A stretch of 64,000 nucleotides of DNA from Atractiella rhizophila. Taxonomy: Eukaryota. The DNA lies in assembly GCA_021432655.1 (NCBI GenBank), contig MU271400.1, forward strand, positions 1 through 64,000, in the 5' to 3' direction. Shown here in pieces: positions 1-64,000 of the stretch; the first letter of the stretch is position 1, and the number at the start of each line of letters is the position of its first letter. The notes under the pieces were generated by a model, which saw only the letters and a program-made list of their open reading frames with translations, made no database searches and was not told where the DNA came from. Made by a program: the position numbers and the translations under genes.

Positions 1-603
1 GGCATCTCAGCGTGCACAATGCCTTTGCCTGCTGTCATCCACTGGCAAGTTTGTTAGTTACTGGAAGAATAAAGAAAGACAGGTGCAACTCACTTGCAAA
101 TCACCGGGCCCTATCTTCCCACGGTGTCCGGCAAAGTCTTCGTGCTCCACGAATCCTTTGAGCATATAAGTCACTGTGACCTGTCCGCCTTCAACCCATC
201 ATTACTGTGAGCTCTTGTCAAGTGAAGGAGAAAGAAAGCGCACGATGTGGATGGTCTGGAAAGCCGCTTCCAGGGGCGAGCGAGAAATGGTCCAACATTA
301 AAAATGGGGTGAAATTCCTTAATTCGTACCCTCCGATGGAGCGACGGACGAGGGCGTTGGAACCTTCAGATTGAGACTGTTTCATTTTCAGATCAGCAAT
401 TTATTCAAGGTGCTCATCGAAAACGAAGGACGTACACGTGCATGAATGGTTTTGACAACAGTGCGTGAAAGACGAGTGCCAGAAGTCATGTTTGCTATGT
501 GGGTGTGGGATTCTGACGATTGATTGAAGATTTGTTCTGTTGAGCAGTAGAAGAACAGGTAGCTAATGAGTGCCACAAGTGTTGCGAGAAAGAGCTTGAA
601 CAT
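1..603 (-). CDS. Pirin family (bicupin) protein, 5' part; runs off the left edge of the window
   Basis: Spliced minus-strand translation: ...SRTVVKTIHAR / SQSEGSNALVRRSIGGYELRNFTPFLMLDHFSLAPGSGFPDHPHRG / VTYMLKGFVEHEDFAGHRGKIGPGDLQ / WMTAGKGIVHAEMP. Pirin HPHRG and GIxHxE metal-binding motifs are present. Confidence 0.92.
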
Positions 604-1193
604 GCCCTCCCCTCGCAGACCCTGGCTTTTATGTCTTTCTCTCCCAACCTTTCTATGGATCTCGAGAAGAATCTACACCGTCGCGGCATGCAGTGATAAG
701 AGCATTCGAAAGCGAGGCTGACGTTGGTGGTCCCGAGAAACATCACTCGGGGCCGACATAAGCTTGGCGCTTTGGAGGAGGCTTGCGACGGAGCCGAAGC
801 GGTCGGCTTGACCTTTGGCGAATGTTTGGCACTTTCGACTTCAACTCGACCTACCGTGGTCCCAATGAGCAAGTCGGAGAAGAGGTTGGTTGCGGTAGAA
901 AGAGCTGGCTCTAGACTACTAGACTGCCATACAGCTAAGGGGGAGAACGGGTAATGGGGGAGAAATTTCGGTTTCTTCCCGCAATCACCTATCACGCATT
1001 TTCTCCCTAATGATGTCAACAGAATAAGTGATCCGAAATGCCCGAGACACGACGAAGTGGAGGCTAGTTATCTTTATCTTTAATGAATTCTTTCTTTGCT
1101 TCCTTTAGTGGAGGTGGAGGTGTTCTGACTACTTATATAAAGGGCTGAATCCAGTAGTCCGTCCGGTCAATTTTCAAGAATTAAAGCGCGATC

Positions 1194-2905
1194 ATGAGTG
1201 GACAATTGGTATTAGTGACTGGCGCTTCTGGGTACATCGCAGCATGGGTGTGCAAGACTCTGTTGGACAGTGGGTACCGCGTGAGGGGAACGGTGAGGAG
1301 CGAGTCGAAGGGGGAGTACTTGAGGCGGAAGTTGGGAGAAGGATTTGAATATCTCGTGGTTGAGGATCTTGAAAAGGTAAGTTATTTCCTAACAGTACTG
1401 TGAGGCAATACTGGGATGCAAATATGGCGAGAGACGGGATGCAATGAGGATGACCGTCTGTGACAACGAAGAGCAGAGGAGGACTAGATTTCCTTTATTC
1501 CACCAACGCGTTGGGTCGGAAAATGAGTACTGTCATTCCGGCGATAAGACAGTGGAGAGATGAAAGAGATCACTGGCCCTTGGAGTTGACGAGGTGATGA
1601 GGACGCGACGAAGTGCTCTCTTTGTTTTAGAAGAAGGGTGCATGGGGACACTTTGAATCCTTACGCTGGTAACTTTACTGACATCCTGTTTCACCTCCCA
1701 GCCGGATGGCTTCGACGCCGCTTTTGAGGGAAACGATATCACAGCAGTTATGCACACTGCGTCTCCGTTTCACTTCAATGCCAAGGACATCGATGACGAC
1801 CTTATTCAACCTGCCATCAATGGAACAAAAAGCCTGCTTAATTCGGTCAAGAAGGCCAATTCCAATGGATCGAAGGTCAAACGGGTTGTCATTACCAGCT
1901 CGTTCGCAGGTATAAATCTCATCTTTGTTTCAATCACAAGGAATCTTACCAACTGCAATAGCAATCCTGAACCCCCACCCTCCGGTCTACACTTTCACGG
2001 AGGAAGATTGGAACATCGACTCACTAGAGGAATATGAAAAGAATGGTAAGAATACGGATCAGCGAAGTATGTCACCTTTCATCAATTGAAAACGTTGTTC
2101 ATTTAACACTAGCCGCATATCGCGTTTCGAAGACCGTACGTCCATTTTGATAAACGCGGAGGAGACTCTTTGATGATAGTCTTTTTCAGCTGGCAGAGAA
2201 GGCAGCCTGGGATTTTGTGTCCTCCCTTTCCCACGACGATAAAGCCAGCTCAACATTCTTCGATATTGCTACCATCAACCCACCTCTCGTCTTGGGACCA
2301 ACAATCCACGAAGTCCCCTCGCCAGACAAACTCAACACTAGTGTTTTGGGCTGCTGGGAGCTATTCCAAGGCGAGGGCGACCCTGACACCTGCAAGCCAT
2401 ATGGAAACGGCGTAGATGTTCGGTTCGTCTTTAAACATATCTTCTCTCCCGCGCGTTTCTGATTTCTTGCTTAGAGATGTTGCATTGGCACATATTCGCG
2501 CTTTGGAGGTACCGGAAGCTGGAGGCTTACGATTTGCAATCTCAAGCGTCGGTTTAGTTTATCGCATCTTTGGCCCGAAAAAGACTAACAGCTCGGGTGG
2601 TTAGGGACCATTTGTGATGCAAGACTTATTGGATGCGGTTCACAGTCATGATTGGGAAGAGAAGTATGCCAGCAAAGTGTCGAAAGTGCCCAAAGGCACC
2701 CCTGGCGCAGGAATCGAAGTGGGTCTTTGCCCTGTTCCTTTTGTCTGGCCTCACATTCGTCTGTCAGGCAAACAAAAAGCAAAACATCCTGTCTGCTGAA
2801 AGAGCAAGAAAAGTCCTCGGAATCGAACCTATCAAGATGGATAAGACAGCTGTGGATATGGCGAGGAATCTCTTCGATAGACTGGACGAAGAATGGAGCA
2901 AGTGA
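1194..2905 (+). CDS. NAD(P)-dependent epimerase/dehydratase family reductase (GRE2/aldehyde reductase II-like), multi-exon
   Basis: VLVTGASGYIA Rossmann motif, HTASPF, RVVITSSFA, INPPLVLGP, DVRDVALAH. TATAAA at about 1136. Confidence 0.9.
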
Positions 2906-3121
2906 AGACTGAATTTGAAAATAAATCTCAAAATGTGAACTTTAAGAGAAAGTCAATGTAGAGCAGATTTATACACTAAATACAAATGTAATTTTTACTT
3001 TCGATCGCAACCCACCGTAATCACCAGGTTGACAGAGGGTTATCGAACCTTTGTTGCCAGTAACGACTGCCTTTCGCGGATATTATAGGTGCTCACCATA
3101 CAAGCGACGTTCTAGTAGTTG

Positions 3122-4251
3122 TTATAGTTTTGCCATCGCGTCTTCCATTCGCTGAAGTCGCAGCAGCCATTCTATGATCGTGTCGATGAGGATCTTTCCA
3201 GTCCAACATAAAGTACTGTCATTGCTGTGTCGAAAATACCCACGTCAAATTTCCCAACGAAATTATGATCTGCACCTGAAACGGCACAATCAGACTCTCG
3301 ATTTTCGGACAGAGAGAGTATCTGGGTACCTTCAACTGCCTTCAATTCGCTAGTTCCCGTGCCATCTCGGACTGAAAAGATGAGATGATATATCTCCGCA
3401 TCGTTAAACGGTACAATCTCATCCTTCGTCCCGTGTATCGTTAAGACGTGAGTATCTTTTGGGAAGTCAGTGATAGTCCGGCTCGAGGGAAAGGTTGCGA
3501 AATCGATGATATGTTGCTTCGTTCCCTTGAAAACGCGCGGAGATTGTCAGAGAGAAAAAATGAAAGGACGTGAGGACGAACGCGGCCCACTCTGTTACCG
3601 TGCTTCACCTCCACATATCCCACAGTGTCAAATTGGCTCTTCCACGTTTCAATATGTGACAGGAGGCGTGCCATGACATATCGTCCTGAGATGTTTACGA
3701 AGAAAGGTGGGACCAGACTGTTCAGGCGCCTTCTTTTCCAATCACATAGATAAGCATTAGCCGGATTACTCGCTTTCGAATGAGCAATCACTACGCGACA
3801 GAATTCAAGAGTGCAGGATGAAGAAGAAATGCAGGAGGAGCAAACGAATGTCAGGCCGCCATCCCTGTTTTTCCAACCAGGAGAAAACAGCATCAAAGTC
3901 CTCTTCTTCCTTCCAAAGGTCGGCCAAACTAGATTGTCCGGGGCTTTCGCCGGGGCTTTCGCCGTACCCTTGAAAATCGAATCTTATTGAGGCGATTCCA
4001 GCTTCGGAAAGTGCAGATGCCAAAGCGCAATGATACGTTTGGTTCTTGTGCGCCAGGATACCGTGACATATCTGCGTCTTCGTTATTCGATGGACAATGA
4101 AAGGAGAACTAACCAGTGCAATTGGACTGGGCGAGCCTGAGAATGTCGATCCTCCAGAAACGCTCCCTTCTACGGAGCGAATGATGCCCACGAGATACCG
4201 TACCGTAGGATTAGGGTGAGGAATCTTTACTCTTGTTTCTTGGTACGCCAT
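3122..4251 (-). CDS. Alpha/beta-hydrolase, tandem paralog 1; C-terminus ...DAMAKL* (PTS1-like)
   Basis: ICHGILAHK, RFDFQGYGES, nucleophile elbow IAHSKAS, HGTKDEIVP, GADHNF. Last exon ILIDTIIEWLLRLQRMEDAMAKL*. Confidence 0.85.
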
Positions 4252-4505
4252 TGATGTGCAATAGGGTCCCAGAACCGTGATCAGGAAAGGATAAATCCAT
4301 TTATAACGATTTATTACCGCGGGAGTGCGGGAGTGGATGCATAAAGAGCTGAGCTGGGGGAAGTGCTGATATGAATAGGTCGACTGCGGGTGTAGCTAGG
4401 CGTGTAAAACGGCGTTTCTGCAGAGGTTCGTTTTGGTTCGGTTTCGCCACTTCCAATGAGAAGTGTGTACTCGCAATTCTGTAGCAATTCTAACTGAGTG
4501 TAATG

Positions 4506-5615
4506 TTACAACTTCGCCTTCGGAGCGGCTAGCTGTTGTCTCATCCGTAACAACCACTCCATAATGGCGTCTACAACAATCTGCGACGTTATTTTAGTTT
4601 CACCTCCCTTTGCAAATAAAACCTTACATCAAACTTCCCAATGAAATTATGATCCGCACCTGCATCGGAAGCCGTTGCACGTTAGTTCATCCCGTGAGAA
4701 CAGAAGACGCACCATCAATAGCTTTGAATTCACTCGTCCCTTTTCCACCACGCACCGAATATATTAGCTGGTAGATCTCCCCATCGTTAAACGGCACAAG
4801 GGTATCCTTAGTCCCATGAAGAGTCAAGACGTGTGTGTGTCGCGGGAATTCAACAATAGTGCGACTTGTATCGAAAGTTGCGAAGTCGATTAGCTGCTCT
4901 CTCGTTCCCTTAAAAGTTTCGCTTTAGCTTTGTGTACCCTGCAAGAAAAAAGAAGGACGAACTCTGTCCCTACGTTTGCCGTTTTTCACTTCTACATAGC
5001 CTACTGTGTCGAATTGCTCTTTCCAAGTATCCAGACGGACAAGGATGCGAGCCATCACATACCGACCAGACAGATTGACGAAGTAGTTTGGAACGTGACG
5101 ACCTGGATGCCTCTTCTTCATCGTACAAAGGTAACGGTTGGCCGTTATGCTCCCACGAGAATGGGCAATAACTATTACAATCAACGTTTGACCGTGAAAG
5201 GAGGACGCGACAAGGCACGAACCTATGTCTGGCCGCCATCCCCTCTGCTCCAACCACGAAAAGAGCGCATCGAAATCTTCCTCTTCTTTCCAGAAATCCC
5301 CCCAGCTCCATTCCCCAGGACTCTCGCCGTTTGCCTGAAAGTCAATCCGTATAGAAGCAATCCCGGCCTTGGAGAGAGCTGAAGCCAAGGAGCGGTGATA
5401 AGTTTGGTTCTTGTGGGCCTGGACACCGTGACATATCTAACCTTTCATTGTCAAAGAAGGACTGCGAGTTGCAGGTAGCGAACCAGTGCAATAGTCTGAG
5501 GATTCAATGCTGAGCCGCCGTTCAGGTTACCGTTGGGTGAACATATGATGCCGATGAGCTGCTGAACAGTGGGATTTGGATGGGGGATCTCAACTCGCTT
5601 TTCTTGGTATGCCAT
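4506..5615 (-). CDS. Alpha/beta-hydrolase, tandem paralog 2; C-terminus ...APKAKL* (PTS1-like)
   Basis: Exon layout matches paralog 1: MAYQEKRVEIPHPNP, RIDFQANGES, IAHSRGS, HGTKDTLVP, GADHNF. Last exon IVVDAIMEWLLRMRQQLAAPKAKL*. Confidence 0.85.
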
Positions 5616-6516
5616 TGGAGCTACTGCAGTCTCAATATCGTCTTCCACTTTCAAGGACCCGTCCCTTTGCAGCTATTTATTCGAAAGCGGCGATGAGACT
5701 GCCGGATTGGAAAGCGAAAACGCCGGAGGCGGGAAATGTACTCAACTAGGTATATGTTAGTTGTTCGTAATATTATGTCGCAGCATGAAGGACAGTACAA
5801 TCTAGTAGCTAGTAGGTAACTTCCCCAGTCTGTGTAGCTCGAACGATTCCGCATGGTCTTGCAGAAAAATCTGATCACGTGTTCGAAAGAAACAACCATC
5901 TTTCATTTCATACGGAATTAGGTGAAGAGTAGGCGGGCAGTTGGACAGGTAGACATGTACCCCTGTAGTATAGACGTAAAGGTGAGTATTGAATGTTAGT
6001 TGTTCGAGCGAACGCCAACTTCTCCCCATTGGAAAGATTGTGGCACAAAATCTGCCAGTGCTCTCAATCAAGGAGCTTGAAACCCATCTAAGTCATGTAA
6101 CACCTTGACTTGAGGTACACATTTTGGAAACATGAAGGTGATAGGCTATCAATGGTTTGTTAGCCTTTCCAAGAATTCGAAAGTGTAACTCTGCATAGTA
6201 CAACAGTTGACAATCAAGCTTCTTTCGGAAAATTTATAGATTCCCCTCTTACCGCTTGAATTCTGCAAACAATTTTGAGGTAATATAAAGATCAATTGTG
6301 TCTCCTCCGAGGGACAAGGGCAGAGGGGTGCCTCCGATCCCGACCGCTCTCTGCTCTGCACTTCTCGCCTCTCGGTTATGTTGCGGAGTAGTGCGGCGTT
6401 CTACCACGCGTCGCTCATATTTAAAGCTTTCAACTGCCTCGTTGGTTTCCCTACTGCACTTCAGCTAGCTAATTGTTAAGAAGACAAAGTCTAGAAACAG
6501 CTGCAATACTTGAACC

Positions 6517-8049
6517 ATGCTCCTCCCTCTCTATCCTCCTCCATCTTCGCCACTCCCTCCTCCTCTGCCACTTCGCACCTCGTCTACCATCGCCTCCGTC
6601 GGCTGGTGCACATCCACGCATATCTTTCCAGCTGCCTATCCACGAACGCGGCTCGGCGCAGTCACGAATCCATCAGAACGAGGGAAAAAACTCTTTACCT
6701 GGAAAGATGCAAGTGGGGCAAGGGAACAGATGGAGTCGTTGAAGAGGCACCTGAGAAGTACGACGGAACGGACAGTTGACAGCTTCGCTGTTGAATCTGC
6801 CAAAGAAGAGGGATTGTGGATTGCAGTTAATCGATATGCTCCATTACATGTTATGGAAGCGGAAGCAAATCAGGGTATCACCATTATTCTCTGTCACGCC
6901 AATGGGCTTCATAAGGAGGTATGCTACGCTTCTCTCTTCAACATGCAGATATTTAATCGATGGAGGAAGACATGGGAGCCTTTCATTTACCACCTAGTTC
7001 AAGGACATCCGAACTTGAGGATTTCTGAAATCTGGGCCTTGGATGTTGTTCAACAAGGCGATTCAGCCATATTGAACGAAGGAAAGATAGGCGATGTCCG
7101 TAAGTCGGTGAACTGCGAGTGACTTTGACTAATACTGTACGTGACTGTGGCAGATGATTCCTTGGATTATGGACGAGACGTGCTGCACTTCATCCTCCGC
7201 TACCTTCCCCATCAGCCATCAGCCCCTTCTTCACATCCTTACGTCCTTGATCCGACACGATTGGATGTCATTGATCTTTCCCCTCCTATACGGCAGCCAG
7301 GACGGTGTATCGTCGGCGCTGGCCAAAGCATCGGGGGTCTCTTTCTCTCCCAAGCACAGAAATGTCAAAACTAAAATCCACTTTTCAATTCAGGTGCCGC
7401 ACATTCCATTGCCATCTCCTGCATCCCTCACCTTTACACCCACCTCTCCCTCTTTGACCCCTCCATCTCTCCACGATCTCGACCCAACTCTGCGGGAAGC
7501 GAGCGATACAACGATTTGCTCATATACGGCACGCTGAAGCAGAAGGATCGATGGAAGAGTCTAGAGGATGCAAGAAAGGAGGTGGAGGGGAGGGGAATCT
7601 GGAAAGGCTGGGATGGGGAGGTCATGAAACTTTTTTGGGAGACCAATTTGGTGCATGACGGCGATGGGGTGAGGGTCAAGACGCACAGGGAGGCACAAGC
7701 AGTTGGTCCCTCCCCTTTCTCTCGAATGCTCACGATATTGTAAGCCTAAATGTATGCTGGATAGATCGGCGTAGCCAACGTCCACTCCCGCGTCTGGCAA
7801 ATCTTCGACATGCTCTCCACGGCGCCAGGGCAGAAGATCCATTTGCACTTCCCCCTTCCATCTCCGTCAGTGGTGCATAGCGAAGCGGATGTTGCTGCCT
7901 TCCTTGAACGACTGGAAGGAGCGACTGTGTGGCGGTGTGCAGATGGCGTCGGCCATTTGAGCATACAAATGGATCCTTACGGCATGGCCCATAACTTTGC
8001 TGCTGCATTGTCTGAAGGGAAAAGAGTCGGAAAAAAGACAAAGTTGTGA
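6517..8049 (+). CDS. Alpha/beta-hydrolase (Lpx1-like peroxisomal lipase/esterase); C-terminus ...KKTKL*
   Basis: LCHANGLHKE-TWEP, IWALDVVQQGDSAILN, GxSxG motif GQSIG, GVGHL. Confidence 0.82.
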
Positions 8050-8829
8050 GGAGTACATAGGTCGTGGACATCCATTTCATCCGTTATGGAACCATGTCCC
8101 CTTGCACTAGACATCGCGATTCTCAACGGTTCCTCCTTTTCCCAGCATTCAGATGTCAGAATCTTCAAACTAATACTCACCTTACCACCCGCGTCCCTTA
8201 GAGCACTGAAGGAGTCTCTAGTCGTCTTGTGTTCACTATCCGAGTCTCATTCGATACACAATGTGTTAACACATCATAACTGATCCAAGGCGTACGCATT
8301 GGAGTGACCAAATGACGCGGAGGCGACATCACATCTCCAGTTTGTGTATGTTGTGTATGTGGACCACCGTGTCACTTGGGCGATGCGATGAACTCATGAA
8401 ACAGTGCGAGTTCGATGTAAGACTCCACTGACTCAACAGATTACGTCGGATAAGCGAAGGGTTACACCCATCTCCACAGAGTTCTACCCCACCGTTCACT
8501 GATCCCTTCAGAGTGCAGTGATAAATTGCATCGGCTGTGAGAGGCGAGGTAAGTCAATCCTAGTACAGCAGCTGGGACAAGCGTTGATTCTGAGACGATC
8601 ACCCCTTACATGGCCTTACAGGTCATCTTCCGATTCTGTCTCTTTCAAAGACGGCGGCGTTTACTGTACTCAATGTAGCTGGCCAGGAGGACCGCATATG
8701 CTTAAATAGCAAGTACATATCGAAAGTTGAATAGCTCATCTTCGAGGTTGGGACCTATGATGCATAATAGAACAGTTGCACATCGAGTTATTACAATTAC
8801 GGCTTGCTAAAGTATCTATTGCGAAACAT

Positions 8830-11471
8830 CTATTTCTTCTCCTCTTCCACTGGCTTTTTCTCCTCAATCCCCCACTCGCCATCTGTCTCCTCATGCAACT
8901 TGAAAACTCCAAAGAAACACGCCAAAATACCTGCAAAGATGCAAATTCCAAGGCCAGTGTACCAAAGTATACGCAGAGAATCGACGAAGGCTTTCTCTAC
9001 CTCTCCCTTCAGCGGCTCATCTAGCGTCCGGATGACGGGAATGGAGGCATAGGCAATCTCTGCGCCTTGTGGGAATCGGGCAACAAAGGCATCCGGCAAT
9101 CGACCCTTCAGTTCATTTTGGAGGACTGGACGTGAGGGAAGAATAAGAGTCAGCTAATTCATAGAGGAAGAAGCAACGCACTTGTCGCTCCGACGGTGAT
9201 ACCCCATACTTGTCCAAAGGCACGCGAAAAGGCGTGGGAGGCCATAGCCCTTGCATGTAGCCGAGGTTCAAGGGGAGCGACGACGGGGAACACGGTGAGA
9301 GGGAAGAGCGCTTAATAACCAACAACCCCATCAAAAGATAGAAAGCATCCATCAAAATCTTTCAAGGAAATCGAGAGAGATACTCACGCGCGATGCCGAT
9401 GCTGAGCACAATGAGAATGACTACGTAGACTCCTGTTGAGGTATCTACTTTGTATAGCGCTAATAAGCCGGTTCCGAGGGCCATGAAAAACCAGGCTCCG
9501 ATGTTAAGCGTTTTGTATGACTTGGTAACAGCTACGGCAATGCCTCCTACTACAGCCAATGGGCCTGTCGACAGTTACTTGTCAACTCTCTGGGATTTAG
9601 AGAGGAAAGAAAAACCGGCGCACCTGTGGTTAGGGAGAGTGGAAAGAAATCCACCCCAGAGCGAGTGGCTGAGTGTCCTTTGACGGCTTGGAAGTAAACC
9701 GCTGGATGTTCCATGCAGTCAGTACTAATGATTGAAGGCGGTGACGTTTGACAGAAAGAGAGCAACTTACGTCCGTAGTATGTCACGAAGAGTGTCGCCA
9801 GGCCATGAAGGAAAGTATTCACGTAACCGATGAGGGAAGTGCGGTTGGCGAGCTCTTTGACCTAACCGGATGCAGATGGTCAATTCTCGTGGCATGTAGA
9901 AGAGAGAAAGGTTCTCTTACCGGCATAGTAGGTTCAGTAACAACGAATCGCTCCAAAAACACGTAGACAACCATCCCGACGAGACCCAAAATCAAGGGAA
10001 CAAGAATACGCCAGCTGTCCCAGGGGTATTTGACACCTGCCCAGGCGAGAGCGATCATGGCTGACCTAGACAGGGAACGGAACAGGAACAGAAAATGGAT
10101 CAATCCACGTGACCTGAAATGAAATTGAAGAAGCGGAACATACGTGGCAGAAGCGACGAAGAGGACATTTGCGCTAAAATCAATCTTCTTTAACTTTTCT
10201 CGTATAGTTCCTGCAGGAGTTCGTAGCTTGAGGAAGAAGAAAACGGCTGGGAAGGCGAGCCCAAGAATTGGGAGGTTCACTGATTATCCCCACTCGTGAG
10301 ACAAGTTGGTGCACCGGAGGGGTAGAAACGAACTATAAAAAAGCCACCGCCCTGGATCAGATTGATTAGAACGTCCAAACCAATGAAGACTGTGAAGTAC
10401 AACGCACAATTTGAATCGGCGAAAACTCCTCCAAGCACTTGAGGGAAGCGTCAGATGGAGATCCCTTTGGTGGCGTTGGGCTTACAGGGACCGATGGCGG
10501 CTGAAACTGCCCATACAGCTCCTAGGAGACCCATGTACTATCCTTCCATGAGAAAAACGATGGCACTGTCAGGGAGAAGTTCTTACCTTGCCTCTTTGTG
10601 CCAAAGGAACAATGTCACCTGTGCACCATGTCAACCAAGTTGTCCTGAATAATGGACGAGGACTGACATGCGATTTGTTCCGTCAGAGATAGAATTCCTC
10701 CTCCACCTACACCTGAAAGAGAGGAATGAGAATCTAACATGGTATTACAATAAACGACGAACCTTGTACTGCCCTTCCCGCAATCAACATGTTCATACTA
10801 GTGGCTGCACCACATATCACCTAATAATTTCTGCTTGGAATAATGCAGGGACGAAGGTAACAAATACGCACACTACCGACGCCGAAGAACAGCAAACTCG
10901 CCTAAATCCAACAATGAGCCCTAATGACCGGACTGAGAAGAATGAGACACTTGCGATCATGATTGGACGTCGGCCAAAAACATGACTAAGTCCTCCTGAC
11001 CAAGGTAGCCAAGCTGTACTTGTAAGCTTGAGAACGGATCATGTAAGCACGAGCAACAGAGATTTGATATGGGGGAACGTACAGCATAGGCAGAACCAAC
11101 CCAGACGTAATCGTCTCCTCCAATGTCCTCTGCTATGGTCGGCAAGGCGGTAGAGACGCTGGTGAAGTCGAGAGCGGAAAGGAAAGTAGCCAAACACAGA
11201 GCCAAAACGATCAACCAGAACTGGGAGGAGGATCAATAACGTCAACTGGGGTGAGAGTTCGACGCACTTGACGCGTTGGCTTCCACTGCTTGGCCGCTTC
11301 TCCTGTCAACGCACCACCTTCAAGTTCAAGACCAGAAGGCTCTTCTGTCTCCGCCTTGGGATCACGATCATGTTCCCGACCACGATGAGAGGCAGCATCG
11401 AGTTTGGTCGACTCCTCGCTGCTCCGTACGCGGTCCTCCTCAAGCTTCTGCTTCTTCTCAATATCTGTCAT
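8830..11471 (-). CDS. MFS transporter, DHA2/14-TM drug:H+ antiporter-like, many introns
   Basis: LCLATFLSALDFTSVSTALPTIA, YVWVGSAY, GRRPIM, NLPILG, AWAGVKYPWDSWRIL, C-terminal KLHEETDGEWG. Confidence 0.9.
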
Positions 11472-12141
11472 GCTGTATCCCTTTGAGAGTCTCTGAGAAG
11501 AGCAGAACTCCAGTCCGCCGTCAAGTTCCTTATAACTGGTAACTGGACGCTCCTTCGCGAGCGCGAATGTCGGGCATGGGCAACATTCCTCTCCCCGAAG
11601 TACGACCGATGGCGCACCCGGTGGGTAAACCGCAGGAAGTGCTGGCAAGCCAAAGGCGTCTAGGTTATTCCAAAGAATTGAGAAACATGGGCAAAAGAAG
11701 ATATTGGAGTTTGACTAGAGCGGAGAAGCGCAAGCCGAGAGCTTGCGCGCCATCTCTTCCACCCATGTTTTCCTCTGCCGTGAAGTTCCTCCCCGCTCCG
11801 CCTCTTCCCTACCTGTTCGCTTATGTTCGGCTTATAAAATCTGAGAGCCACTTTCTGGACCAACGTCCAAGAGTATCCAGCCTAGATCATCATGGTTTAT
11901 GTGCCTGAGTCCTTTCTCTTGTAGCACACTATGATCTCCTTCAGGTTTCTATCACTCTGACAATGATGATGTCATGGCAGGAGTGATATTATTGATGAGC
12001 CACAGGCATTGCCTACTGCTCCGCCCTGAGACTGCAAGTCTCAAACCATCTCAGAGATCCTACACAAGCAGCTGCAGGCAGAAACACTGCACACTGCGTT
12101 AACCCAAAGGTACTCTAAAGATTAAGATTGGTCAAACATGT

Positions 12142-12153
12142 AGTCACGTGACT
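12142..12153. promoter_or_regulatory. 12-bp palindrome AGTCACGTGACT (E-box/Cbf1-type bHLH site) in the divergent MFS/PEBP intergenic region
   Basis: Perfect palindrome about 45 bp upstream of a TATAAA that precedes PEBP. Function is inferred only. Confidence 0.35.
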
Positions 12154-12307
12154 TCGACGACTTTGTCAAGTGACATCAGTGGTTAGAGGTTATGATATAA
12201 AGCAACACTAGACCTACGTTCCCTCTACCACACTCTGGAACACTCTGGCCACCACGATTGCACAACAACAAAACAATAAAAACATCGAAATCTAAACCTC
12301 AGACACA

Positions 12308-13129
12308 ATGTTGCCCTCTGAATATCCACGAACGATTTCAAACCTCCAAAAGATCGCAGACGAGATTCTGCCAGGCATCAAGTTCTCAGCTGAGTCTGCG
12401 CCCGCCCTTCGGGTGGTCTTCGACGAGACAACACATCTCGAAACTGCGAAAGCAGCAATTTCGCGCCAGGCGACTTTGAACAAACCGGTCATCTTTTGTG
12501 ACTTAGTTCGCACTGTCCCTCCTCTCAAACACTCTGAGATTGAAATTGGTACAGGGTCGAGAAAACAAGGATCAAAAATTCACCATCATGATGATTGATC
12601 CTGTATGCTGTCTAAACGGAGCGAGCTCATTCTAATCTAGAGACAGGATCTCTTCATGAAGAACGATCCTATTTCAGGCCAAGTCCGGCACTGGCTCCAA
12701 GGAGGCTTGACGTACACCTCCTACTCTGATCCTCTCATTACAATCTCTCCTCCAGTCACGGCTTACATGCCCTGTGCGCCAGCTCCTGGCACTGGAACGA
12801 ATTGGGTTGGGTTCGTTATTTCCCTCCTCCACCCTGGCCGTACTCAATTAGTGATGTTTCAAAACAGAACCCATCGCTACGTCTTTATCCTTGCTAAGGA
12901 AGATCCAGCCCATCCGCCTTCGCGTGAGGATTTTGAGGCTGCAGATAGGAAGGACGGTGAAGAAGACTTGAAGGACCGTATGAGGTTCAATGCGGAGGAA
13001 TATATTAAAAAGAAACAGATGAAAGTCGTCGCGCTCAATGTGATGGAGGTTACGGCAAATGCTGCTTCCACAGCTGAGAATTTGAAGCTTGGAGCCGAAG
13101 CTGTTGTCAACAAGGTAATGGGAAAATAA
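12308..13129 (+). CDS. Phosphatidylethanolamine-binding protein (PEBP/RKIP family)
   Basis: FTIMMIDP-DL, VRHWLQ, YMPCAPAPGTG, THRYVFIL, RMRFN. Confidence 0.85.
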
Positions 13130-13302
13130 GCTGGATATAGCTCGTTCCATTTCGCTATAAAATGATGTACAATAACCTTTTTGTCCATATTCCGTTGCGT
13201 TTCTTGCTTAATCCTTCATGTAAAATCGAATAATTATACAGACAGCATAAACGAAGAGACTTCTAATCTAAAAACTGACCTTCATACAAAGAGAAGACGG
13301 AC

Positions 13303-15256
13303 CTATCTCCTCGACTTCAACTCCTTCAACCGCTCATCAATCATCTCCATCCCTTTCTCCCACTCCTGCAGCCCCAATGCCATCCTTTGCATGTCCACCA
13401 TCGACCGACTTTGCCCTATGACGTACCGCCCAATCAGCACCGTAAGCACAGCGTTGCGAAAGGCAAGTCGCCCGTCTATATTTGTGAGGTAGGAAGAAGG
13501 AAAGCGTACCAAATGTCCCTCAATTCGTTAGACGGAAGTCTCGACCTATCCCACACCTTCTTAACCACCAAAGGATCCAATCCTTCCTTCTCTCTCTCCC
13601 CCTTTCCTTTCACTTTCAGCTTCTGCATATTCCAAAGCCTCTCATACATCTCCCGATACCGTTTCTTCGCCCGCCGTCTCTCCATCTCTCCCATCGACGT
13701 TTGTGCACCTCCCACAATTCCACCACCGCCTCCTCTCCGGATAGGAACTATCGGAGGCGGCTCCTTCCTCCCTACTCGGGTTCCGGAAGGGAGGAAGAGA
13801 TTTGTTGAACAAAGTCTGGACGTCGGTCCCACCCGCGGTTGTTGGAGGTCGCTGTTCCGGTTCCTGGGCGTTTGGGGAGAGCGGGAGGGGTTTGGGGTTG
13901 GAGGGAGGATTGGGAGGAGTTGGAGTGGAGGGAGAGGGAGGAGAGGGAGGAGGCGGTTGCTTTTCGAGCTGGGAGAGGCGGTGGCTGGACGTTGTTGGGT
14001 GTCGTTGAGGTTCCTACACCACCGTTGTTGGTGGTGGACGTGTTGGGAGAGATTGGACGTGACGCAGTTGGCGATGTTCTTTGTGACGTTTGGGTTTGGG
14101 GTTTGGAGATAGAAGGGGATGGGGCGGAAGGGGTGGATACGGATCTGGTTGGGAGTTTCGGAGGTGGAGGACGGGGACGGAGTGTTGTGTGGGAGGAAGC
14201 GTTGGGTGTAGGCGGGACGATGACTATGGAGCTGGAGAGGGCATCAACAAGAGAACTGGAGTGGTGGGTCGGCGTGGAGGGCGATGAAGGGGAGGCGGAG
14301 GTGGTCGGTCTGGCGGGAGAAAGGGAGAGAGCGGTGGGTTTGCTGTTTGAAAGGCGCGGAGGGACGAGAGGTTTCGTCGTGGCGGCTGGTGTGGTTTTAG
14401 GAATGGGAGAAGACGTTCTGATTGGTTTCTTGTCTTCTTGCTTTTCGGTCTCTTTGACTCCTCCTTCCAGCCTCGCTCTATCACTCTCCAGCAGCTTCTG
14501 CAGACTCGCATTTACTCCTCCTGCGCTTGCATTCGAGGAGGAGGAGCGGTGTTGTGTGATCGAAGTGGGAGTAGCAGACGATAGACTCTGCTGATCTCGC
14601 TCCAGAAGCTTCTGAAGGTTCATGCCACTATTCGCCGTACCAGTGCCTGAGAGGGAAGGTGGAGATGGGAGCGGACTTGAAGAAGCTGATGGGGCTCGTT
14701 TGTGCAACCCAAATGGACTGATGGATGGTGGAGATGTAGATGCCGTGAGAGGTTGTGTCGAAGTTGGAGCATGCAGTTGAAGCTGCGCTTGATCCCTCTC
14801 CAACAGCTTCTGAAGGTTATTTCCTCCTGCCTTGGTCTCAGCACCGGAGGGGGTAGGAGAGGGTGCTGTGGTTGTCTCTGATGTGGGAATGGACGATGAG
14901 GAGGCGGAGGAGAGACGGGCCTCATCCTTCGCGAGCAGTTTCAAAAGATTGGACGACTCCGCGTTTCCTCCTACACCCGTTGACATCGCTGGCGCGGCAC
15001 CAAGAGATGTAGGAGAAGGGATATCTCTCAGTCCAGTCGAATGAGTGGAGTTCAGTAAATGCTGTGGCCGGGTTGGCGACGTCGAAGGTGACGTCGAACC
15101 TGAAGATGGCGCATGGGATGCGGTGCGATGTCGTGCGTGGAGATTTCCAGGTGGTGAGTGGGATGATGCGCTGACTGAAGCTGAAGGATGGGATTGGGAG
15201 ACGGATTGGAGACGAGAGATTCGGTCTTTGACTGATAGGTTTTCGTCGTCCTCCAT
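13303..15256 (-). CDS. Low-complexity Ser/Pro-rich protein with C-terminal EH domain (Irs4/Tax4-like)
   Basis: Long disordered ORF followed by RRRAKKRYREMY...LDPLVVKKVWDRSRLPSNELRDIW and a final exon ...MALGLQEWEKGMEMIDERL. The junction near 13770-13830 is unresolved. Confidence 0.65.
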
Positions 15257-15699
15257 TTTAGACGCGTGAAAGAATAGCTACTGCTAGAAGTCACATCGAG
15301 AGTTTTGAGTATAAGCCGTTGCGACAACAGGAGATACACCTTTGAAGCTAGAACAAAGCACAACAGTCGCAAAAGATGGTAAAATAATAGGAGCGACGGA
15401 GGATGTGCCCTACATCGAAAATCGATCAATTTTAATGCGGATTTCGATAGGCTACTCTTACTTACACCTGTTGTGTCCTGAACCTCGCTCAATTGACGTT
15501 TTATAGACCCTTTGGCCCTCGAAATTGCAACCCACTATGCCTGACAATTGGGAACGACACGTGATAGAAGTCTGGTTTCTCCGTCCACCTGTTTCTCGAA
15601 GTTCGATCACTTTCCACAGCTTCCTCCCATAAAAGCCAGATCTCCCTCCATCCCCATTACTTCTTCGATTGAGACAGTTTCCAGTGAACGAGAGGAACG

Positions 15700-18600
15700 A
15701 TGCCCCCATCATATTCTACCAACTACCGCAAATGGGACGCCCTCGAGCTCTCCGACGACTCCGACATAGAAGGCCATCCGAACGTCGACCACGCCTCCTT
15801 AGTGCGCATGCACCAGCGTAAGATCCACCAAGAGAGGGCGGAGCGTGATGCGAGGATCGAGGGGCTGAAGAAGGAGCTGGGTATGAATGAGAGCTTGTTG
15901 AAGAGGATGGATGAGGTGAGGGAGGAGGTGAAGAAGGAGGGATTGGCCGTGGCGAAGAAGAAGTATGTGGAGGGGAATGAGAAGCGTGTGGAGGGACTCA
16001 AGAAGGAGGGGTACGTTGTTCTTGTTGTAATTATTTTGGGTGGAAAGTGAATCTGGGTTTGGATGGATCATAGGTGGAAGGAAGGGGATAAGTTACCGTA
16101 TAAACAACCGACGGAGGAAGAAATGATCGTCGAGCTTCTCCGCCAGATTCTCACCGACAAACGAGTGGGAGCGATGCGGGCAGAAGGAGGGGTGAGCGAC
16201 GCGGTGGCGTCTTATACGGAAGGAGAGAGGGGCGATAAGTTCTTGGACGTGTTGGCTGAACACAAGAAGAGGTTGGAGGAGAGACAGGTGGATGCGAGGA
16301 AGGAGATTGAGAAAGAGGAGGCAGAAAAGAAGAAGAAGATCACGAGCGATGATCTTAAGATTGGGTGGGATAGTTCTGTGCGTCCTTTCGTCTTCGTAGG
16401 TTTTGATTGGAAAGAGTTGCGTTGCTGGAGTGTTGGTGGACATCACGGCAGCTCGAATCAAAGAGTATAGCTGAATACTTCCTGTGCTTAGATGGAGCGC
16501 GGAGGTCAACTACGCGTTTCTTCTTTCCGTGTTGTGCACGCGGACGTCTACACTTTAACCGCAAAGTGACTAGCGCTCATCGGTTCTTGAGAGTTGATCG
16601 GGCCAGTCATCTTCCTCTGCTCATCAGCCGTCATGTCGTTGTTTTAGCCTTCAAGTTTAGAAGGCACAAGGCACGATCTAGGACGTGAAGGGTGTTGATC
16701 ATAGGGTGTGATTGGGCTGCGGCTGATATTGTCTCCATATTCTCAATCGCTAAACTACATTGCGCGAATAATTGTATAGGAACACTTCGACAATTCTGTC
16801 AGCTTCGATTGAAGCTTGGAAGATGTCGATGGTGCTAAATGGTTTTGCTCCTGATTCCAACATGGAGTACAATTTGTGACTCTGCACTCTTTCCTCACCT
16901 GTCATTCCTCTTATTTCTTGGAAAATTCTCCGTCTCAGAACTACCATCCACTGCCCCTTCTTCGTGCTCTTACGGACGGATCTCGCAACTGGATGGCACC
17001 CGTTCTGTGATGGAAATGTCGTTTCATCCCATTGTAAATTATATACCGAGCAGGAGACTTGTCTTAACACAGTCAACTAATATCTTGTCCTGCTGTTAAG
17101 ATTGATTGTCATGAGAGCAATGGGGAGTGAGCAACGACGTATTGTTTGGCTGGAGTAAACTGCATTGTCCCTCCCTCCCTTTCCTTGATCGCTCTTGGGG
17201 CTAACGCAATACCCTCCGTGAGAGGTGAAGTGGATCTTTAGCTGTGTTGAGTGCACGTGAGTGCAAGAACATGGTTGGCTTCTGACCGTTCGCGTCAAGA
17301 TGCATATGTGCTTCTTTACCAGGGACCACAGGCACAGATCGTCAGTACTCGCAACGTCCCTCATTCTGATCAGAGGAGATTGTTCTCATCGATCGACTGA
17401 ACCTTGCACAGCGCAGCTCTGTCATCTTGATTCTGTTGCTTTTGAATGTACATTTTTATTCAGTCCCACTTTCACTCTTCGTTCAAGTTCCTCGCAATAG
17501 ACCATGTGGTTTCAATCTTGTTCTTGATCTTTCAGCTCTGATTGATTTGCGACCAACAAAATGCAGCTAGAGAGTAGAGAGTTCGAAGACCAAAATGGTC
17601 AGGGTCGAAGGCTCGAACGATCCAATTCTCCAATAATCTTAGGCTATCGCCCATTCCTTAGAGATCTTCCTCAATGCTGTCCGCTAGTGGTCCATTCTGC
17701 TGCGCTAGCTTTGATCAATGCCATCAGGAGACATTCCTGGGCAGGTTGCCAAGTTCCAAAAACACCTATAACAATTTTGCGGTCAACGGGGTTTGAATTG
17801 ACATGTCCCCGTGAAACAGCATGTCAACAAAGGTGGATCTAAACAAGTTGTCGAGCTACCGAAGGCTCCATCAGAGCCAAAGGACACGAAGAAGACGAAA
17901 ACGAAAACACCGGTGATTGAAGTTTTGAATCCAAGTACCTCTACCGTGGGTATCTTCCAATCGAACATGGAGAGGAGTTAAGGATTGCATTAGACCCCAG
18001 CGGTGGAAGCTCCAGCTTCGGACGATGAAGAGGAAGGAGACCTGCCCGCCCTCACACCGTCCGCACGCGCTTTTGCTAAACTTCCTCGCGCGCCAGCCGA
18101 CTATTCCGTCTTCCGCGAAGCGATTTCGAGGGATCCCTCGCTCTTACTCGAAAGCACGTCAGATTCTTTGCTGGCTGAAGCGTTTGAGGCGGGGATGGCG
18201 GCTAATGGGGAATACGGAAAGAAGAGCAAGAAGAATAAGAAGGAGAAGGAAGAGTACTGCAAGCAATGCGTTCATCGAGCTTTGCTCGCTCAGTATACTC
18301 GCCAATTGGGTAAAGACGGAGTGGCGTTGTTCTTCAGGCGGTTAGCCATTTTTCAGCTCATCAGTTATGACATGCCTGATTCGAGTGCAGAATGGTGCCC
18401 GGATCGCCTGGGCTGAAAGTCTTCCTTGACGATGTTGAGGCGACCTCGACACGAATACTGAATAGGTCTAAAGAGCTTCTTGCGGAACGAGAAGCTCGTG
18501 GAGAAAGTGGAGGTCAGGAGGTCGAGACCATCCAACTCGTGTCACAAGATCCGACGCAGAAGATCACGTTCTCATGTCCTGACGGACCTCCCCCTGAAGA

Positions 18601-18901
18601 TCTCCGGCTCGAAGGTGAAGGGACTGAGGATCTGGACATAGAAGAAGTTCGCGCATACCTCCAGAACCAATGGAATGTCTGGCAAAGCTTTTCTGACGAT
18701 CTCAAAGTGGCCCTCAAGTCTGGCGATCTGGATTCGGTGAATAAGGTGTTGGGAAAGATGTCGGTGGAGGAAGGAGAGAGGGTTGTCCAAGGACTTGATG
18801 AAGGGGGCATTCTCAAATTCGCGAGCAATGAGATCCTTGATAGGACGGGGAAGGATGCGAGTGGGCAGACGCAGGTGGACCTAGACGAGATAAAGGCATG
18901 A
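15700..18901 (+). CDS. CDC37: Hsp90 kinase co-chaperone Cdc37
   Basis: YRKWDALELSDDSDIEGHPNVDHASLVR N-terminus, KKKITSDD...SS/HVNK, QCVHRALLAQY, W.SFSDDLKVALKSGDLDSVNKVLGKMSVEEGE. Intron of about 1.44 kb at 16378-17819. Confidence 0.95.
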
Positions 18902-19455
18902 AGGGATACTTGTAACTGTAAGTGCATTCGTTTCCCCTTACTTTAATTGTCTAGATGGACATTAACTATTATGCAGGACAAAATTAAATAAACAATGTAG
19001 TCAAACCCTATGTATTTGAAAGTTCGAGAGCAAACGCGCCACACAAACGCATTCCTCTCCAAATCGTTCCAAAGACTTCGGATCTGACTTGATCTGACAG
19101 TTGTATTCTTCTTTTACCAACATTTTGGCGGCCGTCGATTGTGGACATGTGAGAGAGCGACGCCGCAGTTCTCGGCCATATTCTTGTGGGATGGTATGTC
19201 CGATCTTGCGTTATCGCGAGGGCTATCCGGTTGCTATCAAGCTAGAGAGTCAGCACGCGAAATGACAGAAAACGGGTGAAGATATTGTGTGGAATTGTCC
19301 CGCTAACGCTTGAGGCAGAATGCGTTGAGGCTAGGCAGCCTGCGTGAGAGTATAAAGGGGAAGTCGCGTCCAGTGGGGAAATTTTCGCTCTGGATTCCCC
19401 AGGTTGTGTCATGATACCCTTCGAGTAAAGTGAAGAGGAAGCAGGTCTTTTCGAA

Positions 19456-21444
19456 ATGGGCGACGCGGCGATCTTTGAGACCTACCTCCAGCTGCTTGAT
19501 TCTATTCGAACCAGCCTCTTGTTTCCTCTCTTGCCTGGTAAATCTTTCTTAACTCAAATTATTAGCATGAGCTGACTTCCTCAAAAGAATGGGCCATAAT
19601 CGAAGCTAAAGTTACAATTGGCGTCTTGGGATTCAGTATCGTCGTCTGGATTCTTGAGTTGTACATACGTTGGAAGAAAGGAACTTTGTGGCTGTACCGA
19701 TGGGAAGGAGGTACGTCTTGCGCTCACTCTACTTTGCTGCCACGATACATTTTCCCATAGATGGTTACTTCCGGCCAAACGTTCATCTGTTTATACCCAT
19801 TCAGATCGTCATTTTCTCCGCTCTTTACATTGTCTACCTCGTCGGAACCATCGAAAGAAATGTATGTCATATTCCTTTCCTCCGTTTTCTGCCCTGCTTA
19901 TTATGTTGTGCTGCCCCACGTTGTATGAAGGTACCAAACGCGGAGCGAGACTGGCGTCCTTACTTCGCGCTTTTCCAAGGCGTCTTCACCGTTCCCCTAT
20001 TCTTAATTGCCGCGCTTTGGACCTGGAACTCTATCCTCTCCTCCTCGTACGCTCGAAAGACGATGCCTATCCAGCAACGTGACGGACACTACAATCAAAA
20101 TCATGATGGGGAGAATGTGACCTTCTGGAGACGGCTCAATCTCAAGCCAAAAATCGTGCACTTCTTCGTCGGCCTGGTCATCGTCACGATGTTGTCGTGC
20201 ATCACCATCTTTGCTATCCTTTCTGCGATCCATCGTGAGAGGGCGATAGTGGATTTTCAGACTCTAAACAATATCCTCCGAGCAGCCATAGCAGGGGAGA
20301 GCGTCGATCTGGCCGTCGTCGGAAGGGTTCAAGCACACTTGCAGAAGGAGGCAGGAGCGTCGTTATTAAATTACAAGAGGTTGACTGCCACCCAGACCGC
20401 CACATTGTTGCTTTTCACCATCCCCTACATCTACTCTGTCCTCCGCCTTTTCCTCGTCCTCTTCTCACAAAAGAGTCACTTCAAACGCGCCATCGAACGC
20501 CTATATGCTTTAGAAGCTTACGATCTTCAGGAGTCTCTTCCCCATCCTACCATCGTACCTCTCCATCCATCTCAAATGGCCCCTAACGACGGATCCACAA
20601 CGTCCGAAGCCTCCTCTGACTTCGCTGGTCTAGCAAGGCCCGCGACGAAGTTGGTACTCGCGCACAAGATGAGGAAGGAGGCTAGAGATGTAAAGTTTGA
20701 CAAGATCACGAATGCACAGTTGGCACGACAGCAGAAGGAGACGGTGGAGAGGATGCAGAGTTGGAGGAGAAGTTACAGGTTGTTGCTCTACATTCATTGT
20801 CTTTCTATCCTCGTCTATACTGGCTTCAAGTGAGATATCCCTCGCTTTCTATTTATGTCTTAAACTTGACTGATGTGGCTCCTTTCATAGCCTTTTGAAC
20901 AGTGAGCAATGGTCATGGGCTGCGTTCATTTCCTTAATTGACGAAGATTTATAGTCGCCAACGCAATCGCTGTTTCGGGAGGAAGCACCTTGAATCAGAA
21001 GCTGTCTACTTTCGTTTCCACGCATCTTCCCGTGTGAGTTGCTCCTCTTCATCCCAGCATGTGTGTCTTATCTTGTGGCCCAGCTATTGCTTCGCCGCAC
21101 CGGAACTCGTGGGGTGCCTCTACCTTCTCTACGACGCTATACGGCTCCCTCCCTCCTCCCCGTCGTCAATCTCACATCCTTCCCGCTCGCTCTCAAATGC
21201 CAATGCTCGCATGGAGGGTTTACCAGCGTCGGGTGGCACAATCGAGCTTGGACGAACACGAATGGGGAGGGCGGATCACGGTGATGATGTTGAAGGGTCA
21301 GGAGGGGATCGCGATGGTGCGATAAGGATCAGTTGGGCCCAGTCCGAGAGGACGGATGAAGCGTTTACTGTCGAAGGCAATGGTGATGGTAGATTCGGGT
21401 GGAGTGAGAAGCAACGGCCGTCGAATTGGGTGCAGGAGGGTTGA
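19456..21444 (+). CDS. Uncharacterised multi-pass (about 7 TM) membrane protein, tandem paralog 1
   Basis: Spliced: MGDAAIFETYLQLLDSIRTSLLFPLLP/EWAIIEAKV...GTLWLYRWEGG/YFRPN...WTWNS...IPYIY...; C-terminus WSEKQRPSNW. Confidence 0.75.
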
Positions 21445-22161
21445 TGATGCCTCTATCATTCTGAATGATGCACTGAGGATGTGATTGTGATTTGGGACAC
21501 ACAGTGACAGGAAAGGTGCTGGATTTCTAGCAGTTCCAGCAGAGTGGGAAGGATCGGACGACAGTGCGAAGTTGAAGCGTGCTTCTTTACAAACGGTTTC
21601 CGAACCTTGCTCCATTTTGGATTTGCACGAACCTTGTTAGTTTGAATGTTGCATCAACACCGCGAAGTACGATAAACTTTCGAATGGTTACGGTCGGTGA
21701 CCTTATTGTTTCCCCATCAAACACTTGAAGCTGCCAACTGCGAGGAGGGGCAAGTTGGAAGGATTGAGATAATGAACGTTACCTTGGCCTGCCTTCTCGA
21801 TGTTATGATTACATTCCGTGTGAACGTCCAACACAGACTGGCGTGGACTCAAGACATCCAGGAGGGGCGAGAAGCCACGCGCAGCGAGGTGGAAGGGGGA
21901 TGCGATGGAACTATGTATTACAAGTCGGAAGTTGGCATTGAACGAGATTGAACAGAACGCGTGAGAGCGCCGATCCATTGCAGCATGAAATTCGCGCTTC
22001 AGGATGGTCAGTCCATCCTCCGACCGACAAAACTGGCACCTGTCCACAAGGAGTGGCTCCTCCATTTCTCCTTTACACTTTCGATTTCGTGCTCTGTCGT
22101 GCTCATGAGGCCCCGCTGAGGCGTTCAGTCAAGGATCCCAGCGCGAGTCCCGAGTCTCAGG

Positions 22162-24434
22162 ATGAGCAACAGTGCCGTCTTTACGCCTTTCCTCGAACAG
22201 CTGCAGGCAGTCAGGAATACGCTGCTCTTTACTCCCCTCCCTCGTATGTTTCCTATTATATCTTTATCCTGCTCGATCTCCATTTCGAATGCTTATCGTG
22301 ACAATTTACAGGCTGGGGCATCATCGAGGCCAAGGTCACGATCGCTCTGTTGTGTGTCAGCATCGTCACTTGGGCTTTGGAATTGTACATACGCAGGAGG
22401 AAGGGAACATGGGTGTATCGATGGGAAGGTGGTACGTCTCAGGCTTGCTCTGCCCCTCCTCGTAACTGTTCTAAGAAATAACTGAATAAGGCGGCTACTT
22501 CCGTCCCAACGTCCAAATATTCATTCCAGTTTCCTTCCTCCTCTTCGACAGCTTCTATATTGTCCAAATGATCGCTGTGATCAAACGCAACGTGAGCGTC
22601 TCCCAGACACAGATTCATATCGATTAACGTTTGTGGCTGAAAATGAGCAGGATGATCCGAACAAGGACTGGATACCCTGGTTCACATTGTTCTACACCGC
22701 ACAGACCGTTCCTCTCATCCTCGCCTCCGCTGCCTGGACCTGGAACTCCCTTCTCGCCTCCAAAGCGATGTCTGAAGACCAAGAGGTGGACCCGTCGAAA
22801 GAGCGTGACGATCGACAGGTCCCATTGTTATCGTCCAAGCCTAAACTCGTCCTCTTATCAGTCATAGCCGTCACCCTTACGGCTATCATCTTGATCTTCA
22901 CATTGGGCTGCCTCTGCGCTGCTCATCGCGAAAACGCAATCCGAGACTTTCAAGCCTTATACGAAATCTTGCTCCAGGCCATTGCTGGTGAAGAGATCGA
23001 CGTTGGATATGCGTTAAGGCTGCAGCAACAGTTAGAGAAGGAGGGCGCCAAGTTGTTAGTCTATTCCAGACGACTGTTGGGGACGATATCCTGCACAATC
23101 TTCTTGATCACTATTCCGTACATTTATGGGCTCATACGTCTCTTCATCTTACTCTCCAACCAACGCTCGCATCTCACCAACGCCATCAAGAGACAAAAAG
23201 AGCTCGCTGCACTCGAATCTCAGGAAGCTACCCCTGCCGCCAGACCCGACGCACGCGATACGCCCTCACGCCAACATCGACCTATCCCTTCGTCTTCGAG
23301 CCATCCAAACGATCCTGCAGCATCGGACGCCTCATCTGAGTTCTCACATATCAGCAGACCATCCAACGCAAAACCATTCGATAAAAACCAGCCAGCTCTC
23401 GAACTGAGCAGCGGTGGGATAGGTGGGACGCTGGTGAGGGATCAGAAGGATCTGGTGGTGAGGATGACGGAGTGGAGGAGGAATTGTGGAGTGGTCATGC
23501 TCGTTCACGGCCTCGCTTCTTTCTCTTATGTTGGTGCAAAGTGCGTCACTTTCCTCTTTCCTTATTCTCTAGCTAGACTGAGTGCAAGCTGATGATGATG
23601 GATCTTCTAGTGTGCTCAATTGTGAGTGGCGGATCTTCCATGATTGGAAATAACGCTGGTGTCTAGTCTTCGGTTTGGCTGCAGCGGTGAACGATGGCAA
23701 CGACAGTCTTCGCCGAAGCGCGAGTTTCGTATTGGCACACGTCCCAATGTGAGTCTTGCTTAGCTCCTGAACGAATTATTCAATTGTACGAACGCATCAC
23801 GTACAGATGGACGATCATCGTCCCCCAATTCTTCGGCTCCATCGCCCTCCTGTACGATGCCCAATCTTCCATGATTGGAAATAACGCTGGTGTCTAGTCT
23901 TCGGTTTGGCTGCAGCGGTGAACGATGGCAACGACAGTCTTCGCCGAAGCGCGAGTTTCGTCTTGGCACACGTCCCAATGTGAGTCTTGCTTAGCTCCTG
24001 AACGAATTATTCAATTGTACGAACGCATCACGTACAGATGGACGATCATCGTCCCCCAATTCTTCGGCTCCATCGCCCTCCTGTACGATGCCCACCGTCT
24101 CCCTGCCAGTCCCTCACCCTCCCATCCCACCTCAAATTCTCAAAACATTCATGGTCAACGACGAAAGCTGACAGACATCGAACTCCAACAGCATGATCAG
24201 AACAGACAACGGTCAGTCTTTGAGGGCTCAGAACCCATACGGATCAGCGTCGCTATGTCGGCGTCGGCGTCCGAAAATAACGATGATGCTTCGACAGTCC
24301 ATTTGTCGGATGATAAACCAGTCGTCGTGGATTTGGCTGCGTCGACGAGGGATGGGGAGGAGCCGAGGAGGGAGACGAGGACGATGATGTGGAATGAGAA
24401 GCAGAGACCTTCCCAGTGGACCAAGTCGCGTTGA
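22162..24434 (+). CDS. Uncharacterised multi-pass membrane protein, tandem paralog 2 (contains a 231-bp duplication)
   Basis: MSNSAVFTPFLEQLQAVRNTLLFTPLP/WGIIEAKV...GTWVYRWEG/GYFRPN...WTWNS...IPYIY; C-terminus WNEKQRPSQW. Confidence 0.75.
23633..24094 (+). repeat. Tandem direct duplication, 2 x 231 bp, one visible mismatch
   Basis: 23633-23863 matches 23864-24094 (atcttccatgattgg...cgatgccca); gtATTGG versus gtCTTGG. Confidence 0.95.
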
Positions 24435-25700
24435 CGGCGTTAAGCGTGTTCGTTCAGGTTGCATTGGACGTATTGGTTCGGTGTGGTTTGCACAGTTTTG
24501 AGTTCATCGTGTTCATGAGACTGTTTGAGAAAGTTGTGTGAGCCGTTCAGTTCGAGTTGTTCGCTTGGGAACTGATCCTGGCGTGTAGAATAGTACTTTA
24601 CCGTTTAAACGTTTATAATACAAAGCTTTCTATTTCTATGCATCAACCTCATGACACTGACGCCTTTCACGCGACGGCAATGCGGTGATCGTGATGCCTG
24701 TCGGGATGAGGGCAAGTGTGTATCTTGCTTGTCTCTCGCATCGTGTTACTTTTGCCTTGGCTTCAGGGTTGGCTAGTTGACTAGTTGGCGACTCTCAGAA
24801 ATGAACGATTCTATGACGGTCGACGGTCACGGTCGCAATGGAGGTCGCAATGCATGCACCAAGAACGTCCCCACCAAGTCGCTCAGATGTCCCGGTTCTG
24901 CTCCCTTTCCTTCACAGCACTGCTGTATTTGCAATCGTTCTTGTTCCAATCAAGTTTGACCCACCAGCAATCAGAACAAGCTCAAGTTCAAGTCGCTTCA
25001 ACTACTTCGCGGGTCGTTAGGCCGGCTTCACGATGCCGCTACAGAATGTAATACGCTAAACCGAGGAAATTAGGATACCTGGATCAAACCGCATTCAACT
25101 ACATTCAACTGCATTCAATTGGGGACGCATGGACAACAAGAACGCCACATCCCCTCCAAGTCGACCTTAATCGACCCTGATCAAGCCTTGATCGAATCTA
25201 TTGAAAATGAACTGTATTGAGGGCCGTGGAGAAAATGGAACGTGCTATTGAACTGCTTGAAAACACTTGAAATCAAAAGAAGACTCGAACATCGAACATC
25301 GGAAGAAGCGCCGTATTTTCCAGTCATTGGAGATCATTGGCGGGGTTCTGGGCGGGGTCGTAAACCGTCCAGTGGTCATTGTTGAACTGATTGAACGAGA
25401 CTTAAGGTGGAAACAGAAGGATCAGCAATTTCGGACGCCTTGGTGTCACCGGTTGTTGCCCCTGCCCATCAGTCCATCACACCACCTCCCTTTATATTCG
25501 GCTCACACTCTCGATGCCAATCCTTCCCTCACGCTCTTTATGACAGGCTGCAACAGCACTCGAATATAATTTCGTCGAGGGGACAAGCAGCAAGTAGGGA
25601 GTGACTGTAATTTTCCAAGAGGGGATAAGTACCAAGTAGGGAGTGTAATAATTCTGCCACCAGGGCAAGCACAAGTAGAGAGCAGAGTATCACGTCTGAG

Positions 25701-27608
25701 ATGAGCACCGAGGAATTGTTGGCATCATATGAGAGGCAGGTGGAACTTGTCATTGACGCTTTGCTCTTTCGCACCTTGTCAGGTTTGTTTTGTCATTCGT
25801 GTCATGACAGAATTACTGAGAAGAGCATTATTGATCAGGATGGGGGAAGACAGAGGCCAAAGTGGCCATCGTCCTACTCGGCGTGTGAGGCTCCTTTCGT
25901 TATTTCAGCTCACCATTCATGTGGCGTGAACACGGGACAGTGCCATGGTTGCGTATACAATTGGAATGTATATACGCGGGAAGAAAAAGACTTTGTGGAT
26001 ATGTCGTTTAGAAGGAGGTAAAGTCTTTCTTCAGACAGCGAATGGACTCCATGTTGAACTTTCAACTTCGAAACAGATGGTTACTTTCGACCAAACCCCC
26101 ATATTTTTGTGCCTCCTCTCCTCTCCATCTTCAGCATCGTGTACATCGTATTCCTCATCGGCACACTAAACCACAGCATCCCTCACATATTTCTCTACGC
26201 CAACATCGCCTACATACCTCTGCAACTCTCCGCTCACCTCTGGGTATGGAACTCCTTGCTCGCCGCTTCTCACGCCCGAAAATCGATGCCCCCCCAATCG
26301 AACCTTCATTGGCGTGCGGAACAACGAGGGCTGCTGATTGATTGCAAAGCGAGCCGGCTCAAGATCAGCCCTAGAGTCGCGCACATTGCATTTGGCACTT
26401 TCGTGGTCTTCTCCCTGACCACGATCATCATTTACAGCGTACTCTCCTCCAGCTCTCGCGAACGCGCCCTTGCATCCGCACAGGAGCTATTGCACTTTAT
26501 ACAATCAGCTTCAGCCTCTGTCTCAGCGGGACAACCTGTGGATGTTGACGTCCTACCATTTATGGCATCGCGTTTGGGGGAGGAGGTGAACACCTCAAGA
26601 TTTTACTACAAGCGCTTGATCGCATTCCAATTCGCCAGTCTGGTCTTAGACACTCTGCCGTACATGTATGCGCTCGCCAAGCTTTTCTCCCTCCTCTGGT
26701 TCCAGAGACGCCACCTAGAAGGTGCACTTGAAAGACTCCAACAGCTCGAAGCGATGGATCGGTACGAATCCGAAACGGCCTCCTCCAAGCCAAGGGACTC
26801 TGTCCTGTCTTCTGCTGCCTCTCTCGAATCTACGGTCTCCACCGAATTCGCCAGGTCGATCACTCCTTCTCCCGCCGTCAAATTCCAAGCTGGTCTGCTG
26901 ACAAGGCAGAGAATGGAAAATCAAGTTCTCGCTCGGCAGCAGAGTGAGGTGCAAGGGAAGCTCAAGGAGTGGCATAAATGTTTTAGGACTATGGTCGTGA
27001 TGCATATTCTCACCCTAATCGTCATGTTAGGATATGAGTGAGTATCTTTCCTGCCTGAAACTAAAGTTGACAGGCTTCCGCCCAAAAGTTTCCCAAACGG
27101 GGGAAACCCGGGACAAACCCCGCCGCCTCCGAAAAAAAGAACCCCCTTCCCCAATTCCGCCCCGGTCAAAACAACCAAGAAACCGCCTCCAAAACCCCTA
27201 ATGAGACTCGAATACTCAAGGTGAATACAAAGCTACTGCTTCGTGATACCTCAACTTATCGGTAGCACCTACCTCCTCTTCGAAGCAACTCAACTGCCCT
27301 CCCGTGCTTCCAACTCGAAATCAAGGGCACATCACCGGATGCCTTCGAATTCGAGTTCAAGAGCGCCAACAAAAGCGGACGAGAATGTATCGATCGTCAA
27401 TCTCTCTGACCTTACACGCACGCAAAGCCGTTCGTCAATGCGTAGTTTGGTAGAGAATATGAAGAAGATGGGAGGGATGGGGACGGGAAAGCAGGAAGAG
27501 GCGGAGGTGGAAGAGTGTATAAGGGTTTCTGTTCATGAGGCGGAGGAGAGTCAGAAACCTATGGTCTGGCGTGAAGGCAGGCCTTCAACGTGGCGTTCCA
27601 ATGGCTGA
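25701..27608 (+). CDS. Uncharacterised multi-pass membrane protein, tandem paralog 3
   Basis: MSTEELLASYERQVELVIDALLFRTLS/GWGKTEAKV...KTLWICRLEG/GYFRPN...WVWNS...LPYMY; C-terminus WREGRPSTW. Exon region 27075-27200 appears corrupted. Confidence 0.72.
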
Positions 27609-27832
27609 AGTTGAACGTTGATCGATGACAACTCGTGGCATTCGTTTCAACCTTCGTTTGTTAGGGTTTTTGTGTTTTAGTACTGTTGTGTTGTTCACAA
27701 TTTGACGTTCAAGAACGTCCATGCGTCAGTCCCATAAGTTATGCTCAATTCAATGTGTCCATGTCGTTTCATTTGCAAGTGAAGTAAGAAGATCCACACT
27801 GCATACATTCCCTCGACCTGAACAAGGGACAC

Positions 27833-30466
27833 TTATCTCTTCCCTCCTCTAACTTTTCCTCTTCCTCTCCCTCCTCCACCTCTCCCTCGTCCTCTTGATC
27901 CTCTGGCCATCTTCCTATCCCAATCCCTCATGCTTTCCTTGTTATTTTCCTTACTCCTCGAATTATTGCTCTTCCCACCGAACCCATACTTGTCGTCTCT
28001 CTTTTTCCGTGATAAACCACCTCTTCCACCACCTCGACTTCCACGGTCTGAGTTTGGTTTACCGCGTTTCGAAGGACGGTCGAAAGTCTTTTCGAGCTCA
28101 ACATCGAAGTCTTCATCGCCTCCAGTAGCGCCAGCAAGGTCGGTGCCCTTCCGCTTCCGCTTCAACTCCTTAACGCGATCAGTGAACGCCTTCTTTTCCG
28201 ATTGTCGCTCCTGCAATACGAAACATGGACCATGAGTACACAACGGACTAGACGATGAGGAGGAGGGGAAGAAAAACCCTCCTCCACCTCTCCCTCGTCC
28301 TCTTGATCCTCTAGCCATCTTCCTGTCCCAATCCCTCATGCTTTCCTTATTATTCTCCTTACTCCTGGAATTGTTGCTCTTCCCGCCGAACCCATACTTA
28401 TCGTCTCTCTTCTTCCTTGATAAACCACCTCTTCCACCACCTCCCCTTCCACGGTCTGAGTTTGGTCTACCCCGTTTCGAAGGACGGTCGAAAGTCTTTT
28501 CCAGTTCAACATCGAAGTCTTCATCGCCTCCAGTAGCGCCAGCAAGGTCAGTACCCTTTCGCTTCCGCTTCAACTCCTTAACTCTATCCGTGAACGCCTT
28601 CTTTTCCGATTGTCGCTCCTGCAATACGAAACATGGTCCATGAGTGCACAACGGACTAGACGATGAGGAGGAGGGGAAGAAAAGAGAAAGGAAAGACGGA
28701 CCTTCTCTTTCGCCTTCTGAACCTCCTTCCCAAACTTCTTCGCCATCCTCAACCTCTTCGCCTCCTCGCTCCTCTTCACCCCTTCTTTCTCCTCCTCCAA
28801 CCTCCTCCTCACCTTCCCCATCTGTACATCCGTCTTAACCATCTCCGCAAAGAAGTCGTCCGGTCTAGTGAACGGGATGTCTTGCTCTTTGCACAGCTGT
28901 CGACCAGCTAGAGCTCCGGCTAGAGAGGCGCGGTAGAAGGAGAGTTCCCGGGCGAGGTCATCGTCGACGGATAGGTTGGGTGGCAAGGCGGAGGAGGATG
29001 TGAGGATGTGGGTATCCCGGAAGGGAAATAGAGAAGAGGAGGATTCCAGTGCCCGAAGAAGGATGGAGAGTGCGGCCTGCAGACGAAAATACATCAGTTC
29101 ACTTCGTATTACGAAAAATTAACGGCAACGGCAAATCGATCCGTGATGATAAATATGATGCTTCCTTCGATACACCGAAGTTACGAAAAAGAGTCAAACA
29201 GCACACTTCCTTCCATTTGCTGCGTCAACAATTGGCTGAGCCAAGCAAAGAGCACCTGAAAAAGTAAGGCGAGGAGGGGATCTTGGGTATAATACATGTG
29301 AAGAAAGCTTGTTCCCTCTTCATGAGCATGTAACAAGCCATTGAAATAATTGATCACAATGACACTGACACACAGCCCACCATATTATGGAGCACATTAG
29401 CAGGGGGCCATCTGCCGTACGTAATACTGACTGCACAAAACTGGAAGTGATGGAGAATTAAGTGAAAGCGTGGCATCCCCATTGAAGAGGAAATGGGGCA
29501 GATAAGGCCGAAAGATAATTGCTATCCTCACGTCTGGTCCTTTCTCACGCAGAAATAGAAAGTAAATGCTGGGAATTTGGTGGGATTCTCCATGAAAACG
29601 CAAAGTGTGGTACAACAGAGGTGTAAGTATTCATAAAGTCGAATGATTCGATGGGTAGAGCGACGCCTAAATAGCTCTCGTCTTCCTCTTCCGAACCAGA
29701 AGCAGCAAGTGATGAGAGAGTTCATCATACTTTCTGCAATTTTTCTAAGTGAATTTTGGCAAAATCATAAACGATTGATGACGAGGAGACAGAAAGTGGT
29801 CGTCCTGCCGTTGTGAGATACAGCGGAAGAAGCTAAGTGCATTCTCTTCTCGGTCATAGAAATGACAGGGTAAACACAGTGGTGGTATGGAATAGAACCA
29901 TTTTGGCTGAGGGAAAAAAGACTGACCGGGTCGTTTTTTGACACTTTTTGGGTTTCCGTTTCTCCCTCCTCCTCTTCCTCGCCGTCTTCATCTTCGTCCT
30001 CATCCTCATCCTCATCCTCTTCCTCTTCCTCTTCGTCCTCTCCCTCAGCCTTGTCACCCTCGATGGCCTTCCTCAGCCCCTCCAACTGATCCTCTCCAAT
30101 CTCGTCCTCATCCTCGTCTTCCTCTTCCTCTCCCTCTCCTTCAGACAATCCATCACGCAACATCCCCTCCAACTCGTCCACCTCGCTCCCCAAGAGCTCC
30201 ACCATCCGCTCCATCGCTCCTTCCACATCGTCTTCCTCATCTCCATCCTCTGCAGCACCCTCCTCTTCCTGCTCTCCATCTGACTCTTCGGCTGCTACTG
30301 GCGCTTTTGGCGCTTCTGGCAAATCTGCTTCTACCATTTCGACGTCTGAGGGTTTGGAAGATTTGGGAGATTTTGAGGATTTAGACGGTTTCGAAGTCTT
30401 TTTGAGCTTTGCAGACGTTGAAAAAGCTGGTTTCCCCAAGCTGGTACGCGCTTTTGAAGGGGCCAT
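27833..30466 (-). CDS. EBP2: rRNA-processing protein Ebp2
   Basis: Acidic N-terminus, DDDLARELSFY, IPFTRPDDFFAEMVKTDVQMGKVR, KKFGKEVQ, KRDDKYGFGGK...SKEN. Intron of about 850 nt (29077-29926). Last exon is duplicated. Confidence 0.95.
27869..28683. repeat. Tandem 2 x ~408 bp duplication covering most of the EBP2 last exon plus its acceptor; copies about 6% divergent
   Basis: 27869-28276 versus 28277-28683; about 24 substitutions by manual count, nearly all synonymous. Confidence 0.93.
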
Positions 30467-30568
30467 TTCACTGGCAAATGTTGTGCAAGTGATCTACAAG
30501 CCTGAAAATTTGTTTGATCCTAAACTACAAACCGGAAAAGCCAAGCAAAGTGTTAATGATTAAATGAG

Positions 30569-30580
30569 TGTGACGTCACA
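30569..30580. promoter_or_regulatory. 12-bp palindrome TGTGACGTCACA (ATF/CREB CRE site) in the ~300-bp divergent EBP2/C2-protein promoter
   Basis: Perfect palindrome containing TGACGTCA. Function is inferred. Confidence 0.4.
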
Positions 30581-30772
30581 GCTGCAGTGAAGTTGGAATC
30601 TGAGTTGCATCACTCGCGAAGCTCGATTATTGCATCCGCCAGCTGCTTTATAACCCCACTTCACCACTCCAGCCTCAGCATCACCACCTCAGCGTTAACG
30701 ACTTCTAGCACAACGACTAACGATTCGAAGAACAATTGTAGGACTCGAAGAGCCCAGGAAATTGATTAAGAA

Positions 30773-33700
30773 ATGGAAGAAACGACCCAGCACCACCTCA
30801 ACGAGCCTCACAGCGCCGTGAATCCCATTCCCAGCACCAACACGGCAGACTCGACGACAGCGACGACGACTCCCTCCGCTCCAACGGGGACTACGAATGG
30901 CGAAGTGCGGAAGGACCCCATCACCGGCGGGGACGTGGCGCTGAAGTCCTTTGCGGACGCAGACGTCAAAACGACGATCGAGAAGAGCAAGGAAGGCCGC
31001 GCGAATCTGCTCTTCTACAAGTTCCCGCCTCCGGATTGGTCGCTCTTCAAGACTCGGACGAACGCGCTCATCAGCCAGTACCTCGCCTTCGTCTTTGTAT
31101 CTTCTTCCCTCCTCCGGCTCGTCTCCAAGGGATACTTTTCGAGCTTCTTGCAGCTCGCACTCATTGCTGGAGGCGGGTATTATGTGCAGCAACAGGTGGC
31201 GAGGTTGGACGCGGAGGTCATGTTTGGCGGAAGTGAGGTGCAGAGAGGCGAAATGGCGTTGAGAGATGAGGTGCCGGAGAGCACGGAGTGGTTGAATGCG
31301 TTTTTGGGAACGCTTTGGCCTATCATCAATAGCGACATGTTTGCGGGAAGCGCAGATATGATTGAAGGTCTGTCCCCGTCTCTTCTTCCTTCTTCCTTCT
31401 TCCTTTTCTTTTTGGCTGACTTGGTGAGACAGATATCATGCAACAGTCACTTCCCAAGTTTATCAAGATGGTCAAAGTAGCGTCTATCCACCAAGGAACA
31501 CGAGGAGTTCGCATCTTGCACATGAAGACTTTGAAAGATTCAGAGTTTTCCGACATCGAGAAAGAGAGGGAGAAGAAGTTGGCGGAAGAAGAGAAGAACT
31601 CGCTTCAGGCTATAGGAAGGGAGAAAGCGGCGAGCGAGAGGGCGGAAGAGAGGGCGGGGAAGTACGTCAACCTGGAACTCACACTCGCTCATCAGTTCGT
31701 GTCCCCTCCCATCCTCCTTTTCACCTGTAGACATGATACGGAACAGTGCATCGCCCACCAAAAACCCGAAACGGCCGCAGAACCCGTCCATCCAACTCCA
31801 GTTCTACATTGGTGCCATCGGCCAAACTATCAACTTACCCATCTGGGCTGAAATCCTCGAGCTGCTGGTCACTGTCAGGCTAAGGCTTCAACTCACACCC
31901 GACCCGCCGTTCCTCAAGAACCTCACTTTCAGCTTCTCGAGCTTGCCAAAGGTCGGAGTGAGCGTCTTGCCCATGAGCAGGAGCTGTGAGTTTTTTTCTT
32001 CTACACCCCACAATTGCTTTGTTCTATTCGCATTCGTTAATTATTCAAGGATAACGGAGTGCTGATCAGATTGGTGATGTGCAGTGCCCAATGTCGTGGA
32101 TTTACCGGTCATCAAAGGATTGGTGCAGAGCTCAGTCGAGGTCGCAATGAAGGTTCGTTCACCTACCCTCGTTCGAATCTCGCTTATTGAGGAGTGGGCG
32201 GACGAGTAGGAATTCATGGTGCCCAAGTCCATGACGCTCGATGTGGGAGAGATCTTATCTGGAGATGGAATCAAGAAGAAACTCGACACTTGGGGTGTCG
32301 TCTTCATTCGCTTGCACTCCGCCTCCAATCTGCACCCTCACGATCAAGCTGGTTCGACTTTTCATCCCCTCTCTCACCATTTGAGAATTGATTGTTTGGT
32401 GCCGGTGTGACAGGCAAATCCGACCCTTACTTCCTCCTCTCTTTCTCCAAATTCGGAAAACCTCTCTATTCGACCCGGGTGATTGAGAAGACATTGAACC
32501 CGAGATACGAGGAGACGGCTGCGCTCTTGATTAGGACGGACGAGGTCAAGGCGGACGAGAGCGTGAGGGCAGAGTTGTGGGATTCGGATAGGTTCAGTGA
32601 CGACGACAAGGTCCGTCTCCATCCTCCCTTACACCTTGGTGAACGAATTGAGTGATGAGTGATGTTGTGACATTGGTGTTTTGTTTAGGTCGGAAAATGC
32701 GAAGTTTCTCTCCGACAACTCATCAAACAGAAGGGAGAGACCATATCGCTTTCCTCCCCCATCGAATCATACAAGGGGAATGGAGACAAGGGTACTTTGC
32801 ATTGGGACCTCGCGTTCTACGACATTCGAGCCCTCAATGAGAAACTAAGGACGGATGGCGCGGATCCCAGGATACCACAGGATTTGAAGGACAAGAACCC
32901 AGAGTTAAAGGAGTTACAGGCGCAGGAGAAGGATGTATTGTGCACGCCTCCGGATCCAGAATATCGTACGTATTCCCTCCCTCCCCGGTTGTAATTGTGG
33001 ACGAGGAGGGGGGTTGACGGATTGTTGTGCTGGGATAGCGAGCGGTGTCATCTCTGTCATAGTACATCAGATCGTGGACCTCGGCAGACATAAGGCTAGG
33101 AACACGTATAAACAGAGGAAGAAGATGAGCGTTGGTGCGGAGGAGCAGGCGGAGGGTATCCTCGTTGGTGTTTCACGAGCTGTCGTTGTCGGTTTTAGAG
33201 ATGCTGACGCTGGATTGATGGGACAGGAGGAAGAGGGAGATGATGCCCCAAGCAGCTATTGCAAGCTTTATCTCAATGATGAGGCCATCTACAAGACTCG
33301 CGTCAAAGCTTACACAGCCAATCGTGTGTCATCCGTCACCCCTCGGCTGATAAACTGATTGAGATTGGAATGGACGGTAGCTTTCTTCAATGCGGGAACG
33401 GAAAAGTTCTTGCCTGATTGGAGGTCGGCCAAGTTCGCGGTCGCTGTTTTGGAGAAGGAGGAGGACTCGGACGAGAAGCTCATGGGCACTGTTCAGCTCA
33501 ACATCGGCGAAGCGTTGAAGAATGCCAGCTGTGTTCGTCTCCCCGTCCTTCTCGCTCACTTTGTTGGATTTCTGGAGAGAGATAGTGATTGATGTGCTGT
33601 AACGTAATGGCTGCAGGTATCCAACTTTTATAGCATCGCTGATGGCGTCGGATACGGGAAAATCAAGATCTCGATCCTGTTCAGAAGCATCGATACGCAG

Positions 33701-34584
33701 CTTCCTAAGAACCTGCTCAATTTTAACTTGGGGACGTTGGAGCTTTTGAACGACGTCGAAATCACCTCTCCTGATGCGGCAGCTCTCAACGGTTTGTCAC
33801 AACCTCTCCGTTCCCACACACAGGATTTAACAACATTGTTTCATTGGGATAGCCCTCAAGCTGAAGCTCAAAGTTTGGGACTATGCGAAGAGCTTCGAGC
33901 CCTCGAAGGATGGCGGCGCTGTTTGGGCCACCAAGGGTTTACACCTGCCCGTGACGAAACGAAATTCGTACGCTTTTCGCATCCTCCCTCGTCGAACAAT
34001 CTAAAGATCGAGTGCTGCAGTGCTATCTTCTGGGTCACGTTTAAAAAGAAGTCTAAGCTCGCGGGATTCAACAAGCACGTATATGCCGTCGCGAATAAAA
34101 GACTGGCGGACATCGTTGATGACCAACCAACCGATTTGGAACTCGAGGTCGTACTTCCCAAATCTGGGAATAATGCTGAAGGAGACTCTGCTGGCTCATC
34201 GAGCGAGAGCGTAGGCCTCCCCCCTGCCGTCGACATATCGTTAGAACAACGATTGATTTTGTGTTTGATGGACAGGAGGAAGATCTTAATGAGAATCTGG
34301 GGCGACAAAGAAGTGATTGGAAAGATCAAAGTCTCGGTCATCTTCCGTCGTGGTAGGACCACGGCGCATTCGGACGATAAACAGGCAACAAGGGCATTGA
34401 CGGATACGTCAACGGGAAGTGACGATGTGCGCCGCCTTTTATTTTTGCTCTTAGCAACGTGAACTGATTAGTTGTGTAGGATAAGAATGTGGCCGGTAAA
34501 AAGAAGGGCTTTTTCGGAAAGCTCAAGAGCAAGGCTATGCCGAAGCTCGATGGACAGGGCCCTGGAGTAGAAAGCGAGGCGTAA
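30773..34584 (+). CDS. SMP + C2-domain membrane protein (Mug190/tricalbin-like), many introns
   Basis: TM hairpin, VPESTEWLNAFLGTLWPIIN, RLRLQLTPDPPFLKN, C2 motif GKSDPY...YSTRVIEKTLNPRYEE, ELWDSDRFSDDD, PSSYCKLYLNDE...FFNAGTEKF; ends PGVESEA*. Confidence 0.88.
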
Positions 34585-34843
34585 AGTAAAGGACATGAGT
34601 GAGGGTGCTGATGTTTTCAAAAGCGGTTGTGGTGTTTTCTCATGTTTCCGAATGACCAAAGGACGACTTGAAAGGACTGCCGATAATTCGCGTTTCTCCT
34701 TTGCTTTGTGTATCATAAACAAACAGTATTGTAAATACGATCTACGTGGAAATGAGCACAAATGGACATCTAGTTTTGCTCTCTCTCATTTTGCCTCATT
34801 ATTCTCTTATCCTTTCGCCATAACATAATGAACTACAGATTCA

Positions 34844-36832
34844 TCAAGCTAAATCGGCGAATCCAACAAGATTATAATCCTATGCACCGCATTCAGTTTG
34901 TTCGTTGAGCACTGATGGGACAGAAGGTGAGGTTTACAGACCTGGTCAAATACTGTATAGGTATTCTGCATAAAAGCGTCCCCCAGAATCCAACTTGCAT
35001 CTCCCAGGCCCACGTCGAGACCAACGAGAGCGCCGACACATCGAGAGCTCCCCATGCTCACCCTTCCTAGATTAAAGTATTTGGTGTCCACAACCCACTC
35101 TTTACCATCATCAAAAGTGAAACCCAGCTACACCAACCAACAAAGGGCAAATTCAGTTTCAATTCCAAGTCAGACTGAGTTGGGTTTGTGGCACATGGGA
35201 ACGTGTAATAACCTGAGTTTCCATACTGTGCCGACCCAGTGACTTGATCCCAGAAGGTGGTGGCGTCGGAAGGAGGAGCGACAATGATACTTGTTCCAGT
35301 ATCAATGATGGCGTTGATGTAGGCAAGAGGATTCCCATTCAAGTGAGCTAAGGAGGATAGGTTGTAGAACGCGCGATCTTGAACGGGATGAAATTCCACG
35401 TCTCCCTATCCCATAAGTGCAACCTATGAGAATTCTCGGCTACGAGAGGAGAAAGCACAATGGCACTCCATTACGCACTTTGTACAACGCGCTGTTCGCC
35501 CCGCCGATGAACAGCTCGCTTGTTTCGTCCTGAGCAAGGCGGAACGAGAACTGGCTACGCTGGATCCGCCCCTGATCCTTGAGCTGAACAAATAAACAAC
35601 AATCTTCAGCCTTCATGGGGCGAAAGGGAACCAGGACTAACAGTTTCAATGAGCGTCGGACGGTACATTTCCCCAATGTTTGAGTACGCAAGACCCATGA
35701 TTCCATCAGTCACGTCCCCTCCGAAAGAAGTCGATTCTGAGGTGACCGCGCTGAAGGTTTGCCTGTTTGAGAACAATATTAGCAAACTCTTTCGTCCAGA
35801 GACTAGACTACGAACTTGTCTCCTGAAACCCCACCAACTGGAGAAAGCATTTCTCAATGCCTAAACTAAAATGGGGAGAAAGACACGCACCGGAAACTGT
35901 GTCTGTGTAAATCGGCCCACTGGTACTGCTTCCATCGCCATAGGAAACTATCCCGCGAATCACGTCAACTGTTGTGACTGGGGGAAGGAAAAGACTGAAC
36001 TCGTGAAAGACCCGCGTTGACGAGTGCAAGTTGAACTCTTCCCCGGATTGAACTGGTGTTTCTTCTTACATGTGGACGACTTGCAATTCACTGAAGTGAC
36101 CCAAAGATCCTGTTCCATAGACACTAAGCTTGGATACCACGATGGATCCAAAGAAAGAAGAGACGCACCGCAGAACCAGTGTCGAAATCGATAAGAAACT
36201 TTTGCGGAGGATTCCCGATGGATATAGTGCCATACCAAACTAGGTCACAAATAAGAGGACCAGACATCAGCTAACAGAAGCAGACGCGCTTGAGACCAAA
36301 GACGCACGAATTCCCTCTTGATCTCCAAGACCTTCGGAAAACTGACGCCTCCAACTCTTGGCCATCTTCATGAATCCCTCAGTCTCGTTATCGTCGTAGA
36401 CAGCGCGGGCCTCCCTTGGATGCGACTCCTCATTCCGTTTTCGTGCATCCAACGCAGCTTGGTACTTGTTGGCCACAAACTGAAGGTGGCCCTACTCGCC
36501 CTACATGAGTGATCATGCGTAAAAGCGGAGAGAGGACTCACAGAAACGGCAGAGAAGTTGAATGTCCCGTCCAAATTAGTTGCTCCAGCCCAAACATGTC
36601 TGATGAGTGGAACGGAATATCCGACGTTACTGATGATGGCGGAGGGATCTGGTATCTGGAGATCGAACACATTGGGATTTTGATGAGGGGAGAAAGTGTG
36701 ATTTGTAGACGTGGCGTTCGAATTGGTGTCGTTGTTCGTTGAGGTCCCATTGATTGGAGAAACGGAGGAGGACGAAGAAAGTTGAGCACCAGCCTGGATA
36801 ACAAGGAGGAAGAGAGAGAGCATAATGTCCAT
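34844..36832 (-). CDS. Secreted aspartic protease (peptidase A1, pepsin-like)
   Basis: Signal peptide; catalytic FLIDFDTGS and AIIDTGTS; SYGDGS flap; DGIMGLAY; WILGDAFMQNTYTVFD...VGFA. Confidence 0.93.
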
Positions 36833-37802
36833 CCACCTGGGAAGGCGAAAAACAAAGTACTAAGCGATATTGAAGACGCGACAGCGGCGTTACCAGCCTC
36901 GATATGCACCTGTGCAGCAGAAGAAGTTCTGAAATCGTGAAGGGAGGCTTTTCAAGCGTTCCTCCTTTTCCTGCAGCTTTAGATTGTGACACAAGACCGT
37001 GGCGCAGATCCGAGATGACCCCTTAAAGTCGCAAGCACCATTTGGAAAAACGCTAGAATGTCTCAGAGAATGTCTGAGAAAATCACGAGGTGGGAAGCGG
37101 GAAGGCAACAGGAACTTGAACATCCCTTGAGAGAAGTAGGACTCAGTCGTTGCTGGCCGGAGCGAGATGGAAGAACAGCGGAAAGTCGCTTTCGCTGGAT
37201 ACTGTGCGCTGAACCTGAGCTTGAGGTAAACTGTCAATAGCTTGCCGGGAAAACATGCGTTACTTAAAGCCCTCTTTGTCAGCTGCCTTATCTGTGGAGA
37301 CTCAGTGGTTCACCAAATGATTTCCAGATTTTCGCTTCTTCTAAATCATGATCATGAGCCTTTCAGCTAATTCAGCCCAAGAAAGGACTATTGAAAATCA
37401 GACCTGAAGTTGTCGGCGATAGCTTCACCGTCAGCCATGACACACGTTCCGGTATATCCTCAGCCGTACAACACATTTTGGGCGTGTTTCTTGCGTGTTC
37501 TTTCAATAGGGATGGGAAACCAAGAGGTAATTTTCAATCTTTCTGCGGAATCTACGACCTGAAGCTGACTTACGTCTCTGCGGGTCTGTCGCCGATGCCA
37601 CCGAAGGTCCTGTCAGCTTTTTCCTGCAAGGATTCTGAACCGACGTAACGTATGTACCTGCCAAATGCGCCATCAAAAGAGGCCCTGAAACAGGTGTAGA
37701 GGTATAAAAGTTGGAAAGTGTTGGCTTCTCTTCATCCAGCTACCTTTGGAGGCAAACACAATAACGAGCGCCACTATAATAGAAAATACTAAGAGTGACT
37801 AG

Positions 37803-38961
37803 ATGGGAGCACTTCAGAGAAAAACGGTGTTAATTACTGGATGTTCCGAAGGAGGTCTGGGATTTGAACTTGCGAAAGCTTTTGCGCAGGTAGTTTCAAT
37901 TTCTCTGTTGCTCTACCTACCATTACTGATGTGGGTTTGCAGAGAGGCTCTGTCGTTTTCGCCACCTCTCGAAAGGTTGAAAGCATGGCTGGGCTAGAAG
38001 GTGAAGCTCAGAGATTGACTTTCTGGAAGAGTTTTCTCACAACTATTCTACTTCCAGAGCTGGGATGTCATCTTGAAAGCCTCGATGTCACTTCGCCAGA
38101 GTCGGTCCGCAAAGCAGTAGAAAACATCCTCTCGCATCCTGATTCAAGTGGACGCATTGATGTCCTCATCAACAATTCTGGAGTACTGAAAATCGGTGCC
38201 TTCGTGGAATTCGAGTTTGAAAAGGAATTGCGGAATGTCCTTGAAGTGAATGTAAGAAGTATATCCTTCTCATAAGCTTGATGCTGAAAATATACCCAGT
38301 TAACGGGGACTATGCGCGTCACGCACGAAGTGCTAAACAAGACAATGATGAAGCAAAAAGGTGGTTTGATCATCACCATTGGCTCATTTGTCGCTCAACT
38401 GTAAGCTTCCTCCGATGTCTGTCATTCGCCTAAGCGAACTGGACTAGACCTCAAGTTTGGAGCTCGCCTTATTCTGCGGCGAAGGCAGGCGTGCACGCTT
38501 GGAGTGTGGCGTTGAGAGAAGAGCTGAGACCATTTGGCATCGACGTCCTTTATGTGAATTCTGGTGGTATAAGATCGAATATGGGCAAGAAAATGCTTAG
38601 TGAAGCCATAATCAAAGACGGTTAGCACTTTCTCATTCCTTAAAGTAACAATTCTGACGTTAGTTCGTGGGAACCAGGCTCACCTTTCGCAGCCGCTGTT
38701 CTCTCACAAATCGAAGCAAGCGAGTCAATAGCGAAGAACAAAGCGACACCACCTGAGGATTACGCCAACAAAGTCGTCAATGCTACTTTCTCGTCGGCTG
38801 GAGAGTTAAAGAAGGGATCGAAGGTCAACAGAAGCCTCAACATTGGTCTTGGTGCTTCCATTGTTGATTTTGCTACTAGTTGGTTCAGCTTATCCTTTTT
38901 GATGAGCCTCTTGGCCAAGCAGGCGGGAGTACCGAAGGTTGACACAAATAAACTGCACTAA
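37803..38961 (+). CDS. Short-chain dehydrogenase/reductase (Ayr1-like)
   Basis: VLITGCSEGGLG, LDVT, DVLINNSG, YSAAK catalytic motif, LREELRPFGIDV. TATAAAA at about 37703. Confidence 0.9.
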
Positions 38962-39430
38962 TATCCATCGAAGGCAGAGATAACGTATTAGTAATTATAC
39001 GATACCATTCATCCAACAACTCAGATCATGCGAGCTTAGGGGTGTCTAATATAGATGCCGTATGCTGTTACGAAACCAAAGACTAAGGAAATATCTGCGA
39101 AAATATTTAGAACTTGTTGGAACCTGGTTTTGATTTGGGCATTCTAATTTGCTTTGAACAGATGGACATTGAAGCATGATGGTGAGGCTATGAACTATGA
39201 TAAGGTATAGTTAGCTTTGGAAAGATAAAAAGGTTTGAGTAGGGTGTGTCACTACGGCGGGATGTGCCCTGATATCGTGAGGAAGTGTTAAAAACTAATG
39301 AAAGAATCTCCATCAGCATTGATTCTTGGGCCTATAACTACCCCTATAACCTCTCCTCATTCTTGTTCTAACAACGTATTTCTTGTCTTGGAACGGCTGT
39401 ACGAGCGAAAACCGCTTCAGCTCTCGTCCC

Positions 39431-41155
39431 CTAAGCAACAAGGAGACAGCTTACGAGAAAGGGGGCAAACCAACCGATGTCTAGATTTTTGAAATCCAAG
39501 CAGTGGTCGTCAAGAATCCGATAGAAGTTCAGAGTTTCGTCCCAGTTACCAAGTGTGCCGTCTGTGTTTGCAGGATGCTCGTCCGGTTTCTCAGGTGCAT
39601 CAGGGGCAGCGTCAGATGCGTTGTCAGAGGTATTGTCTGCATGTCCATCTGCACTTTCTGCCTCCGTCCCATCTGATTCCACTGGGGTTCCATGGGTGGT
39701 CACAGGCGACTACTGCCTTTTAGTTCCATTTCGAAGCAAAAGGAAGAGAACTTACCTTAGCCAGAATTTCGGCGGGTGAAGGGACCAACTGAGCGAGCCG
39801 GATCGCTTTGTTGAAGGAACGTGTTTCCCAGTCCATCAGAGCTGAAGTTATGTCGTCCCACGCTTGAAGAGCGGGGTAACGTTTATCGAGAAAAACTGGG
39901 AGGACGGAGCCGTCAATGAAATCCGCGTTCTCGAAGACACTCGACCTAAGGGTCATCACAGTGTTGGAAACCTTCATATGGGATCTGGGAGCCTTACTGA
40001 GAGGGAGGGGTGGAAGTGTATGCGATTGATAATTGTGTTCCGTACTTCAATAGACTGGTTCGAAGGCGATGGAACTCTGCCAACAGCTCGTTTGGGTTGA
40101 TCAACTCTGACGATGCCTGCTCAACACCGATCGAAATGCTCTTGACGATATAAGGAGCCTGTTCCAGACGACAAGTTTAATATTGACTTTCAGCGACGAA
40201 AACAGTTGACCACGAACCTTAGGATTGTCCTGAATGGTATTAAACACTTCCTCTAATGAGTCCTGCCACAGATCTCCAGCAGACTCGAACCAAAGGAAAG
40301 CGTACACCCCCATCGATGCATCAACGGCAGCGTCGACAATGCTATCCCAGTAACTATCACGTTCATAGAGGCATCAGTACTGCTGACGACAGGAATCATG
40401 AGTGGGCTCACCCAGTCTGATCGCAACGCCCGTAGACGCGAATATATCGACCATAAAACTGTTCTCGCATATACAGGAACTCTTTCGCCACTGACAGCAA
40501 CCATTGTTCCGTTAGACAAGCTCCTTGGGAATACCACAGGGATGTAGACTTACACTCTGCCTTTGGGAGACACCTAGAGACATCGTAGCTGAATCCCATA
40601 AACGCATATTCCTCTCGGTCGTGGCACCACCAGTTCTCCGTCAAGTTCGCTCCGGGTATGAAGTCCGGAATAGCTTGTGGTTTTAGTGGGAAACAGTTGG
40701 GGAAAAAATCGGGGGGAGAAGGTGCCATGGCGACAGGCTCTTGAGCGGGAGGAACAGACGAGTTGGAATTTATCGCAGAAGTCGAAGGCACTGAGGCGAC
40801 GAAAGCGTTGAGCTTCTGTTCTGGATTCGTAGGGCAGGAACGATCATGGAGACAATCGAGAGGGCTGGAATTTTCCATCGCGCTGTCTTAGGTCTGAATA
40901 ACTACTAGGGAGATGAACGTACGATGTGCGAGGAGAAGAAGACCCATTCGTCCACCGTGACACCTGAGCCAACGCAACTTGCTCTCCTCCTGGAACTGCT
41001 CGACGAGGTCGACTGCTCCATCCTCCCAAGCTGTGTTCCCCTGGTCCAGCTTCGAATCTCGCAGAGTTCATGATGAAGCTTTCTTCTCTTTTGAACGAGG
41101 ACAACCTCACAAGTGTCGCTGTCAGAGTTAAAAGGAAGGTGAAGATGACTTTCAT
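39431..41155 (-). CDS. Secreted glycoside-hydrolase-superfamily (TIM-barrel-like) protein
   Basis: Signal-like MKVIFTFLLTLTATLV; NWWC...EYAFMGFSYDVSRC, GRYIRVYGRCD, MGVYAFLWF, LAVGEFHRLR, ADFIDGSVLP, IGWFA. GH family is uncertain. Confidence 0.6.
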
Positions 41156-42077
41156 GGCGTATTCGAAAGGAAGGAAGTGACCACTTGCGCGGCAAGCAGT
41201 CACTCGAGGATCACTGAACGTTGACCGCTGAGCGCAGAATCTGGATAACACTATTCCTGAACAATGAACAAACCACAACTTGAAAGTAGACAATGGTGTC
41301 TGCAGCTAGGAAGTTTGCTCCAGCCCTGACCCGCTGATCCACGGAAAACAGATACTGCCTTTATAAGGCGAGCAGTGATGAGGCTATGAGACTGGGTCGT
41401 GAGACATCTTACGGCTCACAATCTCACCACTTTGGCCAACTCCAGTGGATCCCTGAGCCCTGCGTCGATCAAAATAAGCGGATTCAATTGCCGTCGGACG
41501 AGCCGAAAATTGAGCGAGAACCAGAATTGTGGGCTCTCTCAGAGAGGACATATTCATGATCATGATCATGATCCTTGATCTCTGCTCCCTGTCCACTGTC
41601 AGGCAACCCTGAATTCTCGGCGCTCAGCGCTCAGCGCTCAGCGGTGACAGGTTCAGCTATAATAACTGGACCGAGGACAAGACCCCATCATTCCTCCTTA
41701 TTTCAACAAGCATGGGACGAGCCCAAAAGCAGATCCACTCTGACGAGGAATAGATATGATTAGAAATACATTCCAACAAAGTAGGTTCAAATTGTGGACA
41801 TCCGATAGACATCATACTGATAATCTCGCGAAATAATGACAAGAAAGGATAAATTGAGTCAAGGTTGGTCAAGGAAAGGGTTCTGTAACAAGAATCGATG
41901 AAAGGAACAACTTGACGGAGGCAGGGAACTTGAAGCTCAGAACAAGGCTACCGTCCTGATCAAAATCGGACAAAGCATTAAGAAGGTAGATTCACGTCAA
42001 GGTCTCAAGAGGTTGTGTAATAAAACAGTACAATGAGAAGGAGCACTGAATAGAGGGAAGAAAGGAAATGAACGAAG

Positions 42078-43457
42078 TCAAAATTGATATGATTCTTGTG
42101 GCGCTGTTCTCGGTTTAAGGCCATGGAAGGCTGCGACTGTCGACTGAGACTGAGACGCCACATCCTGACCTTCAGCAGCAGCAACGTCTAACCAATTCGG
42201 CTCTCCTGTGGACAGAGGAGCATCAACCCATCCAGCCGTAGCTCCATCTCTCAACCACTGCTCGATATCGAAATACTGCCCATTGCTCTCCATTATCCCA
42301 TTCCCCAACAACGCTGCTCCCCGTACCACCACTTCGGACCCACCCATTCCCAGAGCCGCCATACAAGTCGGACACGTGCCACATTGTTCAGGACAGAGGG
42401 AGAGGGCAGTTTCTGATGGCGGTTGACTTGAACCCATGCTACAGTTGCCGCAGATACAAGCTCCGAAGAACTGGCAGATCATGTTCTGAAGGTTAAGGCT
42501 GGGGTCCGGGACGCCAAAGGGAGTGGCAAGGGCGGGTGGCGCTTCGACTGGAGTGTTGAGAGGTGTCAGAGTGGTGGGAAACTCGAATGGATGGACGTTC
42601 GTATTGAGTGGCGGCATGGGGATGGGTACGCCGTAGAGATTCGAGGGAGGAGAAGGAAGGGCTGGGTGTGAGTGCGCAGGGATGAGCATGTTCGGTATCT
42701 CGTACGGGGTGTAGGCGTGATGAGAATGATGGGAAACTCTCCTTGTACCGTGGTGGGAGAGTTCGTGGGTTTGTTCTTGCGACGGAGGGAGGTCGAACAG
42801 GTTGTCAGAAGAGGTAGCAGAGGCATCTGAAGCGTGATTTGGAACGGGAGGGTTGGCTGCATTCTGCATGAACCATTCCAACAGTTTCGAAGTCTCCTCG
42901 TCTAGGTGAGAGAGGTCTGGATTAATAGCGAGACTGTCCGGCTTTGGTTTGGTCGGGGAGGACTGAGCGTGCCCATCTTGGTGCACGAGTCCAACACAGG
43001 TACAGTCCTTTCCGAACTTGCATTGACACGTCTTGCAACCGCTTTCCGAGGGGGACACGAGGTCTTTGATACCGTGAGGAAGGTCAGGGATTCTGTTTTG
43101 TCCATCTATCCCAAGCCATCAGAAAACGCAGATCTAAGAGAGAAGCAACGGACCTTGGTTCACTTTTCCTTCGCAATCACATCGCACGTGAACTGACTTT
43201 GTTTTGCGCAGATCACGACAATGCTGGCACTGCCGGTATATTAGAAAGGGGCAAGCGAAAGACAGTCAAGCGGACCTGGGTTGGAGGTCTGCCTTTCTTC
43301 TTCACTTCAAACAACGGCCTGTCACTGTGTTTGCACGTCGTAGCTCTATGACCCTGAAATAGAAGCAAGAACTGGTAAGAGCACTAATTGTTTGAGACGA
43401 GAGCAGGCGCACCTTGATGCATGATTGACAGGCGAACTTCTTTTCTCCGACCAACAT
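42078..43457 (-). CDS. Copper-fist DNA-binding transcription factor (Ace1/Mac1/Cuf1/Haa1 family)
   Basis: Spliced MLVGEKKFACQSCIK/GHRATTCKHSDRPLFEVKKKGRPPTQ/CQHCRDLRKTKSVHVRCDC. Cys-rich CKTCQCKFGKDCTC, CQFFGACICGNC and CPEQCGTCPTC. Confidence 0.92.
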
Positions 43458-44292
43458 CTTTGGCGGTCGAATCCGATTTGGAATGAGAAATTGAGAGAAA
43501 TGAGGGGAACTGATTGAGAAATATTTGACACTTGAGAAACAACGAATTGCGCTATTCTTTATGGGTTGTCTTGGGATTGATTGTTAGGTTTTGGTTTAAA
43601 CAGGGATAGCGGCAGATGATGAACAGAGTAGGTTGGATGGATAGATGATGAAGGCTAAGCGAGACGAGATTTCGGGAAGAACGAGAAAGGATTCGGGAGG
43701 AGGCGAAAGAAGGGTAGGACAGAGCGTTCTGTTCGAATTGAGGCGATTTCAAAGGAGTTTGAAGAGGAAAGACCCAATTTTTCGCGAAAAATGAAACACA
43801 CCAAAACTTGATGATACCTCGTCCTGAATTTGAGAGAGAAGGATGGAGAATTGATTTGCCTCTTAACAGGAATCCCTTCGTTGAATTCTCGAACTCAACG
43901 ACGGCTGGCCGCCGAGGAGCCTGGGTTATTGCTTTAAAGCGAAGCGTTCTAAAACATCACGAAATATGAGCGTTCTTTTTCCAAAAACAAACAGAAGTGC
44001 CAGGAAATGCTCACCGAAGCGGTTTATGCGCACTATCATGGGAAACCTATGCCTGGGAGAATTGGGATGGGTTGGGGGGAATAGCTGCTGTTGTGACGGT
44101 CGATCGGGTGAAAGGCAGGGCGAGCGAGGATTTAAAAAGGAAGCGGAGCCGATGGGGGTGGTGGGGAACACCTTCTCAGCAAATGCATCCAAGCTTGAGC
44201 AAACAGCCGACCACCCATAGCCAGCCATGATTAGTGGTTGTGCTATAAGCATCCAGTCTAGCCTACTACAGCCCTAGAGAGCGGAAGACAGC

Positions 44293-44329
44293 GGAAGGGG
44301 ATTATGAGGAAGGGGATTATGAGGAAGGG
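44293..44329. repeat. Short tandem repeat, about 2.5 x 15 bp (ggaaggggattatga), upstream of the copper-fist gene
   Basis: Directly visible in the sequence. Confidence 0.8.
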
Positions 44330-45585
44330 TTCTTTTTTGATAACTTGTGCCTAACGGCAAATCTGGGAAAGAAAGTGCGTATATAAGCAAGCAATGATTT
44401 TCATGATTGTGAATGGTTCCATCAGACTTCAATGGATCACGGTCGCAAGTGACTTGAAGCGACTTCAATCGTTAAAGCAGTGAACAGACTGCCCACGACT
44501 AGTAGTATATTTGGCGAGATGCTAATCGCGATTATACCTTACCTTCAGGTGCAAGTTATAGTGTGCCGTTCATTTTGTGCATTGAACTCTCATGTTGGCG
44601 AATGAGCAAAATGAATGGAGTGATTCTATGATAATTGTCTATTTATAATATAATGAACAGTCAAGGATTTGAGGCAAAACGGCATGATCTCTCACTCGTC
44701 GAAAATCCTGCCTAAAAAGAACACTGTCGTAGTAGAATCCACCTACTATTTTCTAGCCTATTTGAACGCAACTCATAATACGAGTTGCGCAACCCTATCC
44801 TTGAGACAGGCGAGGGTAATGAGGAAGTCTGGTGCAACGGGATTATATCAAAGGTCCCTCTAAGCTCGATAGATGTTGTGCTATGCGATTTCTTCTACGT
44901 TCTGACAAAGCTTCCTTGCCTTGGTGGAATGTCGTTGGCTAGAGTGGAGTTTCCATGTGTTATCCAAATGTGGGAATACTGCAGATTTTGGATTTTCCTG
45001 CTTCGGGGATGAGGAACGCCGTCAAGTGGATCATCCAGCACCCTTAAAGATTTTTTCGGTCCTTATTGTCAGAGTGGAGCTCTCCAGACCGTCATGTCTC
45101 AGGAAACAAGGAGCCGGTACCTTTGAAAACGCAATAAATCGTGGACCGGGAACGGACACTTCCCCCTCCAACCTACAGCTCCTCCTCCTACGTCTCTTCC
45201 CGTCAGCAGCACTATTTTCGTCCTGTCCTCCTCCTCTGTGTGGTTTTCCTCACTCTCTTCCCCACAGAAAGCGAAGCTAGCAGCTCGCCAAGTCTGTATT
45301 GTGACTAAAAGTGGGACCCACGAAAGTCTCCGTCCCCTCCATCTCATCCTCATCTTGCAACTTTCGAGTGTTTGGGCTCCTCTCACACACCAACGTCCGG
45401 TTGATGCAGTTCCCCCTTCCCGAGCTATCTGTGTGGAGAGATGAGATGGAGATATTCTTGAACAGTGTCATTACCGGACCATGATAGTATAAAATCGCGT
45501 CGAAATGCTTGCTTTCTTCCCTCAGTGAGCTCCAAGCTTTCCATTCGCTCAGAGATACTCCAAAAGTCCTTCTGATCCTACAAAC

Positions 45586-46629
45586 ATGCTTTCTTCCCTC
45601 GTCCTGTCTGCGGTTGCGCTGTTCGCTCTCGTCAAAGCGACGCCTCTTCCTGGACTGGGAGAACTCCCAGAATCGAAGGAAATGCACGAGTTTATAGCGA
45701 GACAAGGGTGCTCCCGCTACTGTATGTCCAGAGGTTTTCTTAATCGGTTGTTAAGAAGTGGAACGATCAATAGTGTTGATCAATACTCGAGGAACGACTG
45801 AAGTTCAAGGACCCAGCGCTGGTTTCGTGACGATGTCGGCGAATGTCCGTGCTGGTGCGTTGTAGCTCCTTTCTTTGAGACAGAACGTTCATGACTCTCT
45901 CCTGGGACTAGCTGTCAGTGGTGGAAGGGAGTATGATACTGTCTACCCTGCCGGATGGGATCAAAATTCTGCTCAAGCGACCACCAACATTCTGGCGCAA
46001 ATCAACACCGGGGCTTCACTTTGTCCTGACCAGGTATATGTGCTCCTGGGCTACTCCCAAGGTTCGTTCCTCAGTACCAATACCGCTTAAAAAATCGTTG
46101 ACGATTCCTCCAGGTGCTGCCGCTACTTACAACGCGCTTCAACAACTCTCGGCTAGTTCCACGGCAGGCAAAAAAGTGGCTGCTGTCTTTGTGATTGGCA
46201 ATCCCGAAAGGAGGCCAGGATTCAACGCCGATGTCGATAACACTGGAGGTGAGTCTTGAACAGGAGGCGTGTTTACAGGATCTGACCGTGTCTCAGGCAG
46301 CTTGACGGACGCTTGCTTCGGAATTGAGTCCTCCATCACTGCAGGGCTGCCTCGAGCTTGGGATAGTACAGGCAAGATTGCTTTCCTACCGATTTCTACT
46401 CGTATTGATTCCTTGGTTCGCAGGCAAAGTTTTGGATGTCTGTTATCCAGGTAGGAATTGATTGATATACGATGATGTTCAATAGCACCTAACAAAGAAT
46501 TGTGCAGGTGACGGCGTTTGTTGTGGTCTCGCCATCACAGCTCAGCATCTGCTCTATCCGTCGGACCCCTCTACGCAGGCACTTGGAACCAGCTTTATCA
46601 CTCAAAAGCTCAAGGCTGCTGGTTTGTAA
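45586..46629 (+). CDS. Cutinase / carbohydrate esterase family 5
   Basis: Signal peptide; INTRGTTE, TVYPA, CPDQVYVLLGYSQGA nucleophile motif, IGNP, LDVCYPGDGVC...AQHLLY. Confidence 0.93.
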
Positions 46630-47351
46630 CGGCTCTCGCGTTGAAGCGTTGGAAAACTAAACGGCGATCACAAATATAACAAATTTGATGCGAAAAGGAA
46701 TCAGTTGTGCCAAGAGCCATTCAATGTCGGTCTGTGACTGTCATATATGGCGATTTTGATGTTATTACAAATTACAAGAAACTTTGACCAAACTATGCAA
46801 TTCGGGTGTTGTTGTTTCGAAGAGAGAAGCTCGTCGTTCCTAAAACCTAAGTAGATCATCGGCTCTGCTTTCCATTTGTCGAATCTGAAAAAATCTGCCC
46901 ATTTCAAATTTCAAATTCTCAAGAAACATATGCCCTTTGTATTTCCTCATAAACTGTCTTTGCCGGTCCTTTTGGAATATGTCCAACTTAGGGATATGTC
47001 AATGCTCAGCAATTGGTCGACCCAACAAAGTGCTGTGTAAAACGATAGATTTCGAAACATCTGCAACTACAGCCCTTTGCAAAAGTAGTTTTGAACCCAA
47101 CGGAAAAGACACATTGATAAAACATGAAATGAAGCGCTAATCATGTGAAGGGGGTGACACTCAATATGAGTGGTTATATTAATCTCTACTGCAGAGTAAA
47201 TAAACAAGAACGAGCGGCGCTCCTCAGCCTGGCTCGAAGAGAGCTGCACCCGTCAACGACAGAACGACAGGGTATCTCGAACACAAGGAACCAGGTATCT
47301 TCTACTCCTCTCTTCCTTCCTCTCCTTCTCTGGTCCCAAAACGGAGCAGTA

Positions 47352-49480
47352 TTATGACCGCCAAGGACTCCACCTCCTCTCCCTCTTCAAACCCGCATCC
47401 GCCCCCCCTTCCACCAGTCTGAGCGCCGTCGCCTCTTCAGTCAACTCCCAGTTTCCATCCCAGACGACATTGATCCGATCCTTCTTCTCATTCACATACG
47501 TGAACGTCGCCTCCCTCTCGTCGAGGATATCAATATGTTCTAGATAATACGACACTTTCTGATTCTCATCGTCGAATTTCGCCATCTCCATGTCGTACGT
47601 CTCCGATTTTGGATCCGGTCGTCCAGCAGAGTATTCGGGGATGCCTTTCCGCCAAGGGTAGACCAGACGCCATGCCCATTCCCACGTCCATTCCTTTACA
47701 CCGACCAAAATATGATAAACAAAAGTGGTGTGAGAGAGAAGTGAGAGGGACATACGACATTATCCCAATCCCGTCTCGGCACCGGCTTCTCATAAAACAC
47801 GATCGCATATCCCATCACGACCAAAGTCTTACCCTCGTCGAACACCCACCTCCTAAACATATTATCGCCTCCCAAGAACCAAGCGGCCTTTCCAAGCAAG
47901 ATGTTTTGTTGGAGAGCGCTTTCGATCGGATGGCCCCAGGGCATGAGACCGATCCACATCCATGCTGCGAGGTGGTGCATGGAGAGGAAGGGCATGCCGG
48001 ATTGGAAGATACCTTGTCCGCCTCCTTTCACATCAAATTCTATACCTCGAATTAGACCAGATGGAACGGAGAGGACAGGGAGCAGGAAGACGGACGGTGC
48101 ATCCCCAATTCTTCGGTTAGCGCATCCTCTCGCGATTTTCCGATTGCTAGAGCAGCACAGGAGGAGATCATCTGGTCCCCTCCAAACGCATCTCCGAACT
48201 TGGACAGACATTCATCGTCTATCGGAAGAATCGAAAGTTAGCAACGTGGTGGTAAAGGACGAGCGGGACTGACACTTCAAGTACATGGTATCCATGAGAG
48301 CCTTGCTGAGTATCATGCCAGCACCTCCATACGCCATCTTTCCAAAGAGTTCGATCTGGTTCGTCGCTTCAGTCGATCCTCCGACTGTTCACACCCACCA
48401 ACGAAGAAACAGCATTGAGTATTCCGTGTTCAGATGAGAGGAAAAAGAAGACGCACTGAAACGTTTTTCAGAGGAGCTGTATTTGGATAGCATGCGTCGA
48501 AGGGTGCGGATATCCGTCCAGAAGGTGTCATCGTCGCCCATGATGTACCATTTGATATCTGCCCCATTTTCCTTCACGATGTTAGAAGCGTAATGGCGCA
48601 TGTGTCTGATGGTCGCCAGTACTCTGGTCTCGTACCGTTTCTGCGGCTCTCAATCAACCTCCCATGCTCGAAAAGAGATGATGGGCGAATGAAAACGCAC
48701 GATGGCAGGTTCGACCATGACCTTGCACCTCACATCCCTCTCCACCCTCAAGAAGTCTTCCACCTCCGTCCTATTCTTCTCACTCTCTCCCAGCGGGAGC
48801 ACGACCAAACACTTCGGTCTTCCGTCACCTTCTCCTTCCACAGTTCCTACTTCCCTAAACCTAGGTCTCAAGAAGAACTCCCACAGACTACTCATCTCCT
48901 TCGCCCTCTCCGCAGTCGTCACGAAATTGAAAAGCATTTCTTCCGGCTTCGGAGCCTCCGTTGGAAGCTCCGGGAGGAGAGGTGTGGCCGGTATAAGGTG
49001 TGAGGGGGTGGTACGAAGGAAGGGGAACACACTAGAGAACAGGGGTTGAGCTGGACCTTCCGCCTTGGTCGAGGTCGGAGGTGTCGGGGACCATGCCCAT
49101 CCTTCGCCTCCCACGCCCGAACCGCGTGGAAAGAGACGTTGGCCGAACCAGCCTCCCAGCTCTCCCACACCCGCGTCTTCCATCCTCCTCTCCTCCGTCC
49201 TCGCCACCAGCCTAACGGTCGGATACTTCAGTCCTTCGATCGTGCGAGCCGCATCTTCCCCAAAGTAGGTCTTAAGGTAGCGGGTGGAGAAGTGGTGGAT
49301 TGCATTCGGGGGGAGGAGGGTGAAGAGGGTAAATGGGAAGAGGAGGAAGGAGAGGAGGAGGAGGGGGATGAATGTTTTTCGACGGAGGAGGAGCGCGAGA
49401 AGTCGTTGGTATAGCGACGGCGCGTAGAGTGGATTCGAGTTCCCTTCGAACCGTTTGGGAGGGAATGACCAGGGAGACAT
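47352..49480 (-). CDS. Glycosyltransferase family 31 (Fringe-like), type II membrane protein; start approximate
   Basis: N-terminal TM anchor, MLFNFVTT.ERA, KWYIMGDDDTFW (DDD motif), GSTEA...FGKMAYGGAGMILS, FLSMHH. Confidence 0.85.
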
Positions 49481-50577
49481 CTGTCCATCCAAACGTCCAA
49501 TTCGTGAGACACAAAATCGATTCGCCATTGCGCAACCATTCCTCTCAGAAAAAGTGAACACGCACCTTCGACCTTGCAGACGACCTATAAAAGTGAGAGA
49601 AAGATACAGACAGCACCACACCGTCTGGATATAAAAGCGAAATAAGAAAATGTGAAAGAAGAAGGACAGAAAGCGGGTCGTCGATGAGGACAAAAGAAAG
49701 TGAGTCCTGCGTGGACGATAAGAAATGAATGATCGACGGCCCGAATGTCTGTTCAACTGTCCGCCAAAAACTCCGTGCGTTGTACATCCTCCGCTTCTTT
49801 ATTCCTCTTCATCTTTCCTTTGGTGGACTTCTTCCAGGCTGGTTTGGTCGATTTGGTCGTGCAAAGGACGGAAGAAAGACTAGGAGGATCCAAAGGAACA
49901 GCTCTTTATAAAGATGAACCCGGGGGATCTGGAATTGGTGACGCCTCCGGTGCGAGTTTGCGCCACGCCTCTTGTCCACCTTAGTCCTTGTGTTTCTTTC
50001 CAATATTCTGCTGCAGAAGTGCCTTGATGGGCCGAAGGGCGGGCAGAAAACTTGGAGAACTTGTCAACCAATTGGTACTGAGAAGGCGACCAGTGGGCCA
50101 AAATTGTCTTCTCACAGGAAGGCTGTTTTAACCTCTCAATCATCCAAAAATACATGACCCCGATTACCCTCACTGTGTTGGCTGAGAGATACATGTATTT
50201 GCTTCATTCGGTTCAGGGAGAAAGTTCGGAACTTGAAAGTGTAGTTTCAATCAACAGGTCTCTTGCGTACACTCTTGCGCTGCTGATACCAATGTCACGG
50301 TGCTATAGTGATATATATTTGAAGTGGGACGGATGGTCTGATGGAAATAATTCCGAAGGAAATTGATGGCCAGGGAGGTGTAGCGTAGTTTTCAAGTTGG
50401 CGAAGAGCTGCGCGACCTTGTTCGCCGCAAAAAGCTCTGTAACTAATTCCGACGAGTACAAAAAGTCCCATTTCAATAGTTGATATATTTCACAAGTCAT
50501 GTATTCCACAAACCATCCGAATTTGGAGGCAAGCAGGAGAGAGATATCATTCCTGGCAGGGGCAGAAATACTTAAAT

Positions 50578-51566
50578 TCAAAGGACACCGTTCTTCCAAG
50601 CGATAACTCTACAGACGAAACATTTTTCTCGTCCCATCAAATCCTTCTCAGCCTTTCTGAAAGACTTCTCACCGCTAAGCGCTCTTTGACAACCCGAGCA
50701 CACAATCTTCTCATCGGTGTCTGGCGAGGGATCCAAGATCTCGAGAGGCAAGAGCGCGTGTGCTCGAAACTTATCGCTGAAATCATTTCGTCCCTTCAAT
50801 CCAGGACTGAGGTAGCGAGCAGTCTGGTCGAAAAGGTTTTGGACGGTTGCCTCGTCGAGGTAAGATGCTGCTTTGAAGTCGTGGTAGATCTTGGCGATTT
50901 TGAGCGCGTCCTCAGCCGCGTATTTGAGGTATTTCGTGCTCAGAGGTCGCACCATCCATTGTTCATGCTTGAATTTGGTATATTCTGTATCTAGACATTG
51001 TGATTATCGTGGTGAGCGCCGCAAAATGGTCAATACGTGTAAAAGCATTACGTACTGGACAAATAAGGAAAAAGCTGGTGGTGTGTTTCCTTCAAGCCAC
51101 GCAAAGCATGAATCTGCCCAAACATCTCTCTGTCCTTTAATGCTCTCGACAAAGTCGTATATCGTTTCCGGACGAGTCTGTCAACCCGCTTGTCCCACCC
51201 TTCCACCTTTGAACGCTGAAGCACGTCCGCGAGTTGAAGGTCGAGGCATCCCTCCATCTTGACGCCGTAAGAGTTCCATAGCTCACTTTGATCCATCCGT
51301 CCGTCCCACAGAACCTTGGTCACTTTCTTGTCTCGAAGCAGCTTGAATATTGGCTCCAACGCAGCAGGGGCGACGGAGACCGCGTCGATTAGGTAGACGA
51401 CGGACTCTGAGGAAAGGGAGTAACATGACATGATCGAAAGCATCCCTTTGAGATCGCCAAGATCTAACCCCTCTGCGTCGAAGGCGACAATTGGATCATC
51501 CCCAGATCCAAGACTTTGTGCTGCTGATTGGATGAACGCTTCGTTGTCACAAAGAAAATGATTCAT
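50578..51566 (-). CDS. DEDDy 3'-5' exonuclease (EXD1-like) with C-terminal CxxC...CxxC
   Basis: ExoI VAFDAEG, ExoII WDGRMD, DLQLA, ExoIII W.VRPL...YAAED; CSGC...CFVC. Confidence 0.85.
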
Positions 51567-51822
51567 GGTGGTTTAGAAGAAAGTTGGGGGAAATGACTTA
51601 GCCCCATGACGGGATTGGGAACGACACAAACGACGTATCCATGACCGATGCTTTCTGCCGCGCGGGAAGAATGTCCGACCTGGGGCTCCAAAATGTGCCT
51701 ACTGTTCATGCTTGCTGATAGAGGGATGACTAAACAACCTCTTCGTTTTCATACATTTCCTAACTCCTAACATCGGTGCCACCTATGATTCACAACTTCT
51801 AAGGGAGAACTACCATCCCGTT

Positions 51823-53005
51823 TCATGCGTTGCTTAAGTACTCCGCAAACTTCTTGGGCTTCCATTCTGGCCAAACTTTGACAGCATTGATCCTGTCCGA
51901 AGAGTCGCCAGGTCCTAAATCGAAAGTACTCGTCCCGCAACCCTCATCAACCTAGAAAGAAAGGTTATTCCCTGAAGATGACGAATAGAGGGAAACCAAC
52001 ATAAAGGAGAAAGAAGTTGATAAATCCCGCAAGATCTTGCGTAAGGGGAAGGTCGTCCTTCGTCACATGGACGACTTCAGCATCGTATTTGTTCTTCAAC
52101 ATTTCCTGCAGCAAATCATCGGCGAAACGCCTAACGGTCGAGAGAGGGGGGAAACATACAGCAACCTCTTTGACGCTCAGACGATCTCCTTCCAACCTCC
52201 AAATAGAATTATACAGCTGCTCGTCTGGGAGGGTGGTCAACGACCAGGCGACGAAGCGACCGACGTCGACGAAGGATGTGATGCTGACGATCCTGTTCTC
52301 GTTCAAGACCCTCACTTTCTCTTTCCCGAACAGCCTGCAGAAACAGGAATAAGTATGCTTTGCCATCTCATGATTGCAATGAAGGACGGGGGTTACCAAG
52401 ACACATATTCCGCAAAAAGACCGTTGAGGTAGATGGCAGTCGGGATTCCTTGCTCTTCTGCCAGCTTGCGAATAGTGAGTTTCGCCGCAAGAGGGGAGTT
52501 TTCTGTCCATTGAATCAGATCAATGCTCCATTTCTTGACTGAGGTTGAGGACAACTTCACCTTTGGGAATAACACCAAATTCGGAGGGAACGAAAAGCTT
52601 GATTCCCACTTGCTTCACTGCTTGAACTAAAGGCTCCTGCGCCAGTAGATTCCCAGCGATGGTGCTGATTAAGACCTCAATCTCCTTGCCTCGAAGAGAA
52701 GCGGCAATAGTATCCGACGAAGTGTAGTCTACTTTAAGTCCTCAATCTCCTTGCCTCGAAGAGAAGCGGCAATAGTATCCGACGAAGTGTAGTCTACTTT
52801 AAGTACTGTGATATTTGGATGAGAAGGAATGTCAGGTTTGTCCTGGCGACTAAGGATGAATATCTTTGGGACTGTAGGGAGGTCCAGAAACTGAATTGTC
52901 ATCTCAGAATCCATCGTGAACAGGAGAAGATGGGCCTACACTTTGCAAGAAAGCCTTGGAGACGGCTCCAGATATTCCAGCGATGGCGAAGGTTTTGAAA
53001 GGCAT
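51823..53005 (-). CDS. NmrA-like/isoflavone-reductase-like NAD(P)-binding protein, copy 1 (interrupted by a 65-bp duplication)
   Basis: MPFKTFAIAGISG, VDYTS, IEVLISTI, GIKLFVPSEFG, YLNGLFAEY, ITSFVDVGRFVA. Confidence 0.88.
52675..52804. repeat. Exact tandem duplication, 2 x 65 bp, frameshifting NmrA copy 1
   Basis: 52675-52739 is identical to 52740-52804. Confidence 0.95.
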
Positions 53006-54196
53006 GTTTGAGATATTTGCTTTTGGGCTTCAAGCTGAGTTTCTTTTGATGCAGCTACCTCATCCTCCCTCGTCCCCTTTTAAATTAGCTCAGATTCCGT
53101 AGATGTCGCCACGTCTCGCCCTGTTATCGTGCATTGAGGGGACGTGCAGTAATTAATGATTAGTAATCATCATCAGCAGCGGCGAGGGTGCAGCGGTCTG
53201 AAGTGGACTAGGTGAGCATGAGATTGGTGCCCTTCCTGTAGTTCTACTTGGACCTTGCGTGATCACGACACCGATCCCTGCGCCTTCACAATGCAAAATC
53301 ATTTGACATGAATGAAGTATGGGAAAGAAGAGCAGGTCGGATAGTAACCATGTAGCTTCTATAATGGGAGAACGGCAAACTTTCGGGCCTCACTGCCCGT
53401 CTCATCTCATTCGTTCGTAGCGGTTAATGAACTCGGCGCGTTCAAGCTAGTCGATGTTTGTTGGATTGGGTTTTCCAGGCCGTTCATGCCCGAAGTGACT
53501 GCTGGTTGTGACAACTTGGACAACGGTAAGCCTCCATGGCCGCACCAGGTTCTGTGCTCATTCATTTATACCACTTAATGAACTCGGCATATTCAAGCCA
53601 ATTAAGCCTTGTTCACGAAGCTGGTATTTCGTGTTCGGGCCGTTTGAACCCGAAAAGTTCAACTACCTAGATGTTGCCTTGTTAAGCAAATCTCGAAACA
53701 GTCTTTCCGCAAGTCTTCTCAGTGTTGATAACTAGCATGTCCGCATGGTCCAATTGCGGTAACACTTTTGACCAGAAGCAGAATAATTATTGTGAGCAGA
53801 AGAAAAATTATGCTGCTGCGCCACGGTTGATGACACATAGTCAGCCTAAGGTGGCTTGCGATTCCTTATTGTGCACGCGAGAAGCAAAATGCAGGCACCA
53901 CGATTCAAGCGGACTTCTGCAGGTATAAGAGAATCATAACCAGAAACCTAATAAGACGAACCAGGTCACCATAATTGCAGTTCTTCTCATTTGTCCCTTC
54001 TTTCGTAAACAACATATAACTGCGACTGAAGTAAGGTCCAATAGTTCAAAAGAAGAGATACCCATTATCAGTCCTTGTTAACAACATGCCTTCAGCTGAA
54101 ACGAAGCAACCTCTTTCGTTTCCTCTTTCTTATTTATTTCCTAACGCCTATCATTCCAGAACTTTATGGAACTATAGTGTTAGTACCAAGTCCGTT

Positions 54197-55644
54197 TCAT
54201 GCGCTGCCTAAGTACTCCGCAAATTTCTTGGGCTTCCATTCTGGCCAGACTTTGACAGCATTGATGCGCTCCGAAGAGTCACCTGGCCCTAAATCGAATG
54301 TAGTCGTCCCATAACCGTCATCGATCTGCAAAGAAATGTTATTTGAGCGAAGCTGCTGAAGAAAGAACAACAAACATGAACAAGAAGAAAGTTGACAAAG
54401 CCCGCAAGATCTTGGGTAAGCGGGAGGTCATCCCTCTTCACATGGACGATTTCACCACCATATTTGTTCTTCAGCAATTCCTGCAGTACGGACTATCGGT
54501 GAATACCTAACAGTTGAGAGAGAGGGGAAACATACGGCAACCTCTTTGATGGTCAGACGATCTCCTTCCAACCTCCAGATAGAGTTGTACAGCTGCTCTT
54601 CCGGAAGCGTGGTCAACGACCAGGCGACGAAGCGACCGACGTCGACGAATGATGTGATGCTGAGGATACTGTTCCCGTTCAAGACCTTCACTTTCTCTTT
54701 CCCGAACAGCCTGCAGAAACAAGAATAAGTCTGATTGACATCTCATGGATGCAACAGGAAGGACTGGAGTTACCAAGACACATATTCTGCAAAAAGACTG
54801 TTGAGGTAGATCGCAGTAGGTATTCCTTCCTCTTCTGCCAGCTTGCGAATTGTGAGCTTCGGTGCAAGAGGGCTGTTTTCTGTCCGTTGAACCATGTCAG
54901 TGCTCTATGTCAAATTTAAATGAGTTCGAAGTCGACCTCACCTTTGGGAATTGAACCGTATTCAGAGGGAACGAAAAGCTTGATTCCCGCTTTCTTCGCT
55001 GATAATAGGAGAACAGGCATGAAGTAAGTACGGTTGATTACACGTACCGCTTCAACACCCACCCCTTAATAACTTCACTAGTGCGTTCCCCGTTCATCTC
55101 GACGACCTTCCCCTGGTTAGACTACGAGTGGAGTAGGTCGGGCGGCACCGTGGGGAGCGGCGACGACTAACTGCTAGTGGTTAGTACTTAGTGACGTTCA
55201 ACGAAGTTACGCGCCGTTGTCACGCTCTGTACCGCTGTAGATACCTTAGACTCGCTGAAATTTTTCCCTACTCCTACTCCGTCGACGTAGTCGAACTTCG
55301 AGTGTTCGTTTTGTAGAGTCTGTACTGAAAGTTCTGGAAGCGGTAGCGACCTTAAAGACCTTGGCAGAGATTCTGAAAGGACGTTTCACATCCAAATAGA
55401 GGGAGAACAAGTTTCGCCAAGGGACTTCACCGTTAGGTCAAAGAGCTGGAGGGTGCCCAGGGCTTCTATATGTAAGAGTCAGCGGTCCTGTTTGGACTGC
55501 AAGGGAGTGTAGGTTTGCAGTAACAGGAATTTCATCTAATAAGGAGCGGTCTATAGTAACGGCGAAGATAAGTCCCGTTCCCCTAACTCCAGGACTAGTC
55601 ATGGTAACCACCCTTAGACGATCGCGTCCTTGGCAACCAATTTC
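54197..55644 (-). CDS. NmrA-like protein, copy 2; 3' part normal (54197-55001), 5' part present only as reversed sequence (55002-55644)
   Basis: 3' exons are highly similar to copy 1. The complement of 55323 onward reads ATG ACT TTC AAG ACC TTC GCC ATC GCT GGA ATT TCT GGA (MTFKTFAIAGISG). Confidence 0.85.
55002..55644. other. Segment reversed without complementation (mirror orientation)
   Basis: Read backwards from 55644 it continues 55001 in frame (LLAQEPLVKAAKKAGI) and matches the 5' end and promoter of NmrA copy 1. Confidence 0.95.
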
Positions 55645-56198
55645 NNNNNNNNNNNNNNNNNNNNNNNNNNNNNNNNNNNNNNNNNNNNNNNNNNNNNNNN
55701 NNNNNNNNNNNNNNNNNNNNNNNNNNNNNNNNNNNNNNNNNNNNNNNNNNNNNNNNNNNNNNNNNNNNNNNNNNNNNNNNNNNNNNNNNNNNNNNNNNNN
55801 NNNNNNNNNNNNNNNNNNNNNNNNNNNNNNNNNNNNNNNNNNNNNNNNNNNNNNNNNNNNNNNNNNNNNNNNNNNNNNNNNNNNNNNNNNNNNNNNNNNN
55901 NNNNNNNNNNNNNNNNNNNNNNNNNNNNNNNNNNNNNNNNNNNNNNNNNNNNNNNNNNNNNNNNNNNNNNNNNNNNNNNNNNNNNNNNNNNNNNNNNNNN
56001 NNNNNNNNNNNNNNNNNNNNNNNNNNNNNNNNNNNNNNNNNNNNNNNNNNNNNNNNNNNNNNNNNNNNNNNNNNNNNNNNNNNNNNNNNNNNNNNNNNNN
56101 NNNNNNNNNNNNNNNNNNNNNNNNNNNNNNNNNNNNNNNNNNNNNNNNNNNNNNNNNNNNNNNNNNNNNNNNNNNNNNNNNNNNNNNNNNNNNNNNNN
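55645..56198. other. Assembly gap (554 N)
   Basis: Run of N. Confidence 1.
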
Positions 56199-56952
56199 GT
56201 TCTTGTAGAGATAATAGTTCCGACTACAAAGGCTGGACCTAGTTTAGCGAGTTCGCCGGTTTCTTCATCTCCGAGTCAACTTGCCGTTTCCAGAGCTATA
56301 AGACCACTTGTTCAAGCATAATGGGGAGAATTTATCATTTGTGAGTTTAAGAAAAAGTCACGACCGTAGTGACCTTGAGGAGTCCCACGTCTGCATTACT
56401 GGAAGGGGAAGTGGAGGTTGTGCCGCCTTCGGAAGTGTCTTCGCAAGTCTCAGTTGCAGCAACCCGGGTAGCTCTGATGTTTCCGAAAGGATGGCGACGA
56501 ATCCTTCCCTCATCTGTTCTTTTAGCAGAAGTAGAGGAGGTTGGAGCCTGAGGTCATGTTCCAACCGTGTAGCGAGCTAAAACTACGCTTGTTTCAACCT
56601 TACAGACCTGGCATGAGACAAAGCTTCTGCCGCGAGTTATACCGTTCAGTATTCGAACGTCAGCTCGAGCCTTTTCTTCCTAAATAACAGAAGGAGGAAG
56701 TAGGACCGACCCATTCGAAGCAAGAAAGGGAGGTAAAGGTGGACTGAGTTTCTAGTAATGTCCAATTCTGACTATACCCATAGAGAAGAAAGAAAACTTA
56801 ATAGCCTCCGAGATTGATACAGTTGTCCTTGCCTAATACGGGGATACTGGGGTCTTCTCTCGTAGTTCGAAGTCAACCTGTTCAATGTGAGCAACTGTCT
56901 CTTTCTTTCAAGCCAGAAGACCCGGCGACTACCCGAGGGACAACCTAAAATT
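56199..56952. CDS. Hidden short-chain dehydrogenase (C-factor/sniffer-like SDR), 5'-truncated, readable only as the complement (not reverse complement) of the given strand
   Basis: Complement translates to KNISIIKADVSDLDQIAQAAKEVEAQLNGKGLDILVN/NAGI...FRVNVVGPIETTKAFLPLLRKGVDKKIVFISS...PYSVSKTALNM...ELGKEGFIVFLLHPGW/VKTDMG/TDYAPMTPEESI...DGLPVGF*, with three GT-AG introns. Confidence 0.92.
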
Positions 56953-58889
56953 CCATCATTTAACTTGGTAGGGACTGGTTAACAGAACTACGGTCAAAGT
57001 TTGTACTAACCCTTCAGCGGTAAAGGTTAAGCCGCGCTGAGAATGTTATCTCTTTGCGTGACAAACAGGGCAAACGCCAAGAAGAAGACGGTAAACTTAC
57101 AAGGGGAGAACCGAAGTGGTGCCGGATACTATAGTCTCGAGACCTCCACTGCTGTCTCGCCACTCTTTTTTGTCTTGGAAGATGTTAAGACATATTTCCC
57201 TTCAGATTCAACTGGCGGCAGCTTTAAGACAGATTCTCGTCTAAAACCTCAATTGAGCACAACCCGTCCGTTTAGCATGCGAGTTAAGCAATTGCTTATT
57301 CGACTCGAAGCCTATAAAAAACGGAGACTGAGTAGTAAGTTGTTAACCGATCTACAAGACGTTAGTTCAAATTCCCTATGATGTGATCGATACACAGTCC
57401 AACACTTCCTTCCTGTTTATCTATTACCACTCGGATGACCAATACCAAGAGAGTATGCACGGTTCAGGCAAACTTAACATTGCAGACGTAAAATAAAGTG
57501 CGGACGTGCTATGTCTAAAACACAATGTTGAATAGGAACGTACGCTCCTTAGCTAGCGCTGCGAGATTTGATGCAGATGAAGGATCCCGAGCTAGCGCAA
57601 AGACGGTGTTGTTGGAATCTGAGGACAGTTGCCTAACATACTCGAGACCTATACACCTTCAATGAGCTCGGTTTGCATGAAAATAACACTGTACCCAATC
57701 CTCGAGACGATCCGGTAATAGCGTAAGACTTTCCAGCCATATTTGTTGTTGGTTTCAGAGATGATCAAGGAGATTAAGAGGTTTTGTGGAGCTGTGGGAT
57801 TCCCTGTTGGTCCTGGAGCCCTTTTAAAGCATTTATAAAGCCCGACGATGAAGGCTGATTATTAGGCAACTCCGAAGAGTTCCAGTAAGATTCTTTCATT
57901 TCATCGCACTTTCTCTTCACTCCTGTAGGACTCTACGGCTCAAAGAGTGTGCAGTCGTTGATAACCGCGGGTCGGCGTTAAGGCCGCCTTCTCATCCAGG
58001 AATAGACAGAAAAGTACTGTACATATCTTACACCGTGCGCAATGTTTTATCTCAAACGCTGACGACATGAAGCAGCGGTTGGCCTGGGAAACAGTGAAGC
58101 ACTGTACATATGCTTCGGTGACGGGTTGCGCCCGTTACTTGACTTTGGTTTCCTGAACGAGGAACAACTGATGGATTGGACGACGTGCCCATCTGGTCTA
58201 CATGAATCGGAAGCCGACCCGTCAACGTACTGGTGAAGTAAGCCAGCGGGCACCATGAAAAGAACACACCACAGATCATAATGGAGTAACTCTTTTGAAA
58301 CAGCGCGACCGGGCATTTGCGTTCTCTATGACCCTGGAATGCTGGAGCAATGGAGCAGCCACGTTTGAGGCCACGACGATGTGTTACTTTGAAGCTATGG
58401 CCTTCATTCTGGCTCCTACTCTTTTATTCGCACAATAATAGCCAAAACGACAAGGCGCAGCGAAAAATTAGAGTCTTAAGAAGAGAAACAGAGATCTGCT
58501 TGAGGCAGCATGAAGTTAGCATGGGAAATCCTAGAGTGCATGGCAACTTGTAGTTCCTGCCTCCGTGGAATCTACTTGCACAAATCTGCATACTATGAGA
58601 CAGTAACAGATGGCTTTCCTAAGGTTAGAGCGAGGAAAACATCAGGCGTTCAGACAGCGCGGATGACAATACCTGTCAATTACCGTTCTCGATTCGACTC
58701 CGGCCTGCTTCTTCATCTCATATGTTTTGGAATAATGCAGCTTTCATGCTGATCATTATTCGAGAGTAGGCGGAGAAATCATAACTTGAAGTGAATGAGA
58801 CAGGCAGGACCAAGGTTCGGACAGTTTGAGAGTCGGCATTTTATGAGCGCAACGTTCAAGACGCGTTCGTTGTTCAGAATCGGTACAAC

Positions 58890-61800
58890 ATGCCCTTCGT
58901 ATACCATCCTACGCCTTCCCCTGGCCTTTCCTACTTCTCTGCTCTGCCTCCCCCGTCACCACCCGTTCTTCCCCACGTAATCTCGAACTTGCGCATCCCA
59001 AAAGCGACACAGGCACTTCTGCCAACCCCATCCACTTCGAGCTCCTCGACCCATCCAACACGAGTTTATTACCATGAGAGTGACGAGGAACTTGTATGGC
59101 ATCGTTCTACGGTTGTGCATTCGAGAAAGTCAACCATTTACAGGATCTATGATCTTGCCAGTTACAAGGAGAAGGTCTCTTGTGCGACTTTTGGGATGTT
59201 CGAAATCTCATCAAGCAAAACCTTCTTGTACGAGACATCCACGACATTTCTCGGTTCGAGGTTCACGCTCGAGACCGCCTTGAATGCTCACTCGAAAGAA
59301 GAAGAGGAGAACCCAATTTTCGGACCCTGGCTTTCTCCTCCAGAACCAAAACCATCTTTTGAACCTGTACCGCAACGAGGTCTTCTGATAATCTTGGAGC
59401 GTCTAATGCTCGTCTACTTCCCCGATGGACGAGACTTCCTTCTCCGCGTACCATTCCCCGTTGCAGCAGTTGCGACTCTGCGAGTCGGGGTTCTCCTTGA
59501 AGCCGCGACGACGAAGCGGAGCACCTCAATATTTGAGCAGGACGAAGAGGAAGCGGGAGATGTTCCACGCTTATACTCTACCACCACTCCCTTACAGGAA
59601 CTTCGGCCGGTCGGAGGTATTGAGGTAGATGATCGGCTAGTCTGGGCAGAAGACAGTTGGTTGGTTTCGACGAAAGAGAGGGAGGGAAAGATTACAATCT
59701 GGGAAGTGAGAGAGGCGGAGGTGGTGGAAGATGACGATGAGGGAGATGGGAAGGAGAATGAAATGATTCTCGAGGAGTTAGACAATCCCCAAAGCAAGAT
59801 GCTAGATATCGAGCAACATTTCCTTTCGAGTCGACAGCATGGAAGGTATCAATTCCTTCTCAGTCCTATGTTCAACATCGCCACAGATATACCATATACG
59901 TTCGTATTATTTTCATGACTAAGAGGTAACAGTTGACTAAATCTGATCATCATAGTGCAAAAGAAATAAAAGTGACTCGCGGCAACGACGTCCTCATCAT
60001 CACAACCCCGCGCTCAACACACTCACTCACTTTCGCTCCTTCCACCTCTCCTTCGTCAAACGAAATCTCCATCACTGAGTCTACAACCTTTGGAGAACCG
60101 TCCGTCCATACAACTGTGCGAACGCCGTACGGATCATCCGTTCTTCGATCCAACCCAGACAGGGGAACGGTCACCGTACTGGACCAAGGAGTGGAGGTCA
60201 GAGGTTCGATAGAAGGCGTACGATTCGTGGATAATCTAGCGCGCGACGGCTGGAAGGGTCTGAGACGGGTATTGGAGAGCGTGAAGGACTTATTTGGGGT
60301 AGAGAGGTGGAGTAAAGTCGAGGAAGGAGGATGGGATGCACTACACGATGTCTTAATTGGTCCGTCTGGCCCAGGAAATTCGAAGAAAGGAGCTGCGGAG
60401 GTGTGGGAGCGCTTCTTGGCCATGGAACGAGGAGAGGTGTTGGAGGAGGAAGAAGATGAGGAAATGATGCGCTTTAGAGGGGGAGAGAAAGAATGGCTGG
60501 AAGCGCTGATGATGCCTCTTCACGTGGTCTTTCAGGAGTTCCTTCTCTTTGAGAGTCAGCACGCAGATGCCCGGAGGCTGGGCAATGTGATGGTGGACTT
60601 AAGTAGGAAGGTAGGATGGGTAGATTGGTGGGATTATTACATTCGGTTCGGTGGGAAGGAAAGCTACACGGGTACCTGGGGAGGTATGTTGTTCATCTTT
60701 ACATCCTTCCTTTGTTGAAACATCTCTGTTTGAGCATAGAGTCTATCACCCATCCACCGCCGCCAGACTTCCTCGACTCCTTCCGCGTTGGTCTTCGCAA
60801 TCCATCAGATATCTCTCCAGAGTTGTTCTCATGGGTTCCTCGCCCGTCACGATTATACGATATCGCGAGCGTTGCTCTGGCTTCCCGAGACGGATTGCAA
60901 GACGTAGACAAATACGCACGAATTTCAGCCCTACTGTTGGACGCCAATTTTTGGACTGCAGAAATGGTCGATGATCTCTCTTTAGGCTTCAGGGCCGTGG
61001 TTTCTGAAGTCATCGCCGTCATAAGACGATTCCCAATCCCAAATTTGGACAAGTCTCTTTCTGAATTGATCGGCAGAGAGGATATGAGGATGATGGCTCC
61101 GGATACGAATAAGAGGTTGGATTATAAGGACATGTGTGAGTGGAAGAAGTGGAGTCCTTGGAGGAATCTAGAGAAACCTATAACGTTCCCGACAATAAAT
61201 CCTGTCCCTCACTTTTGGAAGAAGCCGTCCTCTCCACCATCTCAACCGGTCCATACCCAAAACATCAGATTCTCGAAAGATCGTCGACTCGAAGATGTCG
61301 CAAGGATCTTGCAGTACATTGAGCCTGTCACTCTTTCGGTTCCATCTTTACAACAAGATCACAATATCCCCAGCCGAACAAACACGTACATGGGACATTT
61401 GGCACTCAGGACTCTCTCTCTCCAGCTCGGTTTTGCCATGTATACTTTCCGGTCGCGGATGGCTCCGGAGGAAGGGATGGTGGATAAATTCGCCTTGAAG
61501 ACTCCTATCTGTCTTTTTGCCAGGTTGTTACCGGGAAAGAGTTTGACCAAGTACGAAGACCCGAGTTTGAAGAAAGAATGGCCCACATTTCATCACGGTG
61601 TCGCCAGCGCGCTCATGTCGATTTATCCATCCGATCTCTCCGATATACCAGTCACTTCTCTGCATGCTACAGGGGACCGTGATCCCGCTCACGGAGGTGC
61701 CTTGTTGGGAATGGGATTAGCTGGTCTTATGAGGAGGATGACTAAGTTTCAGGCATTTCGACACCTCACTGAGAAAGAGAACTTTACGACAATCGGTATT

Positions 61801-64000
61801 CTGCTGGGTCTCTCAGCTTCACATATCGGAACAGAATCTCCAGACGTCCTCTCGGTCCTCCTGCCCTTCATGCCAGCTTTCCATCCACCGGACTCCATTG
61901 CGTCTGCTCTTTCGCCCATCGTCCAATCTTCGGCCTTATTGGGTTTGGGATTACTGAATTTGGGTAGCGGGAAGAAGAGGCTGGCCGACACGATGCTACG
62001 AATTTTAAGTGGAATAACACTTTCCACTACATACAACGCGGATGCTTGTACAGAGGCTTATGCTCTTTCCGCAGGTCTCGCGTTTGGCATGATTATGATA
62101 GCCAAAGGAGCAAAGACGGAGCAGCCTGGTGACGTGGGAACGCTCAAGACCTTTCGAAAACTCATAGGAGACTTTGAATATTCTCCCATCCTCGACAGGA
62201 AGAAGAAACCAGAGACGGTTATCGACGTCAATATAACTTCTCCTGCGGCTACCATCGCTCTTGGATTAATGTATTTTAACACTGGGAGGAAAGACATCAT
62301 CAACATACTCGAGATTCCAGATTCCAAGGTACGGTTGGATTACGTTCGATCCGACCTTGTTCTCCTTCGAACTTTAGCGAGACATTTAGTGATGTGGGAA
62401 GACATCTCCCCTAGTATAGAGTGGATCAACAAATCGTTACCTCCGCTGTTAGCCCCGCGACAAGACGGGATGATTTGGCGAGACACAGAGCTCCTGCTAG
62501 CAAACTGGTGTATTAGAGCTGGAAGTGCTTTTGCCATGGGTTTGAAGTTTGCAGGAACTGGGAGTCATCTCGCTTTCACTGCCTTGAAGGGGATGTGCGC
62601 GCATTTTAGAGCTATGATGCCTCAAATCCGAGGTCAGTTTCTTCTGGTCATCTGTTTAGGACATTTAACCAACTTTTGAGTCCCACCTTGAACAGGGAGA
62701 AGTCTCGATGCCACAACTCGCCGTCATGCTCTTCGCACCTGTTCCAACATCGCTTACATCTCACTCTGTCTCGTGATGGCAGGTACTGGTAATGTAGAGG
62801 TTCACAAAAAGCTGCGAGAGCTGCATGGCATTGTGGGAGAGTTGATAACCTATGGACAACATGTAGCACATCACCTCGCATTAGGTCTGCTCTATCTCGG
62901 TGGCGGCCGTTATACTGTTGGGACGAGTCCAGCAAGCATCGCTGTCCTCATCGCCGCCTTCTTCCCCATCTTCCCAAAGGATCCGTCAGACAACAGAGCT
63001 TACATCCAAGCCTATCGCCATCTCTGGGTACTCGCAGCAGAACCTCGTTTCGTATCTACCCGTTCCACAGATGGAAGCAGCGTTGGTGCCCCAATACCTA
63101 TAAGGGTGTGGACAAAAGACGCTCCACCTCCCCGACAAAACTGGAGCGCCTTCAACCCCATCCCTGAGCTCAGGCACATCAAGTCTATTTCGATCAACGG
63201 GTCACTCCACTTCCCTAATTCGTTTCAACCCGATCCGACGAAAACGAACGGATACGTCTATCGATCTTTCCTCAGGAATCGAACAGTATACGCTACACCG
63301 AAAAGGAATCCCGAAGCTATGTGGTTACCAGAACTGGACAACTTCCCTTTCTTTGTTGATGAAAGCCTTCTTGTGGAAGCTGCAAAAGAGGCAACGGTAC
63401 AGGCAGTCGAAGAGAAGCAAATAAATGACCATGACTCCCTTTTACCAGCAAATGTCGTCGCATATTCACTCTGGAACAAGTTCAGGAGACACGATTTCAC
63501 TTCAACTCTCTTGCGATCGTTGATACAGTCCCTCGCGACAGATGATTCCCTTTCTCTCATTTCGCCTTTCCACTCCCTTTTTGACCATGCGTACGATCTC
63601 TCTCCCACGTTATCAAACTCTACGACAATGGAAAAAATTATTCAGGCGCGTCACAGTGGGTTCCTGATGGAGTTTTACGTCTCCTCTGGAGGTGAGGGTG
63701 GAGGAGAGCTTAAGACTAGTCTATTCGACAGATACATCAGGTTTCCAGAGATCGACGATACATGGGGTCGAGATAAGCGTCACGATAAAATGGCCTCCCT
63801 CTCCCTCTTCATCGAACGTGAACTGGAAAACATTCTCGTTTCCTCTACCTCCTCCCGTTTAACTCGAGATTTCATCACGTTCCTCACATCCAAACAATCT
63901 CACCGATATCCTGCGGATGAGCGACGGAGAGCCGATTTGTTGACGTTGTTGTGGAAGTTGAATGTGCCCACGTCGTTTGAGCAACTAGAAGGCATGAGAA
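58890..64000 (+). CDS. APC1: Anaphase-promoting complex subunit 1; runs off the right edge of the window
   Basis: RFSKDRRLEDVARIL, WPTFHHGVASAL, PC repeats HGGALLGMGL / TTIGILLGLSAS / SAGLAFGMI / INITSPAATIALGLMY, GLKFAGTG, YIQAYRHLWVLAAEPR. Confidence 0.95.

What the first reader, a model, noticed from the sequence alone, without database searches (positions are those of the whole stretch)
55002..55644. Mirror-image DNA: the 5' half and promoter of NmrA copy 2 are written backwards (reversed, not complemented)
Seen: NmrA copy 2 breaks at 55001 (...tttcttcgctg). Reading 55644 back to 55002 without complementing gives ctttaaccaacggttcctgcgctagcag..., which restores the frame (LLAQEPLVKAAKKAGI versus copy 1 LLAQEPLVQAVKQVGI). 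It also supplies the start MTFKTFAIAGISG and about 270 bp that align to the copy-1 upstream region (for example ctcagattcc-tagatgtcgcca and atcagcagcggcgaggg). Established: inversions give reverse complements, and no known polymerase or recombinase makes a reversed-only copy. Inference: this is a software orientation error during gap filling. If it were confirmed in DNA it would be extraordinary.
Basis: partly seen in the sequence, partly recalled or inferred. Interest (0 to 1): 0.8.

Follow-up and report, generated by a model that had tools for sequence, protein, structure and literature searches.

The report
Backwards-written DNA beside assembly gap
Two stretches on either side of an assembly gap in this fungal genome record were written backwards by a data-processing error, which hides two ordinary enzyme-type genes; it is a fault in the record, not biology.

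Summary
Observation confirmed; it is an assembly artefact. Read backwards without complementing, 55002-55644 aligns to NmrA copy 1 (77-81%; score 527 against at most 30 in 200 controls). An allelic contig of the same assembly (C712, no gap) holds both pieces in normal polarity (92-98.5%), and the junctions match base for base. Read-derived contigs of two DNA runs (one sample) leave the window exactly at 55001 and 57543 and continue with the turned-round letters. Turned round, both genes are intact (281 and 252 aa; 274/281 and 250/252 identical to the alleles). The fault is systematic: 9 of 19 sampled gaps have a mirrored flank, about 2.7% of 851 kb (non-random sample), with no strong block away from a gap. 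Likely cause (inferred): a long-read gap filler complemented minus-strand extensions without reversing them. The scan noted this before on other pieces of this genome. Raw reads were not seen, and the software was not identified.

The parts
55002..55644 (.). Left gap-flank piece, written reversed in place without complementing (643 bp). Its true left end is 55644, which joins 55001.
   Evidence: 21/21 bases each side of the junction equal C712 at both C712 copies; loose end behind 55001 in X1 and X2
55645..56198 (.). Residual assembly gap, 554 N. Pieces plus gap = 2541 bp against 2595 bp in the allele.
56199..57542 (.). Right gap-flank piece, also reversed in place without complementing (1344 bp). 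Its true right end is 56199, which joins 57543.
   Evidence: 98.5% and 96.0% to C712; 202-letter loose end before 57543 in X1 and X2; 30 letters shown
54197..55001 (-). 3' part of NmrA-like gene copy 2, normal polarity (four introns)
   Evidence: the two 3'-most introns are skipped in run X3 contigs (table 5)
55323..55644 (.). 5' part of NmrA-like copy 2 (start codon, intron 1 at 55389-55439, most of exon 2) inside the mirrored piece; whole gene 281 aa when turned round
   Evidence: Pfam PF05368 on the allelic exon, 30.0 bits, cut-off 27
55002..55322 (.). Upstream region of copy 2 inside the mirrored piece, homologous to the copy-1 upstream region
57543..57740 (-). 5' part of a short-chain dehydrogenase/reductase (SDR) gene, normal polarity (start 57740, intron 57694-57649)
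56199..56952 (.). Rest of the SDR gene (three introns, stop at 56952) inside the mirrored right piece; whole gene 252 aa when turned round
   Evidence: Pfam PF00106 on two allelic exons, 27.5 and 46.4 bits, cut-off 26.6
51823..53005 (-). NmrA-like copy 1 (the paralog used as reference; 3' end approximate, by homology to copy 2), frameshifted after 75 aa by a 65-bp tandem duplication at 52669-52807

Best explanation
Assembly artefact. SHOWN: the organism's DNA at this locus is an ordinary arrangement (NmrA-like copy 2, intergenic region, SDR gene). In the record, each of the two sequences that border the gap was written back to front in place, not complemented. The same happened at about half of the sampled gaps. 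INFERRED: the scaffold first had a gap of about 2.5 kb. A gap filler extended both flanks, did not join them, and shrank the N-run by the lengths added (643 + 554 + 1344 = 2541, against 2595 in the allele). When the local consensus came out on the minus strand, the program complemented it but did not reverse it, which gives exactly a reversed-only copy. That predicts that only some extensions are hit, on either side of gaps, as seen (5 left, 7 right). A PBJelly-type long-read filler fits best, but the program was not identified. Confidence: artefact 0.99; gap-filler step 0.9; strand-dependent slip 0.65; PBJelly specifically about 0.6.
For: Allelic contig C712 (no N) holds both pieces in normal polarity, twice, at 92.1% (left) and 98.5/96.0% (right). 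Junction 21-mers are identical on both sides at 3 of 4 comparisons and 41/42 bases at the fourth. Contigs of runs X1 and X2 stop matching at 55001 and 57543, and their loose letters are the reversed ends of the two pieces (table 7). Both genes become intact, with GT..AG introns. As written, each piece matches only itself in the 51-Mb assembly, whereas the adjoining normal part has 11 matches. Other gaps: 9 of 19 have a strongly mirrored flank; of 158 segments not touching a gap, only 2 score above 72, and both continue a gap-side block. 11 of 38 gap sides score below -20 against 16 of 2118 background windows. 10 of 12 pieces have a BLAST match when reversed. The reversed-in-place model gives junction-crossing alignments for 6 of 12 pieces, complement-in-place for 0 of 12. 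The longest ORF is longer after reversal in 12 of 12 pieces. The C30 gap repeats the same two-sided anatomy against its allele C490. 5 of 19 gaps are exactly 25 N; PBJelly defines a gap as 25 or more N and describes flank extensions that reduce the gap (PMC3504050, passages).
Against: No raw reads were seen, only Logan contigs; X1 and X2 are one sample and may be the source of the assembly. The loose end at 55001 is only 8 letters, and that contig (5 differences in 310 letters in X2) may belong to the other haplotype. A long-read error signature is unclear: 10 indel events in 660 columns in the left piece, but only 4 in 1355 in the right, against 22 in 6454 in normal flanks. 6 of 12 pieces gave no junction-crossing alignment under either model and 2 of 12 had no BLAST match. 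One piece (C1:260332-265475), when reversed, matches its left flank on the opposite strand (98.4%, 2670 bp), which would also fit complement-in-place. No paper describing such a bug was found.
Confidence: 0.97

Rival explanations
1. Real mirror-image DNA in one haplotype, made by an unknown process (3'-to-5' or parallel-strand copying).
For: The sequence is written so in the record. Contigs cannot prove the absence of a rare form (caveat).
Against: Both pieces pivot exactly on an N-gap and recur at 8 of 18 other gaps, with no strong free-standing block elsewhere. The allele and the read-derived contigs show normal polarity at both junctions. Turned round, the genes are intact and 97.5-99% identical to the alleles. 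From established knowledge, polymerases and recombinases keep 5'-3' polarity.
Confidence: 0.003
2. The error arose later than gap filling: a re-orientation or format step (for example a reverse-complement script that skips lower-case gap-fill letters), or handling in the scan's own copy of the genome.
For: Such steps also act only on filled bases. The original public record was not compared.
Against: A whole-scaffold flip that skips some letters leaves them complemented in place, not reversed in place. Junction tests favour reversed-in-place 6 to 0 of 12. Mirrored and normal flanks occur within one scaffold (C1: 3 of 9 gaps mirrored). One piece (C1:260332-265475) could fit complement-in-place.
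Confidence: 0.08
3. An ordinary inversion, or a chance approximate palindrome.
For: Reversed-versus-forward search gives short chance hits (two of 41-43 bp in the window).
Against: The reverse complement scores 25-28, against 527 for reverse-only. The null maximum is 30, and identity to the allele is 92-98.5% over 643-1344 bp.
Confidence: 0.001

Closest known systems
PBJelly flank extension of unclosed gaps (English et al. 2012, PMC3504050; passages seen)
   Same: New sequence on one or both sides of a remaining N-run, gap reduced by the added length; 25-N threshold; 'overfilled' gaps described. Here the pieces plus N are within 54 bp of the allelic span, and 5 of 19 gaps are exactly 25 N.
   Different: The passages seen describe no reversed-only output. 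That PBJelly writes overfilled gaps as 25 N is recalled, not seen. The program used for this assembly is unknown.
Documented gap-closing errors (DENTIST benchmark, PMC8848313; passages seen)
   Same: Gap closers can insert inaccurate sequence, overfill or break gaps.
   Different: The word 'reverse' has 0 occurrences in its main text; polarity errors are not treated in the passages seen.
NmrA-like family (Pfam PF05368)
   Same: The allelic exon scores 30.0 bits, cut-off 27; 281-aa protein with an N-terminal glycine-rich motif.
   Different: Nothing unusual. It is a multi-copy family in this genome (11 matches); function not tested.
Classical short-chain dehydrogenase/reductase (Pfam PF00106 adh_short)
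   Same: Two allelic exons pass the cut-off (27.5 and 46.4 bits, cut-off 26.6). TGxxxGxG, NNAG and YxxxK motifs are present (motif definitions recalled).
   Different: Nothing unusual; substrate unknown.
Biological inversions and mirror repeats / H-DNA (recalled)
   Same: Superficially, a flipped segment or a same-strand mirror match.
   Different: Inversions give reverse complements (not found). H-DNA mirror repeats are short purine or pyrimidine tracts, not kilobase genes that end at an N-run.

Membership tests
Biological DNA inversion | Segment is the reverse complement of the ancestral state | tested here: not met
   Reverse complement scores 25-28, reverse-only 527
Real mirror-polarity DNA | Independent sequence data continue across the junction as written | tested here: not met
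   Contigs of X1 and X2 continue with the turned-round letters at both junctions; allele C712 likewise. Raw reads not seen.
Gap-filler flank-extension artefact | Affected sequence abuts a residual N-run | tested here: met
   Both window pieces; all strong mirror segments in 877 kb touch a gap or continue one that does
Gap-filler flank-extension artefact | Extensions plus residual N equal the original gap size | tested here: met
   2541 against 2595 bp in the allele
Gap-filler flank-extension artefact | Recurs at other gaps of the same assembly | tested here: met
   8 of 18 other sampled gaps
PBJelly output specifically | 25-N gaps among the gaps | tested here: inconclusive
   5 of 19 gaps are exactly 25 N; the paper's passages give 25 N as the gap threshold only
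PBJelly output specifically | Indel-rich long-read consensus in the fills | tested here: inconclusive
   Left 10 events/660 columns, right 4/1355, flanks 22/6454; allelic differences confound
PBJelly output specifically | Assembly methods name the program; its code reproduces the error | not testable with these tools
   No assembly metadata or source code available
NmrA-like (PF05368) | Pfam score at or above the gathering cut-off | tested here: met
   30.0 against 27 on allelic exon L010:3166-3435; window copy 274/281 identical to the allele
SDR adh_short (PF00106) | Pfam score at or above the gathering cut-off | tested here: met
   27.5 and 46.4 against 26.6 on allelic exons; window copy 250/252 identical
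SDR adh_short (PF00106) | Dehydrogenase activity and cofactor use | not testable with these tools
   Needs an enzyme assay

The most novel reading that the evidence does not exclude
A widely used long-read gap filler has an unreported strand-handling fault that writes part of its flank extensions backwards, so that many public draft assemblies, not just this one, carry a few percent of mirror-written DNA beside gaps, with genes that no six-frame search can see. The 2.7% figure is shown only for a sample of this assembly; spread to other assemblies is untested. Real mirror DNA in the cell is put below 0.5%.
Probability: 0.35. Interest if true: 0.35.

Novelty: not a real feature. Interest (0 to 1): 0.1.

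Why it matters
Biologically it does not: the two genes are ordinary and intact. For data quality it does. About 2.7% of the sampled bases of this assembly (22,980 of 850,917 non-N bases) are unreadable to gene finders, BLAST and read mappers. Genes that cross these junctions look like truncated pseudogenes, and first-stage readers keep flagging them. A simple k-mer polarity scan of gap flanks finds the pieces, and turning them round recovers the genes. If the fault lies in shared software, other assemblies need the same check.

Tried and rejected
Zero contig depth over bins 55042-57381 in X1, X2 and X3 fits the artefact but is not counted as evidence: contigs show presence, not absence, and no contig joins across the stretch. 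A splice-signal count meant to tell polarity did not work: in the normal control it gave 48 against 55 donors, and in mirrored pieces it leaned the wrong way (72 against 40); dropped. An automatic intron finder gave wrong gene models and was replaced by hand-set introns, five of which (three in copy 1, two in copy 2) match skips in run X3. The polarity HMM at its low switching cost gave many short false segments (156 of 158 non-gap segments at scores up to 71.5). I therefore counted only segments above 72, a threshold set after seeing the data; one gap (C2:14006) is borderline at 72.9, and two weak gap-side segments (27, 33) were not counted. 'One block reversed as a whole with a masked centre' was rejected: each piece joins its own flank by its gap-side end. 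'Complemented in place' was rejected for the window (0 crossing alignments against 8 and 2). Literature searches for such an artefact (listings and abstract starts only) found only synthetic reversed controls and general assembly papers; one search returned only general assembly papers. Supplements were not read; none bears on a claim.

Full report
Observation. The window has one N-run, 554 bases at 55645-56198. Of the four orientations of 55002-55644, only reverse-only aligns to the copy-1 region (score 527; others 25-28). 200 random reversed 643-mers scored at most 30. BLAST places the match at 52621-52738 (80.5%) and 52740-53331 (77.4%).

Extent. A polarity score (5-mer frequency against its complement) is negative in 6 of 128 bins of the window, five of them in 55001-57500. 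The DNA right of the gap reads as a dehydrogenase only when complemented without reversal. Its first exons lie in normal polarity at 57740-57543 and join in frame to base 56199. So there are two pieces, 55002-55644 and 56199-57542, each reversed in place. Each joins its own flank by the end that now faces the gap.

What the DNA really is. The assembly holds an allelic contig, C712, without N. It carries both pieces in normal polarity, twice: left 92.1%, right 98.5% and 96.0%. With the pieces turned round, 21 bases on each side of the junctions are identical to C712 in 3 of 4 comparisons, and differ at one base in the fourth. Pieces plus gap make 2541 bp against 2595 bp in the allele. As written, each piece matches only itself in the 51-Mb assembly. 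Contigs assembled independently from two public DNA runs (X1 and X2, one sample, possibly the source sample) stop matching at 55001 and 57543. Their loose letters are the reversed ends of the two pieces: 8 letters at the left, 202 at the right, of which 30 are shown. These are contigs, not raw reads, and the left contig may come from the other haplotype. The absence of cover over the pieces is not counted as evidence.

The genes. With hand-set introns, NmrA-like copy 2 gives 281 aa (274/281 identical to the allele) and the SDR 252 aa (250/252), all introns GT..AG. Allelic exons pass the Pfam cut-offs for PF05368 and PF00106. Contigs of run X3 (kind not on record) skip two copy-2 introns and three copy-1 introns, which points to spliced RNA. 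Both genes are ordinary. That the organism is a root-associated basidiomycete comes from earlier scan notes and was not tested here; the short introns agree with a fungus.

How common. I scanned 876,765 bases from 8 of 1998 contigs, mostly large ones and so not a random sample, with a leave-one-contig-out 6-mer model. 9 of 19 gaps (8 of 18 without the window's own) have a mirrored flank scoring above 72, a threshold set after seeing the background (maximum 71.5). Of 158 segments not touching a gap, only 2 exceed it, and both continue gap-side blocks. 11 of 38 gap sides score below -20 over 300 bases, against 16 of 2118 background windows. The 12 pieces (329-7022 bp; 5 left, 7 right) total 22,980 of 850,917 non-N bases, 2.7%. 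Independent checks: 10 of 12 have a BLAST match when reversed; 6 of 12 give junction-crossing alignments when reversed in place and 0 of 12 when complemented in place. In four searches, matches elsewhere in the assembly begin or end at the predicted boundaries. The C30 gap repeats the two-sided anatomy against its allele C490 at 98%. Against a uniform reading, one piece (C1:260332-265475) matches its left flank on the opposite strand when reversed, and its junction could not be tested. Earlier notes report the same fault on other pieces of this genome; these are unchecked notes and not independent support.

Mechanism. Shown: reversed-only sequence confined to gap flanks. Inferred: these are flank extensions added by a gap filler. 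PBJelly's paper describes extensions that reduce an unclosed gap and a 25-N threshold (PMC3504050, passages), and 5 of 19 gaps here are exactly 25 N. Complementing a minus-strand consensus without reversing it yields exactly a reversed-only copy and would strike only some extensions, on either side, as observed. The indel profile does not clearly show long-read origin, and the program is unidentified. Rivals: a later re-orientation step (0.08) would leave letters complemented in place, which the junction test disfavours; real mirror DNA (0.003); inversion or chance (0.001).

Known or new. Four literature searches found no description of this error (listings only), and the DENTIST benchmark does not treat it in the passages seen (PMC8848313). 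The library lacks most subscription journals and all software trackers, so this does not show that it is unreported. As biology it is not a real feature. Interest 0.1. The only residual value is quality control: the fault hides genes in this assembly and may affect others made with the same tool (probability 0.35, interest 0.35 if true).

Noticed in passing
window 52669-52807: A 65-bp tandem duplication frameshifts NmrA-like copy 1 after 75 aa. It is also in allelic C712 (13681-13819); contigs of all three runs end at 52704 and none skips 65 bases, so it is probably real. Copy 1 still shows spliced contigs in X3.
   Followed up: partly
G000:C712 3942-12181 (L009, L010): The allelic contig has an extra unit of about 4.67 kb: a third NmrA-like copy (281 aa, intact) and a second SDR copy whose 5' match stops after 162 bp. 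It could be copy-number variation by unequal crossing-over, or a misassembly.
   Followed up: partly
G000:C1:260332-265475: Mirrored piece beside a 25-N gap; when reversed, 2670 bp match the left flank on the opposite strand at 98.4%. It could be an overfilled gap from a fold-back read, or a complement-in-place case; unexplained.
   Followed up: partly
G000:C252:34887-36121 and 59376-60005: These match the mirrored piece C1:221539-222777 as written (89-96%), so further mirrored copies of the same repeat exist elsewhere in the assembly.
   Followed up: no
window 53913-53962 and 54019-54062: Run X3 contigs skip two CT..AC stretches (48 and 42 bases) just 3' of NmrA copy 2: introns in a 3' untranslated region or in a small unannotated transcript.
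   Followed up: no
window 23633-24094 and 27869-28683: Head-to-tail direct repeats of 231 bp (99.6%) and 407 bp (94%); the first could be an assembly duplication.
   Followed up: no
window 3242-5617 and 19590-22439: Pairs of diverged direct repeats (66-75% identity), probably tandem paralogous genes.
   Followed up: no
window 9501-10000: One weakly negative polarity bin (-12.6) with no gap nearby; within background noise.
   Followed up: partly
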